NCBI GenBank assembly: GCA_045640165.1 | Contig: JAZUEK010000037.1 | Location: forward strand, 833-64,832 | DNA length: 64,000 nt | Direction of reading: 5' to 3' | Origin: Acutalibacteraceae bacterium | Lineage (GTDB): Bacteria; Bacillota; Clostridia; Oscillospirales; Acutalibacteraceae | Shown: positions 1 through 64,000 of the stretch, piece by piece | How the letters are laid out: every line of letters begins with the position of its first letter | Position numbering within the stretch: position 1 is the first letter of the stretch | Notes under the pieces: generated by a model | Seen by the model: the letters and a program-made list of their open reading frames with translations, nothing else | Told to the model about the DNA's origin: nothing | The model's database searches: none | Translations under genes and position numbers: made by a program

Positions 1-544
1 ACAGTTCGCGGTTGGTGCCCACCATCGCGCCGTCTTTGGAAATGTCGGTGCAGATGATGGTTTTGACACCGATTTGCTGCATCTTTTCGCAAAACTCGAA
101 CGCATCGACGCCGGAATCCTCCGTCCAACCTTTCACGGCGACCTTGCCGTCGCGGATATCGATGCCGACCGCGATTTTGTCGCCGTATTTTTCGACCGCT
201 TCGCGCAAAAATTGCTCGTTTTCTACCGCGGCCGTGCCCAAAATCACGCGATCGAGCCCGGCTTTCACGTAAAGGTCAACCACTTGCATCGTGCGGATAC
301 CGCCGCCGATTTCACAGAACAGTCCACTTTCAGCTTTGAGCTTTGCAACCGTGTCAAAGTTCGGCGTGCCGCCGGTTTTCGCGCCCTCCAAATCCACCAA
401 GTGGACGTGGGTTGCGCCGCATTTCTTAAAATCCTCGATAACTTCAAGAGGGTTGTCGTTATACACCGTTTTTTGTGCGTAGTCGCCTTTGTAAAGGCGC
501 ACCGCTTTCCCCTCGTACAAGTCGATTGCCGGGAAAATCAGCAC
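1..544 (-). CDS. hisA: HisA (ProFAR isomerase), 3' end cut by window edge
   Basis: Own minus-strand translation from the GTG at 542-544, which overlaps the hisH stop (GTGCTGA). It reads VLIFPAIDLYEGKAVRLYKGDYAQKTVYNDNPLEVIEDFKKCGATHVHLVDLEGAKTGG..., a typical HisA N-terminus. It is absent from the ORF track because it runs off the window. Confidence 0.85.
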   Translation of the reverse strand, partial: MLIFPAIDLYEGKAVRLYKGDYAQKTVYNDNPLEVIEDFKKCGATHVHLVDLEGAKTGGTPNFDTVAKLKAESGLFCEIGGGIRTMQVVDLYVKAGLDRVILGTAAVENEQFLREAVEKYGDKIAVGIDIRDGKVAVKGWTEDSGVDAFEFCEKMQQIGVKTIICTDISKDGAMVGTNREL

Positions 545-1167
545 AGCGACCCCTCCTTCATCTCACAAAATGCTCGCAAAATCGCGAGTCCGACGTCTCC
601 GCTTTTCTCCGGATGGAACTGGCAACCCATCACGTTGCCTTTTGCCACCGCCGCAGTGATGTCCGCGCCGTATTCCGACCACGCGATGCGGTCAGCTTCG
701 CAGTTGACCGCGCAAAACGAGTGGACGAAATAGACACAGTCGCCCTCGTTTATGTATTTGAACAACGGATGCTTGCCGTGGTCGAACGTCAGGGCGTTCC
801 ACCCCATATGCGGAATTTTAAGGTCGCTCACGCGGTCGGCAATCGGGCGAATTTCGCCGGAAATCAGCCCCAAACCGTCGTGCTCACCGTATTCGTAACT
901 CTTGTCGAACAAGAGCTGCATCCCGAGGCAGATACCCATCACGGGTTTCCCTTTTTCAATTTGCGCTTTGAGCGCCGGCACCATGCCCGAGGCATTCAGC
1001 TTGTCGGCGGCATCTTTGAACGCGCCGACACCGGGCAAAATGATGCGCTCAGCGACATCTAACACGGCAGGATCGGCGGTAATGACCGCTTTTTCGCCGA
1101 TTTTTTCAAAGGACGACACAAGGGAAAACAAATTCCCCACGCCGTAGTCGATAATGGCGGTCATCAA
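538..1167 (-). CDS. hisH: Imidazole glycerol phosphate synthase, glutamine amidotransferase subunit HisH
   Basis: 209 aa. Shows IIDYGVGNL, GVGAF, GICLGMQLL and FHPEKS class-I amidotransferase motifs. Sits in his operon context. Confidence 0.95.
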   Translation of the reverse strand: MMTAIIDYGVGNLFSLVSSFEKIGEKAVITADPAVLDVAERIILPGVGAFKDAADKLNASGMVPALKAQIEKGKPVMGICLGMQLLFDKSYEYGEHDGLGLISGEIRPIADRVSDLKIPHMGWNALTFDHGKHPLFKYINEGDCVYFVHSFCAVNCEADRIAWSEYGADITAAVAKGNVMGCQFHPEKSGDVGLAILRAFCEMKEGSLC

Positions 1168-1751
1168 AGCACCCCTTTGGTGGACGGAATTTCGTCCTTG
1201 AATTCGGCGTCAATCGCCACCGCTTGCCGCAAACTGCGACCAACGGACTTGAAAGCGCCCTCAATGATGTGGTGAGAATTCTTTCCGCACAGCGTGCGAA
1301 TGTGCAACGCACAGTTCGCCTGCCGCACAAAGCCGAGCCAGAATTCCTCGACGAGTTCGGTGTCGAACGTGCCGACCTTTTCGGTCGGGATTTTCAAATC
1401 AAAACCGAGGAAATCGCGGCCGGAAAAGTCCACCGCCGACAGCACGAGCGTCTCATCCATCGGCAAAACGGTATCGCCGTAGCGATGAATGCCGCGCTTG
1501 TCGCCGAGCGCCTCGAAAAACGCTTTGCCGCGCGAAATGCCGATGTCCTCCACCGAGTGGTGGTCGTCCACGTAGGTGTCGCCGTTGCATTTAACGGTCA
1601 AATCAAACCGCCCGTGCGAGGCAAAGAGCGTCAGCATATGATCGAGAAAGCCGACACCGGTGTCAATTTCGCTTTTTCCGCTGCCGTCGAGGTTGAGCGT
1701 AAGCGCGATGTCTGTTTCCGCGGTTTTGCGGTTTACCGTAGCCTGTCTCAT
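1164..1751 (-). CDS. hisB: Imidazoleglycerol-phosphate dehydratase HisB
   Basis: 195 aa. Shows RKTAETDI, GFLDHML and DDHHSVEDIGI motifs. There is a 4-nt overlap with each neighbour. Confidence 0.95.
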   Translation of the reverse strand: MRQATVNRKTAETDIALTLNLDGSGKSEIDTGVGFLDHMLTLFASHGRFDLTVKCNGDTYVDDHHSVEDIGISRGKAFFEALGDKRGIHRYGDTVLPMDETLVLSAVDFSGRDFLGFDLKIPTEKVGTFDTELVEEFWLGFVRQANCALHIRTLCGKNSHHIIEGAFKSVGRSLRQAVAIDAEFKDEIPSTKGVL

Positions 1752-2812
1752 TTCGCCACCCCCAAAATCGTTTTGAGCGCCGAAACCAGCGTCTCCATCT
1801 CTTCGCGCGAGCCAACCGTAATGCGGTTATAGTCGCGCAAAAGTTCAGTTTCAAAGTGACGAACAAGCACACCTTGCTCGCGCAGGGCGTTGTAGAGGTC
1901 AAGACCGCCCATTTGCGGATGTTTTGCAAAGAGGAAGTTCGCTTTCGAATCGGTCATCACAAAGCCGAGCGCTTTGAGTTCCGCTTCCGCCCACGCGCGG
2001 TTTTCCATAATCGCGCGGCAGTTCTTTTCAAAATACGCGACGTCGCAAAACGCGCCGATACCGGCCGCCGCCGTCATACGGTTGACGTTGTAGGGGTTGG
2101 TCGAATATTTAAGCGTGTTTAAGTCGGCGATAAGCGCCTTGTTGCCAATCGCCACGCCGAGCCGGCCGCCGGCAAGCGAGCGCGATTTCGAAAGTGTTTG
2201 GCAAACAAGCAGATTGTCGTATTTTTTCGTAAGGCAAACCGCGCTTTCCGCGCCGAAATCCACATACGCCTCGTCCACCACCACGACGTTGTCGGGGTTT
2301 GACTTAACGATTTGCTCAATTTCCGAAAGCGAAAGCGCAATACCCGTCGGCGCGTTGGGGTTAGCGAGAAAAATCGTCTTCCCTGCGCCGCAGTAATCGG
2401 CGATATTCAAAGTAAAATCGGCATTCAGCGGTTTCGTCTCGTACGGCACGCGGTTAAAGTCCGCCGCCACGGGATAAAAGCTGTAGGTGATGTTCGGGAA
2501 CAGCGCCGGCGTGTTATCATCGCAAAACGCGTTAAACGCAAAGCCGATGGCATCGTCCGAGCCGTTGACAAACAAGAGTTCGTCCGTCGCAACGCCATAA
2601 AATTCCGCGGCCGCCGCAACGAGATCGCGACAAGTCGGGTCGGAATAGAGCTGCAAATCCCCTGCCGCTTGGCGCGCAAGCCGCTGAGCAATCGGCGACG
2701 GCGGAAACGGCGATTCGTTCGTGTTAAGTTTTACGTATTTCCGCTCGCGCGGCTGTTCGCCGGGCGTATACGGCGTGAGCGCGGCAAATTTGCCGCTCAT
2801 AAATCGGCTCAT
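1748..2812 (-). CDS. hisC: Histidinol-phosphate aminotransferase HisC
   Basis: 354 aa class-II aminotransferase (LANPNAPTG, SKS..LAGGRLG). Position lies between hisD and hisB. Confidence 0.9.
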   Translation of the reverse strand: MSRFMSGKFAALTPYTPGEQPRERKYVKLNTNESPFPPSPIAQRLARQAAGDLQLYSDPTCRDLVAAAAEFYGVATDELLFVNGSDDAIGFAFNAFCDDNTPALFPNITYSFYPVAADFNRVPYETKPLNADFTLNIADYCGAGKTIFLANPNAPTGIALSLSEIEQIVKSNPDNVVVVDEAYVDFGAESAVCLTKKYDNLLVCQTLSKSRSLAGGRLGVAIGNKALIADLNTLKYSTNPYNVNRMTAAAGIGAFCDVAYFEKNCRAIMENRAWAEAELKALGFVMTDSKANFLFAKHPQMGGLDLYNALREQGVLVRHFETELLRDYNRITVGSREEMETLVSALKTILGVAK

Positions 2813-2813
2813 A

Positions 2814-4088
2814 TTAACCCTCCGTTCGAATAACGGCGCTTTTCGCGTGGGCGGTCAGCCCCTCTTTTTTTGCAAAGGTCGAAACGTCTTCCGCGACCTT
2901 GGCCAGCGCCTCTTTCGTATAATACGTGAACTGCATTTTCTTCACAAAATCGTCCACCGACAACGGGCTCGAGAACTTCGCCGTGCCGCTCGTCGGAAGC
3001 GTGTGGTTGGGGCCGGCAAAATAGTCGCCGAGCGCCTCGGGACAGTTGCGCCCAAGGAACACCGAGCCGGCGTGCCGCACCTTTTCGAGCACCGCAAACG
3101 GCTCGTCCACACAGAGTTCCAAGTGCTCCGGCGCGATTTCGTTCGCAATGTCAATGACCAAATCGAGCGTGTCCGCCACGATGATTTTGCCGTTTTGGTC
3201 AATGGACGCGCGCGCAATCTCCGCGCGTTCCAAAAGCGGAATTTGCACTTCCAGTTCCGCCTGCACCGCTTTGGCGAGGTCGGCGCTGTCGGTGACAAGC
3301 ACCGCCGACGCCAACTTGTCGTGCTCCGCTTGCGACAGCAGGTCCGCCGCCAAGTGGCGCGGATCGCTTTTACCGTCGGACACAATCATAATCTCGCTCG
3401 GGCCGGCAATCATATCAATCGACACGCGGCCAAACACCTGCTTTTTCGCCTCGGCAACGAACGCGTTGCCCGGGCCGACGATTTTGTCCACCTGTGGGAT
3501 ACTCTCCGTACCGTAAGCGAGGGCGGCAATCGCCTGCGCGCCGCCGACTTTATAGATTTTATCCACACCGGCAACCGAAGCCGCCGCCAAAATCGCCGGG
3601 TTGATTTTGCCCTCGGCCGTCGGCGGCGTGGTAATGACCACTTCTTTGACGCCGGCAATTTTCGCAGGAATCGCATCCATCAGCACGGTGGACGGATACG
3701 CCGCCGTACCGCCCGGAACGTAGAGACCGGCGCGATCAACGGGAATCACGCGCTGACCAATCACCGTGCCGTCGGGCGCATCGAGGCGAAAGCCCTCGCG
3801 CTTTTGGTTTTCGTGGAAACGGCGGATGTTCGCCGCCGCCTTTTTAAGAATTTCCAAAAATTCCGGCTCAACCGCCGCCACCGCCTCGTCAATTTCCTCT
3901 TTCGAGACAAGCAGGGTATCGAGTTTCGCCTTGTCAAACTTTTCGCCGTATTCAAAAAGCGCTTTATCGCCGTTTTTGCGGACGTTGTCGATAATCTCCG
4001 CGACGATGTCGGTAACGTTGAAACTCGGCACAACACGGGCGAAAATTTCGTCGTTCGACACCTCGCCGTAATTAAGAATTTTAATCAT
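2814..4088 (-). CDS. hisD: Histidinol dehydrogenase HisD
   Basis: 424 aa. Shows LYVPGGTAAYPSTVLM, GPGNAFV and SQAEHD motifs. Confidence 0.95.
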   Translation of the reverse strand: MIKILNYGEVSNDEIFARVVPSFNVTDIVAEIIDNVRKNGDKALFEYGEKFDKAKLDTLLVSKEEIDEAVAAVEPEFLEILKKAAANIRRFHENQKREGFRLDAPDGTVIGQRVIPVDRAGLYVPGGTAAYPSTVLMDAIPAKIAGVKEVVITTPPTAEGKINPAILAAASVAGVDKIYKVGGAQAIAALAYGTESIPQVDKIVGPGNAFVAEAKKQVFGRVSIDMIAGPSEIMIVSDGKSDPRHLAADLLSQAEHDKLASAVLVTDSADLAKAVQAELEVQIPLLERAEIARASIDQNGKIIVADTLDLVIDIANEIAPEHLELCVDEPFAVLEKVRHAGSVFLGRNCPEALGDYFAGPNHTLPTSGTAKFSSPLSVDDFVKKMQFTYYTKEALAKVAEDVSTFAKKEGLTAHAKSAVIRTEG

Positions 4089-4091
4089 CGT

Positions 4092-5639
4092 TTATTCCTC
4101 CAAATTCGCGGCGAGCCCGGCGGCGATTTTGTCAATCGCCTCGCTCTTAAACTTGAACGACGCCTTGTTGGAAATGAGCCGCGCGCTGATAGGTACCACG
4201 TCCTCGATAACCTCGAGGTTGTTCTCGCGCAAGGTGGCGCCGGTTTCGACGATATCCACAATCACGTCCGAAAGTCCCAAAATCGGCGCAATCTCAATCG
4301 AGCCGTTTAAGTGGATAAAGTCGATGTCGCGGCCTTTTTTGCGATAGAAATTCTTGGCGATATTCGAAAACTTCGTCGCCACGCGAAGGGTTTTGGTCGT
4401 ATCGTCCTCAAACCCTTTCGGCGCCGCTACCGCCATTTTGCACACACCCGTGTGCAAATCGACAAGTTCGTATACGTCCGGCTCGTATTCGAGCAAAATA
4501 TCTTTGCCGCATACACCCACGTCGGCGGCACCGCGCTCGACGTAAATCGCCACGTCGGACGGCTTCACCCAGAAATAGCGCACGCCTTTTTCGGGGTTTT
4601 CAAAAATGAGTTTGCGGTTGGGTTCCAAAATCGACGGGCACGGGAAACCGGCTTTGGCAAACGCTTTATACACACGCTCGCCGAGGCGGCCTTTCGGAAG
4701 CGCCACGTTGATAAATCCGTCGTCCGCGGCGGAGGCCTCGTCCACTCGTTCGAGCGCGTCGGTATACACCGCGAAGCCAATCGCGTTCGAGCGACGTTTC
4801 ATTTTTTGCATCAGGCGGTCATACTGTCCACCGGAAAGCACCGCTTCCGGCACACCGGGCAAAAAGCCCTTGAACACGACGCCGTTATAGTAGTTCACGT
4901 CGTTAAGAATCGAGAAGTCCACGCGCAACTCTGCCGCGTTCGCCGCCGACAGCACCGCGCGGAAATTCTCGTACGCTTCGCTTGCCGCAAACAAACCGTC
5001 AAGCGTCGGCAGCACCTCTTGCGGCGTGCCGTATACGCCGGCGAGCGTGAGCAACGCATCTACCGCATCCGTATCGCCACACTCGGCGCAAAGGGTAGCG
5101 ATTTCGTGGCGGTTTTTCTCGGAAATCGCTTGATACAGCGCGGCGGTTTTCTTACTGCCGAGTGCCAAGCGCTCCACGACACTCTCGAGCAAATCGAGGT
5201 CGGACACAGCGAGCACGCCGCCCTCGCCGAGCGAACGCAAACTCTCTGCCGCAAGCGCCAGCACCTCGCCCACTTCGGATTTGCCGACCGCGCCGAAACA
5301 CTCGACGCCCATCTGCAAAATCTCGCGGAACGGTGCGTTGCCGCCTGCCGCGCGGTAGACGTTTTCGTCGTAAAACACCTTACGGGTCACGTCCGGCTCG
5401 TCGGCGCTGTTCTTGATAATCGACAGCGTCACGTCGGGTTTGAGCGCCATCAGCTTGCCGTCAGAATCGGTAAACGTGATGACGTTGTCCGACACGAGAA
5501 AGTCCTTGTTTTTGGCGTAGAGGTCGTATTCCTCGAACTTGCTCATCCGATACGGCAAAAAGCCCTTTTGTGCGTATAATTCACGCAGGCGAAACACGAT
5601 TTTTTCGCCGCTTTTTAAGACAGAATCGTTAATATTCAT
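4092..5639 (-). CDS. hisG: Fused ATP phosphoribosyltransferase: regulatory HisZ-like N-half plus short-form catalytic HisG C-half
   Basis: 515 aa. The N-terminal ~305 aa are HisRS-like, as in HisZ (FRLRELYAQKGFLPYRMSKFEEYDLY). The C-terminal ~205 aa are short HisG (ALPKGRL..., VKPSDVAIYVERGAADVGVCGKD, VDIVETGATLRENNL). The junction is near nt 4715. Confidence 0.85.
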   Translation of the reverse strand: MNINDSVLKSGEKIVFRLRELYAQKGFLPYRMSKFEEYDLYAKNKDFLVSDNVITFTDSDGKLMALKPDVTLSIIKNSADEPDVTRKVFYDENVYRAAGGNAPFREILQMGVECFGAVGKSEVGEVLALAAESLRSLGEGGVLAVSDLDLLESVVERLALGSKKTAALYQAISEKNRHEIATLCAECGDTDAVDALLTLAGVYGTPQEVLPTLDGLFAASEAYENFRAVLSAANAAELRVDFSILNDVNYYNGVVFKGFLPGVPEAVLSGGQYDRLMQKMKRRSNAIGFAVYTDALERVDEASAADDGFINVALPKGRLGERVYKAFAKAGFPCPSILEPNRKLIFENPEKGVRYFWVKPSDVAIYVERGAADVGVCGKDILLEYEPDVYELVDLHTGVCKMAVAAPKGFEDDTTKTLRVATKFSNIAKNFYRKKGRDIDFIHLNGSIEIAPILGLSDVIVDIVETGATLRENNLEVIEDVVPISARLISNKASFKFKSEAIDKIAAGLAANLEE

Positions 5640-5932
5640 TGCGTTTTCTCCGTTTCTTCCATGCGTTCCAGCGCGATTTGGTAGCCGCCCTCGCCATAGG
5701 TTAAACAGCGGTTAACACGGCTGATGGTGGCGGTGCTAACCCCCACCTCGGCGGCGATTTTTTGGTAACTGCATTTTTGGTTAAGCAGCACCGCAGTATC
5801 CAGCCGCTGCGCCATATCTTGGATTTCTTTAATGGTACATAAGTCCGTAAACAGCGCTTTGACTTCTTCGGGCGACTGCATCGACGCAATCGCCGCAAAC
5901 AAGCGCTCGGTGGACTTGTCGGAATAGGTCAT
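5636..5932 (-). CDS. TrpR-like YerC/YecD family DNA-binding protein, first cistron of the his operon
   Basis: 98 aa. Matches the YerC/YecD signature (LCTIKEIQDMAQRLDTAVLL, SYQKIAAEVGVSTATISRVNRCL). Its stop overlaps the hisZG start. Confidence 0.8.
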   Translation of the reverse strand: MTYSDKSTERLFAAIASMQSPEEVKALFTDLCTIKEIQDMAQRLDTAVLLNQKCSYQKIAAEVGVSTATISRVNRCLTYGEGGYQIALERMEETEKTQ

Positions 5933-5961
5933 ACGTGCCCCTCCTAATTCATTGTGCTATC

Positions 5962-5990
5962 AGTTTATCACGGTAAAGCGGTAAAGTCAA
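5962..5990 (-). promoter_or_regulatory. Putative sigma-A promoter of the yerC-his operon
   Basis: Minus strand reads TTGACT, a 17-nt spacer, then TGaTAAACT (extended -10). This lies about 30 nt upstream of the AGGAGG ribosome-binding site (RBS) and the ATG at 5932. Confidence 0.45.
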
Positions 5991-6063
5991 GAGAAAATGA
6001 AAAGTTTTTTGCGATTTTTTGAGGTTTTTGCACTCTCCGCACCATTTCACAGCGTACACTTGC

Positions 6064-6402
6064 CTCCCTCTGACGAGGGAGATGGCAAAACCGTAGGTTT
6101 TGACGGAGGGAGAGACAAATTTTGATAAAAAACCGTTCTCTCCCCCAGTCTCGCTATCGCTCGACAGCCCCCTCGTCAGAGGGGGCCAAGAGGAACACTC
6201 AAATTCTTTTGTAGGGACCGGCGTCCTCGACGGTCCATTGTGGAATTTTGTAGGGATTCGTGGCGCGTTTGTAGGGGGCATTCACGAATGGCCCCTCTTG
6301 GTCAGTAGGATAGATTCGGTGGGCGATTCGTGAATCGCCCCTACGAAATCGCCCAGAGTAACCTCAACTTTTCACCAAGGGACGTCGAAACACCGGCCCT
6401 AC
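6064..6402. repeat. Cluster of REP/BIME-like palindromic elements (GTAG + GC-rich hairpin units in both orientations)
   Basis: Units in one orientation: TGTAGGGACCGgcgtcctcgaCGGTCC at 6210-6236, and a TGTAGGGGGCATTCacGAATGGCCCC unit that starts with GTAG at 6271. An inverted unit GGGCGATTCgtGAATCGCCCCTAC lies at 6321-6344. The pair CTCCCTCtgacGAGGGAG at 6064-6081 and CCCCCTCgtcaGAGGGGG at 6168-6185 is related in inverted orientation. The same family recurs at 33319-33492. Confidence 0.65.
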
Positions 6403-6433
6403 GCGCGCCGGACGTTTCGTTACTAAAACGCAC

Positions 6434-6467
6434 AAAAAACCGCGAGCGCTATGCGCTCACGGTTTTT
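6434..6467 (-). terminator. Rho-independent terminator of argH
   Basis: Minus strand reads AACCGTGAGCGCataGCGCTCGCGGTT followed by TTTTGTG, directly after the argH stop. Confidence 0.6.
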
Positions 6468-6479
6468 CTATTTCATTCC

Positions 6480-7850
6480 TTACAGCATCGCTTTCATCGC
6501 GGCGAGTTGGGCTTCCACCGAGGAGACGGACGTGCCGCCCTCGCTGTTGCGACGATCCACACAGTTTTTGAGGTCCACCGCATCGTACACGCCCTCGTCG
6601 ATTTGGTCGCAAAAGCTCTGGTAGGTCGCGAGCGGCAGGGTTTCGAGCACCGCGCCGGTTTTGATGCACTCCGCGACCACCTGGCCGGACACTTTATACG
6701 CCGAGCGGAACGGCAGTCCCTTGCCGACGAGGTAATCCGCCAAGTCGGTGGCGTTGATAAAGCCGGTTTGGGCGGCTTTTTTCATATTGTCGGGCAGGAC
6801 GTTCATCGTCTCCACCATACCGGCGAACACGTCGAGGCACATTTTCACGGTATCCACCGCGTCGAACACGCTCTCTTTGTCTTCCTGCATATCCTTATTA
6901 TAGGCAAGCGGCAGGCCTTTCAAGACGGTGAGCAGCGAGAACAAATCGCCGTACACGCGGCCGGTTTTGCCGCGCACGAGTTCCGCCATATCGGAATTTT
7001 TCTTTTGCGGCATAATGGACGAGCCGGTGGTGAAGGCATCCGACAGTTCGACGAACTTGAATTCCCAACTCGACCAGAGAATGATTTCCTCGGCAAAACG
7101 GGACATATGCATCTGAAGCACCGCAATCGCCGCCATCAGTTCCACCGCAAAGTCGCGGTCGGACACGCCGTCAATCGAGTTTAAGCACACGCTGTCGAAA
7201 CCGAGTTTTTCGGCTTCAAACTTCCGGTCGGTCGGAAAGGTCGTTCCGGCGAGCGCACAACTGCCGATCGGCGACACGTTCATGCGTTTTTTGCAGTCTT
7301 TGAGGCGGTCGAGGTCACGGAACAGCATCGAGGCGTACGCCAAAAGATGATGTCCGAACGTAATCGGTTGCGCGCGCTGCAAATGGGTATAACCGGGAAC
7401 AATCGCGTCTTTATACGCTTCCGCTTTGTCGAGAACGGCGGCGAGAAGCGCTTTCGTTTTTGCGGAAATCTCGTCGATTTCCTCGCGCAAAGTGAGGCGC
7501 AGGTCGAGCGCGACTTGGTCGTTACGGCTACGGGCGGTGTGCAGTTTTTTGCCCACGTCACCGAGCCGCTCGGTCAGCACCTGCTCGACGAACATATGGA
7601 TATCCTCGCAGGACATATCAATATCGAGCTTGCCGCTCTCCAAATCGTCCAAAATGCCTTGCAGACCCTCAATCAGCGCCTCCGCGTCTGCCTGCGACAA
7701 AATGCCGGTAGCGCCGAGCATCGCCGCATGCGCCATACTGCCGGTAATATCCTGTTTTGCCATCCGGCAGTCAAACCGAATGGAGGAGTTGAAATCATCG
7801 GCAAGAGCGCTGGTTTCGCCGCTCGTTCTGCCTGCCCACATTTTTGCCAT
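6480..7850 (-). CDS. argH: Argininosuccinate lyase
   Basis: 456 aa. Carries the fumarate-lyase superfamily signature (GSSIMPQKKNSDMAEL). The N-terminus WAGRTSG...DDFNSSI is typical of ArgH. Confidence 0.95.
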   Translation of the reverse strand: MAKMWAGRTSGETSALADDFNSSIRFDCRMAKQDITGSMAHAAMLGATGILSQADAEALIEGLQGILDDLESGKLDIDMSCEDIHMFVEQVLTERLGDVGKKLHTARSRNDQVALDLRLTLREEIDEISAKTKALLAAVLDKAEAYKDAIVPGYTHLQRAQPITFGHHLLAYASMLFRDLDRLKDCKKRMNVSPIGSCALAGTTFPTDRKFEAEKLGFDSVCLNSIDGVSDRDFAVELMAAIAVLQMHMSRFAEEIILWSSWEFKFVELSDAFTTGSSIMPQKKNSDMAELVRGKTGRVYGDLFSLLTVLKGLPLAYNKDMQEDKESVFDAVDTVKMCLDVFAGMVETMNVLPDNMKKAAQTGFINATDLADYLVGKGLPFRSAYKVSGQVVAECIKTGAVLETLPLATYQSFCDQIDEGVYDAVDLKNCVDRRNSEGGTSVSSVEAQLAAMKAML

Positions 7851-7870
7851 GGTCGTTCCTCGCTTTTTGC

Positions 7871-9097
7871 TTATTTGCCGTTTTTCTTGTTCACCGCCGC
7901 CTGCACTTTAATCGGCAGACCATAGAGGTTGATGAATCCGGCGGAATCTTTTTGGTCATAGTCGCTCTCACCGAAGGTCGCGAGCTCATCGCTGTACAGC
8001 GAATACGGGCTCCACACACCGGCTTTGATGATGTTGCCTTTGTAGAGTTTAAGCCGCACTTTACCGGTCACGTTCTCTTGCGTTTTGTCCACGAACGCAG
8101 ACAGCGCCTCGCGCAGCGGCGTAAACCACTGGCCGTTGTAGACGAGTTCCGCAAAGGTGATGGAAAGGCGTTGTTTCTCGTGCAGCGTCATCTTGTCGAG
8201 GCAGATGGTCTCGAGCGTTTCGTGCGCTTTATAGAGAATCGTGCCGCCGGGAGTTTCATACACGCCGCGGCATTTCATACCGACGAGGCGGTTTTCGACG
8301 ATGTCGATAAGGCCGATACCGTTTTTGCCGCCGAGTTCGTTGAGTTTGAGAATGATGTTTTTCGCGGACATTTTCTCGCCGTCCAACGCCACCGGCGTAC
8401 CCTGCTCGAAGTCGAGGGTCACGTAGGTCGGCTCATCCGGCGCTTTGATCGGGGACACGCCCATCTCGAGGAAGCCCTCTTTATCGTACAGCGGCTCGTT
8501 ACCGGTGTCTTCGAGGTCGAGACCCTCGTGGGACAAGTGCCACAGGTTTTTGTCTTTGGAATAGTTGGTCTCGCGGTTAATTTTCAGCGGAATATTGTGC
8601 GCCTCGGCATAGTCGATTTCCTCTTCACGCGACTGGATGTCCCACTCACGCCACGGGGCGATAATCGGCAGTTCCGGCGCAAACGCTTTGAGCGCGAGTT
8701 CAAAACGCACCTGGTCGTTGCCCTTGCCGGTGCAACCGTGGCAGATGGCGTCCGCGTTTTCTTTAATCGCAATCTCCGCAAGGCCTTTCGCGATGCAGGG
8801 ACGCGCGGTCGACGTGCCGAGCAGATAATCCTCATACACGGCGCCGGCTTTCATCGTCGGAATAATATACTCATCCACGTATTCCTCGGTCAAATCGAGG
8901 ACGTACAGTTTGGACGCGCCGGTTTTCAGCGCTTTCTCCTCAAGACCCTCGAGTTCGTCCGCCTGACCGACGTTACCGGAAACGGCGACAACCTCGCAGT
9001 TGTTGTAATTTTCTTTCAGCCACGGGATGATGATGGACGTATCGAGACCACCCGAATACGCCAATACCACTTTCTTGATTTTGGATTTGTCTAACAT
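7871..9097 (-). CDS. argG: Argininosuccinate synthase
   Basis: Shows the AYSGGLDTS motif and the [12 protein letters not shown] signature. The ATG at 9097 is preferred over the track's GTG at 9106 because the AGGAG RBS abuts the GTG and lies 8 nt from the ATG. Confidence 0.95.
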
Positions 9098-9129
9098 AAA
9101 AATCACTCCTCTTTTTTGTTACCTTCCGC

Positions 9130-9158
9130 ATTATACGCCCACTTTTGCCGCTTGTCAA
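9130..9158 (-). promoter_or_regulatory. Consensus sigma-A promoter of argGH
   Basis: Minus strand reads TTGACA, a 17-nt spacer, then TATAAT. This is a perfect match to consensus, about 30 nt upstream of the argG start. Confidence 0.6.
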
Positions 9159-9246
9159 CCCCTTTTTTGAAAAAATATGCAGAAAATATTTATAATTATG
9201 CTTAATTTTGCGATTTTTCGGGATAAATACTCTTTTTTCCTTTTTA

Positions 9247-9275
9247 TTGACACGAGCGGTGCGGCGTGATACAAT
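9247..9275 (+). promoter_or_regulatory. Sigma-A promoter of glyQS
   Basis: TTGACA at 9247-9252, a 17-nt spacer, then TGaTACAAT (extended -10) ending at 9275. The leader is only about 35 nt, so no T-box can fit. Confidence 0.6.
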
Positions 9276-9312
9276 AAAGGATGTATGAAAAAACATTCTC
9301 AGGAGGCTCTTT

Positions 9313-10587
9313 ATGAAAAACACAGACAAGACAATGGACAAGTTGGTCGCCCTTTGCAAAGGCCGCGGATTTGTCTATGCAGGAAGCGAAATCTACGGCG
9401 GACTTGCCAACACCTGGGACTACGGTCCTCTCGGTGTGGAACTCAAAAACAACATCAAACAGGCGTGGTGGAAGAAATTCGTGAAAGAATCCCCCTACAA
9501 CGTCGGTCTTGATGCCGCCATCTTGATGAACCCCCAAACGTGGGTGGCTTCCGGTCACCTCGGCGGCTTCTCCGATCCGCTGATGGACTGCCGCGAATGC
9601 AAAGAGCGTTTCCGCGCGGATAAAATTATCGAAGACTATTGCGCCGAAAACGGTGTGGAACTGGAAAAGCCTATCGACGCGTTCTCGCAGGAAGAAATGA
9701 AAGCCTTCATCGAAGAGAAAAACATCCCCTGCCCGAGCTGCGGCAAACATAACTTCACCGATATCCGTCAGTTCAACCTGATGTTCAAAACGTTCCAAGG
9801 CGTGACCGAGGACGCGAAAAACACCGTGTATCTGCGTCCGGAAACCGCGCAGGGCATCTTTGTCAACTTCGCGAACGTCCAGAGAACGTCGCGCAAAAAA
9901 GTGCCGTTCGGCATCGGTCAAATCGGTAAATCGTTCCGCAACGAAATCACGCCGGGTAACTTTATTTTCCGCGTGCGCGAGTTCGAGCAGATGGAACTCG
10001 AATTTTTCTGCAAACCGGGCACCGACCTCGAATGGTTCAGCTACTGGCGCGGCTTCTGCCGTGATTGGCTGTTGTCGCTCGGCATCAAAGAAGAAAATCT
10101 CCGTCTGCGCGACCACGATCCGGAAGAACTCTGCTTCTACTCCAAAGCGACCACCGACTTCGAATTCTTGTTCCCGTTCGGTTGGGGCGAGCTGTGGGGC
10201 GTGGCCGACCGCACCGATTACGACTTGACCCAACACCAAAACACCTCCGGCAAAGACCTCACCTACTTCGACCAAGAAACGAACGAGCACTATATCCCCT
10301 ACGTCATCGAGCCGGCGCTCGGTGTGGAACGCTCGTTCTTAGCTTTCCTTTGTGATGCGTATGACGAAGAGGTCGTGGACGCCGAAAAGAACGACACCCG
10401 TGTGGTGCTTCGCCTGCATCCGGCGCTCGCGCCGTTCAAAGCCGCGGTGTTGCCGCTTTCGAAGAAACTGTCGGAAGAAGCGCGTAAAGTGTTCGACACT
10501 CTCGCGCCCGACTTTATGGTGGACTTCGACGATGCCGGCTCGATCGGCAAACGCTATCGCCGTCAGGACGAAATCGGCACGCCGTAA
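9313..10587 (+). CDS. glyQS: Glycine--tRNA ligase (alpha2-type GlyQS), reading frame closed by an in-frame TAA 43 codons before the family-typical end
   Basis: 424 aa. Class-II aaRS motifs and the GlyQS N-terminus are present ([28 protein letters not shown]). It ends ...[14 protein letters not shown], where homologues continue with an aromatic residue followed by C(V/I)T.DFD. Confidence 0.9.
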
Positions 10588-10716
10588 TGCGTGGCGTTCG
10601 ACTTCGACAGCCTCGAAGACAACTGCGTGACCGTGCGCGAGCGCGACAGCATGGAGCAGGTGCGCTTGCCGATTGCCGAACTGTCTGCGTTCCTCGCCGA
10701 AAAAATCCGCTACTAA
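10588..10716 (+). other. In-frame continuation of glyQS after the internal TAA (end of the anticodon-binding domain)
   Basis: Same frame, own translation: [45 protein letters not shown]. This is the conserved GlyQS C-terminus. Confidence 0.8.
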
Positions 10717-10746
10717 TTGAATACGAACGAAACGGAGGAATTGAAT

Positions 10747-12600
10747 ATGACATTCCGCAAAGACACCGTTTCTGCCGAAATCCTCGCCCTTCTGCCGCGC
10801 ATCGGGTTTGATGCCGCGCAGGAGGGCGTTGCCCTTTGTCCCGTTTTGGATGAGACGATAAAAGGCTTTTCGGTAGAAAAAACCACCGACACGCTTTCTG
10901 TGCGCTACGAAAAACTCCCCTATCTCACCCGTGCCCTTGCGCTTTGCGCCGAGCAAACGGACGATACCTACGCCTTTTCCCAAACCGCGTGTTTCCGTCA
11001 CGACGGTGCGATGATTGACTGCTCGCGCAACGCCGTGCCGACGGTGGAAACGCTCAAAGACTACCTTTGCCAAATGGCGCTGATGGGGCTCGACACGCTG
11101 ATGCTCTATACCGAGGACACCTACGAAATCGAGGGCGAGCCGTATTTCGGGTTTCAGCGCGGCCGTTTCTCCCTCACCGAGCTGCGCGAAATCGACGATT
11201 TCGCCGCGTCCTACGGCATTGAGGTCGTGCCATGTATGCAAACGCTCGCCCACCTAAACGCGATTTTCCGCCATCGTCCCTCCTACGAATGCGTCCACGA
11301 TATCGACGATATTCTGCTGGTGGACGAGCCGAAGACCTACGAACTCATCGACAAAATGATTGCCACCTGCCGCAAAGCGTTCCGCAGCAACCGCATTCAT
11401 ATCGGTATGGACGAAGCGGAGCATTTAGGTCGCGGCCGCTTCCTTGACCGCAACGGCCCGCAGGAAACGCGCGAGATTTTACAGCGCCACCTCGAAAAAG
11501 TGTGCACTATTTGCGAAAAATACGATTTCGCGCCGATGATGTGGAGCGATATGTTCTTCAAACTCGCCAAAGCGGACACCGGCAACCAGTATTACCGCTC
11601 CGAACTGTCGCAGGAACTGATTGACAGCGTGCCTGCCGGCGTATCGCTCGTCTATTGGGATTACGTCACGCTCGACGCCGACGTGTACCGCGAAAACCTC
11701 GCGCGCCACGCGCTGTTTAAGAATAACGACACCGTGTTTGCCGGCGGTGCGTGGAAATGGGTCGGCTATTCGCCGCGCTCGCTGTATAGCCTCGAAACCT
11801 CTCGCTTAGCCCTTGCGCAGTGCCGCAAAGCCGGCGTTAAAGACGTGTTTGTCACGCTGTGGGGCGACAACGGAGCGGAAGCATCGCTGTATGCCGTGCA
11901 TCCGGCGTTACAACTGTTCGCTGAGATGAATTTTCACGAAAGTGTGGACGACGACCTGCTCGCGCGCCGCTTCAAAACCTGCACCGACGGCGTTTTCGAA
12001 GACTTTATGCTCGCGGATGCCCTTGACACGCCACCCGGCGGCTCGGATATGAAACTTGTGCAGCCGTCGCGCTATCTCCTCTATCAGGACAACCTTTTAG
12101 GGCTCTTCGACTTCCACGTCGGCGAGGGCTATAACGAGCATTATAAAGCGCTCGTTGAAAAATTCCGTGCCGCTGCCGCGCGCAATCCGCGCTATGCCAA
12201 AACGTTTACCACCTGGGCGGCGCTTTCGCAGGTACTGTCGAACAAAGCGGAAGTCGGAAAGCAGCTTTTCGCCGCCTATCACGCAGACGATAAAGCGGAG
12301 CTCAAACGCCTTGCCGACGTCGTGCTTCCCCAAATTGCCGACGACGTAGAGGCACTTCGCGCGGCGGAAGAAGCCCAATGGATGAGCGAGAGCAAACCGT
12401 TCGGCTTCGAAATTTTGGATATCCGACTCGCCGGCACCGCCGCACGCGCCCGTACCGCCGCGCGGCGCGTTCTCGCTTACGTAAACGGCGAAGTGGACGC
12501 CATTCCCGAACTCGAAGCGGAGCGGCTTCGTATGCACCCGACCGAAACCGACCTTTACTGGATGTATTGGCAGACGATGATTTCTGCCTGCCCGATTTGA
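10747..12600 (+). CDS. Glycoside hydrolase family 20 beta-N-acetylhexosaminidase-like protein
   Basis: 617 aa. GH20 catalytic-barrel features are present (MIDCSRNAV, HIGMDEA, VYWDY). The ATG at 10747 has a GGAGG RBS 8 nt upstream. The track start at 10717 abuts the glyQS stop. Confidence 0.75.
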   Translation: MTFRKDTVSAEILALLPRIGFDAAQEGVALCPVLDETIKGFSVEKTTDTLSVRYEKLPYLTRALALCAEQTDDTYAFSQTACFRHDGAMIDCSRNAVPTVETLKDYLCQMALMGLDTLMLYTEDTYEIEGEPYFGFQRGRFSLTELREIDDFAASYGIEVVPCMQTLAHLNAIFRHRPSYECVHDIDDILLVDEPKTYELIDKMIATCRKAFRSNRIHIGMDEAEHLGRGRFLDRNGPQETREILQRHLEKVCTICEKYDFAPMMWSDMFFKLAKADTGNQYYRSELSQELIDSVPAGVSLVYWDYVTLDADVYRENLARHALFKNNDTVFAGGAWKWVGYSPRSLYSLETSRLALAQCRKAGVKDVFVTLWGDNGAEASLYAVHPALQLFAEMNFHESVDDDLLARRFKTCTDGVFEDFMLADALDTPPGGSDMKLVQPSRYLLYQDNLLGLFDFHVGEGYNEHYKALVEKFRAAAARNPRYAKTFTTWAALSQVLSNKAEVGKQLFAAYHADDKAELKRLADVVLPQIADDVEALRAAEEAQWMSESKPFGFEILDIRLAGTAARARTAARRVLAYVNGEVDAIPELEAERLRMHPTETDLYWMYWQTMISACPI

Positions 12601-12614
12601 TGTTGCAAAACAAA

Positions 12615-12655
12615 AACCCCGCCGAATGGAATTCTCCATTCGGCGGTGTTTTTCA
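12615..12655. terminator. Bidirectional rho-independent terminator
   Basis: CCCCGCCGAATGGaattcTCCATTCGGCGGTG with T-runs on both strands, between convergent genes. Confidence 0.6.
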
Positions 12656-12674
12656 ATTTCAAAAAAGATAGGGT

Positions 12675-13085
12675 TTACGCGAGTAGGCGCGCCAGTTTTC
12701 GAGTGGCAAAAAAGCAAGCGATGCCATAATAGAGCAGTCCGATAATCGCAAGCAGGCCACAGCCGAAAAGCACGCCGACAAACACAAGAATATCTTGAGT
12801 GAAAATTCCCATAAAGACGGATACCAGTAAGCAGAGAATCCCAAAAACGACGTTTGCGATTTTATCACGTTTGGTAAGTTCCAAAGAAACGTCGACGGTT
12901 GCTTTGCCGTCTTGTTCACGAATACACCCTTTCATCACGGGATGAAGCACCAGCGTATGAAACGCCAAATTTTCTCTTAACTCAAATTCTTCGTCGTGAA
13001 CAGCGCAAGTAAATTGGGTGGAATCGGACAACCGTCCTTTGACTGCCAAAGAAGAAATATCTGTTGATAATCTTTTAGAGAACAT
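12675..13085 (-). CDS. Hypothetical small membrane protein
   Basis: 136 aa. The C-terminal half has two hydrophobic helices (VVFGILCLLVSVFMGIF, VFVGVLFGCGLLAIIGLLYYGIACFF). It is the last gene of a minus-strand run. No family was recognised. Confidence 0.5.
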   Translation of the reverse strand: MFSKRLSTDISSLAVKGRLSDSTQFTCAVHDEEFELRENLAFHTLVLHPVMKGCIREQDGKATVDVSLELTKRDKIANVVFGILCLLVSVFMGIFTQDILVFVGVLFGCGLLAIIGLLYYGIACFFATRKLARLLA

Positions 13086-13114
13086 TCAACCACACCCTCT
13101 CGATGTTGCGTGGT

Positions 13115-14161
13115 TTACGGTTTCACGTATTTGACGTTGTAACTGTGAAGCGGCGTGGGTTCTTCCTCGTTAAGCGCCGTAACGTCGTAGGCGTCAATGG
13201 AAAACTCCACCGTTTCAATTGTAGTGACGCCGGCGGCGGCGATTTCGTCCGCATCCAAAATCAGTCCGTTTTCCATACTTGTATGCGGAAGCATCATGCC
13301 AATCCACAACGCCGACACCTCTTGGCCGTTGACCTTGGCGCTCTCACAAATATACACCAACGGCTCGTCCGTACGATTTTCCATATAGGTGTTGAGGGTC
13401 GTAAACCAGCCGAAATCGTCCGTCTCCAAGCCGGTGGAAATCGCCAAAATCTCGCTGTTGTTTACAAGCACACAGCCGTCTTTCGGCGCGCGGTCTTTTT
13501 TCACGTAGGTGGTCTCGTCGCCAACAATATAGAACTCCGGCGTTGCTTCGCCGGCATCCAGGAATTCTCCGGTTTCGAGATCCGTCGCCACGACCCACAG
13601 ACCGATCTTCTCAATCTGCTCCGTAAAATCCTCGTCAATACCGAAGATTACGGTATCTACCGCGCTTTTGCCCGGCTCCAATTCCACCGACCACAGCGGA
13701 AGAAAAGAGCAGTCGTTAAATGCCGCGGCAAGCAGCGTCACCTCGACCGTGCGGTCGGTGGTCAGATTCTCCGCTCCCAACGAGATTTCAAAACCGTATT
13801 CTCCGTCGGGATTGACGCTATACAGCGTCACCGCCGCGTCCTCTCCTGCGCAAATCGGCAGGTCAAGCGGCTTCGCAAACTCGCCGAACGTCACGTCAAA
13901 ACCGGCCATATATTTGCGAAGAAGCAACACGTCTTTCGTGTTGACGGCATTGTCGCCGTTGGCGTCCGCATACAGCGTCTGAATATCCACGTATATGTCA
14001 GCAAGATAGGAACGCAGCGTCAGCACGTCTTTCATATTGACCGTACCGTCGGCGTTGGCGTCACCAAATGCCGGTCGCGGCGCCGCCACCGCAGAAATCG
14101 CGCCGGTCGCACACAGCGCCACGCACAAAAGCGCGCATACAAGTCGTTTCAGATGTTTCAT
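13115..14161 (-). CDS. Secreted protein with N-terminal type-I dockerin and an uncharacterised C-terminal domain
   Basis: Start at MKHLKRL, with an ATGA overlap with the upstream stop. It has a signal peptide and two Ca-binding dockerin repeats (GDANADGTVNMKDVLTLRSYL and ADANGDNAVNTKDVLLLRKYM). The remaining ~250 aa are unassigned. Confidence 0.8.
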   Translation of the reverse strand: MKHLKRLVCALLCVALCATGAISAVAAPRPAFGDANADGTVNMKDVLTLRSYLADIYVDIQTLYADANGDNAVNTKDVLLLRKYMAGFDVTFGEFAKPLDLPICAGEDAAVTLYSVNPDGEYGFEISLGAENLTTDRTVEVTLLAAAFNDCSFLPLWSVELEPGKSAVDTVIFGIDEDFTEQIEKIGLWVVATDLETGEFLDAGEATPEFYIVGDETTYVKKDRAPKDGCVLVNNSEILAISTGLETDDFGWFTTLNTYMENRTDEPLVYICESAKVNGQEVSALWIGMMLPHTSMENGLILDADEIAAAGVTTIETVEFSIDAYDVTALNEEEPTPLHSYNVKYVKP

Positions 14162-14694
14162 TCGTCCTCTTCTCCCTTTTCGGTAATATAGCTCCACAGC
14201 GCGTCATAGGTTCCTTTTGCCGCCTGCGCCATCGACAGCGCCAAATCGTTCGGCGACGCGGACGCAATGATGCGGTCTTGGTTGGAGATCGTGACCGTGC
14301 CGTAATAGGCGGTAGCGTTCTCCAAAGAACGACCGCCATAGAAATCCAACGTCAGCATTTGTGCATACGTTCCGGTCGGCTGGTCGGCAGTATCCACCGT
14401 TTTCCACCCCGTCCGATTCATCAGGTTATACAGATCCACCGCTTCCTGCCCTTTGAAAGTGTAGGTCGCGGTCACCGTTTCGGTCTCGGCGACACTTTCC
14501 GCGCCGGTGGCAGTGGGCTCTTTCGCCTTTTCTACCGTCACGAAGCACGACACATCGCCGTTTTTGAATTCATCCAACGTATGAATCGGCGCATTAATAT
14601 CCACCGACACGTCGTTGCCTCTTGCGCCGTCACAGCCGCAAAAAAGCGCCGCGCAAAGCAGCAGGCAAACGCCTAAAGCTAAAATCCGTTTCAT
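14158..14694 (-). CDS. Putative lipoprotein, function unknown
   Basis: 178 aa. The signal peptide ends in a lipobox-like LFCGC. It is translationally coupled to the dockerin protein. Confidence 0.65.
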   Translation of the reverse strand: MKRILALGVCLLLCAALFCGCDGARGNDVSVDINAPIHTLDEFKNGDVSCFVTVEKAKEPTATGAESVAETETVTATYTFKGQEAVDLYNLMNRTGWKTVDTADQPTGTYAQMLTLDFYGGRSLENATAYYGTVTISNQDRIIASASPNDLALSMAQAAKGTYDALWSYITEKGEEDE

Positions 14695-14705
14695 CGCGTT
14701 TCTCC

Positions 14706-15188
14706 TTAGTACCCGAGCACGCCGTCAAGCGACTCATCGTTTTCAATCCAGTCCAGCACGTCGTAGGTCGTGTACTCGTCCGCAGTAGTGCGCACAATGA
14801 CCTTGGAAATGCCGGCGTTGATGACCATCCGTTTGCACATCGAGCAGCAGCAAGCATTCTCAACGAGCGAACCGTCCGCCTCTTCGCCGCAAAGGAACAA
14901 GGTCGCGCCGAGCATTTTGTCGCGCGGCGCACTGATAATGGCGTTGGCCTCGGCGTGAACGCTGCGGCACAATTCGTACCGCTCGCCACGCGGAATTTTG
15001 AGCTCCGAGCGAATGCACCGGCCGAGATCGGTACAGTTTTTGCGGCCACGGGGCGCACCCACGTAACCGGTAGACACGATTTCATCGTGGTTAACGATGA
15101 CCGCGCCGTAAGAACGGCGCAGGCAAGTGCCGCGATGGCTCACCGTTTGGGCAATATCGAGATAATAGTTAATTTTGTCGCGTCGCAT
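14706..15188 (-). CDS. Deoxycytidylate (dCMP) deaminase, ComEB-like
   Basis: 160 aa. Shows a cytidine/deoxycytidylate deaminase zinc site (HAEANAI ... CCSMCKRMVINAGI). Confidence 0.85.
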   Translation of the reverse strand: MRRDKINYYLDIAQTVSHRGTCLRRSYGAVIVNHDEIVSTGYVGAPRGRKNCTDLGRCIRSELKIPRGERYELCRSVHAEANAIISAPRDKMLGATLFLCGEEADGSLVENACCCSMCKRMVINAGISKVIVRTTADEYTTYDVLDWIENDESLDGVLGY

Positions 15189-15206
15189 AGGTTTTTCCTC
15201 CTCTAT

Positions 15207-15800
15207 TCAGCGCTCACCCTCCAAGAAGAACGAGCGATTTTGCCAAAAATACACGCCGCCGGAAATCGCGGTCAAGGCGGTAGCAATCCAAATGAAGATT
15301 TGACCGACCAAAAGCGGAATCGAGAACACCGCATCCGGCAAAGCGACGGCGGCAAGCACCGTGTCTTTCCAGGTGCAGAATTCGAGCACCGCTAACATAT
15401 AGCCGATGGTGATATACTGCGCCACCGTTTTGAATTTGCCCCAATAGTTGGCGGCGACCACTTTGCCGCCCTCGGCGGCGACCAGCCGCACCGACGTCAC
15501 GACAAACTCGCGTACGAGAATAATCATCAACGCCCAAAGGCTCATTTTGTCGATGGCGAGAAAACCCACGAACGCCGCCGTCGTCAGCATTTTGTCGGCA
15601 ATCGGGTCCATAAACTTGCCGAGATTGGTCACAAGACCGCGCGCACGGGCGATTTTTCCGTCCAGCATATCCGTAAAGGACGCCACGCCGAACACCAGTC
15701 CGGCCGCAAGATAGTGGAACGGGAACTCCCACACAAAAAGCAGCAAAAACAGCGGTACAAGCACAATGCGCGAAAGCGTCAGTTTATTCGGTAAATTCAT
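15207..15800 (-). CDS. pgsA: CDP-diacylglycerol--glycerol-3-phosphate 3-phosphatidyltransferase
   Basis: CDP-alcohol phosphatidyltransferase motif (DMLDGKIAR...G...DPIADK). The start MNLPNKLTLSR at 15800 overlaps the rimO stop (ATGA). Confidence 0.9.
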   Translation of the reverse strand: MNLPNKLTLSRIVLVPLFLLLFVWEFPFHYLAAGLVFGVASFTDMLDGKIARARGLVTNLGKFMDPIADKMLTTAAFVGFLAIDKMSLWALMIILVREFVVTSVRLVAAEGGKVVAANYWGKFKTVAQYITIGYMLAVLEFCTWKDTVLAAVALPDAVFSIPLLVGQIFIWIATALTAISGGVYFWQNRSFFLEGER

Positions 15801-17128
15801 TCTGCCACCGCCTCTCCGATTAAATCCCATTCGAGGGTATCCGTAATTTCCACCTGCACAAAGTCGCCGGGTTTCGGCGGATTCGTCACACTAAAGAACA
15901 CCTTGCCGTCAATATCCGGCGCGTCGGCGGCACTGCGGCCGAACCAACATTCCGCATAGCGATCGAAACTCTCGACGAGCACCGTCACCGTTTTGCCCAC
16001 CATCGTGGCGTTCTTTTTCTCTACAATACGCGCCTGCTGTTCCATCACAAGGTCGGCGCGATGCTGTTTCACATCTTCCGGCACTTGGTCGGGCATCGCG
16101 GCGGCTTTCGTCCCCTCTTCCGCCGAATAGGCGAAACAGCCGAGACGATCGAACTCCACGTCTTTTACAAATTCGCACAGTTCCTCAAAATCCGCCTCCG
16201 TCTCACCGGGGAATCCGGTCATCACCGTGGTACGCAGGGTGATACCCGGCACTTTTTCGCGAATGTGCGTCATCAGCGCCGTCAACCACGCGCGATCGCC
16301 GCGGCGATTCATCCGCTCAAGCACCGCACCGGACGCATGCTGAATCGGAATATCCAAGTAATTCACAATTTTTTCTTCCGCCGCCATCACGTCGAGCAAC
16401 TCGTCCGTAATGTATTCGGGATAGCAGTAGAGCATCCGAATCCACGAAAGCCCGTCGATTTTGCAAAGTTCACGAAGCAGTTCCACAAGCATCGGCTTTC
16501 CGTAGAGGTCCACGCCGTACTGCGTCGTATCCTGCGCAACGAGGGTAATTTCTTTCACGCCGCCCTCCACGAGCCACTTGGCCTCGTCGACGAGCGTCTC
16601 TATCTTGCGGCTTTTGAGTCCGCCGCGAATGTGCGGAATAGCGCAATAAGTACAGCAGTTGTTGCAGCCGTCGCCGATACGCATAAAGGCGAAAAACTGC
16701 GGTGTCGTCTGCACGCGCGCGCCGTCAAGACTCCAGCACTTGCGAGACGGAAATTCGCAAACGTGCTCCCCGGCCATCACGCGGTTCACCACGTCCACAA
16801 TGTCCACGTTGGCACCGAGGCCAATCACCGCGTCGCATTCCGGCAACTCGTCCGCCACCTCTTGCTGATAGCGCTGTGCCATACAGCCGGTAACAATCAG
16901 GCGCTTAATGCGACCCTCTTGTTTCAGGGTTGCAAACTCCAAAATGGTTTCGATGGCTTCTTGCTTCGCGGCCTCAATAAAGCCGCAGGTATTCACAATA
17001 ACTACGTCCGCCAGCGCGGCATCCGCCTTGATCGGGATACCGGCGTCGCGAATTTTTCCGAGCATCAATTCGGCGTCCATCTGGTTTTTCGGGCAACCCA
17101 AAGACACCATTCCAACGGAAAAGGTCAA
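15797..17128 (-). CDS. rimO: Ribosomal protein S12 methylthiotransferase RimO
   Basis: 443 aa. Shows the VSLGCPKNQMDAE N-terminus, the radical-SAM CNNCCTYC motif, and a C-terminal TRAM domain. Confidence 0.85.
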   Translation of the reverse strand: MTFSVGMVSLGCPKNQMDAELMLGKIRDAGIPIKADAALADVVIVNTCGFIEAAKQEAIETILEFATLKQEGRIKRLIVTGCMAQRYQQEVADELPECDAVIGLGANVDIVDVVNRVMAGEHVCEFPSRKCWSLDGARVQTTPQFFAFMRIGDGCNNCCTYCAIPHIRGGLKSRKIETLVDEAKWLVEGGVKEITLVAQDTTQYGVDLYGKPMLVELLRELCKIDGLSWIRMLYCYPEYITDELLDVMAAEEKIVNYLDIPIQHASGAVLERMNRRGDRAWLTALMTHIREKVPGITLRTTVMTGFPGETEADFEELCEFVKDVEFDRLGCFAYSAEEGTKAAAMPDQVPEDVKQHRADLVMEQQARIVEKKNATMVGKTVTVLVESFDRYAECWFGRSAADAPDIDGKVFFSVTNPPKPGDFVQVEITDTLEWDLIGEAVAE

Positions 17129-17751
17129 AACGACTCCTCCAATTCTTCCATCTGCCGCAACGCGGCACGCGCCGTCTCATAATCAAAGCCGTAGCGAATA
17201 AGGGCATCGGTAATTTTACGGCGCTGAGGTTCTTCTTTTTGAGTATAACATTTTTTGTCTAAAAAAGCAAGAGCCGCTTGCAAATCGTCCGCACCGATTT
17301 TTTCCACCGCCGCGGCGGCAATCTCGCGGTCTACTCCTTTTTCGCGCAGTTTTTGCACAGCGCGGCGTTTCGGATAGTGGCGCACGAAGCAATACTCGCA
17401 CGCATACCGTTCGGCCAATTTTTCGTCGTCCACCAATCCGAGTTCTTCCATCCGCTCCGCCATTTCGGAGGCCGTGTCGCGGTCGGCGGCCTTACGCAGT
17501 TTTTCCGAAAGTTCTTTTTTTGTATAGTCGCGACGGGACAGCAAAAACAGCGCCCGTTCGCGCGCACGATTTTGTGCCGACAACGACAAAAGCGCCGACA
17601 GATTTTCCTCTGTCAGCGCGCTGTTTGCCCGAAACGGCGATTGCTCCCACGTACGGCGATCCATCTCAATTTCTCTCCCGTCCGAGAGGGTCAAGAGAAC
17701 GAGTTGTCCGCGACGCACGGCGACATTTTCCACCGTAAACGTATGTTCCAT
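17125..17751 (-). CDS. recX: Regulatory protein RecX
   Basis: 208 aa helical-repeat protein immediately downstream of recA. The FLLSRRDYTKKEL and KLREKGVDREI repeats are typical of RecX. Confidence 0.85.
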   Translation of the reverse strand: MEHTFTVENVAVRRGQLVLLTLSDGREIEMDRRTWEQSPFRANSALTEENLSALLSLSAQNRARERALFLLSRRDYTKKELSEKLRKAADRDTASEMAERMEELGLVDDEKLAERYACEYCFVRHYPKRRAVQKLREKGVDREIAAAAVEKIGADDLQAALAFLDKKCYTQKEEPQRRKITDALIRYGFDYETARAALRQMEELEESF

Positions 17752-17754
17752 TGG

Positions 17755-18915
17755 TTAGTCCTCGACGACAATGTCGATTTTGGCTTTTGCCTGCGCCGCG
17801 GTCACACGGGGTGCATCCGCAAGCGGAATTTCCATCGGCATCGGTGCGGGAGCAGGCGTTGCCGTAAACGGATCCTCCTCCTCTTTGGATTTCATCATCC
17901 ACGCACGCACAGCCGTCTCAATTTCCTCGGCAACCGCCGGGTTGTTTTTGAGATATTCTTTCGCGTTGTCGCGGCCTTGGCCGATGCGCTCCTCTTTATA
18001 AGAGAACCACGCACCGGATTTTTGAATGATATCCGCTTCCACCGCGAGATCCAGCACCTCGCTCAAATGCGAAATGCCCTCACCGTACATGATGTCAAAC
18101 TCCGCCTCTTTGAAGGGCGGCGCCACCTTGTTTTTGACCACACGCACACGGGTGTGCGAACCAATCGGCGAGCCGTTGGCCTTAAGAGTCTCGGTGCGGC
18201 GCACGTCAAGGCGCACCGACGCGTAATATTTCAGCGCGTTGCCGCCGGCAGTGACTTCGGGGTTGCCGTACACCACGCCCACTTTCATACGCAGTTGGTT
18301 GATAAAAATCGCCAAGCAGTTGGACTTAGACACCACGCCTGCCAGTTTGCGCATTGCCTGCGACATCAGGCGCGCTTGCAAACCGACGTGAGCGTCGCCC
18401 ATCTCGCCCTCGATTTCCGCACGAGGCACCAGCGCCGCCACCGAGTCGATAACCAAAATATCCACCGCGCCGGAGCGAATCAGCGCCTCGGCGATTTCGA
18501 GCGCCTGCTCACCGGTGTCCGGCTGAGAAACAAGCAACTCGTCCACATTGACGCCGAGCGCTTTCGCATACACGGGGTCAAGCGCGTGCTCCACGTCCAC
18601 GTAAGCGGCTTCGCCGCCCATTTTCTGCGCTTCTGCCACCGCGTGAAGCGCCAACGTCGTTTTACCCGACGCCTCCGGCCCGTAGATTTCAACAATACGG
18701 CCGCGCGGCAAACCGCCGATTCCGAGCGCGCGGTCCAACGTAACCGAGCCGGTGGGAATCGCATCTACTTGCATATTCATATTCTGGCCAAGGCGCATCA
18801 CCGCGCCCTTGCCGAAACTTTTTTCAATTTGAGCCAACGCCATTTCAAGCGCTTTCTGTTTATTTTCATTCTTTTCGATTCCGGCGGATTTCTCCGCGCC
18901 TTTTTTGGTAGCCAT
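17755..18915 (-). CDS. recA: Recombinase RecA
   Basis: Shows the Walker A motif GPEASGKTT and other canonical RecA sequence. The ATG at 18915 is preferred because GAGG lies 7 nt upstream. The track start at 18921 is only 1 nt from that RBS. Confidence 0.97.
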
Positions 18916-18991
18916 ACACATACCTCGCTTTCAAAGTTCTCCTTCATTATACCAAACTTTTTCGGGAAATCAAGGGGTTTTGTGAAAAAAT

Positions 18992-19005
18992 CGAACATTT
19001 GTTCT
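18992..19005. promoter_or_regulatory. LexA operator (Cheo/SOS box) upstream of recA
   Basis: CGAACATTTGTTCT matches the Gram-positive consensus CGAAC-N4-GTTC. It lies about 75 nt upstream of the recA start. Confidence 0.7.
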
Positions 19006-19086
19006 ATTTTTGTCGAGATTGTCAAAATCTGCCGTTGTTTCTTGGTAGAAAAAACGAAAACAGACAACTCCTTTTACTTTCCTATT

Positions 19087-19124
19087 ATCTTTGGGGAATC
19101 CTAATATCTTCGGGGAATCCTAAC
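19087..19124. repeat. Tandem 19-bp direct repeat (2 copies plus a degenerate third)
   Basis: ATCTTTGGGGAATCCTAAT followed by ATCTTCGGGGAATCCTAAC (17 of 19 identical), followed by ACCTTTGGAGAAC. Confidence 0.6.
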
Positions 19125-19140
19125 ACCTTTGGAGAACACA

Positions 19141-19170
19141 AAAAAGCCTGACCAAATGGTCAGGCTTTCT
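19141..19170 (-). terminator. Rho-independent terminator after tRNA-Gly
   Basis: Minus strand reads AAGCCTGACCatttGGTCAGGCTT followed by TTTT. Confidence 0.7.
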
Positions 19171-19173
19171 CCT

Positions 19174-19250
19174 TTGGAGCGGCTTACGAGGCTCGAACTC
19201 GCTACCTCCACCTTGGCAAGGTGGCGCTCTACCAGATGAGCTAAAGCCGC
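19174..19250 (-). tRNA. tRNA-Gly (anticodon GCC), CCA encoded
   Basis: Reverse complement is GCGGCTTTAGCTCATCTGGTAGAGCGCCACCTTGCCAAGGTGGAGGTAGCGAGTTCGAGCCTCGTAAGCCGCTCCA. It folds as a cloverleaf by eye. The anticodon stem is CCACC/GGTGG and the loop is TTGCCAA. Confidence 0.9.
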
Positions 19251-19310
19251 AGGAACGAGGGGTATTATACCACACGATACTGGGTGTGTCAACCCCTCTT
19301 ATTGGATTTT

Positions 19311-20216
19311 TTATGTTTTTTCTTCCGTTTCCTCAACCGGAACGGTGGGAGCGGCATCCTCTTCCTCTGTAGACGGTGCGTTTTTCGCTTTGGCCTTACA
19401 AACGAACCACAACGCCACGCCGCCGGCAACAGCAAGCACCGCCACAAGTTGCGACACGCGCATCGTGCCGAGTTTTAGGCTGTCGGTACGCAATCCTTCG
19501 ATAAAAAAGCGGCCCGTTCCGTACCAAATAACGTATCCGGCGAAGATTTTGCCCTTAAAGGTGTATGCCTTTACAGAAAGCAGGTGCAGCAACACAAACC
19601 CGAGCACGCACCACAGCGACTCATAGAGGAACGTCGGGTGCACCGGCAGCGCCCAATCGTAGGCCGCGGTCGCGTGGGCACCGTTTTTGATAAGATTGCC
19701 GGTCATACCCCACGGGAGCGTGGTGTTGCCGCCGAACGCCTCTTGGTTAAAGAAGTTGCCCCAACGGCCGATGGCTTGTCCGATAAGGAATCCGAGCGAG
19801 CACAAGTCAAACATGGCAAGGGTATTCACTTTACGCACACGGCACATAATCAAGCCGGTGACAAACGCAAAAATCAGTCCGCCGTAGATGGCCAAACCGC
19901 CCTCCCACACGCGCAAGATGGATGCCGGCTCGGCAAAATACGCCGCGCGGTCCACAGAAAAGAGCACGTAATACAGTCGCGCCCCCACAAAGGCAAAAAT
20001 CGTCGAAACGAGCACCACGTCGAACATGGCGTCTTCGTCCAGCTTAAACGATTTGGCGCGCTTAAACGCATAAATCGCCGCAAGCAAAAAGCCGCAAGCA
20101 ATCATAATACCGTACCATTTAATCGTAACGGGAAATCCGAACAAACTAAACTGTAAAGCGGTGTCCGGCAGGGCGAATTTAAGCCCGAGTCCCGGAAATT
20201 CCACGTATTGTCCCAT
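19311..20216 (-). CDS. lgt: Prolipoprotein diacylglyceryl transferase
   Basis: Lgt motifs are present (YGIMIACGF, GARLYYV, GRWGNFFNQEAFG). The start MGQYVEF at 20216 has a GAGGTG RBS. The C-terminal tail is acidic and charged. Confidence 0.9.
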   Translation of the reverse strand: MGQYVEFPGLGLKFALPDTALQFSLFGFPVTIKWYGIMIACGFLLAAIYAFKRAKSFKLDEDAMFDVVLVSTIFAFVGARLYYVLFSVDRAAYFAEPASILRVWEGGLAIYGGLIFAFVTGLIMCRVRKVNTLAMFDLCSLGFLIGQAIGRWGNFFNQEAFGGNTTLPWGMTGNLIKNGAHATAAYDWALPVHPTFLYESLWCVLGFVLLHLLSVKAYTFKGKIFAGYVIWYGTGRFFIEGLRTDSLKLGTMRVSQLVAVLAVAGGVALWFVCKAKAKNAPSTEEEDAAPTVPVEETEEKT

Positions 20217-20328
20217 ACAATGCACCTCGTTTCTTTTTCTCATTTTACCGCGTTTTTCCCCGGTTGTCAATTCGTATATTTACGTTCTGTCGCCACATAC
20301 TAACCGAAGAAAAAAGGACGTGTATGCG

Positions 20329-20949
20329 ATGAAAAAATATCTACTGTTGGGCGTTATAACCGCCGGTGTGCTCGCGATACTCGCGTATGCCCGTGTGGCG
20401 CGCCCCGTTCCCGTCTCCACCGTCACCCTCGTTCCGCAAACGGCAACAAAAACTGCCGTTTGCCCTGCCGTTGTTTCCGACCGCACCCATTTGCAAGCGT
20501 TTGTACGGGAGAGTTTGGCATCCACCGTTCACGTTGGCCAAGCCGCATCGGTAAGCGGTGTGGGATTTCAGCAAACCGCCTTGCGCGGCACCGTCACCGC
20601 CATCGCCGACCACGCCACCGTGCAAGGCGGCAAAACGGGACTTGTCGCCGTCGTCACGCTGAGCGAGACGGACGACAGCATCAAAAAAGGACTTTCCGCC
20701 ACCGCGCGCATTACCGTCACCACCTTTGAACACGTCGCCGTGCTCCCGAACGAGTGGCTGTTTTCGGACGGCGACGAAACGTATGTGATGGTAGCCGAAA
20801 ACGGCAAAGCCGTTCGCAAGCCCGTGCGCGCAGGCGACTTCGTTTCCGGCGGTGTTATCGTCTCGGGTCTTGCGTTCGGCGAACGGGTGGTGACCGATCC
20901 CCACGCCGTCACCGACCATCAACGCATAAAGGAGCAATCTTCGAAATGA
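20329..20949 (+). CDS. Short HlyD/MacA-like periplasmic adaptor (barrel-sandwich and beta-barrel parts only)
   Basis: 206 aa. It has an N-terminal TM anchor, and the C-terminal part resembles efflux adaptor beta-barrel domains (VLPNEWLF..GDETYVMVAENGKAVRKPVRAG). No long coiled-coil hairpin is visible. Confidence 0.55.
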   Translation: MKKYLLLGVITAGVLAILAYARVARPVPVSTVTLVPQTATKTAVCPAVVSDRTHLQAFVRESLASTVHVGQAASVSGVGFQQTALRGTVTAIADHATVQGGKTGLVAVVTLSETDDSIKKGLSATARITVTTFEHVAVLPNEWLFSDGDETYVMVAENGKAVRKPVRAGDFVSGGVIVSGLAFGERVVTDPHAVTDHQRIKEQSSK

Positions 20950-22100
20950 TTGACGTAGGTTTCGGCGCGTGGCGCGGTCTGTGGCGCAAACCGGCGCGCA
21001 CCGCGCTGACAATGTTTTCGCTCGCCGCCGGCGTGGCACTACTGACGTTGCTTTCGGCCATCTCCCGTGCCGGCACGGCGGCCGCCCAAGCGGAAATGCA
21101 GTGCATGGGGTTGGACGGTGTGTGGGTCACCGCGCAAGACGAGCCGCTCACCCACGACGTCGTCGAGAAACTCGCCACTTTGCCGGACGTAACGGTCGCC
21201 GCACCGATGACGCTGCTTTCCGCCAACGCCGCATTCGGCGAAACCTCCACTCCGGTACTTTTGTGCGGCATCGACGAACACGCCGCGCGCGCCGTCGCCG
21301 TAGACCTTTCGGCAGGACGGCTTCCCACCGCACAAGACGTCGCCGACACGGCGTTTTGCTGTACGATGGAAGACACCGCCGCCGAAGAAGCATTCGGCAA
21401 CGTCTCGCCGCTCGGCAGACAACTCGACGTGTATATCGGCACGCGTGAAGTGTCGTTTTCGGTCATCGGCAGTGCCAAAGCCAAAAGCAGTTTGCTCAAA
21501 AACCTGACAACCACCATTCCGCCGCTGATACTCGTTCCCCATTCCGCTTTGGCGGCGATATCCGGCGACGAATCGTTTTCGCGCGTCGCCGTGCGCTCCA
21601 CCCGTTCCACCGCGGTGCTGAAAGAGCAAATCGAACGGGCGCTCGCCGAAGACGGCAACTTTCAAATTGCCGATTTGGCGGCGCAGGGGGATCGCCTAAA
21701 CCGCCTTTTCGCGCTTCTCTCCGGCATTCTGACGCTCGCCGGCGGCGGCGCGGTCGTGGTGGCAGGATGCTGTGTGCTGTTGTCGCAGTTGTCCGCCGTC
21801 TCCGAACGCGTGGCGGAAATCGGGCTCAAAAAAGCACTTGGCGCCACCCGTTCCCGTATTTTGGCGGAATTTTTGCTGTCGGCGGCCATCGTCTCCTTTT
21901 GCGGAGCGGTCATCGGATCGCTTTGCGGCGGCGGCAGTGCCGTTTTGGGGTTGCATCTTGCCGGTGTCGCGTTCACACCGTCGCTGTCGCGCGGTGCGCT
22001 CCTCGTGGCGGCCGCTACCGCATTCGGTACGGCGTGCGGCGCGTATCCTGCCGCCAAAGCCGCGCGCCTTTCTCCGTTAGAGGCCTTTTGCCGCGTTTGA
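20946..22100 (+). CDS. ABC transporter permease, FtsX/MacB family
   Basis: 384 aa. Start MIDVGFGAWRGLWRKPARTALT overlaps the upstream stop (ATGA). It has a large extracytoplasmic loop and a C-terminal FtsX region (IGLKKALGATRSRILAEFLLSA ... YPAAKAARLSPLEA). Confidence 0.75.
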   Translation: MIDVGFGAWRGLWRKPARTALTMFSLAAGVALLTLLSAISRAGTAAAQAEMQCMGLDGVWVTAQDEPLTHDVVEKLATLPDVTVAAPMTLLSANAAFGETSTPVLLCGIDEHAARAVAVDLSAGRLPTAQDVADTAFCCTMEDTAAEEAFGNVSPLGRQLDVYIGTREVSFSVIGSAKAKSSLLKNLTTTIPPLILVPHSALAAISGDESFSRVAVRSTRSTAVLKEQIERALAEDGNFQIADLAAQGDRLNRLFALLSGILTLAGGGAVVVAGCCVLLSQLSAVSERVAEIGLKKALGATRSRILAEFLLSAAIVSFCGAVIGSLCGGGSAVLGLHLAGVAFTPSLSRGALLVAAATAFGTACGAYPAAKAARLSPLEAFCRV

Positions 22101-22119
22101 AAAATTTCCTGAAAACCGC

Positions 22120-22148
22120 TTGACAACCGACAAAAACCGCGCTATAAT
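22120..22148 (+). promoter_or_regulatory. Consensus sigma-A promoter driving the T-box leader
   Basis: TTGACA at 22120-22125, a 17-nt spacer, then TATAAT at 22143-22148. Confidence 0.65.
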
Positions 22149-22154
22149 GCAAGA

Positions 22155-22416
22155 AACCGATGAACAAGAGGAAGTAAGCCCCTGCACGGATTGTAGAGAG
22201 CCGCCGACGGTGGAAGCGCGGTATCACGACAGGTCGCCGAATGGTCTTGGGAGGGCTGCCGAAACGACGTTTCGTCCGATGGCAGACGGGAACTTCGCCC
22301 GTTATCCCTGAAGCGTCTGTGTCCGCAGACGGCGAGAGTGGGCTGAATTTCAGCCAATGCTGGGTGGTACCGCAGGAAAGATTCCTGTCCCTCGATTTTC
22401 GAGGGACAGTTTTTTT
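22155..22416 (+). promoter_or_regulatory. T-box riboswitch leader (probable Trp specifier UGG)
   Basis: Stem I carries AGAGAG and GGTGGAA motifs at about 22196-22217. The candidate specifier GAA-UGG is at 22242-22244. The T-box core AATGCTGGGTGGTACCGCAGG is at 22356-22376. The terminator CTGTCCCTCGattttCGAGGGACAG followed by T7 is at 22385-22416. Confidence 0.8.
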
Positions 22417-22481
22417 ATTTTGTGACCCTCCCCCGCAAACAAACGGACAATACAAAAAACCTTTTTAAGGAGTGTTGTCAA

Positions 22482-23732
22482 ATGAACAAGTATCTCGAGT
22501 ATCAAAACTATCTCAAAGAGTATCCGAGCAAAGACGGCTACTTCGGCGAGTACGGCGGTCGCTATCTGACCCCCGAACTGACCAAAGCGATGGAAGAGGT
22601 GGAAACCGCCTATCGCACCATCTGCCACAGTGCCCAGTTTATCAACGAACTGCGCCGCATCCGCAAAGAGTTCCAAGGTCGCCCGACGCCGGTGTACCAT
22701 TGCGAGCGGTTGTCCCGTATGCTCGGCGGCCAAACCCAAATTTATCTCAAGCGTGAAGACTTAAACCATTCCGGCGCGCACAAACTCAACCACTGCATGG
22801 GTGAGGGCCTGCTCGCCAAATATATGGGCAAGAAAAAAATCATCGCCGAGACCGGTGCCGGTCAACACGGCGTGGCACTCGCCACGGCCGCCGCTTATTT
22901 CGGCCTCGAATGCGACATCTACATGGGCGAAGTGGACATTGCGAAACAAGCCCCCAACGTCACCCGCATGAAACTGCTCGGCGCGAACGTCGTGCCGGTT
23001 TCCAAAGGCCTCAAAACCTTGAAAGAAGCGGTGGACGCCGCGTTTGACGCCTACCTCAACGAATACGACGACACCATCTACTGCATCGGCTCGGTCCTCG
23101 GACCGCACCCGTTTCCCATGATGGTGCGCGACTTCCAGCTGTGCATCGGCGAAGAAGCGCGCGAGCAATTCATCGGTATGACCGGTCTCCTGCCGGATGC
23201 GGTGGTTGCCTGCGTGGGCGGCGGTTCCAACTCGATTGGTATGTTCCTGCCGTTCATCGCCGATCCGGTGGAAATCTACGGTGTGGAACCGCTCGGCAAA
23301 GGCTCCGGCATCGGTGAGCACGCCGCTTCCATGGCGTACGGCACCAAAGGCCGTCTCCACGGTTTCGACAGCATCCTGCTTCAGAACGAAAAAGAGGGCG
23401 AGCCCGATCCCGTTTACTCGGTGGCGAGCGGTCTCGACTATCCGGGCGTCGGTCCGGAACACGCGTTCCTGCACGACAAAGGTCGCGTCAACTACATCAC
23501 GGCGCTTGACGACGAAGCGATGGAAGCGTTCTTCCTGCTTTGCCGCTACGAGGGCATTATTCCGGCCATCGAGAGTGCTCATGCGCTCGCCGGCGCGATT
23601 AAACTCGCGCGCGAGGGCAAACACGCCTCGATTCTCGTCAACCTCTCCGGCCGCGGCGACAAAGACATCGACTACGTGGTGGAGCATTACGGCACCGGCG
23701 AAGAATTCCTCAAAAATTTGGAAACCAAATAA
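22482..23732 (+). CDS. trpB: Stand-alone tryptophan synthase beta chain (TrpB2-like)
   Basis: 416 aa. The PLP lysine region is [16 protein letters not shown], and GGGSNSIG is present. An AAGGAG RBS lies 8 nt upstream. No trpA or other trp genes are adjacent. Confidence 0.88.
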
Positions 23733-23744
23733 TTTTACACAAAA

Positions 23745-23783
23745 AAGCCGCAAGGACACGTTCCTTGCGGCTTTTCTTTTTTT
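23745..23783. terminator. Bidirectional rho-independent terminator
   Basis: GCCGCAAGGAcacgTTCCTTGCGGC flanked by an A-run and a T-run, between convergent genes. Confidence 0.7.
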
Positions 23784-23790
23784 GTTTTCA

Positions 23791-24186
23791 TCAACCTGCT
23801 TCTTTCATCTCGTCGGCCAACGCCAATTTGTTAAGCGCGCGTCGGTAGGCGGTAAACACACACCCTCGCTCGCGGCACAAACGAATACAAATCGCCTCCC
23901 ACGGCTCGGCACACAAATACCGAAGCCGCAACACACGCCGTTCCAGTGACGTAAGCGTCGGCGTTTCGTGAATAAGTTTCCCCACCGCTCGGCGCGCGGT
24001 GGACAAATCCGAAAACAGCGCATCAATACGGGCAGACAGTTCTTTTTCTTCGGGAAAGCCCAACGAGGCAATATCCGCTCGCTCCGCTGTCAGTTCTTCT
24101 AACAAAATCGCTTTTTCAATGCAGGGCGACAACCGCTCTTTGACGCGCATTCCCTCGGCGGACAAGGGCTGATACGTTCTCGCCAT
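23791..24186 (-). CDS. Small sigma-70 region-4-like HTH protein (phage late-activator / DUF1492-like)
   Basis: 131 aa from the ATG at 24186, with a GGAGG RBS. The C-terminus LTSLERRVLRLRYLCAEPWEAICIRLCRERGCVFTAYRRALNKLA looks like a sigma region-4-type HTH. The track ORF starting at 24459 is an upstream over-extension. Confidence 0.5.
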   Translation of the reverse strand: MARTYQPLSAEGMRVKERLSPCIEKAILLEELTAERADIASLGFPEEKELSARIDALFSDLSTARRAVGKLIHETPTLTSLERRVLRLRYLCAEPWEAICIRLCRERGCVFTAYRRALNKLALADEMKEAG

Positions 24187-24187
24187 T

Positions 24188-24382
24188 TTATATCGCCTCC
24201 TGCTCTCCGTTATAGCGACGGCATTCGTCCACACAATCGGCACAGACCGGCTCGCCGTCAATCGAATAGTACGTATCGTCAAAAATCGGTTCGTCACACC
24301 ACGCGCAAACGCGACGGGACACGTCCGGCAACGCGTTGGGACAACCGGAAAGACATGGCGTCTCATGGCAAATTTCACACAT
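24188..24382 (-). CDS. Cysteine-rich small protein (putative zinc ribbon)
   Basis: 64 aa: MCEICHETPCLSGC...CAWCDEPIF...GEPVCADCVDEC, containing 9 Cys. An AGAGGA RBS is present. Its stop abuts the start of the next gene. Confidence 0.45.
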   Translation of the reverse strand: MCEICHETPCLSGCPNALPDVSRRVCAWCDEPIFDDTYYSIDGEPVCADCVDECRRYNGEQEAI

Positions 24383-24430
24383 TGGGATAGGTTCCTCTTT
24401 TCCAAAATTTTCTTCCTCGAGGTTGCTTGC

Positions 24431-24459
24431 ATTATACCACACTTTGCAGGATTTGTCAA
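24431..24459 (-). promoter_or_regulatory. Consensus sigma-A promoter of the Cys-rich / HTH two-gene cassette
   Basis: Minus strand reads TTGACA, a 17-nt spacer, then TGgTATAAT. Both the -35 and the extended -10 are perfect. Confidence 0.6.
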
Positions 24460-24687
24460 TATTTTTTGTGAGTATTATCGACAATATAAGAACAAATCAC
24501 CGCAGTGCTCCCGGAAAGCGCATCGCCTTTACACAATTGTTTTTGTTGGTATACCTTGGTTTTTCGGAATAACAGCAAAACTCACGCCTCTGGTTTTCTT
24601 CCGCTCTTCCCTTTGAAAAATTCCGGAGTATTTTTGCCGATTCTATCGACATTGTGTGTCTGTTTTGTCGAAACGCGTCGAAAAGAA

Positions 24688-24720
24688 CATAAAAAAGAAC
24701 GACCGCAAAAGCGGTCGTTC
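24688..24720 (-). terminator. Rho-independent terminator after the PLP-enzyme gene
   Basis: Minus strand reads GAACGACCGCttttGCGGTCGTTC followed by TTTTTT. Confidence 0.65.
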
Positions 24721-24731
24721 GAAAAATCAAA

Positions 24732-26006
24732 TTATAAAGACAAGATTCCGTCATCGAGCATTGTCTGGGCGGCAAGCAACACACCGAGTTTGCCGGCGTG
24801 GAAGTTGAGACCACCCTGCATAAACGCGGCGAACGGCTCGCGCAGCGGTGCATCCGCCGACAGTTCAATCGACGACCCCATGGTAAACGCGCCGGCCGCC
24901 ATAATCACCTGCGACTCATAACCGGGCATATCGCTCGGTTCGGGAACAACAAACGCATCCACCGGTGCGCCGCGTTGCATACCGCGGCAGAACGAGCAGA
25001 GCGCCTCGGGCGATTTGCAAAACAGCACTTCGATGATGTCTCCGCGTTCGTCAAACGGCTTCGGCGACACGTCGTAGCCGAGCAAATCGAACAGCGACGC
25101 GGCGTAAACAGCGGTTTTCATCGCTTCCCCCACCACCTGTGGTGCGTGGAAAAGTCCCATAAACAGTTCGCGGTTGTGACCGAGCGACGCGCCTACCTCG
25201 CGCCCGAGGCCGGGCGTCGTCATCCGTGCGGCGCACAGTTCAATATACTTCGCCTTACCGCAGAGATAGCCGCCGTTTTGGGCGATACCGCCGCCGGCGT
25301 TTTTGATAAGCGAACCGGCCATCAAATCCGCGCCCACCTGCGTGGGCTCGACCGTTTCGGCAAACTCGCCGTAGCAGTTGTCCACAAACACGCACACGTC
25401 GTCCCTTACGGCTTTGACAGTATCGATAATCGCCTTGATATCCGCGATTTTAAGGGACGGACGGGTATCGTATCCGCGCGAGCGTTGCACGTGCACGAGT
25501 TTGATGCTCTTGTCCGACAGCGCCGCCGCAATGCCGTCCAAATCCGGCGCTTTTTGGGCGTTCAGCGGCACTTCCTTGTAGCCCACGCCGAACTCTTTAA
25601 GCGATCCTGCGGCGTCTCGTTTGTGACCGATGGTGGTCTCAAGCGTATCGTACGGCGCGCCGGTCGCGGCGAGCATCGTATCGCCCGGGCGAAGCACCCC
25701 AAACAGCGCAATGGTAATCGCGTGCGTACCGGAGACGATGCTGTGGCGCACAAGCGCATCTTCCGCCCCCATTACCTCGGCAAACACGGCATCGAGCGTA
25801 TCCCGACCGCGGTCGCCGTAACCGTAACCGGTCGTCGGCACAAAATGGCTCTCGCTCACGCGGTGTTTAGCGAATGCCGCCAGCACCTTTTGTACGTTAT
25901 ATTCCGCCACGTCGTCGATATGGGCAAACTGCGGTTTCACTCGCTCGAGCGCCTGCTTTGACAAAGCGGACAATTTTTCATTGACTTTGAAAAACGGTAT
26001 ATCCAT
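24732..26006 (-). CDS. PLP-dependent enzyme of the YnbB / aluminium-resistance (Cys/Met-metabolism fold) family
   Basis: 424 aa from MDIPFFKVNEKL. The sequence matches this family (TGYGYGDRGRD, SGTHAI, GSLIKNAGGGIA). Confidence 0.75.
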   Translation of the reverse strand: MDIPFFKVNEKLSALSKQALERVKPQFAHIDDVAEYNVQKVLAAFAKHRVSESHFVPTTGYGYGDRGRDTLDAVFAEVMGAEDALVRHSIVSGTHAITIALFGVLRPGDTMLAATGAPYDTLETTIGHKRDAAGSLKEFGVGYKEVPLNAQKAPDLDGIAAALSDKSIKLVHVQRSRGYDTRPSLKIADIKAIIDTVKAVRDDVCVFVDNCYGEFAETVEPTQVGADLMAGSLIKNAGGGIAQNGGYLCGKAKYIELCAARMTTPGLGREVGASLGHNRELFMGLFHAPQVVGEAMKTAVYAASLFDLLGYDVSPKPFDERGDIIEVLFCKSPEALCSFCRGMQRGAPVDAFVVPEPSDMPGYESQVIMAAGAFTMGSSIELSADAPLREPFAAFMQGGLNFHAGKLGVLLAAQTMLDDGILSL

Positions 26007-26023
26007 AGTTGTTCCTCGTTCTC

Positions 26024-26755
26024 TTAAAAATCCACTTGACCCCACGTCCCACAAACGGTGAAGCCGAGGGTTTCATATAATCGTTTTGCTCCCTCGTTTT
26101 TGGCGGCAATCAGCACCGTGTTGCCGCGCTCTTGACCGGCACGCACGAGCGCCGTCACGCAGGCGGCGGCGTAACCGCGTTTGCGGTAATGTTCATCGGT
26201 GCAGATAGCGCCGAGCAGCCACGCGCCATCCGCTTCCGCCACGGTCATACCGCCGGAAACGGGCGTTTCTCCATCGCGCACGGCAACGAGGCGGCATTTG
26301 TCTCGCCGCATACGGTGGGTCACATCGGCATACCACGCGTCAAACGGCGGCAAGGCATCGCCGAACACGCGCTTCGCAAGCGGATAGTAGTCAGCCGGAG
26401 CAATCGGCGCCGCGGTGCCCGACGGCATCATGCCGCTCGGCGCTTTGAGCACCGCTCCGGTACGAACGTCCCGTCCGCGCATTTTGGCAAAAGCGACCGC
26501 CGTATCGCCGTCGGTGCGAAGCGACGTCACCTGCGGCGACATTTGCACAAAACAGAGCGCCTCGTCGGGGTCACTTCCGGCAACCAGCGTTGCCGCACCG
26601 TCCAAAAGGGAGAGCACACTGCCGTCCTCTCCTCGGTATACCGTAAAAAACGGCTGAGCAAGCCCGTAAGCATCCATTTGCGCCGCAATGCGCACGCCTG
26701 CCTCACAAGACAAGTCCAACGTAAGCGACGTTTTGTCGGTACACAGCTCAAGCAT
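26024..26755 (-). CDS. GNAT family N-acetyltransferase
   Basis: 243 aa. The C-terminal acetyl-CoA-binding region is ICTDEHYRKRGYAAACVTALV...AKRLYETLGF. Confidence 0.7.
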   Translation of the reverse strand: MLELCTDKTSLTLDLSCEAGVRIAAQMDAYGLAQPFFTVYRGEDGSVLSLLDGAATLVAGSDPDEALCFVQMSPQVTSLRTDGDTAVAFAKMRGRDVRTGAVLKAPSGMMPSGTAAPIAPADYYPLAKRVFGDALPPFDAWYADVTHRMRRDKCRLVAVRDGETPVSGGMTVAEADGAWLLGAICTDEHYRKRGYAAACVTALVRAGQERGNTVLIAAKNEGAKRLYETLGFTVCGTWGQVDF

Positions 26756-28133
26756 CGGGCAACGCCATTACGAGGAACTTAAACCAGTCGCCCCGTTCCT
26801 CGAAGTTTTTATACATATCGAAACTCGCCGACGCCGGCGACATAAACACAATGTCGCCGTCACGCGCTTGGCGGCGCGCTTCTTCTACCGCCGCCGCCAT
26901 CGAATCAACGTGCACAATCGGCAGGTCGGAATAGGCGCGAATGGCAGTCTCAATCGCCGGAGCGGTCGCGCCCACCAAAATAGCGGATTTCACGGTATCT
27001 TTTGCCACCTCGCCGAGCGGCGTATACGGAATATGCTTGTCGTAACCGCCGGCGATAAGAATCACCTTGCGGTCGAACGATTTAAGACCGGCAATCGTGC
27101 GCGACGGGCTGCTGCCGATAGAATCGTTATACCATTTAACGCCGCCGAGCACCCGAACCAGTTCGCTTCTGTGCGGCACACCGCCGAACGATTTCGCGTA
27201 GTTTACAATCGTTTCCACCGGCACTTCGCCCCACGTCGCGGCAATGGCGGCAAGATAGTTCTCGACGTTGTGCACGCCGGGAATAAGAATGTCCGCGGCG
27301 TTCATAATCTCGGTCGTTTCGCCGTTTACGGTCATACACAGCACACCGGCATCGTTGAGCCACGCGCCCTCTTGCGGCGCGCGGCGCGAGAAGGTGAACA
27401 CCTGCCCTGCCGTCGCGGTTTTGGCAAAGTCGGCGGTCACGTCGTTGTCGGCGTTGAGCACCGCGCGATCACCGGCGCCTTGGTAGGCCACGAGGTTGCG
27501 TTTTGCGTCGATATATTCCTGCATATCGGTGTGCCAATCGAGGTGGTTCGGCGCGACGTTCGTGACCACCGCCACGTGCGGCGCCTTTTGCATCATCGTC
27601 AGTTGGAAGCTCGACAGTTCCACCACCGCCACGTCCTCCGGCTTCACCTCGTCGATGATGGGAAGAAGCGGACGGCCGATGTTGCCGCCGAGATGCACGG
27701 TTTTTCCTGCCGCTTTGAGCAGTCCGGCAATAATCGTGGTTGTGGTGGTTTTGCCGTCCGAACCGGTTACGGCGTAAATGGGCGCCGGAGACAAGTCAAA
27801 AAACAGTTCCATTTCGGAAGTGACCGTCACACCGGCGTTGCGCGCCGCTTCAAACTGCGGAAAATACGGTTTCATACCGGGCGTGCGCAAAATGAGGTCC
27901 ACGCCGGAAAAATCGTCCAAATACGTCTCGCCGAGGCAGAGGGTCACGCCTTTCGCCTCCAGCTCATCCGCCACCGTTCCGAGTTCTTCACGGGTGCGTT
28001 TGTCGCAGGCACGTACCATAGCGCCGGCATTCAAAAATTGGTCAATCACCGGGCGATTGTTTCTGCCGATACCGCAAATCGCGACGGTTTTGCCTTTTAT
28101 GTTCTCAAAAAACTGCTTGGCTTTCTCGTTCAT
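26748..28133 (-). CDS. murD: UDP-N-acetylmuramoylalanine--D-glutamate ligase
   Basis: Mur ligase motifs are present (VTGSDGKTTTT, DWHTDMQEY). The ATG at 28133 lies 8 nt after an AAGGAG RBS. Confidence 0.9.
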   Translation of the reverse strand: MNEKAKQFFENIKGKTVAICGIGRNNRPVIDQFLNAGAMVRACDKRTREELGTVADELEAKGVTLCLGETYLDDFSGVDLILRTPGMKPYFPQFEAARNAGVTVTSEMELFFDLSPAPIYAVTGSDGKTTTTTIIAGLLKAAGKTVHLGGNIGRPLLPIIDEVKPEDVAVVELSSFQLTMMQKAPHVAVVTNVAPNHLDWHTDMQEYIDAKRNLVAYQGAGDRAVLNADNDVTADFAKTATAGQVFTFSRRAPQEGAWLNDAGVLCMTVNGETTEIMNAADILIPGVHNVENYLAAIAATWGEVPVETIVNYAKSFGGVPHRSELVRVLGGVKWYNDSIGSSPSRTIAGLKSFDRKVILIAGGYDKHIPYTPLGEVAKDTVKSAILVGATAPAIETAIRAYSDLPIVHVDSMAAAVEEARRQARDGDIVFMSPASASFDMYKNFEERGDWFKFLVMALPDA

Positions 28134-28224
28134 AGCGCACACTCCTTTTTATCGTTTCTATTATAACGAATTCGCCCCGAAAATGCAACGGAAAATACGG
28201 AAAATCCCGGATTTTTTCACATCC

Positions 28225-28270
28225 GAAAAAACGCAAACCCCCATTGGCTTTTCAAAAGCCAATGGGGGTT
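28225..28270 (-). terminator. Rho-independent terminator after the dockerin-YD-repeat gene
   Basis: Minus strand reads AACCCCCATTGGC...GCCAATGGGGGTT followed by TGCGTTTTTT. Confidence 0.6.
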
Positions 28271-28295
28271 TCTTTCTTACGCCGTTCGCCGAGAA

Positions 28296-31184
28296 TCAGT
28301 AGTCATACTCCTCTTCCGGCGCGGAGAAATCCGTATACATGTACTCATACCAGCCGTACAGTTCGCCATCATAGTACTCTTTCATGATCAGCATGTTTCC
28401 GTTTTCGTCATAGACGTATTCCCACCGGTATCCATACCAAAGCGTACCGTTTTCATAGCAAGCTTCGCTCGTTCGATTGCCATATTCGTCATAGGAATAG
28501 GTGTATTTCGTGGATACATTTCCGCTTTCGTTGTAATAATAACAGCTCGTCTCGTTACCGTTCTCGTCATAAGTGTAATCCCAAGAATTTTCCCAGTCAA
28601 GCGTTCCGTCTTCCTTATAACAGCGATAGCTCGTCTCGTTGCCGTTCTCGTCATAAGTGTAATCCCAAGAAACGGAGTCCCACCCGCCCCAATCTTCGTC
28701 ATAATACGACCACAGAATACTGCCGTCTTCTTTGTAACAACGACGGCTGGTGCAGTTTCCGTTTGCGTCATAGGTGGAATCCCAAGAAGCGGATACCCAC
28801 TCGCCCCAATCTTCGTCATAATACGCCCACAGAATGCTATCGTCTTCTTTGTAGCAACGGTGGCGCGTCTCGTTGCCGTTCTCGTCGTAAGTGGAATCCC
28901 AAGAGTTCCACCAATAGATAGTACCATCGAAATTATATTCACGGTAGCTCGTCTGATTCCCATTCTCGTCGTAAGTGGAATCCCAAGAGTTCCACCAATC
29001 GATAGTACCATCGGAATCATATTCACGGCAGCTCGTCTGATTCCCATTCTCGTCGTAGGTATATTCCGCACCCACGTACGTGTTGTCAGCCGCCGAATAG
29101 CGGATAGTTTGCAGATGATTCCCGTTCTCATCGTAGATGTTGTCGAAAGAGCTTAACCAACTAATCTCTCCGTTGTTTCGATAGTAACGGCAACTTGTGA
29201 GATGCCCGTTTTCGTCATAGGTACGGTCCCACGCGATCCACCATTTGACGCCATCCTCAGCATCATATTCGCGGTAGCTCGTCCGATTCCCATTTTTGTC
29301 GTAGGTATATTCAAACCAATACAGCGCGCTTCCGTCAGCATCATAGCGATAATAATTTACCAAACACCCATCGGCGTTGTAAGTGTATTTTATCTGATAC
29401 GCCACTTCGCCGTCAGCATCATATCTGCAATAACTCGTCTGGTGTCCGTTCTCATCGTAGGTACAGTCGTAAGAGGTCTCCCAATCAATCGTTCCGTCTT
29501 CTTTATAATAACGGCAGCTCGTCTCGTTACCGTTCTCGTCATAAGTAGAATCCCAAGAAACGAATTCCCACTCTTCCCAGTCTTCGTCATAATACGCCCA
29601 CAGAATGGTGCCATCCTCTTTATAGCAGCGATAGCTCGTCTCATTGCCGTTCTCGTCATAGGTGGAATCCCAAGAACTTTCCCAGTCAAGCGTTCCGTCT
29701 TCCTTATAACAGCGATAGCTCGTCTCATTGCCATTCTCGTCATAGGTGTAATCCCACGAAACGTGCTCCCGCTCGTCCCAGTCTTCGTCATAATACGCCC
29801 ACAGAATACTGCCGTTGTCGTCATATTCGCGGTGACTGGTGCAATTCCCGTTTTTGTCATAGGTACGGTCCCAAGAGCTCCACCAGTCTACACTGCCATC
29901 CCAGCGGTAAGAACGATAACGAATCGGGTTTCCGTTCTCATCGTAAGTGTATTCATAATCCACCCACGAACTACCGTTGTTACTATGATATACCTCTTTC
30001 GCTCTCAAAGCGTTCACGGGGTAGTTCGCCGACGTGTTCGGCGTATACGGTTTGTCGCTGACCAAAATCACCGGGCGAACACCGCAAAGGCAATCTTCAA
30101 GATAGTCGTAACTCACAATGCCGTTGTCACTGACAAAGGACGCGTCACAAGAGCCACCGCCACCCGGAGTGCGCAGCAACCACGACGCCGTCTGTTTTCC
30201 CATCCATTGATCGCCATAGCCGAGATTTTTAAAGCCATACCAATCTTCGTCCACCGTGTTAACAATAGCCGGGAACCACTCTGCCATATACGGCGTCGGC
30301 TCGCCGATAAGCAGGTCGGAATAGGTGTTGTTTTGTTGGTCGGTTTTCAGCTCAAAGTATTTCTCCAACTCTTCCGCAGAAAGCAAGCTCACCTTGTCAA
30401 GCGTCTCCAGTTGCGGTTTGTTTTTCTCGGAAGAAAGCGATTTCGTATACACATGATTGGTCATCAAATACTCTTTCTCATCTTTTGAGAATGCCTCACT
30501 ATAGAAATCGTCGTTTAACCATTCACGCACGCTTCCATAAGAATCCCACTGATAGTTTTCGCAATAGTGCTCGCATTGCATCCGATAATTCAGCACGTAA
30601 CGGCTGAGAAGCAATTTTACGCCGTCTTTTTCTTCCAACACAATCCACTCGATAGGCTCTTCACCATCTTCCCAATCGCCATCTTGCTCATAGGAACCGA
30701 AAAACACCGTTTCGCCGTCGCCATTATACTTTGTCGGCGCAGTGGTCGGTGCGGTCGTCGGTGCAGTGGTCAAGTTGGTACTGCTCGTCGAATTCGTCGC
30801 AGTCGGAACAGTGGTCGGGTTAGTTTCACTCGCCGAACCAGTCTCCGTCGGGGCAATCGTTTCCGTGCCGGTCGCAGTCGGATCGGATATGCCGCCGTTA
30901 ATTTCCGCGATAAGTCCCGCCACAAATTTGCGCACGGTCAGTACGTCTTTCATATTCACCGCGCCGTCGCCGTTGGTGTCAGCAGTAACGAGGTCAATTT
31001 CCGTCTGGATACCGGCGACGTATTTACGTATGGTCAGCACATCTTTCATGTTGATCGTGCCGTCCTTATTGGCGTCACCATAGATAATTTTCGCTTCAGC
31101 TTCTGCCGCAGCAAAAGCCGCCATCCCCACCATCGTGAAAATCACGAGTGCGAGAACGAGAAGGATGGACAGGTGCTTTTTCAT
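28296..31184 (-). CDS. Secreted dockerin-containing YD/RHS-repeat protein
   Basis: 962 aa.
- Signal peptide, then a type-I dockerin (GDANKDGTINMKDVLTIRKYVAG and DTNGDGAVNMKDVLTVRKFVAG).
- A Thr/Pro-rich linker.
- A module with FFGSYEQ...IEWIVLEE...LLLSRYVL...REWLNDDFYSEAF that, from memory, resembles DUF6273.
- About 560 aa of YD repeats (TYDENGNxTSxRxYxxDGT). Confidence 0.85.
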   Translation of the reverse strand: MKKHLSILLVLALVIFTMVGMAAFAAAEAEAKIIYGDANKDGTINMKDVLTIRKYVAGIQTEIDLVTADTNGDGAVNMKDVLTVRKFVAGLIAEINGGISDPTATGTETIAPTETGSASETNPTTVPTATNSTSSTNLTTAPTTAPTTAPTKYNGDGETVFFGSYEQDGDWEDGEEPIEWIVLEEKDGVKLLLSRYVLNYRMQCEHYCENYQWDSYGSVREWLNDDFYSEAFSKDEKEYLMTNHVYTKSLSSEKNKPQLETLDKVSLLSAEELEKYFELKTDQQNNTYSDLLIGEPTPYMAEWFPAIVNTVDEDWYGFKNLGYGDQWMGKQTASWLLRTPGGGGSCDASFVSDNGIVSYDYLEDCLCGVRPVILVSDKPYTPNTSANYPVNALRAKEVYHSNNGSSWVDYEYTYDENGNPIRYRSYRWDGSVDWWSSWDRTYDKNGNCTSHREYDDNGSILWAYYDEDWDEREHVSWDYTYDENGNETSYRCYKEDGTLDWESSWDSTYDENGNETSYRCYKEDGTILWAYYDEDWEEWEFVSWDSTYDENGNETSCRYYKEDGTIDWETSYDCTYDENGHQTSYCRYDADGEVAYQIKYTYNADGCLVNYYRYDADGSALYWFEYTYDKNGNRTSYREYDAEDGVKWWIAWDRTYDENGHLTSCRYYRNNGEISWLSSFDNIYDENGNHLQTIRYSAADNTYVGAEYTYDENGNQTSCREYDSDGTIDWWNSWDSTYDENGNQTSYREYNFDGTIYWWNSWDSTYDENGNETRHRCYKEDDSILWAYYDEDWGEWVSASWDSTYDANGNCTSRRCYKEDGSILWSYYDEDWGGWDSVSWDYTYDENGNETSYRCYKEDGTLDWENSWDYTYDENGNETSCYYYNESGNVSTKYTYSYDEYGNRTSEACYENGTLWYGYRWEYVYDENGNMLIMKEYYDGELYGWYEYMYTDFSAPEEEYDY

Positions 31185-31213
31185 CAGAATTCCTCCTTAA
31201 TAAATATGCATTC

Positions 31214-31243
31214 ATTATACCCCTTATCCCACATTTTTGTCAA
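31214..31243 (-). promoter_or_regulatory. Sigma-A promoter of the dockerin-YD-repeat gene
   Basis: Minus strand reads TTGACA, an 18-nt spacer, then TATAAT. An AAGGAGG RBS lies downstream. Confidence 0.55.
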
Positions 31244-31312
31244 GATGCTCTTTATGTTCAGCGGTAAATCCGGCGGAAATCGTGAACAATTTATAAATCT
31301 TTATAAATGTAC

Positions 31313-31341
31313 TTGCACTTTCCCAAAAAAACGGATACAAT
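31313..31341 (+). promoter_or_regulatory. Sigma-A promoter of the zinc-ribbon membrane protein / galU unit
   Basis: TTGCAC, a 17-nt spacer, then TACAAT. Confidence 0.5.
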
Positions 31342-31374
31342 AGAGGACAGCCACTCTTGAAAGGAGGCGTTTGC

Positions 31375-32382
31375 ATGTTCTTTTCCGAAGGGCAATCCTG
31401 CCCCGTCTGTCAAAAACCGTTCCAAAAAGAAGACGATATCGTCGTGTGCCCCGTATGCGGCGCGCCGCATCACCGCGCATGCTATTTGGAAACCGGTCAT
31501 TGCCACTTTGAGGCCACCCACGGCACGGCTGACCAATGGTCTCGCGACAAAGCGACGGCCGCCGCGCCGAAAACCGCGCAAGCGACTACCCGTCGCTGTC
31601 CTCATTGCGGATTTGACAATCCCGAATTTGCCGAATTCTGCGGCCATTGCGGACGACCCGTAGAAACCGCCGATTTCAGCGAACCGGACGAATCGGAAAA
31701 CCCGAACGCCTCTGCGCCGTTCGGCGGAATGCCGTTTCCCGGCGGCGCGTTCCGCGAATTCACCTACGTCCCGTTCCGCGCCAACGTGCAAAACACCGGC
31801 GGCGTCGATCCTGACGCGGAAATCGGCGACGCAAAAGCGGCGGACGTAGCTCGTGTGGTTGCTCGTAACGAACACTATTATATGCCGACGTTCCAAAAAT
31901 TTGAACAAACCGGAAAATCCGTCAAATGGAACTGGGCGGCGTTCATCTTCACCCCATTCTGGCTTCTCTATCGCAAATGCTATTTGACAGGTGGGTTGAT
32001 GCTGCTCTTCTCGCTGTTGCAACAAGTCATCGTCAACTATATCGAAATCGTCAAACTCGACCTGTTCTCCATCGGCAGCAGTTACGCCGATATGATGGAA
32101 CGCATTCAGGTCTGTATGGCGGACGATTCCCTCAACAAATATCTCACCATCATCTCGCTGTTTACGCTGGTTTCCGCCGTGCTTCACGTATTCTTCGCCT
32201 GTTGCGGCAACGCCATCTACGAGCATTCCTGCCTGACGAAGATTCGCACCGCAAAACAGAAATTCGGCGACGGCTACCGCGATATGCTTCCCGTTGTGGG
32301 CGGCGTATCGGCAGGACTCGCGCTGCTTTCCTACTGCGCGTGGTATTTCCTGCCGCTCGTGCTCGAAACCTTCTTACTGTAA
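31375..32382 (+). CDS. Zinc-ribbon (RING-like) plus DUF2628-like membrane protein
   Basis: 335 aa from the ATG at 31375 (AGGAGG RBS). The Cys clusters are CPVCQ...CPVCGAPHHRAC and CPHCG...CGHCG. The C-terminal TM region includes WNWAAFIFTPFWLLYRK. Confidence 0.6.
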   Translation: MFFSEGQSCPVCQKPFQKEDDIVVCPVCGAPHHRACYLETGHCHFEATHGTADQWSRDKATAAAPKTAQATTRRCPHCGFDNPEFAEFCGHCGRPVETADFSEPDESENPNASAPFGGMPFPGGAFREFTYVPFRANVQNTGGVDPDAEIGDAKAADVARVVARNEHYYMPTFQKFEQTGKSVKWNWAAFIFTPFWLLYRKCYLTGGLMLLFSLLQQVIVNYIEIVKLDLFSIGSSYADMMERIQVCMADDSLNKYLTIISLFTLVSAVLHVFFACCGNAIYEHSCLTKIRTAKQKFGDGYRDMLPVVGGVSAGLALLSYCAWYFLPLVLETFLL

Positions 32383-32395
32383 AGGAGAAATCACT

Positions 32396-33268
32396 ATGGC
32401 AAAAGTCAAAAAAGCGGTCATTCCGGCGGCAGGTCTCGGCACGCGTGTGCTTCCTGCCTCCAAAGTAATGCCGAAAGAAATGCTCCCCATCGTCGATCGC
32501 CCGGCGATTCAGTATATCGTAGAAGAAGCAGTCAAATCCGGTATTGAGGATATTCTTATCATCACCAACCGCGGCAAGGGACTGATCGAAGACCACTTCG
32601 ACCACGCCGTCGAGCTGGAACAGCGCCTCGAAGTCTCCGGCAAACTTGATGACCTCGACGAAGTGCGCCGCATTACCGACCTTGCGAACATCACCTTTGT
32701 GCGCCAAAAAGAGACGAAAGGTCTCGGCCACGCGGTGCTGTGCGCCAAATCGTTCGTCGGCGACGAGCCGTTTGCCGTGCTTTACGGCGACGACGTCATT
32801 ATCGGCGACGACCCTGCCTGCGCCCAACTGTGCCGCGCGTTTGAAGCCCACGGCAAAGGCGTTCTCGGTATCCACGAGGTATCCGCCGAAGCCATCGGCA
32901 AATATAGCTCGGTCAAAATCGAGCCCACCGGCGACGGTTGTTTTTACATATCGGATATGGTCGAAAAGCCGAAGCCGGACGAGGTGATGTCCCCCTACGC
33001 CATTCTCGGCCGCGTGGTGCTCACACCGGACATCTTCCCGATTTTGGAGCAGACCGCGCCCGGTGCCGGCGGCGAAATCCAACTCACCGACGCGATGAAA
33101 ATGCTCGCGCGCACCGTCGGTATGACCGGCGTTCCGTTCACCGGCACGCGCTACGATATGGGCAACAAGCTCGGCATCTTGCAGGCGAACTGCGAAGTCG
33201 CCCTCTCTCGCCCCGACCTCGGTGAAGAATTCAAAGCGTACTTAAAAGAACTCGTCGCCACGTTCTAA
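32396..33268 (+). CDS. galU: UTP--glucose-1-phosphate uridylyltransferase
   Basis: 290 aa. Shows KAVIPAAGLGTRVLPASKVMPKEMLPIVD and the VEKP motif. Confidence 0.92.
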   Translation: MAKVKKAVIPAAGLGTRVLPASKVMPKEMLPIVDRPAIQYIVEEAVKSGIEDILIITNRGKGLIEDHFDHAVELEQRLEVSGKLDDLDEVRRITDLANITFVRQKETKGLGHAVLCAKSFVGDEPFAVLYGDDVIIGDDPACAQLCRAFEAHGKGVLGIHEVSAEAIGKYSSVKIEPTGDGCFYISDMVEKPKPDEVMSPYAILGRVVLTPDIFPILEQTAPGAGGEIQLTDAMKMLARTVGMTGVPFTGTRYDMGNKLGILQANCEVALSRPDLGEEFKAYLKELVATF

Positions 33269-33318
33269 AAAACACATAAAAAAGAGTTGGTGGATTTCGC
33301 TTTTACTTCCGGCGGCGT

Positions 33319-33492
33319 TGTAGGGGTCATTCACGAATGACCCCCTCGCGGTCGGTGCGACATTTCAAAATGGGGCGATTCTTGAATCGCCCCTACAGAC
33401 ACAACTCAAATTCTCTTGTAGGGGCTGGCGTCCCCGACAGTCCATTGGTCGGTGCAAAATTCTAAAACGGCAGGAGCAAGCCCCTGCCCTAC
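33319..33492. repeat. Second cluster of REP/BIME-like GTAG-hairpin elements
   Basis: TGTAGGGGTCATTCacGAATGACCCC lies at 33319-33345. The inverted GGGGCGATTCttGAATCGCCCCTAC lies at 33372-33396. A ~45-nt segment at 33404-33448 closely resembles 6198-6240 by eye. GGCAGGagcaagcCCCTGCCCTAC ends at 33492. Confidence 0.65.
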
Positions 33493-33512
33493 GTCATCAC
33501 CCAAAACAAGTT

Positions 33513-33548
33513 CAAAAAAAGAGCAGGACTTTCGTCCTGCTCTTTTCC
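33513..33548 (-). terminator. Rho-independent terminator of groESL
   Basis: Minus strand reads AGAGCAGGACgaaaGTCCTGCTCT followed by TTTTTTT. Confidence 0.7.
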
Positions 33549-33557
33549 TTATTGGAA

Positions 33558-35201
<1,644 letters not shown>

Positions 35202-35209
35202 TCAAAAAA

Positions 35210-35509
<300 letters not shown>

Positions 35510-35534
35510 TTATGTCAATGAAAAAATAGACGTT

Positions 35535-35561
35535 TTAGCACTCACACTTCGCGAGTGCTAA
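35535..35561. promoter_or_regulatory. CIRCE operator (HrcA binding site)
   Basis: TTAGCACTC-N9-GAGTGCTAA, a perfect consensus inverted repeat between the promoter and groES. Confidence 0.92.
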
Positions 35562-35566
35562 ATCTT

Positions 35567-35594
35567 ATTATAGCCGTTTTTTTGGAAAAATCAA
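35567..35594 (-). promoter_or_regulatory. Sigma-A promoter of groESL
   Basis: Minus strand reads TTGATT, a 16-nt spacer, then TATAAT, immediately upstream of CIRCE. Confidence 0.55.
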
Positions 35595-35640
35595 GCGAAT
35601 TTTGCGAACTTTTTCCATTATTTACGATTTCTTTACAAAA

Positions 35641-35673
35641 CAAAGGCGTAAAGGCTTTTGCCTTTACGCCTTT
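35641..35673 (-). terminator. Rho-independent terminator after the DUF1846 gene
   Basis: Minus strand reads AAAGGCGTAAAGGCaaaaGCCTTTACGCCTTT followed by GTTTTGT. Confidence 0.6.
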
Positions 35674-35684
35674 GAGGTTCTCTC

Positions 35685-37169
35685 TTAGCGATGGAACAGT
35701 TTTTTCGTTTGATAATTCGGCTCGCACGTCACCATAATGCCGAGGTTTTTCAGGGTCTTATCGTCCACCTGAGACAAAATCACCGACGAGTGCAGTTGGC
35801 AATTTTGGAGTTTCGGCAGTTGGTCGAGCGCACGCTTGGCGTTTTCGTCCGTCACAGCGCACACCGACAACGCCAGCAAAATTTCGTCCACGTGCAACCG
35901 CGGATTGTGGTTGCCGAGATAGGCGGTTTTCAGTTGCTGAATCGGCTCGAGCACTTCCGGCGACAAGAGATGAATGCTGTCGTCGGTGCCGCCGAAAATT
36001 TTAAGCGTGTTCAGAAGCACCGACGAACACGCGCCGAGAAGACGCGAGGTTTTGCCGGTCACGAGCGTGCCATCCGGCAACTCGAGCGCGGCGGCAGGCT
36101 CTTCGGTGAGCACTGCTTTTTCCAAAGCCGCCGACACGACCGGACGGTCGGCGAGAGTCACCCCGGCCTGCTTCATCAGCAGTTCGATTTTATAAATCGG
36201 CTCGTCAGGGGCAAGACCTTTACGATTTTCGCACTGTGCGGCATAGTAGCGGCGGATAATTTCCTGCCGTGCGGCATTGCAAACCGCGTCGTCATCCACA
36301 ATACAGTAGCCGGCCATATTCACGCCCATATCCGTCGGCGATTTGTAGGGGCATTCGCCGTAAATCCGCTCGAAAATCGCGGAAAGCACGGGGAAAATCT
36401 CCACGTCGCGGTTGTAGTTGACGGTGGTTTCGCCGTAGGCTTCAAGATGAAACGGGTCAATCATATTCACGTCGTCCAAATCGGCGGTCGCCGCTTCGTA
36501 CGCGAGGTTAACGGGGTGTTTCAAAGGCAAATTCCAAATCGGGAACGTCTCAAACTTTGCGTAGCCGGCGCGGTTGCCGCGTTTGTGCTCGTGATAAAGC
36601 TGAGACAGACACACCGCCATTTTGCCGCTACCCGGTCCCGGTGCCGTCACCACAACGAGGCGGCGCGAGGTCTCGATAAACTGGTTTTTACCATAGCCGT
36701 CGTCGCTGACAATCAGCGGAATGTTCGAGGGGTATCCGGCAATCGTATAGTTGCGATACACCGTCATACCGAGGCTTTCAAGGCGTTTTTCAAACGCCAC
36801 CACCGCCGGTTGGTCGGTGTAACGGGTAATGACCACGCTACCGACGAACAAACCGATACCGCGGAACGCATCAATCAGGCGCAACACGTCCAAGTCGTAG
36901 GTAATTCCAAGGTCGCCGCGCACTTTGTTTTTCTCGATGTCTCCGGCATTGATAGCAATGACGATTTCCGCCTCATCCTTCATTTGGAGAAGCATTCTCA
37001 CTTTACTGTCCGGCTGAAATCCGGGAAGCACACGAGACGCATGGTAGTCGTCGAACAACTTGCCGCCGAATTCCAGATACAGTTTGCCGCCGAACTTTTG
37101 AATGCGCTCACGGATATGCTCCGACTGCATCTTTAGGTATTGATCGTTGTCAAATCCGGTTTTTGTCAT
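35685..37169 (-). CDS. DUF1846 (UPF0371) family protein
   Basis: 494 aa from MTKTGFDNDQYLKMQSEHIRERI. Similarity to this family runs along the whole length (LEFGGKLFDDYHASRVLPGF). The track ORF extends upstream without support. Confidence 0.8.
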   Translation of the reverse strand: MTKTGFDNDQYLKMQSEHIRERIQKFGGKLYLEFGGKLFDDYHASRVLPGFQPDSKVRMLLQMKDEAEIVIAINAGDIEKNKVRGDLGITYDLDVLRLIDAFRGIGLFVGSVVITRYTDQPAVVAFEKRLESLGMTVYRNYTIAGYPSNIPLIVSDDGYGKNQFIETSRRLVVVTAPGPGSGKMAVCLSQLYHEHKRGNRAGYAKFETFPIWNLPLKHPVNLAYEAATADLDDVNMIDPFHLEAYGETTVNYNRDVEIFPVLSAIFERIYGECPYKSPTDMGVNMAGYCIVDDDAVCNAARQEIIRRYYAAQCENRKGLAPDEPIYKIELLMKQAGVTLADRPVVSAALEKAVLTEEPAAALELPDGTLVTGKTSRLLGACSSVLLNTLKIFGGTDDSIHLLSPEVLEPIQQLKTAYLGNHNPRLHVDEILLALSVCAVTDENAKRALDQLPKLQNCQLHSSVILSQVDDKTLKNLGIMVTCEPNYQTKKLFHR

Positions 37170-37361
37170 ACGTCCCACACTCGCTTTCGCTCTGTTTTCA
37201 AACACGAAAATATTATACCGCAAATTTCGTCGGATTTCAAGGGGGAAAATCGGTTTTTTGCGACGATCTTTGATGGAAAAAAACGGGCGGAGAATTGACA
37301 TTCCCCATAGGGTGGAGTATAATAAAAAATGTATGGAAATTAAAAATGGGAGTTTGTCGTT

Positions 37362-38090
37362 ATGTGGACTGCACTTCTTGATATCACGCGCGGTTGTGCT
37401 TTGCCGATGCTTCTTGCGGCTGTGGTCGCGTATCTGCTCGGCAGCATCAATACCGCCATCATTCTCACCAAAGCAAGACAACACGACGATATTCGCGATT
37501 ACGGCTCCGGTAACGCCGGCGCCACCAACGTGCTCCGCACGCAAGGTTGGGGTCCGGCCATTGCCACCGGCTTAGGCGATTTGCTCAAAAGCCTTATCGC
37601 CGTGTTGCTCGGACAATATATTCTCGTCCATTTCAGCGTCGGCGAGTTTGACCCCACCTATCTCAAATTTGTCGGCGGTTACTTGGCAGGGCTCTTTTGT
37701 ATCATCGGCCACCTCTACCCCGTCTATTTCGGCTTCCGTGGCGGCAAAGGCGTGGTTGCCACGCTCGGTCTGGGACTTATTTTGGATTGGCGCGCCGCCG
37801 TGTTGGCGTTGGCGGTTTTCGGTATCGTCGTCGCTCTCACGCGGATGGTCTCCGCCTCTTCCCTTTGCGCCGGTCTCGGTATGGTCGCCGGCACCTTTCT
37901 CTTCCCCACGTTGTTTGACAAGCGCGATTCCACCGTCGTCGGGTTTTGCACCGCGATGATGGGGGTCGCCGTCTTGTTTGTCTTTTTGAAACACATTCCG
38001 AACATTCGCCGCATTTTGAACGGCACCGAAAACCGTTTTGGCGGCGGCACAAAAAAGGAAACGGAAAACACCGAAGAACAAGGAGAGTAA
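37362..38090 (+). CDS. plsY: Glycerol-3-phosphate acyltransferase PlsY
   Basis: 242 aa. Shows GSGNAGATN and FRGGKGVAT motifs. It is followed by gpsA. Confidence 0.9.
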   Translation: MWTALLDITRGCALPMLLAAVVAYLLGSINTAIILTKARQHDDIRDYGSGNAGATNVLRTQGWGPAIATGLGDLLKSLIAVLLGQYILVHFSVGEFDPTYLKFVGGYLAGLFCIIGHLYPVYFGFRGGKGVVATLGLGLILDWRAAVLALAVFGIVVALTRMVSASSLCAGLGMVAGTFLFPTLFDKRDSTVVGFCTAMMGVAVLFVFLKHIPNIRRILNGTENRFGGGTKKETENTEEQGE

Positions 38091-38093
38091 CGT

Positions 38094-39089
38094 ATGGCTA
38101 AAATTACGGTTTTAGGCTCCGGCGGTTGGGGCGCGGCGTTGGCGGTTATGGCACAACGCTTCGGGCACGAGGTAACCCTCTGGTCCCCCTTCCAAAACGA
38201 AATTGACGAGATTCGAGAGCACGGCGAACATCGTCGTCTGCTTCCCGGTGTGGCGATTTCTTCGTCGATGAAACTGACAACCGACGAATCCTGCGTCAAA
38301 GACGCGGATTTGACGCTGATGGTCACTCCGTCCTTCGCGCTTGAGCAAACGGCACAGCGCATTCGCCCGTATTTTCCGGACGGCGGCATTATCGCCATCG
38401 CTACGAAAGGCTTGGAGGAAAACAGTTGCAAACGCTTTTCCCAAATCGTAGAGAGTGCGTTACCGACCGCTCGCGTAGCCGTGCTGTCCGGCCCCTCCCA
38501 CGCGGAAGAAGTCGGGCGCGGTGTTCCCACCTCCGTGGTGGCCGCTTCAAAAGATTTGGACACCGCCAAAGCGGTACAAGATATTCTGATGAACCCCGTT
38601 TTTCGCATCTATACCACCGAAGACGTGGTCAGTGTGGAACTGGGCGGCGCGCTTAAAAACGTCATTGCGCTGTCTGCCGGCATCTGTGACGGACTCCAGA
38701 TGGGCGACAACACCAAAGCCGCCCTAATGACTCGCGGACTCGCGGAAATGATGCGTCTCGGCGCCGCCGCCGGCGGAAACGAGCGCACTTTCTCCGGCCT
38801 TTCCGGTATGGGCGACCTCATCGTCACCTGCGGCAGTATGCACAGCCGCAACCGCCGTGCCGGTATCCTCATCGGTCAAGGAACCAAGCCGGAAGACGCC
38901 ATCAAAGCCGTCGGCACGGTGGAGGGCTATTTGGCGGTCAAAACCGCGGTACGCCTTGCCAAAGAGTACGGTGTCGAGATGCCCATCACCGAGGCTTGCT
39001 ATCGCGTATGTTACGAGGGAGAATCCCCCCGTAACGCCATTGACTTTTTAATGGGACGCCCGAAAAAGCACGAAACCGACGACGTGTAA
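38094..39089 (+). CDS. gpsA: NAD(P)H-dependent glycerol-3-phosphate dehydrogenase
   Basis: 331 aa. Shows VLGSGGWGAALA, GPSHAEEV and GALKNVIA motifs. Confidence 0.93.
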   Translation: MAKITVLGSGGWGAALAVMAQRFGHEVTLWSPFQNEIDEIREHGEHRRLLPGVAISSSMKLTTDESCVKDADLTLMVTPSFALEQTAQRIRPYFPDGGIIAIATKGLEENSCKRFSQIVESALPTARVAVLSGPSHAEEVGRGVPTSVVAASKDLDTAKAVQDILMNPVFRIYTTEDVVSVELGGALKNVIALSAGICDGLQMGDNTKAALMTRGLAEMMRLGAAAGGNERTFSGLSGMGDLIVTCGSMHSRNRRAGILIGQGTKPEDAIKAVGTVEGYLAVKTAVRLAKEYGVEMPITEACYRVCYEGESPRNAIDFLMGRPKKHETDDV

Positions 39090-39112
39090 CCCATCATCCT
39101 CTCCGTTATAAA

Positions 39113-39158
39113 ATAACAAAAAACAACCCCCTCTGTACAACGTACAGAGGGGGTTTTG
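39113..39158. terminator. Bidirectional terminator between gpsA and the pilus operon
   Basis: CCCCCTCTGTACaacGTACAGAGGGGG with T-runs on both strands. Confidence 0.7.
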
Positions 39159-39169
39159 TATAGGGTCAA

Positions 39170-39772
39170 TTAGTAGGTTTCTTCTTCCACTTTCGGGGTC
39201 TCTTCATACTCGAAGATAGCGATGTTGGTCGAAACCGAAGCGCTCTCTTGATTGTTTTCGCCTTGCGACACCGAGAACGTGATGTTATTAAGAAGACAAC
39301 CATGCTCCATCTCGTTAAACTGACGAAGAACATTGTAGGCATCCTCGCGCGAATTGGCTTTGAACGTCACGGCAATATCACGGCGCCAGCAGTTTTCACC
39401 GCGAGACGGCGTGGTAAAGTTCAGCGAGAACGTATCCGTCACACCGAGAATCTGGTTGACCTCATCGGTCAACTGCACCAAGTTGTTGTAATCGGCAATT
39501 TTCGTGAAGTCGGTGACCGTCTCGTCATCGTCATCCAACGAAAGACCGAGGTCTTCCATCCAACCTTTGAGCACGTTGATGTCTTCCACCACACCGGCGT
39601 TCTCATCAGTGGTCGCTTGAATTAAACCGCCGCCTTGACCTTCCGCGCCACGCAGTTCTTCAATGCGCGATTTGGTCGGCGTAAAGAAGAGCATATACCA
39701 CAAAGCGGCCACAACGACGAGCGCCAAAATGCCCATCATAATCTTATCACGACTACTCATCTTGTTCGTCAT
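39170..39772 (-). CDS. pilO: PilO-like type IV pilus assembly protein
   Basis: 200 aa. Architecture is an N-terminal TM helix, a short coiled coil and a C-terminal globular domain. It is the last gene after pilM-pilN. The call rests on architecture and synteny only. Confidence 0.55.
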   Translation of the reverse strand: MTNKMSSRDKIMMGILALVVVAALWYMLFFTPTKSRIEELRGAEGQGGGLIQATTDENAGVVEDINVLKGWMEDLGLSLDDDDETVTDFTKIADYNNLVQLTDEVNQILGVTDTFSLNFTTPSRGENCWRRDIAVTFKANSREDAYNVLRQFNEMEHGCLLNNITFSVSQGENNQESASVSTNIAIFEYEETPKVEEETY

Positions 39773-40518
39773 TGTGCGCTCACCTCCTCGCCGGAAACCT
39801 CATCCGCAGCCGGTTCTTCCTCTGGCGGAATTGCCACCTGCAGCGCAATATTCGCGGTCAACACTTTCTCCGTGCCGGCCAACAGGTTGCCCGCTTTATC
39901 TTTGTTGGTAACCGCCGTTTGCAGATCCACGTTAGTGACCAACTCGTTGTCACTCAAATCCTGGGCGAGCTGACCGACCTGTTCCAAAGTAACGTCATAG
40001 AAACTGATATTGATGGAGTTACCGTTGATACTAATGCTCTGCATCTCGGCCACGTTAAAGAGATGCTCATCCAACATATCAATCAGTTGAATACGGTCAA
40101 CAAGTTTAAGCTCTTCGTCCGACAAGAACGCTTTGAAATAGTGGCTGAACTTCTCGAACACCGCTTCATAACGAGCAAGCAACTGTTTGTTCTGCTCAAG
40201 TTCTTGTTGCGCCGCAACATACTCTTCCTCGGCGGCCTTTTTCTTGTTGTACTGGTCGAGAACACCGAACTTCGCAAACACCGCCAAAATAACCACCAAC
40301 AGCACAATCAGCACGATGTCGGTCGTTTTGGAATTTTCGCCTTTTTCCAAAATCACCAAGTTCATGGTTTTTTTGTTCGGGATTCCGGAACCGGTCTTCT
40401 TTTTGCCGAGGTCTTTCAGGAAGTCAAGACTGATATCCATGCTTAAACCTTTGCCACCGCCGCCTTCTACGGCTTCGGGGGCTTCTTTAACTTTCTTTTC
40501 TTTCTTCTCTTTAGCCAT
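39769..40518 (-). CDS. pilN: PilN-like type IV pilus assembly protein
   Basis: 249 aa. The cytoplasmic tail has an INLLP-like MNLVIL motif. It also has a TM helix and a coiled coil. It lies directly after pilM. Confidence 0.6.
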   Translation of the reverse strand: MAKEKKEKKVKEAPEAVEGGGGKGLSMDISLDFLKDLGKKKTGSGIPNKKTMNLVILEKGENSKTTDIVLIVLLVVILAVFAKFGVLDQYNKKKAAEEEYVAAQQELEQNKQLLARYEAVFEKFSHYFKAFLSDEELKLVDRIQLIDMLDEHLFNVAEMQSISINGNSINISFYDVTLEQVGQLAQDLSDNELVTNVDLQTAVTNKDKAGNLLAGTEKVLTANIALQVAIPPEEEPAADEVSGEEVSAQ

Positions 40519-40533
40519 CTGTGACTCCCCTCC

Positions 40534-41511
40534 TTACTGTAACGTAGCGCCGAGCGACAGCGCGCAGCGCGTCGCATACGGATTTTGGAACTTCTCGGGG
40601 AGCAGGTCGTTGACACTGCGCGCCGTAAGGCCCGTGGTTTCGGTAATCACGCGGAGAAGCGGCTGAATTTCAGAACCGCCGCCGGCATAGTAGATATGCT
40701 GCGCGTTTTCCGCGTTGCTCGTAAAGCCGTAGAAGTTAAGCGCTTTCATGATCTCAAACGCGATGTGGTTGTACACCTCTTCGCACTGCGGTTGATCGAG
40801 CGCAGAGTTGTGGTTCGTCTCTTTGTAGGCGCTCGCCACGTACACGTCCACGTCCATCGCTTCGGCGATCGCCATATCAATGGCGGTGCAACCCACGTCG
40901 ATGAGCTTAGTCGCCTCATGCTGGGTGCCTTTATAGAAATACGCGTGGGTGGACAAATGGCCGATATCCACAATGCAGTAGTCGTTTTTGCCCTCGGCAA
41001 TTTCCGGATTCTGCATCAGCAGGTTGCGATAGGCCATCTCCTGCGGAATCGCCGTAGTCAATTTCAGACCCGCGCTTTGCATCATCAGCGAGTTTTCCAC
41101 CACCGTGGTTTTAAGCACCGCCGCAGCGGTCGTCTCAATACCCATCGGGGCGCCCGACTCGTCTTTCGGCACGTCATCCACCAAATAATCGTAGAAATAA
41201 CGATCGCTCTCGCCGGACAGATAGTCACGCATCTCGTACGGCAAGTTGATGCGCAGACGTTCCTCTTCCATTACCGGAAAATGAATATGCCGGCAGAACA
41301 CCTGCGACGGCGGCAAAATCAGCGAGCAGTCGCCGCCCGGCAATTTGTATTTTTTGCGAATGTTTTTAATAAACTCCGCCATTGCATCCTGCAACTGCAC
41401 AACACCGTCTTTGACCAAGTTGGTCGGCAGTTTTTCACTCACCATACGAATGGTGTCACCTTTGCGGGCTGTGATCTTAATCTCGTTATTTCCGATGTCG
41501 ATCCCTAACAT
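40534..41511 (-). CDS. pilM: PilM, actin-like type IV pilus assembly ATPase-fold protein
   Basis: 325 aa. Shows LGIDIGNNEIKI, CIVDIGHLSTH and YAGGGSEI, consistent with an ASKHA fold. Confidence 0.8.
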   Translation of the reverse strand: MLGIDIGNNEIKITARKGDTIRMVSEKLPTNLVKDGVVQLQDAMAEFIKNIRKKYKLPGGDCSLILPPSQVFCRHIHFPVMEEERLRINLPYEMRDYLSGESDRYFYDYLVDDVPKDESGAPMGIETTAAAVLKTTVVENSLMMQSAGLKLTTAIPQEMAYRNLLMQNPEIAEGKNDYCIVDIGHLSTHAYFYKGTQHEATKLIDVGCTAIDMAIAEAMDVDVYVASAYKETNHNSALDQPQCEEVYNHIAFEIMKALNFYGFTSNAENAQHIYYAGGGSEIQPLLRVITETTGLTARSVNDLLPEKFQNPYATRCALSLGATLQ

Positions 41512-41584
41512 CCCGTTTCCTCCCTTATAACCCTAAATTTTTTGTGAATATATCTATCACACCGAATTGGTGGGATATTTGAAC

Positions 41585-42502
41585 TTAAATCGAGAACAAA
41601 CTCTGATACCAGTCGGCGACAAAACTTCCGACGAACATCGCCACCCACGTTCCTGCCGCAATAGACGGACCGAACGGAATGAGTTTTTGTTCTTCTTTAG
41701 CTTCAATCGCCTCTAAAATTTCCTCCGTCGAGGCGGAGGCATCCGGAATTTCGATGGGCTCTGCGTCTTTTTGACGGGCGTTGTTGACGATACCGAAAAT
41801 CATGCCAAACACACACGCCACAATCATAATGAACAGACTGACTTGCCAACGGAAATACAATCCGATCATAAAGATCATCTTGATGTCGCCGCCGCCCATC
41901 GTTTCCTTGTCCATCACCTTATCGGCGATGATCACCAAAAGATACAGCGGAAGCGCCACAGCGAAGCCACCGATTACCGTGTTCAAAAGGTCTTTCCACA
42001 GTGTGCCCTCGTAGATGCCCGACGCAATGACGAACACCAAACGACCGGCAATACCGGCGATGATCAGACGATCCGGCACTAAGTAATCCTCCAAGTCGGC
42101 AAACGAGATGCACAAGAGGATCGCCGCCAAAAACGCCGCTTCCACCGCCCAGAGGGTAAAGCCAAAGCCGACGAGAATGGAAACAAACACCGCTGCGGAC
42201 AAAATTTCCGCCAGCAGATACCGAAACGCGATCTTCTGACCGCAATAGCGGCATTTGCCGCCAAGGAACAGATAACTAAACAGCGGAATCAAATCCCAAA
42301 AGCCGAGCGGATGATCGCATTTGGCGCAGTGGGAACGGCCGTGAAGCACCGACTCCTCGTGCACAATACGCCATGCCGCACAGTTGAGAAAACTGCCCAT
42401 ACAAAGGCCGAACAGCGCCACGATGCAAAGAATATAAATATACGTCCCCGTACTGTCTTTGAGATAGTTGAGATTTCCGAGGGTTTCAAAAACAGGAAGC
42501 AC
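41585..42502 (-). CDS. pilD: Prepilin peptidase / N-methyltransferase (A24 family)
   Basis: 305 aa with a GTG start. Shows Cys pairs CAKC...CRYC and the catalytic Asp regions ADLED and GGGDIKM. Confidence 0.9.
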   Translation of the reverse strand: MLPVFETLGNLNYLKDSTGTYIYILCIVALFGLCMGSFLNCAAWRIVHEESVLHGRSHCAKCDHPLGFWDLIPLFSYLFLGGKCRYCGQKIAFRYLLAEILSAAVFVSILVGFGFTLWAVEAAFLAAILLCISFADLEDYLVPDRLIIAGIAGRLVFVIASGIYEGTLWKDLLNTVIGGFAVALPLYLLVIIADKVMDKETMGGGDIKMIFMIGLYFRWQVSLFIMIVACVFGMIFGIVNNARQKDAEPIEIPDASASTEEILEAIEAKEEQKLIPFGPSIAAGTWVAMFVGSFVADWYQSLFSI

Positions 42503-42567
42503 CTGCCATCACTCCTTTAAGTGGATTACCGGGAGAGGAGAACTCCCCCCCTCCCGGGGATTGGTTC

Positions 42568-42741
42568 TTACGCATCCACGCCGTCGTACATGGCGAACAT
42601 CGGCAGGTACACGGACAACAGAACGAAGCAGACGAACACGGCGAGGAACACGATCATAATCGGTTCGATAAGCGCGGTCGCTTTGGTGGTCGCGAGGTCC
42701 ACCTCGTTATCGTAATATTCAGCGGTAATGCCGAGGGTGGT
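42568..42741 (-). other. In-frame continuation of pilC after the internal TAA (last conserved segment and final TM helix)
   Basis: Own translation: TTLGITAEYYDNEVDLATTKATALIEPIMIVFLAVFVCFVLLSVYLPMFAMYDGVDA-TAA. This is the canonical GspF/PilC C-terminus. Confidence 0.8.
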
Positions 42742-43776
42742 TTACAGAGAACCGGTTTCCTCAGCGACGGCGGTCATTTCTTTAAGCAAATCGGGGAAAT
42801 ACTCGATATCGCGCATACAGTCACCGAGACGGCGACCGGCTTCGATACCGGCGTTCATCTCCAGTACCGCGCGGCTGACCACGTAGTTACCGATAACCTT
42901 ACCGGTAACGTTGATAGCCTCCACAACGGTCAGACCGGCAGAGAACATGTTAACGAAGGTATTCGCAAACTGGCTGGCGCAACTCATACTGTTCACCTTG
43001 CCGAGCACCGGCATATTCAGCATGAAGATGGCAATTTTCTCGCGTCCCACGTCGGTACGGGCAAAAATACGGTAAATCAAAATGATTGCCGCAATAATAC
43101 CGGCCAACAGTATAAAGTGTTTGGTCATAAACTCAGACATCGCGATAAGGAGTTTCGTCGGAAGCGGCAACTCACCGCCCTGGCTTTCGAACGTTTCCTT
43201 AAACATAGGAACCGCGACCACCATGATGATGACGATAACGACGACGGAAACCACGCCGACGAATGCCGGGTAGGTCAAAGCGGATTTGACCTTACCTTTA
43301 GTCTTGGCGGATTTGTCGTAGAAGACTTCCATACGCTTAAAGGACTGCTCCAAGTTACCGGATTTTTCACCGGCGCGCACCGTTTCAATAAAGGTAACGG
43401 GGAGCGTCGCGCCGCGGTCTTGGAAACTGTCGGACAACGAGTGACCGGCGGCCACGTCGTGGGCAACCTCGGTCAACAAGAGTTTCAAGTCTTTGTTCTC
43501 GGTTTGGTTGGCAACCAGTTCCACGGTACGCACCAGCGGCAAACCGGAAGACAAGATGATACCGAACTGGCTGCACACAAGGGACAGCTCTTTTTCGGAG
43601 ATTTTTTTCGGGCCAAGGAACGAACCACCCGTTTTTTTCTTAGCCTCGGAAATTTTGGTGACAACGCCACCCTGTTCACGAATTTTGGCGATTGCGTCCA
43701 AGCGATCGTACGCTTCGATAACGCCGGTCATTTTACCGCCGCTGGACGACTGGGCCTCATACTTGAATGTTGTCAA
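42742..43776 (-). CDS. pilC: Type IV pilus platform protein PilC (GspF family), closed by an in-frame TAA 57 codons before the family-typical end
   Basis: 344 aa. GspF repeats are present and the protein ends ...LKEMTAVAEETGSL-TAA. Together with 42568-42741 the frame is 403 codons, counting the internal and terminal stops, which is the usual PilC size. Confidence 0.85.
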   Translation of the reverse strand: MTTFKYEAQSSSGGKMTGVIEAYDRLDAIAKIREQGGVVTKISEAKKKTGGSFLGPKKISEKELSLVCSQFGIILSSGLPLVRTVELVANQTENKDLKLLLTEVAHDVAAGHSLSDSFQDRGATLPVTFIETVRAGEKSGNLEQSFKRMEVFYDKSAKTKGKVKSALTYPAFVGVVSVVVIVIIMVVAVPMFKETFESQGGELPLPTKLLIAMSEFMTKHFILLAGIIAAIILIYRIFARTDVGREKIAIFMLNMPVLGKVNSMSCASQFANTFVNMFSAGLTVVEAINVTGKVIGNYVVSRAVLEMNAGIEAGRRLGDCMRDIEYFPDLLKEMTAVAEETGSL

Positions 43777-44849
43777 AACGCCATGCTCCTTCCTTGAGTC
43801 ATCAGTTGTTTTTTCACGTACTCGCGGTCCATAGCGGCGCCGATGGCGTCTTGGTGCGAGATCAGTTTACGAAGTGCCAATTGCGCCAACGCGTTATCCA
43901 TCGTCACGCTGCCTTCATGAGCAGACGTTGCGATGGTGTTGGCAATCTGCGGCGTTTTGGCCTCACGAATGAGGTTGCGGATAGCGGAGTTCACAATCAT
44001 GACCTCCACCGCCGCCACACGACCTTTACCGCTTAAGTGCGGCAAGAGCTGCTGGCTGACGACCGCTTGCAGTGTCTGGGACAACTGCAAACGAATCTGG
44101 TTCTGACGGGCTTCGGGGAACACGTCCACAAGACGGTCAATGGAGTCCGCGCAAGAGTTGGTGTGAAGCGTACCGAACACCAAGTGTCCGGTCTCGGCGG
44201 CGGTCAAAGCGGTTTCGACCGTCTCCGGGTCACGCATCTCACCGATCAGGATAACGTCCGGGTCTTCACGAAGAGAGGCGCGAAGACCTTCGGCGTAACT
44301 GACAGTGTCCACGCCGATTTGGCGCTGACTGATATAACACTTGTCCTCTTCATAGAGGTACTCAATCGGGTCTTCGAGCGTCACGATATGTTTCGGATAG
44401 TTATGGTTAATGGTATTGATAATGGACGCGAGCGTCGTGGATTTACCGGCGCCGGTCTCACCGGTCACGATAACGATACCGCGTTCCAAATCCGGGAACT
44501 TGTGAATTGCCGGAGGCAAACGCAGTTTTTCCATATCCGGGATATCGTCGTTCAAAAGACGAAGTGCCACTGCCGGCTCGTGCTGGCGGCGGAACAAGTG
44601 GACACGGCAACGGCGGCCTTTGTACGACCAACCTTCGTCCACCTCACCGATTTTACGCATCGTATCGTATTTCGTCTCGGACGAAAGTTCGATACAAATC
44701 GCTTCCACTTCTTCGTGGGACATAATGTAGTTGCCCATCGGCACCAACTTGCCGTCCACACGGATGCGCACCGGGCCGCCGGGGGCGATATGAATATCGG
44801 AAGCGCGCTGCGGAACCGCAGCATCCATAATTTGACCAATCGTAACCAT
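43773..44849 (-). CDS. pilT: Twitching-motility retraction ATPase PilT
   Basis: 358 aa. Shows the Walker A motif GETGAGKSTT, the Asp box, the His box GHLVFGTLHT, and an AIRNLIRE helix. Confidence 0.9.
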   Translation of the reverse strand: MVTIGQIMDAAVPQRASDIHIAPGGPVRIRVDGKLVPMGNYIMSHEEVEAICIELSSETKYDTMRKIGEVDEGWSYKGRRCRVHLFRRQHEPAVALRLLNDDIPDMEKLRLPPAIHKFPDLERGIVIVTGETGAGKSTTLASIINTINHNYPKHIVTLEDPIEYLYEEDKCYISQRQIGVDTVSYAEGLRASLREDPDVILIGEMRDPETVETALTAAETGHLVFGTLHTNSCADSIDRLVDVFPEARQNQIRLQLSQTLQAVVSQQLLPHLSGKGRVAAVEVMIVNSAIRNLIREAKTPQIANTIATSAHEGSVTMDNALAQLALRKLISHQDAIGAAMDREYVKKQLMTQGRSMAF

Positions 44850-44866
44850 AGCGTTTCTCCTTTATG

Positions 44867-46564
44867 TTATCCGACGGTGTTGACCGTACGAATCAATTCT
44901 GACAAAGTGGACGTTCCTTCATACACCACGCGCAAGCAGTCGTCGCGCAGGGTGCGGAAACCGTCCGCCTCCAAAGCGGCGTCCAAATCGGCACGGCTAC
45001 CGCTTTCAGCGATCACGCGCTGGACTCTCTGAGAGAACATCATGATCTCGAACACGGCAATACGTCCGCGATAGCCGCTCTCGTGGCAATCCGGGCAACC
45101 TTTGCCGCGGTAGAACACGTGCTGATTGGCTTCTTCACGGGTCAAACCGGACTTACGCAACTCTTCGTCGTCCGGAATATATTCTTCTTTGCAGCGCGGG
45201 CAGATACGACGCACCAGACGCTGAGAGATAACACCGCGCATGGCGCTGTGAATCAGGAAGCGCGGCGTACCCATATCGAGCAAACGGTCGACCGTGGACG
45301 GCGCATCGTTGGTATGGAGGGTCGAGATAACCAAGTGACCGGTAATAGCGGAACGCATGGCGATCTCGGAGGTCTCGCCGTCACGAATTTCACCGACGGA
45401 GATGATATCCGGGTCCTGACGCAAGATAGAACGAAGACCGTTGGCAAAGGTCATACCGGTTTTCTCGTTAATCTGCACCTGGTTGACGCCGTCGATATTG
45501 TACTCAACCGGGTCCTCCAAGGTGACCAAGTTGACGTCTTCTTGGTTCAAGCGAGTCATAATGGCGGTCATCGTGGACGATTTACCGGAACCGGTCGGGC
45601 CCACGATCAAAATAACACCGTTGCTGTTGGAAATCAAATTGACAACCTTATCTTGGTTGTCGCCGGTCAGTCCAACGCCTTCAAAGTTGAGCATTTCGGT
45701 GCTCTTACGCAACAAACGAATAACGATTTTCTCACCGTAAATGGTCGGCAGAGAAGAAATACGAAGGTCAATGTCCTGACCGCGAGCACGGACGTTCGCA
45801 CGACCGTCCTGCGGAATACGACGCTCGGCGATGTCCATCGAGCCGATAATCTTAATACGCGAAATAACCGCCGATTGCGATTTTTTCGGCACCGATAAGA
45901 TTTGACGAAGCACACCGTCGGTACGCAGACGAACGGTCAGCTCGGTCTCACGCGGCTCGATGTGAATATCACTGGCGTTTTCGTTAACGGCACGCTCAAT
46001 GATAGAGTTCACAAGACGGATAATCGGGGCGGCCTCTTCGTCGTCGCTATCGATTTGGTGGCTCTGCACGCCGCCCTCAGCGGCACGGCTGTCGCCCTCC
46101 TCCATCTGCAGTTCTTCGAGCGCCTGGTTGGCGTTGTCCGCACCATAGAGGTTAATCAGCATCCGCTCGGTCGCGCTACTGGTCGCAATGAGCGGAACAA
46201 TGTTCATCTGGGTGGCGGCTTTGGCTTCATCGAGCGCCACGAAGTCGAGCGGGTCGACCATGGCGAGGTACAGGGTGTTGTCCACCGCACGCACCGGCAC
46301 GACGAAGTGTTCACGCGCCAATTTCTTAGGAACCAAGTCGGCAAGCGCCGGGTTGGGCATCTCAGACGAGAGGTCCACGAAATCCACATGCAACTGCACG
46401 CGCAGCGCGTCAATCAAATCCTCCTCGGTGATAATTCCTGCTTTCACAAGCACCATACCAAGACGCTGACCGGTTTCTTTCTGGAATTCCAGCGCCTGAC
46501 GGAGCTGTTCTTCGTTGATTTTGTTCGCCTCAAGCAGCATATCGCCGAGTCGTTTGTAAGCCAT
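44867..46564 (-). CDS. pilB: Type IV pilus assembly ATPase PilB (GspE family)
   Basis: 565 aa. It has an N-terminal GSPII-type domain, the Walker A motif GPTGSGKSST, and a tetracysteine motif CPRC...CPDC. Confidence 0.92.
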   Translation of the reverse strand: MAYKRLGDMLLEANKINEEQLRQALEFQKETGQRLGMVLVKAGIITEEDLIDALRVQLHVDFVDLSSEMPNPALADLVPKKLAREHFVVPVRAVDNTLYLAMVDPLDFVALDEAKAATQMNIVPLIATSSATERMLINLYGADNANQALEELQMEEGDSRAAEGGVQSHQIDSDDEEAAPIIRLVNSIIERAVNENASDIHIEPRETELTVRLRTDGVLRQILSVPKKSQSAVISRIKIIGSMDIAERRIPQDGRANVRARGQDIDLRISSLPTIYGEKIVIRLLRKSTEMLNFEGVGLTGDNQDKVVNLISNSNGVILIVGPTGSGKSSTMTAIMTRLNQEDVNLVTLEDPVEYNIDGVNQVQINEKTGMTFANGLRSILRQDPDIISVGEIRDGETSEIAMRSAITGHLVISTLHTNDAPSTVDRLLDMGTPRFLIHSAMRGVISQRLVRRICPRCKEEYIPDDEELRKSGLTREEANQHVFYRGKGCPDCHESGYRGRIAVFEIMMFSQRVQRVIAESGSRADLDAALEADGFRTLRDDCLRVVYEGTSTLSELIRTVNTVG

Positions 46565-46628
46565 ATGTGTATTCCTCCTAAAGTTAATGCAAAATAATCA
46601 ATTCAAGGGAGCGTAACTCTTTCAACAA

Positions 46629-47354
46629 TCAGGGAGTCGACGTCTCCGGAACAGACACGGTCGATGTCGTTGCTTCAGCATTTGCCGGGCGGAAACTAAC
46701 TTCCACATCTTTTGTCATCGGTTTGGTGCCCGACGGCTCTGAAATCGTATAGGTAAGAGTAAACACACCGTCATCAAAAGCAACGTCAAAATCCTTTATA
46801 ATCAGCGTCGTATACACACCGTGACTAACAAGGAAGTGCGGCTTCAAGTTGTCATACTCAACCAACTTGCGCGTGTCGCCCTCTTTGGTGTATTCCTGGA
46901 ACTTCATCGCCAAACGATCTACGTATTTCGGTTCCGCCGTTGTGCCGACATTATACGGCTCCATCAGCAAAACGCCGCTTACAATACCATAATCATTGTT
47001 GGTAATAAAGCACGTGCCGCCATCCATCGTCAATTCGTTCTGGGTAACAAGCGCATTCTCCAACGTGGCAATTTGCTTCGGCAATCCTTCTTCCAAAGCA
47101 GTAACGTCTTTCTCCGTATACGGTTCAATCTCCGCATAGCGAAGCACGTCTTGCACCGCCGTATTGATGGTAGAAGCCAAAATATCACTTTCAGCAACAA
47201 ACGTGGCCTCACGCTGTACGCGCGCACCTACCGAAGCGCCCACCGACATCATCAAAGACATCATAACCACAACAAGGAGAGCTGCGAGCATTTCGACAAG
47301 CGTAAAACCTTTATTGGAATGTAATTTTTTGCGTAACTTCTTCAAAATACGCAT
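46629..47354 (-). CDS. Pilin-like protein with canonical prepilin N-terminus (minor pilin candidate)
   Basis: 241 aa from MRILKKLRKKLHSNKG|FTLVEMLAALLVVVMM. G is at -1, F at +1 and E at +5. A GGGGAGG RBS lies 8 nt upstream. Confidence 0.8.
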   Translation of the reverse strand: MRILKKLRKKLHSNKGFTLVEMLAALLVVVMMSLMMSVGASVGARVQREATFVAESDILASTINTAVQDVLRYAEIEPYTEKDVTALEEGLPKQIATLENALVTQNELTMDGGTCFITNNDYGIVSGVLLMEPYNVGTTAEPKYVDRLAMKFQEYTKEGDTRKLVEYDNLKPHFLVSHGVYTTLIIKDFDVAFDDGVFTLTYTISEPSGTKPMTKDVEVSFRPANAEATTSTVSVPETSTP

Positions 47355-47371
47355 ACCGCATACCTCCCCTT

Positions 47372-47776
47372 TTAGGATTCCGGACAAAGAATATAGGTGC
47401 TGTAATCACCGTATTGTATCTCCGTCTCTTCATCGCTGATATTGCAATCCGTATAAGAAACGGCTATTTCTTTGGTATCTTTGACCGTTTTCTCATCCTC
47501 CGGCGTTTCCGGTTGATTGAAAAGAATCACCTTCACTTTGCCGTCGGACGCATCGCCGGCCGTTCCCGATAAAATGCTCATGCATTTTTGGTTGCGTGTA
47601 TCACGCTCGCGCGCTTGGCGGTTCAACTCCATTGCCGTTGTCGTTGCACCGGCAAGCAAAATGCTGGCAAACGTGGCAATCAAAATAGCAAACAAAGTTT
47701 CCACAAGCGTCTCGCCTGCGCGGCTTTTTAATTTCTTCAGCATTACTTTTTTCATACTCTCTCGCCGCCCTCTCAT
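47372..47776 (-). CDS. Small pilin-like protein with atypical processing site
   Basis: 134 aa: ...KKLKSRAG|ETLVETLFAILIATFASILLAG. G-1 and E+5 are present but +1 is Glu. Its start overlaps the upstream stop (ATGA). Confidence 0.6.
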   Translation of the reverse strand: MRGRRESMKKVMLKKLKSRAGETLVETLFAILIATFASILLAGATTTAMELNRQARERDTRNQKCMSILSGTAGDASDGKVKVILFNQPETPEDEKTVKDTKEIAVSYTDCNISDEETEIQYGDYSTYILCPES

Positions 47777-48855
47777 GAACCGCTTACATCACTGGCCACC
47801 GTCGAAGACTCCTCATCGGATTGTATCGGTTTCAATCCTTTCGAAATCTCAATATCATCGGTGTACCATGTCAAATACGTATCTACCACCGTGGTGCGCT
47901 TAATATGCTGAGCACCATCCCCACCAATAGGACAAGTTTCTTCAATCGGTTCGGACGAATAACCGGCAGGTGTCAACGATTCAAAGGAAGAGTGCGCCGT
48001 CAACGTCGCCGAGTACGTCGAAGAAAACCGAGAATCCACCGACATTCTGAAGGTAAGATTGGCCTTTTCATCCGTCGTCATCGTAACGTGAACCGTAGGA
48101 AGATTTTTAAGATGCAACGCATCATCATCGTCCGGCACAATGTCAAAAGAATACTCTAAATCATTAAATTTAAACGGAACAGCCCCATCGGTTACTTTCG
48201 CAAAAGCATCAATAAATGCTTTCAACGAATCCGTTGCCGTCATCACGCCGTTACGCGGATCAAATTTGCGAATACCCTCATCGCTCAACCGCTTGCTCAT
48301 GGCATACATAGCCACTTCTTCCAACGGTGCTTTCAAAAACACCGTATCATTATCCCCCACGCAGTTGAGGCCAAACGAAGCAAACGAACCCGTAGCCGGA
48401 GTAAAGTTGATAACGCCAGTCGTGCCGTTCACCACCACAGCCGGGCTATCGCTAACCAAACCGCCGGCATCGGTCCACAAACCGAAATAGTTGTGAGCCG
48501 ATGGGCAATCGCACAGCGAATACGAAATTTTCTCATCGCGCAAATGGAAGCCACCGATAGCACGCGCTGTCACACCGTCTACGTTTGTAATCTCTTTACG
48601 GTTATCCACGCGGTTCGCTCCGTTGATTTGGCCGAACATATCTTTAATGAGGTTTTGCGCCGATTGAATGGCGAAAAACGAGCGTTGCTCCTCTTTTTGC
48701 GCCAACGCACGCGAGGCGTTAACCGAAGCGGATGCCATCACGACGGATGCCACAAAAAAGCACATCAGAAAGAACGCCAGCGCCAACAAAATGGATGCAC
48801 CGGTGTTGCTCTTTAATTTTTTCGTGAATCTTTTCGTGAACGAGTTTGTTTTCAC
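47773..48855 (-). CDS. Large pilin-like protein lacking Glu+5 (GspK/PilX-like minor pilin candidate)
   Basis: 360 aa from the GTG at 48855 (AAAGGAGG RBS 7 nt upstream): VKTNSFTKRFTKKLKSNTG|ASILLALAFFLMCFFVASVVMA. The track's TTG start at 48972 has no RBS. Confidence 0.5.
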   Translation of the reverse strand: MKTNSFTKRFTKKLKSNTGASILLALAFFLMCFFVASVVMASASVNASRALAQKEEQRSFFAIQSAQNLIKDMFGQINGANRVDNRKEITNVDGVTARAIGGFHLRDEKISYSLCDCPSAHNYFGLWTDAGGLVSDSPAVVVNGTTGVINFTPATGSFASFGLNCVGDNDTVFLKAPLEEVAMYAMSKRLSDEGIRKFDPRNGVMTATDSLKAFIDAFAKVTDGAVPFKFNDLEYSFDIVPDDDDALHLKNLPTVHVTMTTDEKANLTFRMSVDSRFSSTYSATLTAHSSFESLTPAGYSSEPIEETCPIGGDGAQHIKRTTVVDTYLTWYTDDIEISKGLKPIQSDEESSTVASDVSGS

Positions 48856-48996
48856 AAAAAAGCCTCCTTTTCGCCGAAAGCGGCGGAGTTTTTCAAAAAA
48901 GTATCGTGTTTTTTCCAAAACAGATTGTCTTTTCAGGGATCTTGCCGAAACAGTTTCAGTAAAATCCGTCAAAAGACACGTCTGACACAGCGTTTT

Positions 48997-49052
48997 CGTT
49001 AAAACGCAAAAGGGAACTCTCTCCCCGCCCGCCCAAGCGGGCGGGGAGAGAG
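48997..49052 (-). terminator. Very strong hairpin plus T-tract immediately after the giant pilin gene
   Basis: Minus strand reads CTCTCTCCCCGCCCGCttggGCGGGCGGGGAGAGAG, a 16-bp perfect stem, followed by TTCCCTTTTGCGTTTT. Confidence 0.65.
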
Positions 49053-49080
49053 TATTTGCTATGGGGTTAGTTCGCGGGGG

Positions 49081-52000
49081 TTAGGAAATGGTGATGTACG
49101 GAATATTCGTATAGATAGCCGATTCAATTACAACCGTAGTAGCACCATTCACAGGCACCGTGTAAGTCAACGTAACGTTAACGCTGTTTCCACTCGGGGC
49201 ATTCACATCCGGAACCAGTTCCGTACCGCCGACTTTCACCGTTACAACGTCCGACCAGTTACTAACACTTTGCGGCTGATAGTAACCATCATAATGCACC
49301 ACAACCGTTGCGGTCGATCCGCTGATAGTCACGGACGTACTCGGCGTGATACGGTCACTAGGCAACGCACCCATTCCAGTATATTGACCAGTTTTATAGG
49401 ATGCGTCAATCGTCAGCGTACCGCCGCCAACCGGCTGAGCGTTGAACGTGGCGGAGACCGTCACGTCGCCTTTCGGCATCGTGAACGTGGTGGACGCGTT
49501 GGAAGCATTCGCCACCGTCGCGCCGGTCACGTTCCAGCCGCCGAAGGTGTAACCGGAAGCCGGGGTAGCGGTCAGGGTGATTTCGTCACCCTCCGCTACA
49601 TCGGTCGTCTGGCTGGCCGTAATCGTACCGCCGGTCACACTGCCGAGAGTCACTTTGTACTTCGGCGCTTGCGTGGTCGCCTGCGTCGGCGTGCTGCCAC
49701 CGCTGGTCACAGAAACATTCGCGATATCACAGTAGCCATCAAGCGTACCGTCAGTCTTACCGATTGTCAAGGTAACCGTGCCAGTGGAGGTCGCCGTATA
49801 GGTCGTCGTGAAGGTAGACGATGCCCCGCCCTCCATCTGTCCAAGAGAAGTTCCGCCCAAGGTGACCGGAACATGGAGTCCAGACTTCTCGCCGTCATAG
49901 TTAATCGTGACAGTATAGGTCGTACCAGCGACAACCGAGATATCCTGATTGATATTACCATCTTTCCACTTCGGCAACCGCGCCTTGCCACCTTCAATCG
50001 CGGCATTACCGGTAAACGTCCAATCAGTCGTACCGTTTGCGAAGTTGCCGTTCTTGATGAGGTTGCCCGTCACCGGCGGCTGCGTCGGATCGGTCACAAT
50101 CGGCTCGGTCGGCGTATCACCGCCCGCCGTGTTGTCAATAAGAGAGATGTTGTCAATGGTAAAGTCGATATCACTGCCGCCAATCTTCACAACATCCATA
50201 CCAGACACAGCCTCAAAGGTTACCGAATAGTGACCTGCCAAATCCGTCTTGAACTTATCGTTCGTACTGCTATTCACATACAGCGTTGCAGCAGAACCTT
50301 TAGTCATAGTAATGTCGCAAGAGAATGTGTAACTATGACCCACGATAAAGTTGACAGCTTGCGAAATACCGTATTTGTCACCGGAGTTATGACCATCCGA
50401 AATCGATGCCACGCCACCCGTAACCTCAAAGGTGGTGCAAGCTTTCTCCCAATCAGCTGTGCCGTTCGAGAAGTCGCCGTTCTTGATGAGATTGCCATCC
50501 GTCGGCGTCGGCTCGGTTGCGGCCGTCTCAAACTTCGCCTTGATGCTCACGTTGTTGTACGGCATCGTAAAGACCAACGGGTTATCCGTGTTATTCTGAT
50601 CATCATCCACCAGATACAAGTAATTGGTACCGTCGCCGTCAAGCTCCCAACCGACGAAGGTCTTGCCACTCTGCGTTGCCGGGGTAACAGTCACTGTCTT
50701 TCCGTAAGTACCGGAAGTCGGTTCTGCCGTACCGCCGTCCACCGTCACGGTGTAGGTGGCATCCTTATCGCCTTGATTAATGCTCGCAATCGGATCGGTC
50801 GTGTAGTTGTAAATCGCAAGTGTGCATTTCACTTCGCTAATACCCGGGACCGCGGAAGCGTTTGTATAGGTCACCGTGATGTCGCCGCTCAAATTCGACT
50901 TCGAATAGAATTCGAGTTTGATATCGTCCGCATAAGCGGTCGTCGCACCACTCAGCGTCGTCGCGGCGCGGCGAGCGTTACCGAACTTACCGCCGGTCTT
51001 CTCGAAGGTGACTTTCAGATACTGATTCGTGCCAATCGAATGGCTCGAAAGGAATTCGTTGAGCGTCTGAGTCGTCGTACCCGTGCTACCGGAGATGTTG
51101 GAACCGACCGTCATGGTCGCCACACCATTCGCATCACGGTTAACCGTGGACACGCTGTTCGACGTCCAGGACGCCACCGCCGTGGTGGGATCCGCCTTAT
51201 AGGTAGCGGTCACCGTCACAGCTTTCGCCGGCATCGTGAAGGATGCATTGGTCGCGGAAGTGGCGCTGGTAATCGTTACATCGCTACTGGTCCATTTATC
51301 GAACGTCCATCCAGGGTTCGCCGTAGCGGTCAAGGTGACGGTATCTTGGTAAGTCGCTTTAGCGACGCTGGCCGAAGCCGTACCCATCGTCGTGTCGTTG
51401 GACACCGTGATATCGTAGCTCTGCTGGTTGAACGTGGCGGAAACAGTGACATCCGCCGCCGGCACGGTCAACGTAGCCGGGTTGGCATTCGTGCTGTTCA
51501 GCGTACCGCCGGAGACCGACCAACCGGTGAACACGTAGCCGGTGTTCGGGATAGCGGTCAAGGTCACGGTATCGCCGTAGTTGGCGGTGGCCGAAGCCGC
51601 GTTGTTCACCTTGATCGTACCGTTCTGAACCGCATTGCAGGTCACGGTGTAGTTCACTTGCACGAAGGTCGCGGTCACCGTCACGGCTTTTGCCGGCATC
51701 GTGAAGGTTGCACCGTCCGCAGAAGAAGCGTTGGTGATCGTCACATCGCTACTGGTCCACTTGTCGAACTTATAGCCCGGTTCCGGATCGTTCGCCGTAA
51801 TGGAGACAGTCGTGCCCGCGACAAACTGCGTCGTGCCGCCGTCCACCGTACCTTTTTCAACGGTGACGCCGTAGGTCGGAACAACAGTCTCCTCGAAGTT
51901 CGCGGTGATTGCGACGTCGCCCGTGATGTTGGAAATCGTGGTGGTTGCGCTGCTCGCATTCGCCACCGTCGCACCGGTCACGGTCCAACTGCTGAAGGTG

Positions 52001-55000
52001 TAACCGTCGTTCGGGGTAGCCGTAAGCGTAACCTCGTCGCCAACGTTGACCACAGTGGTCTCGACGTTGTTACGAAGTACTTTCACAGTACCGGCCGCCG
52101 AAGTCGGATTCACAGTCACCGTCACGGTGTAATCAATCTTGTTAATGACCGCTCTCACCGTTACATCAGACGCCGGCATGGTGAAGCTGGCGCCAGACGG
52201 AGAAATGGCGTTGGTAATCGTAACGTCAGACGGCGAAACGATTTCCCAGTGATCAAACGTTTGACCCACTTGCACCACAGGATTGCTCAAGGTGACCGAG
52301 GCGCCCATTTTCGCTTTGGACAGATTTGCTGCGCCGTTTTGGACGGTAATCGAATACTCAATGTCCTCGAAAATGCCTTCGATATAAACGTCTTTGTCGC
52401 CCATCACAAAGGTATTGTCCGCATTCACGGTCACATCGCCGGAAATCACATTCCAGTGATCGAATTTTTTGCCGGCAGACGGTGTACCAGGCGTCAAATG
52501 AACCGTGACGCCTTGTTCAGCGGACGTCGCATCGGCAGTACCGCCGGTAACCGTGATACTATGAACCGTGTCATCCGAATCACCGCCGGACGGGATGTGA
52601 TCGCCCTTGACCAGGATGAAGTTGTCGATGACAGCCGTCTCCAAATCGTTGGATTCTCCGGCCACTTCAACGAAAATCTTGAAGTTCGTCAAATCCGAAG
52701 GAGTGGTAAACGTAATGTTACCGGTAGAAGTCAGAATCTCACTGTTGTTATTGTCTTTCTTGATTCTGACCGTGATCTTATCATTGGCGCTTCCCGACGT
52801 GGTCATATCCACGTGCAACGTGTATTCGGTCTTCGTTTCGAGAGGTTCGGTGAAGCTTGCAATGAGTTTCGGCGCGCGGTATGTCGGAATCGCAACATTC
52901 AGCTTACCGCCGGAAACGGTAAAGAATCCTGCATACTCACCGGATGCGGCAGGCTCTTGCGTCCAGCCAGTCATACCATTCGCAAAGTTGCCGTTCACGA
53001 TAAGGTTCGTGTAGGTCTCCGGCTCGCTCGTCGCGGACGTCGAAGTCTCGGAGGACGCGCTCGTCGAGGTCTCGCTCTCGGAAGTCTCGCCACCACCGGT
53101 AGAACCGGTATACAGCGTAACCGTAACACGGCCTTGGCCTCCGCCCAGCACCGAAGTCACATCCTGCAAGGTTGCAAGCAACGTGACTTCCTGATTGCCG
53201 TTGAACGTCAAGCCTTTATCCGTTTGGAAGACAATGGTTTTGTCATCCGCTCTGATAGCCGCTTTGTCAAACATAGCAAAGCATTTACTCTCCAAAGTCG
53301 TCTTCGCGGCAACAGCTCCACCAAACGTCGGGTTGTCAGTCAAAGACTCAAACACGATTTCAAGGTAAGCGTCCGAAGTAAACAACGAAGCATTTTGGAC
53401 TTTGGTAAGGAAGTTGGACCAGGACATCTCACCGGATTCCTTCGTCTCGACGATGGAATACGAACCAACGTTATTCCAATCCACACGCATCGTACCGGTT
53501 CCATTAGTCTCAAGGTGACCGCCGGTAATACCTTCCGTCGTCACCCACTGAGCAACCTTCGTGCGGTCGCCGGACGGAGTGGAAGTCTCAGAGGTCGTAG
53601 AAGATTCGGAGGACTCGGAAGTCGTTCCGGCATCTTTATACGTCGCCGCGACCTTCACGTTGGCATTGCCCATGACAAAGGTGGTCGTCGCGCTGTTCAC
53701 ATCAGCAAGCGTTACGCCGCCTTCGGTGACGGTCCATTTGTCGAACACTTTTCCGTTCGGGGCGGCATTCGCGGTCAAAGTGACCGTTGCGCCTGCAATC
53801 GCCGAAGTCGACGAAGCAGTACCATCCGTTACCGTAATGGTATGCGACACCGGATCACCGCCGCTCACCTCGGTCAAGACGATATCGTCAAACACCGGAG
53901 GTACCGTAAAGCTCTGCTCTTTCGGGATGCTGATATAAATCTCGAATTTAGTCAGATCTTCAATGGTGAAGGTAACCTCAGAACCGGAAGAAGTCAGTTT
54001 CGCATAGTCCTGATTTTCCTTGTTGCCCACACCATACCACACGCGCAGATCCACGCCCTTAGACGTAGTTGCCGTGCCGGGATTCAACGTGCCAATCGAC
54101 AGTTTGTAGGTCTTGCCGGCCTGCAGATTCGCGTTTTGCACAAAGCTGGCAACAAGTTTACCATCTTTATTGCCCTGATAGACCAACTGACCATTTGCGT
54201 TCACGGTCCACACATCGGGGTTGACCGCGTCGGTCCAGCCATCAAGACCGCCCTCAAAGTAACCGTTCTTAATCAGGTTATTGTCTTCGATAATCTCAAA
54301 TGCATTCGGCGTGATGAAATGGTCGCTGGAAGTATAGCCGGTTCTTTCCGCCCACGCTTCAATCTTATAGGTGCCGGGTTCAAGTTGTTCTGTCGTCGTG
54401 GCGCCCGTGTACTGCTGCGCCGCTTTCACGACATTACCATCAGCATCGAGGATTTGATACCAAACCGTCGCATCCGTGGTAGCACAATTGATGTTGAATC
54501 TCACACTTCCTCTGAACGGCGAAGTACCATTAACCGTAATCGACGGCGTCTCTACTGTCGGACGCTGCGTAACGTTAAACGTAATCGTGCCAGCTGTCAG
54601 TTTCTGACCAAATGCGGTCGCGGAAGCCGGCACCACAAAGGTCACTTTCAGACCGGAAACGTCCTCGGTCGGCGTACCACTCAAGGTAATCGTCACGCCA
54701 TCGCTACCATCCGCTCCGATGGTATCAATTCCCATACCGGCCGGCAAAGTGCCTTCGATCCAGTCAGCCACACTACCGAAATTGCTGGTAAAGGTGGTGT
54801 TGGAAATCTTCAAGTTCACCAAGTGCGGGTGACCATCAAGAGCGCTGGTGATAGGTTCACCACGATAGAACGTACGGTTCAAGTTGTCGCCGACAATCTC
54901 GGCTTTCGCCACTTTCGGGCCGATGACAAACGAACCAGCCGTTACAGCCGTACCGCCATTCTTCATCTTGTCACTCGGAACGGTAACCGTCACCGTGATA

Positions 55001-58000
55001 TTATTGGTCGGAAGAGCGGAAACAGAACCGGTAATATCAAAGCTCAACACACTTCCGTTCACCGTGCGCACCGTTGCAGCCAAATCACGAATAGATTCGT
55101 CTACACCGAGATGATCAAACCAACCGGTGATGTCATCGCCCACATTGACGCTGGCAAACTCGTCACCGTTCAAGGTGATCGAACCCACTTTCAAGTTGGG
55201 AGTGAAAGTTTCTCCGGCCGCCACGTCGAAATTGTCAAGTTGCAACGTTGCCGTGGTAGTGGTATCCAGAATTTCAACAAGGATAGAGGTATTCGGCGCC
55301 AACGAGCCCGCAACATCCGAGAACGAAACGCCTTTCATATAACCATACGCAGTGGAATCCTCATTCATCGACAGCGGACCGTTGATTTGATAAACAATGG
55401 TCTTACCATCAGCGCTGACAGAGCGTGCTTTTTCCTGCACGTGATGATTATCCACGCCGAGATAGGTATACATATCCACTTTCAAATTCTCCGCCGTCAA
55501 GGTGCCGAACGGCGCATCATTGTTGGTCAACGTAATGCGGATATACTGGCTATCCGTAAGAGCGCCATTCGCTTGGGCAAAGTCTTGCCATTTCTGGGTC
55601 TGACCATCTTTGGTCAAACCATCTTTCTGGTAGCTAAGATCCATATACGACTTGTCGTTAACGGAATCCGATTTCCACCAGTTCGACACCGTACCGCCGG
55701 AAAGTTCTCTCGTCTTTTTCTCCTCAGGCGGCACGTACTGCGTCGGTTCAGGCATCTCGGTAGCAGACGGCGAACGATCATAGATGCGTACATCCACAAA
55801 GAATTGATCTGCCAAGCCATCTTTGAGAACCTTGTTATCCGTCAAATCGAGCGCATTGCGATAGGTAAAGAAAGTACGCAGATTCATACTGCCGTACTCA
55901 GCAGCCTGCGAACGCTCGAGCGGACCGTAAATCTCATACGTAACCGTACGATTGGCGGTATCAATGCTCTTCGCTTTGATTTCCGAAAGGATAGTGCCTT
56001 CATTATAAGCGTAAGAGTCGCACGTAAAGGTAAAGTCGTCCAGTTCTGCATTCGCAAAGCCTGCCGGATAGGTCAACTTAATTTCCATGTACTGGCTCTC
56101 GGTCAGCGATTCATGCTGTTTCAAGAATTGCGTCCAGGTAATACCCGTGTCCACATCCTTGCAGGTACCGCCAAGGCTGGCGTTACGATACTGGTCTTGA
56201 CTGGAAGTCTGATAGGTAGGCGCCGACACGTCGCCCACTTGCGGCGAGCGGAACACATCCTGGAGCTTCGGATCCGACACATCCGCAGGCGTAGAACTAC
56301 TACTGCTGCTGGACTGACCATTGACTTTCTCCAGTTTCTTCACGCTGACGTTATCCACGTACAACGTGCCGTTCAAGGTCTTACCGGCAATCGGAGACTC
56401 CCATCTGATATACGCGTTGCTATCAAACGTCTTGCCAGCCGCGCCAAAGGTATACAGCACCGGCTGAGACCAAACAATTTTACCTTTGTTGTTGCCCTCT
56501 TTTTGCACTGCCTGCGCAACAACAACCTCATTGGCATAATAGAAATCATTCGTAATGATGTTGCCGGCAGCATCTTTGATGGGCTGAACCAAAACCGGCT
56601 GAAGTGCCAACGGCGCTTTCTGCTCTGTCCAGCTCTCATACGGATACGCGTTATTGGCATCTTTAATCGCATCCTGCGCATCCAACGTAAAGGTCGCCTC
56701 AACCTGGTAACCCTCACCCGTTTGCAGCGTATCCGGAAGCTTCCACGCACTACCGATATTCATTCTCAAAGATCCGTCGTCATTAAGAACAACTCTATTG
56801 GAGTGCTGTTTTTGACCGTCCGTCGCCGTGCCGGCACCGCACAAGTCGGTAATTTCACCGTTAACTGCTTTGGAGGAAACCAGAATGTTTTCGGCACCCG
56901 CTTCCTCAAAAGTCCACTCTTTCAGGAGTTTAAGCTGCATCGGCTGCTCCTGCGCAGTGGTTCCTGCACTACTGCCCGTCGTCGACTTACGCGTAGTGGT
57001 ATTGGTGGTAGAAGACGTGGTATTCGCGCGGTAGATGTTCACCATCAAACGGTTGATGCGGAACGGATCGTCGTTGCCCGGATAGTACTCTGCGTCTTTC
57101 TTGTTAAGCGAATCCCACAAAGAGCCATCCTTCAATCCACCTGCAGAGTGATAGTTGACAGCAAACCACAACTGCGGATCGTTCTCTTTCATGATGCCGG
57201 TATCCGCTACGTCAAACAGGAACTGATACACCTGTCCGTTGGTAAAGTGAATACCCTGCGCCTCATACGCCGCATCATTTTCATCGTCCCACACATTCTT
57301 AGTGGTATCTTTCAACAACGTATGGATAGCGCACTGGAATTTACCAACAGCTTCATAACGGTCATACTTAAATTCGGGTTCCACAATAATCTCGATATAG
57401 TCGCCCGCTTTTAAGTTGCCGATAGATGCCTGATATTTCATCTCTTTCAGCCAGGCATCCCAGTAATAACGGTAGTCGGTGTTATAAGTCGGGTCCACGC
57501 AGAAGTCCGCCCAGAACGTACCATTAAAGGCAGTTTCGTTCGAGAAAATCGTACCAGGCGGCAAAATCCAGTCGCCGAAGTGCGAGAAGCGATGGACATC
57601 TTTCCAACCGCTGACCGGATTGCCGTCGCTATCCAAAAGACCGTCTTGGCTCTCGAAGTATTCGTGAGAATTCACCGTCACCACTGCCGGGAACGGATAC
57701 CCACCGGCCAAGGTCTGGTCATAAGGCCAGCTATGGTCAAAGTCGGCAATACCAGACGTTCCGCGCAGCGCATACTCGCCGCCCGAGAACAGTTTCTTCA
57801 TTTCCGAATAGGTAAGGCCATACGGAACCGTCCTCGTTTCCGTATGCGTGGTTTCAAGGTCATTGCCGTTCGCATCGGTATCTTTCACCGTGATGCTATA
57901 CTCCCAATTGCGACCTTTATCCAACAATTTATCGGACAAGTTCCACGTCACGTTGCCATCGCCATCGGTGGAGCTAACCGCAAAATATCCATCTTCTTGC

Positions 58001-61000
58001 TTGGTAATAGCATCAACGAAGAAGTGGCTGTGAATAATCTTATCGGTTGCGCCGCCTGCCACGCCATAGAATTTAGACGAGTGGGAAGCATTGTTCTCAA
58101 ACTGGCAATAGTTGTAGCAATCGCACAGCACGCCACCGTTCTGATTGCCCACCAAGCCGGCAATTTGAGCATTCGTATTTCCGGTAGCATACCCTTTAAG
58201 CATACCGCCGGCATAACACATCGCCACAACGCCTTGGTTGTCGCCGGCAAAACCGCCAACGTAAACGTTGTCGGTCGCCACAGCATCAATAGTCTTGTTA
58301 ACCGCCGAACAATTCTGCACCTGACCGATAACCGTACCGGCAAGACCGCCCACGTGCGCTCTGTTCGCCGTGCTTTCGATAACGTAACCTGCCACGGCGC
58401 AGTTTTTCACCGTCGTCACGCCCTGCTGCAGATACGCCGACGGGCCCTCGTCACCGGTAGCGCCACCGGCACTCGCCGCCGCAGTAGTATATTTCACAAT
58501 GGAGATCGAAGTGCCCTCTTTCGTCCAAGTAGACAGATTTCCGCCGGTCAGTTGGAGATTAAAGTCTTTCCACGCTTTTTCGCCGGTATCTGCATTCGCG
58601 TGGAAATCGGCTTCGTGGAGCGTAAACGTCACCTGACTGCCGTCCTCGTTGATGATGGCATCAGACGTGTCGAGATAGACCACAACAGGATCCCAAGAGT
58701 GGTCTTGGGTTTGATAATACAACCGCGCACTCGTCACACCGGAAAAATCACCGGTCACAGTAACCACGGTATATTCTTCGTCCGAAGCAGGAATAAGGTT
58801 CGGCCACAAATCTCTCCATTGACCGTCCATAGACTGGTCACCGTTAAAGGTAAAGGTTCCCGCCGAAGAATCCAGCGACGACTTGTTATCTGCCGAGTCG
58901 AACCCATTCCGTTTCGCCTCAACAAGCTTACGGTCAGTGGACGTGCCGCCACCGGAAGCCGGCGCCACATACGCGCCATTTTTGACACGACCAACTAACG
59001 GTGCTACATCAGTAGCATCGCTGGTACGAATAAATGCCGTTCCGGTCTCTTGGCTCTCCGCCATCAAAATGACGTTCTGGACACAGGCGCCGTCAATCAC
59101 ACCGAACAAGCCGGTCGCCGACACACCCGTCGTCTCTTGGCAATAGTCATAAATACGGTTTCCGCCGCCGTCATACATGCCGGCAAACGGTTTTGCTTCC
59201 GTGCCAATCGGCACGTTACGATACGGATTATCGGCTTTTTGACCGGCACCGGACAGATCCAGCGCCAAGCCGATGTAATTCTTAGTGTATTTGCTGAAAT
59301 TGACGTGGCACTCCTGCTTAAACACAAAGTTCTTGTCCCAGTACCAATTTATACGGCCCAAAGCATTGAGCTGACGAGCAGAACGGATAATACTGGCAGA
59401 CGGCGTCGGCATATCCGCTGCCGTCGGGCAATACCGTTTCTCCGGATTGCTGCCGGGAATCACATCAAACGGATGATCCACCTGCTCCGGCTTCGGGTTA
59501 ATAACCGTTTTCGCAAGCACCGGGTTGTAGTAGAAAGTATAGTTCTCAAACACAGTAGCGCTGTTGTTATAGCCACTGAGAATCAGTTTCTGATAATAGG
59601 TCGCATTCGTCTGCTTCATCGCATTTTCATAGGCATCAGACATACCTTGCAGGTCATTGGGAAGCGGATAGATGAACACGTTCTCACTGACTTTGTTCGA
59701 ACCGGATGCCAAGACCATATTGCCATTGAAAATCTGCGTCAATTCGCCAAGCGTACCATTGGTGATTTTTTGGCCGTTTTCACCAATCTGGTACATATCC
59801 GTCAGACGATCGGAAGAAAGAATGGCATAGCCATCCTCTACGACCGTGAAATCGCCCTCCCACAAAGAGTTGTACACCCAAGTGTTCGCGGAATCATTGT
59901 CGCCTTTAAGACTGGTGCATACGTCGAAACCGTACGTGCCGTCTTCGTATTTTTCATAATAAACCATACAGGTCTGGACAGTGGATTCCACCGGCCAGTC
60001 ACCGTAGTGAGGAATGGTTTTCTGCGCATCATTCGAATCGACTTGTCCGTCTCCGTTGGTATCTTTGTTCTCTTTAAGCATCGGGAACGGGAACACGGTC
60101 TCACTGATGGTGTAAGGATGCGAATCATCCGCACTGTTGGCATAAGTGCCGTCGTCAGCATTTAACAACGCAAAATCGCCGAAAAGACGCGGCTGAGCGC
60201 CACTGGGATCCGCATCAAGGCTCTTGTTGTAGCCGTTCATCGTCAAATAGTTGCAAGCAACAAACGTAGAGTCGGATGCACTACCACCGATTTTACCAAC
60301 AAAACCATGCACATTATTTTTGGTGCTGTTGATATCGACAACTTTACCATAGGAATTGGCGTTGATGAAATCGCTATCCTGAGCAGCGCCAACAAAGCCG
60401 CCCACATTTTGCGTGCCTTGTACGTCGCCGGTCGCATAGCAGGGCGCTCCCGTCACACCAGTAACCGTTGCCCCTTTCATGTTACCAACCATACCACCGA
60501 CACGGCTACCACCAACGGTATCCTCGGAAGTATAGCAACGATTAATAGCGCCACTGTCCATATTACCCACAAGACCGCCGACGCTATCTTGACCTTGCAC
60601 CCAAACGGCGGCATAGGAATCCGCAAACGTACAGCCCTGGGCCTTGCCCACCATACCACCGACGTTGTTGGACTTTTCGGCATAAATCGAACGATCTCGC
60701 AGACGAGAAACGCCCTCAAAATACTTCACGCCCATCGGGTTTTCATCTCTCAGGCGCACTGCGCAGTTTTGGAACACCGTGCTCGTCGCACTACCGACCA
60801 GACCGCCCACGTGATCGCGACCCAACTCGTTATCCGCGGCACGCACTTTCGCATCCACCAAAGTAACGTTTTTGAAGGTCATGTTCTTCGTCGTAGCAAA
60901 CAAACCGATATTTGCCGTCGAACCCACAATGTCAAAATCGTACAAACCGAATCCGTTACCATCATAGGTCGCAGGTATATTTCCGCCCAAATCAATCGGT

Positions 61001-62622
61001 TTCATCGAAGAAATCGGGTTCTCGAGAGGCGTTCCGGGAACCAGCATTTCCGCATCGGTCCAGTAAACAACCGTGTCGATGTCACCGTCTTTGTTCGCCA
61101 TATAGGTATCCGAAGATTTGAAATAGATGTCCGCCGGACGGTCATCCATCACCACGTTACCGTCAGCATCCACCATTTCTTCGCCAGTCGTCGCATTAAT
61201 GCGCGGCGTTTCTTCGCGAACGCTCTGCTGCACAATGTTAAACTCCGAAATATGTTTGCTTTGAGCAACCGTGCCGTAATTGTTGAGGTTGCGCAGATGA
61301 CGCAGATAGGATACGTTCGCATTCAACACGCCACCGTCAGTCGTCTCCGCCGAAGCAAAGAGGCTATGTTGCGCCACAATATCCGAGCCGGGCTCAGTCA
61401 AGATCGTCAAGTCGCCCAGTTTGATTTCAAAGTTCGCGGTCACTTCCAAATCGCAACCGTTTTTGAACATCGCCAGGAACGCCGCCTTGTCATCACCGTC
61501 GCCACCGGAGATTGTGCTGTCATTCAAAATTGTCTCAATATTCGGCGTATCTCCGTCGCGATCCAAACTATCCAGCAAAATGTACGCAGTGGGGGTATAA
61601 TTCGTCACCGAGCCACATACATAGTGCGTCACCGTATCGCTATAATCCGCACGGGAATCCGCAGCCGTCAACTCCGCCACGCGCAACGGAATCGTCACGT
61701 GTGCCTGCGTTTTGGTATACGTATCTGTCGCCGTCAGCACCACTTCCGATTTACCGATGCCCTGCTGATACAGAGCAAAAGCCTCCGCCGACATCTCGCA
61801 AGAAACGCGGACGTACAAATCTTCTTTGTTGATAATTTCGCAAATCGGGCGGAACGGTTTGTTCTCGCTGGGTTTAAGCATATCCGTAGGATCACCGCGA
61901 TAATAACCAATCATAATTTCGCCGGAATCCGCCGGGAATTCCTTGCGGAACGAAGATTTGCGACCCTCTTTGGTTTCGTCAATCTCGCCGCCCATTTTGA
62001 TTTCATTAAGAGTATTTTCGTGAATATCTGCCGAAGTGAAGCCAGTTTTGGCATCAGAGTAAAACGCCGCATACACATCACCGGTGTAGGGGTTGAATTC
62101 GATATAATAATGTTGGTCAAGAGTAGTCGCCGCCACCGACGCCTCGGAAATCAAATACTTCGACGCAAAAACATTCTCGGCAATCGCAGCATCATCCGTT
62201 GCATCCGGATCGTGCATAATACCGTAGAAATTCATATAGTCGTCAGAATTCCACTTCTTCGCCCAATCCTGAGGCACCAAAGCAGTATAATCCTTAACAT
62301 CGCCGTCTTCCGTCACGACGTCTGTCAAATAACTGCAGTCCTTCACGCCGTCATCGCGCAAATCTTCCAGCAATTGATTCAACTCGCCCGTCGCTTTCAT
62401 AGACGTAAGACGACTTTGCGCCGCAAGATAGACGTCTTTGGCATAGCTATTAAGCCGCGCGAGTTCCAGGTTCTTCTGGATTTGCGCGACCGCAGGCACA
62501 GCAAGCCCGAACAAAATGGTCATGATGGCAAGAGTGATCATCATCTCCATCATGGTAAAACCGGTGCGTCTCTTAGGTTTCACGCTCCTCGGTCTGCTGT
62601 TCGCATAATTTGTATTTTTCAT
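49081..62622 (-). CDS. Giant (4,513 aa) modular type IV pilin-like adhesin
   Basis: - Start MKNTNY at 62622, with GGAGG 8 nt upstream.
- Prepilin leader and N-methylation motif KPKRRTG|FTMMEMMITLAIMTILFGLAVPAV at nt ~62485-62562.
- GLUG-motif clusters (VGGLVG, VGGMVG and VGGFVG) at ~60250-60830 and ~58000-58390.
- Four CBM4/9-like modules starting NLI(K/V)NG.F..G...W at ~53870-54290, 52600-53010, 50130-50500 and 49700-50075.
- Nine InlB-B-repeat/Flg_new-like modules at 53630-53850, 51195-52566 (six copies), 50530-50760 and 49440-49665.
- Ser/Thr-rich linkers.
- No LPXTG motif, no dockerin and no internal stop. Confidence 0.9.
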   Translation of the reverse strand: MKNTNYANSRPRSVKPKRRTGFTMMEMMITLAIMTILFGLAVPAVAQIQKNLELARLNSYAKDVYLAAQSRLTSMKATGELNQLLEDLRDDGVKDCSYLTDVVTEDGDVKDYTALVPQDWAKKWNSDDYMNFYGIMHDPDATDDAAIAENVFASKYLISEASVAATTLDQHYYIEFNPYTGDVYAAFYSDAKTGFTSADIHENTLNEIKMGGEIDETKEGRKSSFRKEFPADSGEIMIGYYRGDPTDMLKPSENKPFRPICEIINKEDLYVRVSCEMSAEAFALYQQGIGKSEVVLTATDTYTKTQAHVTIPLRVAELTAADSRADYSDTVTHYVCGSVTNYTPTAYILLDSLDRDGDTPNIETILNDSTISGGDGDDKAAFLAMFKNGCDLEVTANFEIKLGDLTILTEPGSDIVAQHSLFASAETTDGGVLNANVSYLRHLRNLNNYGTVAQSKHISEFNIVQQSVREETPRINATTGEEMVDADGNVVMDDRPADIYFKSSDTYMANKDGDIDTVVYWTDAEMLVPGTPLENPISSMKPIDLGGNIPATYDGNGFGLYDFDIVGSTANIGLFATTKNMTFKNVTLVDAKVRAADNELGRDHVGGLVGSATSTVFQNCAVRLRDENPMGVKYFEGVSRLRDRSIYAEKSNNVGGMVGKAQGCTFADSYAAVWVQGQDSVGGLVGNMDSGAINRCYTSEDTVGGSRVGGMVGNMKGATVTGVTGAPCYATGDVQGTQNVGGFVGAAQDSDFINANSYGKVVDINSTKNNVHGFVGKIGGSASDSTFVACNYLTMNGYNKSLDADPSGAQPRLFGDFALLNADDGTYANSADDSHPYTISETVFPFPMLKENKDTNGDGQVDSNDAQKTIPHYGDWPVESTVQTCMVYYEKYEDGTYGFDVCTSLKGDNDSANTWVYNSLWEGDFTVVEDGYAILSSDRLTDMYQIGENGQKITNGTLGELTQIFNGNMVLASGSNKVSENVFIYPLPNDLQGMSDAYENAMKQTNATYYQKLILSGYNNSATVFENYTFYYNPVLAKTVINPKPEQVDHPFDVIPGSNPEKRYCPTAADMPTPSASIIRSARQLNALGRINWYWDKNFVFKQECHVNFSKYTKNYIGLALDLSGAGQKADNPYRNVPIGTEAKPFAGMYDGGGNRIYDYCQETTGVSATGLFGVIDGACVQNVILMAESQETGTAFIRTSDATDVAPLVGRVKNGAYVAPASGGGTSTDRKLVEAKRNGFDSADNKSSLDSSAGTFTFNGDQSMDGQWRDLWPNLIPASDEEYTVVTVTGDFSGVTSARLYYQTQDHSWDPVVVYLDTSDAIINEDGSQVTFTLHEADFHANADTGEKAWKDFNLQLTGGNLSTWTKEGTSISIVKYTTAAASAGGATGDEGPSAYLQQGVTTVKNCAVAGYVIESTANRAHVGGLAGTVIGQVQNCSAVNKTIDAVATDNVYVGGFAGDNQGVVAMCYAGGMLKGYATGNTNAQIAGLVGNQNGGVLCDCYNYCQFENNASHSSKFYGVAGGATDKIIHSHFFVDAITKQEDGYFAVSSTDGDGNVTWNLSDKLLDKGRNWEYSITVKDTDANGNDLETTHTETRTVPYGLTYSEMKKLFSGGEYALRGTSGIADFDHSWPYDQTLAGGYPFPAVVTVNSHEYFESQDGLLDSDGNPVSGWKDVHRFSHFGDWILPPGTIFSNETAFNGTFWADFCVDPTYNTDYRYYWDAWLKEMKYQASIGNLKAGDYIEIIVEPEFKYDRYEAVGKFQCAIHTLLKDTTKNVWDDENDAAYEAQGIHFTNGQVYQFLFDVADTGIMKENDPQLWFAVNYHSAGGLKDGSLWDSLNKKDAEYYPGNDDPFRINRLMVNIYRANTTSSTTNTTTRKSTTGSSAGTTAQEQPMQLKLLKEWTFEEAGAENILVSSKAVNGEITDLCGAGTATDGQKQHSNRVVLNDDGSLRMNIGSAWKLPDTLQTGEGYQVEATFTLDAQDAIKDANNAYPYESWTEQKAPLALQPVLVQPIKDAAGNIITNDFYYANEVVVAQAVQKEGNNKGKIVWSQPVLYTFGAAGKTFDSNAYIRWESPIAGKTLNGTLYVDNVSVKKLEKVNGQSSSSSSSTPADVSDPKLQDVFRSPQVGDVSAPTYQTSSQDQYRNASLGGTCKDVDTGITWTQFLKQHESLTESQYMEIKLTYPAGFANAELDDFTFTCDSYAYNEGTILSEIKAKSIDTANRTVTYEIYGPLERSQAAEYGSMNLRTFFTYRNALDLTDNKVLKDGLADQFFVDVRIYDRSPSATEMPEPTQYVPPEEKKTRELSGGTVSNWWKSDSVNDKSYMDLSYQKDGLTKDGQTQKWQDFAQANGALTDSQYIRITLTNNDAPFGTLTAENLKVDMYTYLGVDNHHVQEKARSVSADGKTIVYQINGPLSMNEDSTAYGYMKGVSFSDVAGSLAPNTSILVEILDTTTTATLQLDNFDVAAGETFTPNLKVGSITLNGDEFASVNVGDDITGWFDHLGVDESIRDLAATVRTVNGSVLSFDITGSVSALPTNNITVTVTVPSDKMKNGGTAVTAGSFVIGPKVAKAEIVGDNLNRTFYRGEPITSALDGHPHLVNLKISNTTFTSNFGSVADWIEGTLPAGMGIDTIGADGSDGVTITLSGTPTEDVSGLKVTFVVPASATAFGQKLTAGTITFNVTQRPTVETPSITVNGTSPFRGSVRFNINCATTDATVWYQILDADGNVVKAAQQYTGATTTEQLEPGTYKIEAWAERTGYTSSDHFITPNAFEIIEDNNLIKNGYFEGGLDGWTDAVNPDVWTVNANGQLVYQGNKDGKLVASFVQNANLQAGKTYKLSIGTLNPGTATTSKGVDLRVWYGVGNKENQDYAKLTSSGSEVTFTIEDLTKFEIYISIPKEQSFTVPPVFDDIVLTEVSGGDPVSHTITVTDGTASSTSAIAGATVTLTANAAPNGKVFDKWTVTEGGVTLADVNSATTTFVMGNANVKVAATYKDAGTTSESSESSTTSETSTPSGDRTKVAQWVTTEGITGGHLETNGTGTMRVDWNNVGSYSIVETKESGEMSWSNFLTKVQNASLFTSDAYLEIVFESLTDNPTFGGAVAAKTTLESKCFAMFDKAAIRADDKTIVFQTDKGLTFNGNQEVTLLATLQDVTSVLGGGQGRVTVTLYTGSTGGGETSESETSTSASSETSTSATSEPETYTNLIVNGNFANGMTGWTQEPAASGEYAGFFTVSGGKLNVAIPTYRAPKLIASFTEPLETKTEYTLHVDMTTSGSANDKITVRIKKDNNNSEILTSTGNITFTTPSDLTNFKIFVEVAGESNDLETAVIDNFILVKGDHIPSGGDSDDTVHSITVTGGTADATSAEQGVTVHLTPGTPSAGKKFDHWNVISGDVTVNADNTFVMGDKDVYIEGIFEDIEYSITVQNGAANLSKAKMGASVTLSNPVVQVGQTFDHWEIVSPSDVTITNAISPSGASFTMPASDVTVRAVINKIDYTVTVTVNPTSAAGTVKVLRNNVETTVVNVGDEVTLTATPNDGYTFSSWTVTGATVANASSATTTISNITGDVAITANFEETVVPTYGVTVEKGTVDGGTTQFVAGTTVSITANDPEPGYKFDKWTSSDVTITNASSADGATFTMPAKAVTVTATFVQVNYTVTCNAVQNGTIKVNNAASATANYGDTVTLTAIPNTGYVFTGWSVSGGTLNSTNANPATLTVPAADVTVSATFNQQSYDITVSNDTTMGTASASVAKATYQDTVTLTATANPGWTFDKWTSSDVTITSATSATNASFTMPAKAVTVTATYKADPTTAVASWTSNSVSTVNRDANGVATMTVGSNISGSTGTTTQTLNEFLSSHSIGTNQYLKVTFEKTGGKFGNARRAATTLSGATTAYADDIKLEFYSKSNLSGDITVTYTNASAVPGISEVKCTLAIYNYTTDPIASINQGDKDATYTVTVDGGTAEPTSGTYGKTVTVTPATQSGKTFVGWELDGDGTNYLYLVDDDQNNTDNPLVFTMPYNNVSIKAKFETAATEPTPTDGNLIKNGDFSNGTADWEKACTTFEVTGGVASISDGHNSGDKYGISQAVNFIVGHSYTFSCDITMTKGSAATLYVNSSTNDKFKTDLAGHYSVTFEAVSGMDVVKIGGSDIDFTIDNISLIDNTAGGDTPTEPIVTDPTQPPVTGNLIKNGNFANGTTDWTFTGNAAIEGGKARLPKWKDGNINQDISVVAGTTYTVTINYDGEKSGLHVPVTLGGTSLGQMEGGASSTFTTTYTATSTGTVTLTIGKTDGTLDGYCDIANVSVTSGGSTPTQATTQAPKYKVTLGSVTGGTITASQTTDVAEGDEITLTATPASGYTFGGWNVTGATVANASNASTTFTMPKGDVTVSATFNAQPVGGGTLTIDASYKTGQYTGMGALPSDRITPSTSVTISGSTATVVVHYDGYYQPQSVSNWSDVVTVKVGGTELVPDVNAPSGNSVNVTLTYTVPVNGATTVVIESAIYTNIPYITIS

Positions 62623-63133
62623 ACTCTCGACCTCCCACAAAGTGTCGTGGATAATGCAATAATATAATATGGATATAAAAGAGTGTATAGGGTGGTATAC
62701 CCACCCACATATCTACAAAGCGGAAATCCGCTTCGTTTTCCCGTAAAAATTTGTACTTTTGGGGTTAGTCACGGCTATCTTCGCCACATTTTTTCTCCCA
62801 AAGCACGACGAAAAAGCAAAATTTGCGGTTTTTCCGCAAAAATTTGCATTTTTCTACCCTTTTTCGTATTGTCTTTTTCGGCTTTTCCTTTTCACAAAAA
62901 GTCGTTTTTTTGGTAGATAACAACAAAACGCGTCTACAAATTTGCGTCCGCGTTGGTCATTTTGCACAAAGTAGGTGCTATCTACCCACCTATATAATAG
63001 AACAATTCACCAGAAATGTCAACGAAAAATTTGAATTTTTCGACCGCTTTTTTCGCCTTTCCAAAAATTTCCGTCAAAATCACACGCCTTGTAACATTTT
63101 CACAAAAAATTCAAAAATTATCAAAAAAAGTCG

Positions 63134-63162
63134 TTGCATTTTGGTCGAAAATGTAGTATACT
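63134..63162 (+). promoter_or_regulatory. Putative sigma-A promoter of the GreA-C-domain gene
   Basis: TTGCAT, a 17-nt spacer, then TATACT. This lies about 110 nt upstream of the ATG at 63272. Confidence 0.45.
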
Positions 63163-63271
63163 CTATCTATATACTATTCTCGGAGCGGTCTATGACCGTT
63201 AACCGTGGCTTTTTATCTCAGCTTTTTCAATCACCGGTTTGACCGGACTATTTGCGGAGGCGAAACCAATT

Positions 63272-64000
63272 ATGTCCTACAGATGGTTCAAAGAGTGGGC
63301 GGACAAAACCCCGAAAACGATTATCCTGATCGAGACGCGCGAGGGCTTCGAATCGTTCGGTACCTGCGCGACGATCATTTTTCGTTTGACCGGGGCTCCT
63401 ATGTTCCGTCCCCATAAAAAGGAAAAGACGAAAGAGCCGGAAGTGCTGATTCCGATGCGCGATTATCCGACTCTGCTCGATAAAATGAACCGCTGCCAAA
63501 TCAGCTATCTCGTCGCGCGCGAGGACTTCAAGGTTTACAGCAAAGAATTTGACCAGCGTTTTTACGACATCTACACCGCGGCGATTAAAAATCCCGAAAA
63601 AGCGTCCGAGGAAGACCGTATGGATCGCGGACTGTCGGTGGATGACCGCGTGACTGTCAAAAACCTGGAAACGCGCAAAGAGTGCTGTTGGAAACTGGTT
63701 CCCGAGGCCGAGGCAGACGTCAGCCGCCGCGAAAAAAGCGGTAATCTGAGCATCGAATCGGTGGTGGGCAATGCCCTGCTCGGTCATCGCGTCGGCGAGG
63801 ATTTGACCATCGTGCGCGGTATGAACGATACGGCCTCTTACCGTATTTTGTTTGCCCTTGACCCCGACAACCGCAAGCTGAAGAAAATCAAACGCGAGAC
63901 GAAAGCCTCCAAAGCGGAACTCGCGGAAGAAGCCGCCGAGGAAGAAGAGGCTCGAAAACACCTGGCGGATATTGCAGCGTTTGCCGAAACCGAAGAAGAG
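63272..64000 (+). CDS. Protein with a GreA/GreB C-terminal-like domain, 3' end cut by window edge
   Basis: Own translation: MSYRWFKEWADKTPKTIILIETREGF... It includes VTVKNLETRKECCWKLVPEAEADVSRREKSGNLSIESVVGNALLGHRVGEDLTIV, which matches the GreA C-terminal domain pattern. The frame stays open to the end of the window. It is absent from the ORF track. Confidence 0.55.
   Translation, partial: MSYRWFKEWADKTPKTIILIETREGFESFGTCATIIFRLTGAPMFRPHKKEKTKEPEVLIPMRDYPTLLDKMNRCQISYLVAREDFKVYSKEFDQRFYDIYTAAIKNPEKASEEDRMDRGLSVDDRVTVKNLETRKECCWKLVPEAEADVSRREKSGNLSIESVVGNALLGHRVGEDLTIVRGMNDTASYRILFALDPDNRKLKKIKRETKASKAELAEEAAEEEEARKHLADIAAFAETEEE

Follow-up and report, generated by a model that had tools for sequence, protein, structure and literature searches.

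The window, a stretch of 64,000 nucleotides on contig C37 of a draft Acutalibacteraceae assembly (84 contigs, 1.52 Mb, 86% estimated completeness) that looks like a draft metagenome bin, carries a gene for an alpha2-type glycine--tRNA ligase (GlyRS), glyQS, whose reading frame is interrupted by an in-frame TAA. An earlier note had placed this stop 43 codons before the natural end of the gene, and both positions were confirmed. The features of the locus are as follows.

9247 to 9275, plus strand: sigma-70-like promoter with a TG before the -10 hexamer (11 of 12 matches)
9313 to 10716, plus strand: glyQS, alpha2-type glycine--tRNA ligase, interrupted frame (Pfam and homologues)
9313 to 10584, plus strand: glyQS codons 1-424, catalytic core (class II) plus the N-terminal half of the anticodon-binding domain (PF00587; PF03129 positions 1-54)
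10585 to 10587, plus strand: in-frame TAA at glyQS codon 425, with a private C>A at 10587, equivalent to C37:11419
10588 to 10713, plus strand: 42 in-frame conserved codons cut off by the TAA (HGTP_anticodon positions 56-93)
10714 to 10716, plus strand: natural glyQS TAA, at the C-terminus common to homologues

The encoded protein has the domain order of class II alpha2-type GlyRS, with a class II core (tRNA-synt_2b, PF00587, E 7e-13) followed by a C-terminal HGTP anticodon-binding domain, whereas the single uninterrupted frame of about 467 codons expected of this enzyme is broken by the TAA at codon 425. The HGTP_anticodon profile (PF03129) was matched over positions 1-54 by the residues that precede the stop (E 2.6e-6) and over positions 56-93 by those that follow it (E 3.5e-7), and reading through the TAA produced a single continuous match over positions 1-93 (E 7.8e-21). 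The presence of one Pfam domain on both sides of the stop implies an interrupted gene rather than two chance open reading frames. The nearest solved structures are bacterial GlyRS (8u2q, E 1.4e-155, residues 8-465), and the solved bacterial GlyRS entries have Tyr at the position aligned to codon 425. The truncated GlyRS 1-424 is short of about 40 positions of the 94-position profile for the anticodon-binding domain, consistent with the earlier claim that the end of this domain would be lost; judging from the Pfam positions and the general fold, the missing part presumably comprises the final three beta-strands of the domain as well as its C-terminal helix. The base 3' of the internal stop is T (context UAA-U). 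Within the cut-off part, a GTG lies in frame at 10591, two codons past the TAA, with no Shine-Dalgarno sequence upstream of it, and a private A>G is present at 10594 (Thr428Ala).

Upstream of glyQS, a -35 hexamer TTGACA (9247-9252) is separated by a 17-nt spacer from the -10 hexamer TACAAT (9270-9275), and GGAGG directly precedes the ATG at 9313. The position of this promoter and of the GGAGG implies a leader of about 30-35 nt, in agreement with the promoter and the leader of about 35 nt described previously. The reported lack of a glycine T-box (RF00230) was also borne out: no Rfam match was obtained near glyQS at the gathering threshold, and a search of 8950-9450 at E<=10 yielded only noise. 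None of 12 genus-, family- or order-level relatives has a T-box within 1.5 kb of glyQS, so the short leader behind a near-consensus promoter is the norm of the lineage, and the absence of a T-box is real but unremarkable. About ten T-boxes are present elsewhere in the genome, six of them above the gathering score; another of the ten or so, at window positions 22151-22395 on the plus strand, falls just short of that score, with 85.9 bits where 93 are required. The glyQS T-box of Bacillus subtilis shares with the present locus the gene name and the amino acid, but that leader controls an alpha2-beta2 enzyme (glyQ plus glyS) to which the alpha2-type enzyme encoded here, lacking a T-box, is unrelated.

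The internal stop is confined to this assembly. A GlyRS match was found in 28 of the 30 related genomes searched, and none of the 28 contains an internal stop. The context of codon 425 is CCG-TAA-TGC here versus CCG-TAC/TAT-TGC in five congeners, and a conspecific ENA metagenome contig (L013; 97.35% nucleotide identity, 10.4 kb) has TAC. The TAC or TAT codons of the conspecific contig and the congeners indicate that the lesion is a single C>A at 10587 (TAC>TAA, Tyr425), one of the two single changes proposed in the earlier note. The aromatic residue expected at this position was likewise found in the more distant homologues that were fetched, which have Tyr or Phe, with the exception of Val in one order-level relative. 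Relative to the conspecific contig, glyQS shows 20 synonymous-only codon differences and two missense differences in addition to the stop. The exact 424-amino-acid product is recorded from one contig only and belongs to a 90%-identity cluster of 3121 members, in which the members listed are 467-477 amino acids long. Exact-protein look-up of this product and of the 41-amino-acid tail returned nothing beyond the source genome, and the exact DNA pattern around the stop, with its third base left free, had no match in genome or metagenome contigs. The glyQS TAA is thus a private mutation or a consensus error, not a new genetic code.

The same conspecific contig bears on another gene of the window, a fused HisZ-like/HisG gene of 515 codons (about 4092-5639, minus strand) with tRNA-synt_His and HisG domains. 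It is present as one gene on L013 as well (positions 1970-3517), which argues that the fusion is not an assembly quirk.

GlyRS is normally essential, and glyQS had been described as an essential, single-copy gene. No second alpha2 GlyRS was detectable in the 86%-complete assembly, where the sole other query match was a weak anticodon-domain match in another gene. The glyQ family (PF02091) is absent from the assembly as well, and a second GlyRS could lie in the 14% of the genome that is missing.

The other in-frame TAA that had been reported for the window, in pilC, was confirmed. The genome-wide scan for interrupted conserved genes that had been called for was carried out with coding segments called by a six-frame dicodon model, which replaced a codon-usage score against shifted frames after the latter gave 601 false candidates, namely antisense shadow open reading frames. 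Strong same-frame coding signal across a single stop was seen at 129 junctions, each of which was tested against Pfam with its flanking peptides. A single Pfam domain spans only three of them: glyQS (TAC>TAA), pilC (GAA>TAA) and typA/bipA (TAC>TAG). The scan therefore added one case to the two in the window, with a TAG instead of a TAA. The two additional genes are located as follows.

Window 42571 to 43731, minus strand: pilC of the T2SSF family, interrupted by a private TAA at 42742-42744, with the variant site at 42744, equivalent to C37:43576 (Pfam and congeners)
Contig C39, 9355 to 11175, minus strand, outside the window: typA/bipA, with a private TAG at 9673-9675 (codon 501 of 607)

All three stops are absent from congeners. 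The pilC position is GAA (Glu) in five congeners and GAG in a sixth, and codon 501 of typA is TAC (Tyr) in six congeners. All three are positioned at 82-91% of gene length, a placement with p ~0.004 under a uniform distribution over the detectable range. No in-frame TGA interrupting a Pfam domain was found in the genome-wide scan, and inspection by eye of the listed members of a relaxed set of 151 weaker junctions revealed nothing that looked like an interrupted conserved protein. The genome is otherwise clean of domain-interrupting stops. Further private replacements occur in both genes: a Gly>Ala in pilC, 7 codons upstream of its TAA, and in typA a Thr>Pro two codons upstream of the TAG and a Leu>Arg 70 codons downstream of it.

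A different kind of recurrence was observed in the assembly, a stretch of about 150-170 nt found on many contigs with 70-75% identity (C68:14897-15067, 18173-18334 and dozens more, including copies in congeners). Since many of the encoded proteins contain Dockerin_1 domains (for example DVNMKDVLMLRKYLAG), it is probably a dockerin-coding module of a cellulosome-like system.

The approximately 1230 coding segments end in TAA (814, about 66%), TGA (384) or TAG (32), and glyQS itself ends naturally in TAA at the homologous C-terminus. No tRNA with a UUA anticodon was detected among the 45 tRNAs predicted by ARAGORN, a set that includes a single tRNA-Tyr (GUA) but has gaps, tRNA-Trp for one being missing from the assembly. 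Both class I release factors are encoded. RF1 carries one benign private change and is unchanged at the PxT motif (PET, the norm of the lineage) and at GGQ, while RF2 is altered in its codon-recognition motif:

Contig C69, 31696 to 32826, minus strand, outside the window: prfB (RF2), with PPF in place of SPF (variant base C69:32214)

The motif is SPF in all 21 relatives examined, encoded with TCN or AGC codons, versus PPF with CCG here, and it is also SPF in all 133 other RF2 homologues fetched from databases. The closest database RF2 (P0267), considered as a possible conspecific sequence, proved to be a congener with about 90% nucleotide identity. Thus, of the suppressor tRNAs and release-factor changes that had been suggested as things to look for, no suppressor tRNA was found and RF1 is intact, and a private change is present in RF2.

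The window of 64 kb contains two in-frame TAA codons, and conserved sequence continues in frame after each of them. This could suggest a recoding of TAA, or its programmed readthrough, in this Acutalibacteraceae bacterium, and the earlier note had regarded the pair as unlikely for random decay. That argument was not supported, given that TAA is the main terminator, that all of the stops are private and that no suppressor tRNA was found, and recoding or readthrough is accordingly so improbable that it hardly competes. Reassignment should leave TAA rare or absent at conserved gene ends, where it is instead the commonest terminator, and many shared in-frame cases would be expected; the genome provided two TAA and one TAG, all missing in relatives. 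RF1 is intact, RF2 is present with its altered motif, no cognate tRNA was found, and programmed readthrough was rejected because the UAA-U context is not leaky and the stop occurs in no relative. Known stop-codon reassignments of bacteria and phages (UGA read as Trp or Gly, UAG as Gln) resemble the present case in having in-frame stops at conserved sense positions, but there the reassigned codon seldom or never terminates genes, occurs in frame in many genes and is accompanied by a cognate tRNA and release-factor loss, none of which holds here. Somewhat more room, though still little, is left for a strain with compromised termination, in which the RF2 Ser>Pro change weakens termination and tRNA-Tyr misreads the glyQS UAA, restoring wild-type GlyRS. 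Such a strain would be the wild counterpart of laboratory prfB suppressors and would tolerate the glyQS ochre together with the two other nonsense alleles. The motif change is private against a uniform background of relatives and homologues, and the chance of a change at any of about 11 key release-factor codons was estimated by us at ~1e-3, assuming some 75-100 random changes genome-wide; it is this low value that keeps the scenario under consideration at all. Moreover, Ser205 of the SPF motif contacts the second stop-codon base (PMC5776981). Only 32 coding segments end in TAG, from which it follows that RF2 probably carries most UAA termination, and in two of the three genes the stop has taken the place of Tyr, which is what near-cognate misreading would put back. 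Nevertheless, the intact RF1 reads both UAA and UAG, so tolerance of UAA is explained only weakly by the RF2 change, and tolerance of UAG cannot be explained by it, as the typA UAG is not read by RF2. The codon most affected by an RF2 defect would be TGA, yet no in-frame TGA was found, and with TGA ending 384 coding segments a crippled RF2 would be very costly. Ito et al. 2000 reportedly observed that Pro at the SPF Ser position restricts reading to A; UGA would then stay unread, in spite of its use at those gene ends. The prfB nonsense-suppressor mutants of Escherichia coli and Salmonella (e.g. supK), which mainly suppress UGA, likewise combine an RF2 missense change with nonsense codons in conserved genes, but the apparent change here sits in the SPF codon-recognition motif itself, the stops are UAA, UAA and UAG, and RF1 is intact.

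The choice is therefore mainly between a real allele and a wrong base, and it was approached through the other private changes of the genome. When these were polarized with three congeners, 43 synonymous and 10 nonsynonymous changes were assigned to this genome and 54 and 8, respectively, to the conspecific contig. Across the secY-rplQ block, with 1284 amino-acid columns invariant in 11 genus genomes, one private change was counted here versus 4-16 in the five closest congeners. A flood of errors was rejected on this basis, as these small samples show no excess of private or nonsynonymous changes. Own-branch synonymous/nonsynonymous counts were 14/2 for glyQS, 17/3 for typA, 16/9 for pilC and 7/2 for prfB, and such normal counts in the affected genes imply that the lesions are recent. 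Clustering of private changes beside the stops was not distinctive, with eight pairs within 10 nt here and seven on the conspecific contig. Oxidative damage and a mutY mutator were also rejected as causes, since the private changes show no enrichment of G:C>T:A (5 of 56 here versus 3 of 70). A mutY match above the curated cut-off was obtained in 10 of the 12 genus genomes searched and not in the source assembly. In the relatives, mutY occupies part of an interval of about 4.5 kb whose flanks are homologous to one end of contig C69 (56383) and one end of contig C49 (about 8308-8481); the interval is an assembly gap here, and the lack of mutY from the assembly consequently says nothing about its loss.

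From these comparisons of sequence, the glyQS TAA would most likely be a real, recently arisen allele carried by the sampled strain, namely a private nonsense change that is not programmed, a reading to which we assign a probability of roughly 0.5. A consensus or assembly error, in which a low-coverage or mixed-strain bin yielded a false A at 10587 and the reads of the organism have TAC, is a serious but less probable alternative, under which the oddities of pilC, typA and RF2 would likewise have arisen as errors. An error would fit the draft character of the bin, the position of the lesion in the sole copy of an essential gene, the uniqueness of the truncated product to one record and the occurrence, at each stop, of another private nonsynonymous change 7-20 nt away, although the conspecific contig has close private pairs just as often. 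The three nonsense changes are all transversions at G:C pairs, for which about 27% would be expected under the inter-strain spectrum and about 82% under a uniform, error-like spectrum. The placement of the stops pulls the opposite way: errors would fall anywhere in a gene rather than in its last 18%, whereas a 3'-end bias is what selection on real nonsense alleles leaves, and recoding is not required to account for it. Furthermore, random coding changes create a stop in 2-3% of cases, so three nonsense errors imply about 100 random changes genome-wide, a number that the samples, which show no private or nonsynonymous excess, neither reveal nor exclude; and the affected sites lie in unique sequence far from contig ends. 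Against a real allele stands the loss of half of the anticodon-binding domain, which should cripple the enzyme. UAA-U is the strongest termination context in E. coli, and leaky readthrough of glyQS should thus be small. Artificially split aminoacyl-tRNA synthetases can reassemble, and the in-frame GTG at 10591 could in principle restart translation to give a 41-residue C-terminal piece that reassembles with GlyRS 1-424. Such a functionally split gene is very improbable, as no Shine-Dalgarno sequence precedes the GTG, congeners whose glyQS is intact have this GTG too, the arrangement occurs in no relative and the cut would fall inside a beta-sheet.

If the allele is real, a C>A transversion would have converted the Tyr425 codon TAC to TAA, which would be read as a true stop and yield GlyRS 1-424. 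The glyQS change would then be one of three 3'-proximal nonsense alleles not yet purged by purifying selection. GlyRS might be supplied by residual activity of the truncated enzyme or by a tRNA-Tyr that occasionally misreads the UAA and so reinstates the original Tyr, or the allele may be unfixed in the population behind the bin. Strain-private nonsense alleles, or young pseudogenes, and consensus errors of draft metagenome-assembled genomes are already known phenomena. The present case resembles them in involving a single base change absent from conspecific and congeneric sequences, a normal synonymous/nonsynonymous ratio elsewhere and a handful of 3'-biased cases per genome. It differs in affecting the only detectable gene of an essential aminoacyl-tRNA synthetase, where such alleles normally do not persist.

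The genome serves as the representative of its species and presents a truncated sole GlyRS, PilC and TypA, none of which is a species trait. The finding is mainly a caution for annotation: glyQS is best annotated with a warning that it may be a sequencing error or a strain-level pseudogene, and its TAA lends itself neither to an argument for stop-codon recoding nor to one for a dispensable anticodon-binding domain. Only the RF2 motif change deserves read-level attention. If both the TAA and the SPF>PPF change were true, this would be a natural isolate in which a modified stop-recognition motif coexists with nonsense codons in conserved genes, and it would allow direct tests of how far termination fidelity can drop in a free-living gut anaerobe and of whether near-cognate misreading shields nonsense alleles at Tyr codons.

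Follow-up and report, generated by a model that had tools for sequence, protein, structure and literature searches.

Cap subunits typically lack the glutamate at position +5 (Glu5). In type II secretion systems and type IVa pili, the core minor-pilin initiation complex is formed by GspH-I-J-K or FimU-PilV-W-X, also termed PilH-I-J-K (PMC9934059, citing Korotkov & Hol 2008; PMC13533445). Both in the HIJK and in the PilABC tip complexes the cap is a subunit without Glu5, and modular pilins are located at the tip (PMC9934059). The PilABC complex is that of S. sanguinis, a monoderm with a type IVa system in which PilA, PilB and PilC occur together with tandem major pilins PilE1 and PilE2; PilA was reported to have no homologues outside S. 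sanguinis (PMC6497953, PMC9934059). Pilin genes need not sit beside the biosynthetic genes (PMC3244431).

The locus described here lies in a stretch of 64,000 nucleotides (the window) from a metagenome-assembled genome of an Acutalibacteraceae bacterium that is 86% complete. Three co-oriented, closely packed prepilin genes, referred to as the trio, were found by inspection of open reading frames and signals at 46629-48855 on the minus strand. They share the locus with an A24 prepilin peptidase and the PilB/PilC machinery (Table 1). Their coordinates and features agree with those given in an earlier, sequence-only reading of this DNA. Each of the three proteins starts with a short basic leader that ends in Gly and leads into a stretch of about 20 hydrophobic residues. 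The gene of the largest, K-like protein has a GTG start positioned 7 nt downstream of AAGGAGG; its leader is MKTNSFTKRFTKKLKSNTG/ASILLALAFF (slash, cleavage site), reading ...KKLKSNTG/ASILLALAFFLMCFFVAS around the site, and the residue at +5 is Leu. The small protein, with leader MKKVMLKKLKSRAG/ETLVETLF, has two candidate ATG starts, one at 47755 that gives 127 aa and one at 47776 that gives 134 aa and overlaps the stop of the K-like gene. The leader of the mid-size protein is MRILKKLRKKLHSNKG/FTLVEML.

Table 1. Features of the pilus operon (positions in the window) and of the distal pilin genes (contig:positions)
Feature	Position	Strand	Description
Giant modular pilin	49081..62622	-	4513 aa from ATG at 62622; N_methyl, Flg_new_2 x8, Flg_new
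Hairpin, terminator or attenuator	49016..49053	-	17-bp, GC-rich, T-rich tail; between giant gene and trio
K-like putative minor pilin (without Glu5)	47773..48855	-	360 aa, 341 aa mature
Small Glu+1 putative minor pilin	47372..47776	-	Glu at +1 and +5, G/ETLVETLFAIL
Mid-size putative minor pilin	46629..47354	-	241 aa, canonical class III signal G/FTLVEML
pilB, extension ATPase	44867..46564	-	T2SSE 2e-130 and MshEN; single copy in genome
pilT, retraction ATPase	43773..44849	-	T2SSE 1.2e-51, 358 aa
pilC, platform protein	42568..43776	-	In-frame TAA at 42742-42744
pilD, prepilin peptidase (A24)	41585..42502	-	A24_N_bact 3e-30, Peptidase_A24 5e-14
pilM, pilN-like and pilO-like	39170..41511	-	PilM_2 1e-16, weak T2SSM
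Terminator hairpin downstream of pilO-like gene	39125-39155		
Distal pilin paralogs	C9:38-460, C9:565-990, C26:12123-12539, C58:20890-21348		

The fourth prepilin of the operon is the giant modular pilin, with leader MKNTNYANSRPRSVKPKRRTG/FTMMEMM and orthologues of 4423-4621 aa in relatives, which presumably acts as adhesin partner to the trio. When the contig of the window was scanned twice by regex for class III signal peptides, these four prepilins were the only ones detected, with no short major pilin gene either at 39.1-63.2 kb or elsewhere in the window, so that the absence of a short conventional pilin noted earlier for the operon extends to the whole window. Family models matched pilB, pilC, pilD and pilM. 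At the far end of the operon, the pilO-like gene scored 22.9 bits with T2SSM, under the cut-off of 27.8, and the pilN-like gene was assigned from position and synteny only. No promoter is recognisable upstream of the trio genes, and the small pilin gene in the middle of the cassette has none of its own. With a strong hairpin after the giant gene and no recognisable promoter for the trio, transcription of the trio is unexplained.

Each trio protein belongs to a group of 17-32 homologous clusters with 42-69% identity. The alignments show little or no variation in the leader and in alpha1, and Gly-1 is invariant in all three. Because of these homologous clusters, the near-invariant leader and alpha1 and the synteny kept in relatives, the trio genes are, on comparative grounds, real. 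The leader of the K-like protein is invariant in 17 close clusters, and its wider family, which is unannotated, comprises 2,939 clusters at 50% identity; Glu5 is absent from all 40 aligned members. The small pilin has a highly conserved alpha1; all of its 23 aligned homologues keep Gly-1, Glu+1 and Glu5, and these residues recur in the small pilins of four more distant cassettes for which a longer sequence is known. A further distant small pilin (L026) breaks off after G/ESIA and shows Glu+1 only. For the mid-size pilin 17 homologues were found.

Known families gave few matches. The 241-aa pilin reached the cut-off of the N-terminal methylation models (N_methyl, PF07963, 23.2 bits versus 21.2; TIGR02532, 22.1 versus 16.3), and no other Pfam or NCBIfam cut-off was reached by the trio. 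The 127-aa pilin scored 13 bits with the N-terminal methylation model, under its cut-off, and the 360-aa pilin matched neither N_methyl nor TIGR02532. For the K-like protein, searches of Pfam, NCBIfam, PDB and Foldseek returned no match, and T2SSK, PilX_N and the GspK model NF037980 failed to match it even at E<=10; NF037980 did match two of the 40 K-like family members (E=0.002) and found nothing across the genome. Sub-threshold similarities of the small pilin family were to ComGE (22 of 23 members, best E 2e-6), ComGF (20/23), PilV (3/23) and XpsI (2/23), all of them over the N-terminal helix. In the mid-size family, gspJ was matched by 7 of 17 members, also below threshold and N-terminally only. 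Profile searches of PDB sequences with the trio families gave matches confined to the pilin alpha1 helix.

AlphaFold2 models were of moderate confidence. The 360-aa pilin (pLDDT 73) is predicted to have beta-sheets and a helical insertion after a long alpha1 helix (H17-77), and the 241-aa pilin (pLDDT 72) an alpha1 (H19-72) with beta-sheets, so that in the models both have the lollipop layout of a long N-terminal helix on a beta-sheet. Foldseek searches with the two models found nothing at E<=0.001; the best E values were 0.04 and 0.1, both to unrelated proteins. A fold likeness of the moderate-confidence K-like model to solved GspK/PilX structures was not detected by Foldseek against the PDB (best E 0.04).

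When set beside S. sanguinis, the locus shows the same general organisation. Both are monoderm type IVa systems with PilB/T/C/D/M/N/O in which several minor pilins are encoded together, one of them without Glu5 and with a degenerate signal that standard tools overlook; both have at least one oversized modular pilin with adhesive modules, and more than one major pilin paralog, the N-termini of which are identical. There are also clear differences. Here three non-modular minor pilins accompany one modular pilin, which has 4513 aa when the size in S. sanguinis is about 50 kDa. The member without Glu5 is the large one whereas there it is the small one, the small pilin carries Glu+1, and the major pilin genes lie apart from the operon. 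Sequence similarity between the two systems was not found.

With GspHIJK and FimU-PilVWX the locus shares four prepilins encoded together, of which the bulkiest ordinary member lacks Glu5 and others are small and mid-size, as well as an association with a very large adhesin at the tip. This adhesin is the non-pilin PilY1/PilC in diderms, whereas here it is itself a pilin. The gene order is K, small, mid-size, large, and not H-I-J-K, the GspI, GspJ, GspK, PilV, PilW and PilX models remained under their cut-offs, and the K-like and mid-size models have no Foldseek similarity. The sequence-only reading proposed a GspI/J/K-like priming complex for the trio. This is upheld in its anatomy, with one member devoid of Glu5, a conserved cassette beside a large pilin and best sub-threshold matches to minor-pilin families, but not in homology: neither a family cut-off nor a fold match was reached, and HMM, PDB profile and Foldseek searches established no homology to GspI, GspJ, GspK, PilV, PilW or PilX. 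The K-like protein fits the anatomy of a cap pilin in lacking Glu5 and in being the bulkiest ordinary minor pilin. A third comparison is with the Com pseudopilus of Firmicutes (ComGD/GE/GF/GG), in which ComGG also lacks a canonical Glu5. The best sub-threshold matches of the small and mid-size pilins are to ComGE, ComGF and ComGD, but they cover only the N-terminal helix (15-28 bits versus cut-offs of 49-80). Moreover, the operon encodes PilT and PilMNO and a giant adhesin pilin, and no ComGA/GB-type arrangement.

Of the explanations first offered for an operon with no fibre subunit, the one placing the major pilin elsewhere proved right. A genome-wide search for further pilin genes found four conventional paralogs of 138-152 aa, starting with MKKMNKKG/FTLMEML, at three unlinked loci on other contigs, which brings the number of prepilins in the genome to eight. 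A fifth paralog, on contig C80, was discarded as the same copy as C9a, joined via a 141-bp contig overlap. The N-terminus G/FTLMEMLIVIAIIAILIAIAIPTFT is identical in the four proteins and the C-terminal halves are divergent. They score 35.7 bits with TIGR02532 (cut-off 16.3), and their best family and PDB matches are major pilins (ComGC, PpdD, PilA, GspG, PAK pilin and PilE1). At the three loci near-consensus sigma-70 promoters (TTGACA-17-TACAAT or TACACT) precede the genes by 111-164 nt, and the ribosome-binding sites are strong. From their length, the G/F-T-L-x-E motif and the similarity to major pilins, the four paralogs are probably ordinary fibre subunits. The assembly contains one set only of PilB/T/C/D/M/N/O; a search of this 86%-complete assembly for another pilus or Com machinery to which the distal pilins might belong found none.

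Relatives link these pilins to the operon. Among 12 species of the genus, seven have the operon and five do not; this pilin is present in six of the seven and in none of the five (one-sided Fisher p = 0.0076, uncorrected for phylogeny). The exception is G156, in which the operon is present and no short pilin was seen. A classical pilin outside the operon thus co-varies with it in presence and absence. In the sister species G076 the same pilin gene lies directly downstream of pilO, and in G080, from another genus, two tandem major pilin genes are directly upstream of the K-like gene. The trio itself, judged by sequence and gene order, is a conserved minor-pilin cassette, in which the K-like gene is followed by the small Glu+1 gene and the mid-size gene (~185-245 aa), with a large modular pilin adjacent. 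Where the contig extends far enough, it is complete (the window, L001, L002, G076, G080, L024 and L025); the contigs of L026 and L027 end at the small Glu+1 pilin. In other genera the gene after the trio encodes a large pilin whose N-terminus is similar.

On this evidence we consider it likely that the trio comprises the minor pilins of a retractile type IVa pilus, and not its fibre, in a gut bacterium of the Acutalibacteraceae, with the major pilins encoded elsewhere. Its members are probably tip or priming subunits, and the trio probably works like the GspHIJK or S. sanguinis PilABC complex, to which it is likened by anatomy and not by homology. In such a mechanism PilD of the same operon would process the leaders of the trio, and the single PilB/T/C/D/M/N/O set would process and polymerise the distal pilins. 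By analogy with GspHIJK and PilABC, the 360-aa pilin without Glu5 could enter first and cap the tip, after which the small pilin with Glu+1 and Glu5 and the 241-aa pilin would dock below it. The trio and the 4513-aa modular pilin would together make up a tip complex, which would prime major-pilin polymerisation and display the giant adhesin; PilT would then retract the fibre. A more far-reaching version, which we regard as rather unlikely, is that the cassette represents a distinct Clostridia-wide lineage of tip complexes with globular domains unrelated to HIJK. The invariant Glu+1 would add a second buried charge, so that the first subunits would depart from the usual rule of a single Glu5 in each N-terminus, and might permit loading of a half-megadalton pilin at the tip.

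The in-frame TAA in pilC raises the question whether the machine works at all. It cuts off the final ~57 residues, a transmembrane helix among them, and is private to the present genome among the seven operon-bearing species; five others of the genus have an uninterrupted pilC (402-403 aa), and in G160 the gene is complete but split across two contigs. Given this premature stop, the pilus machine may be inactive in the present strain. Recoding of TAA as its cause was considered, and no suppressor tRNA was found in the genome. Both the uniqueness of the stop and the lack of a suppressor tRNA would fit a system that is inactive or decaying, with a gene set that is not that of a working machine. 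However, the remaining operon genes are intact, including the 13.5-kb open reading frame, and a similar in-frame TAA, at 10585-10587, is present in glyQS, an essential gene, which suggests a consensus or sequencing error or tolerated read-through instead; an inactive or decaying system is an unlikely explanation. In pilC the stop arises from GAA by a G-to-T substitution; in glyQS, TAC as the original codon would make the substitution C-to-A.

Two other possibilities concern the nature of the filament. The trio and the giant pilin could make up almost the whole of a short pseudopilus that pushes the giant pilin through the wall in the manner of type II secretion or Com systems, the distal pilins being accessory or having another function. 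The giant pilin gene is first in the operon, promoter-proximal and followed by a hairpin, which is the usual place for a major pilin; the best NCBIfam match of the distal pilins is ComGC, albeit sub-threshold, and in L028 the cassette starts without an upstream pilin gene. Yet PilT is present, the four pilin genes with strong promoters have no other machinery to use them, and the pilin gene adjoins the operon in G076 and G080 and tracks its presence across the genus. This pseudopilus, also put forward in the sequence-only reading, is thus improbable in view of PilT and the four strongly promoted pilin genes. The Glu+1 protein of 127 or 134 aa is the only short pilin of the operon and has a highly conserved alpha1. 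That it is an unusual major subunit, as had been suggested, is very improbable and unsupported, since its gene is translationally packed in mid-cassette and lacks its own promoter, its HMM affinities are to the minor-pilin side (ComGE, ComGF, PilV and GspI) and not to major pilins, separate canonical major pilins adjoin the G076 and G080 cassettes, and conventional paralogs exist in the same genome.

With the whole genome in view, a pilus operon that lacks a fibre subunit is only seemingly paradoxical and in fact ordinary, unlinked major pilins being already well known. The remaining interest is in the cassette, which points to a large, unannotated minor-pilin family of gut Clostridia, which has the Glu+1 of its small member as hallmark and is associated with modular pilin adhesins of very large size. 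Should the cassette form a tip complex, it would offer a simple genetic handle on how monoderms mount giant adhesins on retractile pili, and would improve the annotation of proteins that are currently without family assignment.

The window holds a single type IV pilus operon, on the minus strand, in which a giant modular prepilin is followed by three pilin-like genes (the trio) and the machinery genes. The sequence-only reading, that these three genes are atypical and that the operon lacks a major pilin, is confirmed as a whole, and its coordinates, sizes and cleavage motifs for the trio are correct. The trio genes are real, with 17-32 homologous clusters apiece (42-69% identity), the leader and alpha1 segments being almost invariant. 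Each is preceded by a Shine-Dalgarno sequence and spacing is tight, genes 1 and 2 overlapping if the start for 134 aa is used. Operon synteny is the same in related MAGs, which are from Acutalibacteraceae (Clostridia), one of them from horse faeces. A strong hairpin lies just after the giant pilin gene. No sigma-70-like promoter was detectable ahead of the trio (48856-49015), and transcription of the trio and machinery genes may depend on read-through or on an unrecognised promoter.

Features of the operon, the unlinked pilin loci and related loci (window coordinates unless a contig or locus is named)
Feature	Position	Strand	Remarks
Giant prepilin	62622..49081	-	4513 aa, MKNTNY...RRTG|FTMMEMM; first in transcription order
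GC hairpin	49053..49016	-	17 bp; between giant prepilin and trio
Pilin-like gene 1	48855..47773	-	360 aa; G|ASILL, without Glu5
Pilin-like gene 2	47755/47776..47372	-	127 or 134 aa; G|ETLVE, Glu at +1 and +5
Pilin-like gene 3	47354..46629	-	241 aa; G|FTLVEM
pilB, pilT, pilC, pilD, pilM, pilN-like, pilO-like	46564..39170	-	machinery genes, transcribed after trio
In-frame TAA in pilC	42742-42744	-	frame runs on to 42568
Terminator	39155..39125	-	operon end
In-frame TAA in glyQS	10585-10587	+	…DEIGTP*CVAFD…
Dispersed repeat	~6268-6344, ~33318-33402		
Conventional pilin	C9:38-460		140 aa
Conventional pilin	C9:565-990		141 aa; tandem with C9:38-460
Conventional pilin	C26:12123-12539		138 aa
Conventional pilin	C58:20890-21348		152 aa
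XRE-type HTH genes	C80:262-561, C9:1210-1542, C58:20425-20718, C58:21496-21717		small
IS200/RAYT-like transposase gene	C58:21948-22469		
Pilin of sister species G076	L022 (G076:C21) 2893-3342		
Gene upstream of K-like pilin	L026 3-227		

The operon itself lacks a major pilin: when the window's contig was scanned for prepilin patterns in two independent ways, the only finds were the giant ORF and the trio genes. Other contigs of the genome assembly (1.52 Mb, 84 contigs, 86% complete) carry four conventional pilin genes. Their products share the N-terminus MK(K)MNKKG|FTLMEMLIVIAIIAILIAIAIPTFT(A/S)ALEKS and diverge in the C-terminal halves (overall identity 64-79%), and their top NCBIfam and PDB matches are major pilins (ComGC, PpdD, PilA, GspG, PAK pilin, S. 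sanguinis PilE1, Geobacter PilA-N). A pilin fragment at the end of contig C80 was rejected as a separate copy, being the first C9 copy seen through a 141-bp assembly overlap. At three pilin loci a TTGACA-17-TACAAT or TACACT promoter lies 111-164 nt upstream, accompanied by an AAAGGAG ribosome-binding site. The whole assembly contains one PilB/T/C/D/M/N/O set and eight prepilins, so the distal pilins have no other machine. Pilins need not be co-encoded with their biosynthetic genes (PMC3244431). The suggestion that the major pilin is encoded elsewhere is thus borne out, and unlinked major pilins, an ordinary situation, explain the missing-major-pilin puzzle.

Small XRE-type HTH genes adjoin the C80/C9 and C58 pilin loci, and at all three loci locus-specific inverted repeats, such as TGTAACA-N5-TGTTACA and GAAAATGACATTCAGTGAATGTCATTTTC, overlap or follow the pilin promoters. 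Each paralog may be under individual control (variant switching). A dispersed, often tandem repeat of 80-170 bp (75-97% identity) occurs in the window and on >20 other contigs, including at the flanks of the C9/C80 and C26 major-pilin loci. Next to the C58 pilin locus lies a gene for an IS200/RAYT-like transposase, which suggests that these repeats are REP-like elements.

The check for a classical pilin elsewhere that co-varies with the operon gave a positive result in 12 species of the window's genus, operon presence being scored by PilB and PilC: a short pilin was found in 6 of the 7 operon-bearing species and in none of the 5 operon-less ones (one-sided Fisher p = 0.0076, phylogeny uncorrected). 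Pilins are on contigs other than that of the operon in G157 and G158, where some form arrays of two or three in tandem, and the only copy in G160 stands at the beginning of a separate contig. In the sister species G076 pilO is immediately followed by an orthologous pilin (60% identity), whereas in the window an 80-bp spacer and the convergent gpsA come after pilO, which implies that, within the genus, the pilin gene has left the operon by relocation or loss. In G080, from another genus, two tandem major pilins directly precede the K-like gene, the counterpart of the 360-aa pilin.

The operon may be inactive in the window's strain, since an in-frame TAA leaves PilC with the first 344 of its 402 residues. 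Only this assembly shows the stop: every other operon-bearing species of the genus has a pilC free of internal stops, the G160 gene being divided between two contigs. Assuming GAA as the original codon, as the Glu at this position in G076 suggests, the stop would have arisen by a G-to-T change. However, a similar TAA interrupts the essential glyQS, and the 45 tRNAs found include no suppressor of TAA; an error in the consensus is therefore as probable as decay, and the two stops suggest sequencing or consensus error or mutational bias. The sequence-only reading had also considered a short pseudopilus built solely from the operon's prepilins and carrying the giant pilin; PilT and the four well-promoted pilin genes make this unlikely. 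That the 127-aa protein is the fibre subunit is very unlikely.

For the trio, no GspI, GspJ, GspK, PilV, PilW, PilX or ComG model reached its cut-off, and all matches were confined to the N-terminal helix. These matches pointed to minor-pilin families, whereas those of the distal paralogs pointed to families of major pilins. Searching PDB sequences with profiles of the trio gave nothing past alpha1. AF2 models of the 360-aa (pLDDT 73) and 241-aa (pLDDT 72) proteins have the pilin 'lollipop' layout, and Foldseek returned no related solved structure for either. In view of this, the trio probably acts in the manner of a minor-pilin tip complex, with no claim to GspIJK family membership.

All three proteins carry class III signals, and a cognate PilD peptidase, a single machinery set and PilT are available. 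A four-prepilin cassette with one Glu5-less member is conserved, with the canonical pilins separate. The Glu5-less subunit is the first to enter in both GspHIJK and S. sanguinis PilABC, and the complex, located at the tip, bears adhesive parts (PMC9934059, PMC13533445). By analogy, the 360-aa pilin would form the tip cap, under which the Glu+1 and 241-aa pilins would dock; the giant pilin would join this complex as an adhesin, and the four major paralogs would polymerise below it. Glu+1 could plausibly serve as a second buried acidic group beside the Glu5-less cap.

A profile of the 360-aa family retrieved 2,939 clusters at 50% identity (1,810 at E<=1e-10). Members are of 210-340 aa, KLxSxxG|ASLxxALLLFLVC..., without Glu5; the Cys at +13 is invariant and a C-terminal Trp is conserved. 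Neither Pfam nor NCBIfam gave the family an assignment. In every neighbourhood read (window, L001, L002, G076, G080, L024, L025, L026, L027) the next gene encodes a small G|E(T/S)(L/I)x E pilin, legible in L026 to Glu+1 only; Glu+1 and Glu5 are invariant in 23/23 aligned homologues. Where the contig continues, a G|(F/V)TLxE pilin of 183-246 aa is third. In the distant L026 cassette, the gene preceding the K-like pilin ends in …GTYLVEETKAPDGYT…, which resembles a SpaA/Cna-B-type domain more than a pilin. A large pilin adjoins the trio, on the upstream side in the window's genus and on the downstream side elsewhere, with an N-terminus (…YA(K/R)(E/D)(I/V)(F/Y)(I/L)(A/T)AQ…; IAKQ in L025) resembling that of the giant pilin. 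In the window's genus this pilin has moved ahead of the trio and grown to 4,400-4,600 aa. What is left as novel is a widespread minor-pilin cassette, hitherto undescribed, that has Glu+1 as its hallmark and is tied to giant modular pilins.

Follow-up and report, generated by a model that had tools for sequence, protein, structure and literature searches.

The 64,000-nucleotide stretch of Acutalibacteraceae DNA analyzed here (the window) encodes a genuine, conserved half-megadalton protein that opens with a type IV pilin-like head and continues as a long chain of modules. The open reading frame (ORF) lies on the minus strand at 62622-49081. It starts with an ATG at 62622, preceded 8 nt upstream by the ribosome-binding site GGGAGG, and runs through 4,513 codons to a single stop at 49081-49083. 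The mechanical ORF start is an in-frame TTG at 62640. The frame is intact over 13.5 kb, as the sequence-only reading had described it, and the mature product (pI 4.5) has a computed mass of ~480 kDa, within the 0.45-0.5 MDa estimated earlier. The giant protein is no singleton; homology searches place it in a large, hitherto undescribed family of pilin-headed proteins, among whose members it is one of the longest. We consider it probable that it is an extreme modular minor pilin, likely a glycan-binding adhesin displayed at the filament tip together with the three minor pilins encoded alongside. The adhesin function is predicted because the protein contains CBM4/9-like and InlB-B-repeat modules and because of its gene context.

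The first 78 residues of the giant protein (62389-62622, minus strand) comprise a predicted class III signal peptide (residues 1-21) and an α1 helix (residues 24-78), both assigned from sequence profiles and an AlphaFold2 model. The leader, KPKRRTG|FTMMEMMITLAIMTILFGLAVPAV, is as it had been read from the letters: it is basic, with G at -1, F at +1 and E at +5, and is followed by a hydrophobic run. The N_methyl profile (PF07963), which had been named as a check, scores 24.4-27.6 bits against a curated cut-off of 21.2, and TIGR02532 scores 19.9 bits against 16.3. The 55-residue helix is modeled with a pLDDT of 91-96. A profile built from the N-termini of the family aligns with more than 20 type IV pilins of solved structure, starting at their mature residue 1; the best match is Geobacter PilA (1.7e-11), and Dichelobacter nodosus FimA aligns over 131 residues (8.6e-7). 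The predicted leader, the profile scores and the modeled α1 helix thus support a type IV prepilin identity for the head. Residues 20-50 form the sole hydrophobic segment of the 4,513-residue protein in a Kyte-Doolittle analysis, which agrees with the earlier statement that the pilin N-terminus is its only recognizable anchor.

What follows the helix? Residues 79-560 (60943-62388, minus strand) form a globular region that is conserved in the family according to phmmer and is modeled by AlphaFold2 (pLDDT 77-85) as an α/β part up to approximately residue 255 and then one or more Ig-like β-sandwiches. The model of residues 1-255 (pLDDT 85) places β-strands after the helix. A Foldseek search of this model against the PDB returned no match at E<0.001, with a Pseudomonas aeruginosa pilin ranked eighth at E ~1, and the 560-residue N-terminal model gave weak Ig-like matches only and no significant pilin match. 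Likewise, the giant pilin does not match the core minor-pilin families (GspH/I/J/K, PilV/W/X/FimU and ComGD-GG) beyond its N-terminal helix. The ComGC, ComGD, ComGE and ComGF profiles match the giant pilin and its three pilin-like neighbors only N-terminally, reaching 14-24 bits where the cut-offs are 49-80. The set of four genes is analogous to these families in its arrangement only. A phmmer comparison of the full-length giant with PDB sequences gave no significant match.

The giant gene is followed on the same strand by three pilin-like genes and by pilB-pilT-pilC-pilD-pilM-pilN-pilO, an arrangement read from the sequence alone and confirmed here by Pfam and NCBIfam matches. Pilin-like gene 2 (47773-48858, ~360 aa) carries the N-terminus KSNTG|ASILLALAFF, without E at +5. 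It has no Pfam match and no PDB match in a profile search, and it is kept in all family loci, including L007, L009 and L012. Pilin-like gene 3 (47372-47776, 134 aa, SRAG|ETLVE) gives weak, sub-threshold ComGE/ComGF matches. Pilin-like gene 4 (46629-47354, ~241 aa, NKG|FTLVE) is conserved and exceeds the cut-offs of N_methyl (23.2 bits) and of TIGR02532 (22.1 bits). The machinery genes occupy 39170-46564: pilB (46564-44867), pilT (44849-43773), pilC (43776-42573), pilD (42502-41585, with A24_N_bact and Peptidase_A24 domains), pilM (41511-40534), pilN (40518-39769) and pilO (39772-39170). In the source genome, an in-frame TAA at 42744-42742 cuts pilC at codon 345 of 402. The corresponding codon is GAA in a conspecific contig with an intact pilC (L020) and GAG in the orthologous locus L007. 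Reassignment of the stop codon was rejected because TAA also closes the pilC frame a few codons further on and because the conspecific contig has GAA. The pilus machine of the source genome may have been silenced by the pilC nonsense codon.

Is the giant gene part of the pilus operon? It had been called the first gene of that operon, and the gene order agrees with this. However, a terminator-like hairpin (17 bp, including 13 GC pairs) followed by a T tract lies directly 3' of the giant stop codon (49016-49053, minus strand), and its structure is kept with a different sequence in the orthologous loci L007 and L009. Given this hairpin, the giant gene may be a separately terminated or attenuated unit. 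Approximately 370 nt upstream of the giant ORF, a consensus scan alone points to a promoter-like site, TTGACA-17-TATTAT (11 of 12 positions; 62994-63022, minus strand). An Rfam scan of the sequence 5' to the giant gene, aimed at c-di-GMP riboswitches such as those known to precede pilin genes in clostridia, gave no match.

How could a passenger of this size reach its ligands? We propose that the Sec machinery would insert the giant pilin with its N-terminus inside and its C-terminus outside, with the passenger crossing unfolded, and that PilD would then remove the 21-residue leader. Together with the three minor pilins encoded beside it, the giant would form a priming complex destined for the filament tip, and PilB-driven polymerization would drive this tip complex through the peptidoglycan. 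In a monoderm, no outer-membrane secretin would restrict the size of the passenger. The passenger, with ~480 kDa and a probable extended length above 100 nm, would bind polysaccharide or other glycan ligands, PilT-driven retraction would draw the cell to its substrate, and the swapping of binding modules between strains would retune specificity. The presence of PilD and of the full extension and retraction machinery in the same cluster as the giant gene speaks for the tip-displayed adhesin, as does the precedent of the modular pilins of Streptococcus sanguinis, which are proposed tip-exposed adhesins (PMC8179133). On the opposite side stand the truncation of pilC and the scores of two of the four CBM-like modules, which fall below the Pfam cut-off. 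Further observations against the tip-displayed adhesin are the missing significant Foldseek pilin match, the strong hairpin that parts the giant gene from the rest and the lack of a major pilin gene in the cluster.

The last three of these observations would also fit a pilin head that serves solely as a membrane anchor, which is processed by PilD and never polymerized under a filament. In such an arrangement, the α1 helix would tether the protein in the cytoplasmic membrane, possibly joined by the three small pilins to form a short stub, and the protein's own length of more than 100 nm would carry the binding modules through the wall, by analogy with a bindosome. No major pilin gene is found in the source cluster or in the clusters of its close orthologues (L007, L008 and L020), whereas more distant family clusters contain a 127-143-aa gene between pilC and pilD (L010, L012, L013, L016 and L017) that is pilin-like in L012, L016 and L017. 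In addition, the conserved core of ~1,700 residues could serve as a stalk. However, the strict family-wide linkage to PilB, PilT and PilMNO is hard to explain without fiber assembly and retraction, and a major pilin may be encoded elsewhere, given that our view covers 64 kb of the genome. The four-pilin block also resembles known priming complexes, namely GspH-K and PilV/W/X/FimU. We therefore regard a role of the head as an anchor alone as possible but rather unlikely.

Beyond its N-terminal region, the giant pilin consists of a GLUG-rich core, a stretch without assigned family and a passenger array. The GLUG-rich core (residues 580-1690; 57553-60885, minus strand) was delineated using the Pfam Glug profile, self-similarity and the family consensus, in which it is visible. 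It contains, in order, GLUG region 1, an HYGDW motif (residue 872), a conserved spacer, GLUG region 2 and an HFGDW motif (residue 1681). Both GLUG clusters noted earlier were recovered: the first matches Glug at residues ~736-761 with 28.5 bits (cut-off 20.5), and the second, around residue 1420, is weaker at 17.5 bits. The two regions resemble each other in a self-comparison (residues 582-697 and 1404-1503). The stretch from residue 1690 to 2780 (54283-57555, minus strand), defined by Pfam segment scans, holds two modules without a Pfam match, consistent with the several unassigned modules reported before. It also holds two copies of a repeated module of ~100-170 residues (residues 2130-2300 and 2311-2468) and Ig-like modules, including a SpaA-like stretch. 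This last stretch, at residues ~2700-2790, had been read as chitobiase-like, an identity that the profiles do not support: there is no CHB_HEX_C match, and the best match, next to other hints of Ig-like folds, is a SpaA-type Ig-like domain at 20.9 bits, below its cut-off of 23.1.

The passenger array (residues 2782-4513; 49084-54279, minus strand) was resolved using Pfam scans and excised modules. It includes four CBM4/9-like modules (residues 2782-2914, 3206-3335, 4044-4153 and 4187-4309), in line with the minimum of four proposed from the sequence. CBM_4_9 (PF02018) is the top Pfam family for each excised module, scoring above the 25.9-bit cut-off in two (31.5 and 26.8 bits) and below it in the others (23.3 and 22.2 bits). 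The InlB-B-repeat-like modules number exactly nine, as counted previously; these Flg_new_2 modules lie at residues 2922-2998, within 3349-3811 (six), at 3952-4034 and at 4322-4396, and the Flg_new_2/Flg_new matches exceed their cut-offs. The array is completed by two further copies of the repeated ~100-170-residue module, Ser/Thr linkers and a C-terminal module (residues 4400-4513). The giant pilin contains no LPxTG motif, and Dockerin_1 reaches 14.6 bits against 22.9 with one Ca loop only, so that the earlier report of neither a sortase signal nor a dockerin stands. A cellulosomal component was ruled out because no dockerin scores above cut-off.

Could such a passenger be an enzyme or a released factor, such as an M26-type protease or a glycan degrader, with the pilus machinery working as a secretion piston of the type II-like kind instead of displaying an adhesin? 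M26 IgA1 proteases typically contain GLUG motifs, Peptidase_M26_N matches two distant members of the family, and the pilin-GLUG architecture is a predicted peptidase according to Raynaud et al. (PMC8179133). However, HExxH is absent throughout the giant pilin, on which ground a protease was rejected, and Peptidase_M26 finds no match in it. Scans of the whole protein and of its segments against Pfam and NCBIfam yielded no catalytic domain, and every recognizable module is a binding or structural β module. A secreted enzyme is thus improbable.

The family to which the giant pilin belongs was collected through an exhaustive search with its N-terminal 560 residues (E<1e-10), which returned 192 cluster representatives; a word-indexed homologue search had given 2, 1 and 19 matches only, and neither the giant protein nor PilB had an exact match among the records. 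Among the best 150 of the 192 representatives, all 150 carry a head of the G/A|F-T-x-x-E type (135 under the strict pattern and 15 on inspection), phmmer homology to the giant pilin covers residues 15-280 or further, and 105 reach or exceed 1,000 aa. Family members span 1,300-4,500 aa, with dozens at 2,000-4,500 aa, and those with a named source organism are all monoderms (Bacillota and a Coriobacteriia family). All 13 family loci with enough flanking sequence lie in a type IV pilus cluster. The survey proposed earlier, for pilin-headed ORFs longer than 1,000 aa next to pilB/pilC, thus uncovered a whole family. The gene order of the independently assembled loci L007, L008 and L009 equals that of the source, from the giant gene through the three small pilin-like genes to pilB-T-C-D-M-N-O. 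The block of big pilin, three pilin-like genes and pilB-T-C is kept in L012 and L014-L018, and in L010, L011 and L013, the machinery genes precede the big pilin. The GLUG-rich core is common to 36-37 of 96 long family members in single-sequence phmmer comparisons. Together, these sequence comparisons show a family-conserved N-terminal and GLUG core of ~1,700 residues followed by a lineage-specific chain of β modules, some CBM4/9-like, some InlB-B-repeat-like and some without assignment.

The nearest genome relatives of the source are metagenome-assembled genomes of Acutalibacteraceae. Giant orthologues of 4,446 aa (P0003), 4,490 aa (P0004) and 4,338 aa (P0005) are collinear over 3,000-4,200 residues, and the frame stays open for at least 3,870 residues, to the end of the locus, in L001, L002 and L004. 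The repeats within the giant-gene DNA are short and at most 81% identical. A chance origin of the ORF is excluded because orthologues exist and the internal DNA repeats are short and diverged, and a horizontally acquired island was ruled out by a GC content equal to that of the flanks. An assembly chimera or frameshift, or a pseudogene decaying within a defunct pilus locus, for which the pilC nonsense codon and the apparently metagenome-type source contig might speak, is hardly credible for an intact 13.5-kb frame with flank-like GC content, no long DNA repeats, collinear intact orthologues in at least six independent assemblies, which rule out a chimera or frameshift, and a conspecific contig whose pilC is whole.

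At the strain level, a conspecific allele of the giant pilin is ~99% identical over residues 1-2300 and only 17-66% identical in discrete blocks of the passenger array, which largely coincide with the CBM-like modules.

The giant pilin combines features of several known systems. A modular pilin is defined by the N-terminal IPR012902 motif and one or more domains that are not pilus-specific (PMC8179133), a definition that covers the giant pilin with its N-terminal motif and its Glug, CBM_4_9 and Flg_new_2/Flg_new modules. The catalogue of Raynaud et al. 2021 lists pilin-GLUG (IPR011493) in 6 proteins and pilin-CBM4_9 (IPR003305) in 7, also includes pilin-List_Bact_rpt or InlB-B-repeat architectures and makes no mention of such sizes; the "most extreme" modular pilin that it names has 860 aa (PMC8179133). 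The pairings of a pilin head with these modules are already catalogued; the family-shared ~1,700-residue core and the strain-level module mosaicism of the giant pilin are not described in that survey. Like the giant pilin, S. sanguinis PilB (vWA) and PilC (lectin) have a pilin module followed by modules that are not pilus-specific, and they are likewise minor pilins of a monoderm pilus cluster and predicted tip adhesins. However, each carries one grafted module, whereas the giant has 4,513 residues and more than 30 modules. A literature search on giant or large pilins and on GLUG with pilin found nothing relevant.

Extra β-rich domains on a pilin module are shared with the large tip minor pilins CofB/TcpB, ComZ and GspK; PMC8179133 names these proteins. 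The giant pilin differs from these proteins in that it is approximately 10 times larger, comes from a monoderm and has no sequence or profile similarity to them beyond the N-terminal helix. CofB/TcpB (type IVb pili of ETEC and Vibrio cholerae), ComZ (Thermus, with a β-solenoid) and GspK have ~300-550 residues and cross an outer-membrane secretin; among the minor pilins of its priming or tip complex, each is the largest, and its β-rich domains are appended or inserted. PilY1/PilC of type IVa pili is a modular tip adhesin of ~1,000-1,200 aa that sits on a four-minor-pilin complex and has variable N-terminal effector modules (PMC8179133). PilY1 is no pilin and is defined by its C-terminal IPR008707 β-propeller; in contrast, the giant pilin has no match to this domain (IPR008707/PF05567) in whole-protein or segment scans and would be attached via its own pilin head.

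Prepilin-type signal peptides on carbohydrate-binding surface proteins, a binding activity that is predicted for the giant pilin, are also found in the Sulfolobus bindosome, which consists of archaeal non-filament sugar-binding proteins of ordinary size with class III signal peptides; PibD processes these proteins, and a system of their own assembles them. In its size class, acidic Thr/Gly-rich β-module arrays, Ser/Thr linkers and likely rod-like adhesin shape, the giant pilin resembles the giant Gram-positive adhesins (Ebh and SasG-type, beads-on-a-string), which are anchored by LPXTG/sortase or a C-terminal transmembrane segment. Unlike them, it has no Sec-type signal peptide, LPxTG or C-terminal anchor and instead has an N-terminal pilin helix and a pilus cluster.

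Type IV pilins are regarded as small subunits of ~100-200 aa, and known modular pilins carry one or a few grafted domains, so that the giant pilin family lies beyond that size class. To our knowledge, none of the current assembly models, covering membrane extraction, minor-pilin priming and wall passage, was designed for so large a subunit. The named hosts are all monoderms, and the lack of an outer-membrane secretin is therefore suggested to permit such passengers. Tentatively, and as a speculation that we rate as doubtful, the observations can be read jointly as an unrecognized class of pilus-dependent giant surface proteins of monoderm gut bacteria, "megapilins", combined with a possible motor-reeled "fishing line". 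A megapilin would fuse a conserved pilin and GLUG core to binding arrays of up to 0.5 MDa whose mosaic is specific to the lineage and the strain. The cluster of the Acutalibacteraceae clade has no major pilin; there, the four-pilin complex may be the whole device, and the PilB/PilT motor would pay out and haul in one half-megadalton molecule instead of building a classical fiber.

The modules without family assignment add up to well over 1,500 residues and form a reservoir of uncharacterized folds, and the family provides a conserved system in which to ask whether the pilus motor handles a 0.5-MDa subunit. The CBM-like modules and their strain-level exchange suggest a tunable attachment to fiber or glycans in uncultured gut Clostridia.

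The giant pilin is a member of a large family of pilin-headed proteins, and this membership is the main new finding of the analysis. When its N-terminal 560 residues were searched with phmmer against 1.84 billion cluster representatives, 1,441 proteins matched at E<1e-3, and 192 of these also passed E<1e-10. The best 150 matches include 105 proteins of 1,000 aa or longer; 34 of these reach 2,000 aa, 10 reach 3,000 aa and four reach 4,000 aa. All 150 begin with a G/A↓F-T-x-x-E-type head (arrow, cleavage point), 135 by strict pattern and 15 on inspection. The similarity usually covers aa 15-280 of the giant, well past the helix, and extends to about aa 450 in many members; the family alignments have a common consensus across the two GLUG regions and the two HYGDWP motifs. 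In single-sequence phmmer comparisons with 96 long members, aa 560-1100 are common to 36-37 of them, and only the three close orthologues match any part of the protein past aa 1700. In 16 long members scanned with Pfam, little of the passenger is recognized: 14 have N_methyl, 8 Glug, 3 Flg_new, 2 Flg_new_2, 2 Peptidase_M26_N and 1 CBM_4_9. Source names include Bacillota, Clostridia, Lachnospiraceae, Erysipelotrichia and Atopobiaceae, and the annotations are generic only, such as 'prepilin-type N-terminal cleavage/methylation domain-containing protein' or 'type II secretion system protein'.

Is the 13.5-kb reading frame described by the sequence-only reading a real gene? The frame runs on the minus strand from an ATG at 62622, preceded by a GGGAGG ribosome-binding site 8 nt upstream, to its single stop codon at 49081-49083, and comprises 4,513 codons; called mechanically, the ORF would begin at a TTG (62640). 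The same head begins four MAG loci, three labelled Acutalibacteraceae and one from a horse-faeces 'Clostridia' MAG, and in three of these the frame remains open as far as the sequence extends, 3,870 aa or more. An exhaustive HMMER search recovered three full-length relatives that are collinear with the giant across 3,000-4,200 aa: the conspecific allele P0003 (4,446 aa, 99% identity across the first 560 aa), P0004 (4,490 aa, 52% identical) and P0005 (4,338 aa, 45% identical). The P0004 and P0005 contigs share the order giant, 333-366 aa, 134 aa, 213-220 aa and pilB. The P0004 contig ends within pilB, and on longer P0005 contigs the order runs on via pilT, pilC (intact, 402 aa), pilD, pilM, pilN and pilO to gpsA. 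An assembly or sequence artefact is rejected by the collinear relatives, the conserved synteny and the DNA repeats within the gene, which are short and diverged (at most 81% identical); the GC content of the gene is like that of its flanks.

The N-terminus, MKNTNYANSRPRSVKPKRRTG↓FTMMEMMITLAIMTILFGLAVPAV, is that of a prepilin, as had been proposed. Both Pfam N_methyl (24.4 bits for the whole protein and 27.6 bits for the first 520 aa; cut-off 21.2) and NCBIfam TIGR02532 (19.9; cut-off 16.3) exceed their cut-offs, and the N-terminal hydrophobic segment is the only one in the protein. The leader peptide (aa 1-21) is followed by a long α1 helix (aa 24-78; AF2 pLDDT 91-96), a modeled α/β region (aa 79 to ~255) and a β-sandwich region (aa ~256-560) with weak Ig-like Foldseek matches. 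A profile built from 30 family N-termini and run against solved structures matched more than 20 pilins, each alignment beginning at mature residue 1. These include Geobacter PilA (1.7e-11), Dichelobacter FimA (8.6e-7 over residues 1-131), S. sanguinis PilE1, E. coli PpdD and GspG. A Foldseek search with the 255-aa N-terminal model (pLDDT 85) gave no significant match, canonical globular pilin folds included, and in profile searches no known minor-pilin family rose above threshold for the giant or its three small pilin-like neighbors.

The mature protein (~480 kDa, pI 4.5) is Thr- and Gly-rich, and several of its modules are separated by Ser/Thr-rich linkers. The two GLUG clusters of the sequence-only reading are present: region 1 spans aa 580 to ~880 (Glug 28.5 bits versus 20.5), and region 2, at aa ~1100-1690 beyond a conserved spacer (aa 880-1100; single-sequence phmmer), scores more weakly (17.5 bits) and is self-similar to region 1. 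Each is followed by an H[YF]GDW(P) motif, HYGDW at aa 872 and HFGDW at aa 1681 (window ~60007 and ~57580), which the family consensus keeps as 'PF...HYGDWP'. Two modules without a family match in the profile scan (aa 1690-2110) precede a 100-170-aa repeat module without family assignment in four copies (aa 2130-2300, 2311-2468, 3051-3159 and 3838-3933), Ig-like modules (aa 2480-2780) and four CBM-like modules (aa 2782-2914, 3206-3335, 4044-4153 and 4187-4309). When excised, all four CBM-like modules match PF02018 (CBM_4_9) better than any other family (23.3, 31.5, 26.8 and 22.2 bits), two of them above its 25.9-bit cut-off. Nine Flg_new_2 (InlB B-repeat) modules, the number counted previously, lie between aa 2922 and 4396, and a C-terminal module without family assignment occupies aa 4400-4513. 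The supposed chitobiase-C-like stretch found no support; its only match is SpaA-type Ig-like and sub-threshold. A whole-protein motif scan found neither LPxTG nor HExxH, and a dockerin was rejected on a single sub-threshold loop, in agreement with the earlier statement that no sortase signal or dockerin is visible. Elsewhere in the window, the translation of a 962-aa protein (28296-31184, minus strand) contains a signal peptide, two N-terminal dockerin-like Ca-binding repeats (DANKDGTINMKD and DTNGDGAVNMKD) and a long YD/RHS-like 'YDENGN' repeat array, which hints that the organism uses cohesin-dockerin display.

Comparison with P0003 indicates where the passenger varies within the species. 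Per 100 residues, aa 1-2300 are 96-100% identical, and discrete blocks with only 17-66% identity follow at aa 2301-2500, 2801-3000, 3201-3400, 3601-3800 and 4001-4513, within the part encoded by 49081-55722 (aa ~2300-4513). The divergent blocks largely overlap the CBM4/9-like modules and one copy of the unassigned repeat module, as would be expected if strains exchanged their binding modules, which the alignment suggests.

Profile matches bear out the proposed gene order downstream of the giant on the same strand: three small pilin or pilin-like genes, then pilB, pilT, pilC, pilD, pilM, pilN and pilO, followed by convergent gpsA. The first small gene (~360 aa) has a G↓ASILL site that lacks E+5, and the third (~241 aa) has G↓FTLVE and an N_methyl match over cut-off. 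The second (134 aa; 47372-47776, minus strand) has SRAG↓ETLVE; its predicted +1 residue is Glu rather than Phe or Met, an unusual residue at the cleavage site of a prepilin and invariant in four orthologues, one of them distant. The window pilC (43776..42573, minus strand) contains an in-frame TAA at codon 345 (42742-42744), so that PilC stops after 344 residues, and the missing C-terminus is encoded in the same frame past the TAA. Because codon 345 is GAA in L020, a conspecific contig whose encoded PilT is identical, and GAG in the orthologous locus L007, with PilC intact at 402 aa in both, the TAA is either one G-to-T nonsense substitution or a consensus or assembly error, confined to this assembly. 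The pilus machine may be inactive in this strain.

Pilus genes adjoin the large pilin in all 13 related loci with enough flank. Nine of them show a large pilin (1,346-4,490 aa), three small pilin-like genes and pilB onward; in three (L010, L011 and L013) the machinery comes first and the large pilin last, and the short contig L019 shows pilin-like neighbors with machinery genes not seen. The invariant linkage to PilB and PilT argues against the main rival explanation, in which the head is a membrane anchor only and the protein's own length crosses the wall. That explanation draws on a missing major pilin and a private terminator. No further class III motif occurs elsewhere in the 64-kb window, which therefore holds no candidate major pilin. 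The pilC-pilD gap is ~70 nt (42502-42573) and geneless, as in L007, L008 and L020; a 132-140-aa pilin, likely the major pilin in its expected place, fills it in the more distant family clusters L012 (12587-13009), L016 (20295-20690) and L017 (20215-20625). A strong, GC-rich hairpin (17 bp, 13 of them GC pairs) with a T tract behind it lies 28 nt past the giant's stop codon (49016-49053, minus strand), and orthologous loci keep the structure with a different sequence (L007 23045-23078; L009 23501-23534). The giant is thus probably separately terminated or attenuated, and the hairpin may uncouple it from the pilin and machinery genes that follow. The unusually long, AT-rich intergenic region upstream (62623-63250, ~600 nt) contains several promoter-like sites, one ~370 nt upstream of the giant matching 11 of 12 consensus positions, and a small hairpin (62822-62840); an Rfam scan of this region matched no element or family.

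The giant combines a prepilin-type head, a conserved core and a modular passenger with strict linkage to a four-pilin block and extension/retraction machinery. The finding is real, and the earlier interpretation of it is largely right; its functional part is inferred from what is known of type IV filaments and from the modular pilins of S. sanguinis (PMC8179133). On this basis, the giant would be inserted into the membrane in a Sec-dependent manner, cut by PilD at G21↓F22, assembled with the three small pilins into a priming complex and shown at the filament tip, where its CBM-like and B-repeat array would bind glycan or polysaccharide before PilT-driven retraction. Monoderms, without an outer-membrane secretin, would plausibly be freed from a limit on passenger size.

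Modular pilins were defined by Raynaud et al. (2021), who catalogued 264 architectures, including IPR012902 paired with GLUG in 6 proteins, with CBM4_9 in 7, and also with List_Bact_rpt or InlB-B-repeat modules (PMC8179133). The giant falls within their definition; however, it has 4,513 aa, and the most extreme modular pilin that they name has 860 residues (PMC8179133). Full-text literature searches returned no paper describing either a family of pilins with a GLUG core or pilins thousands of residues long. Thus, the size class of the giant, its conserved core of ~1,700 aa and its mosaic passenger represent undescribed features.
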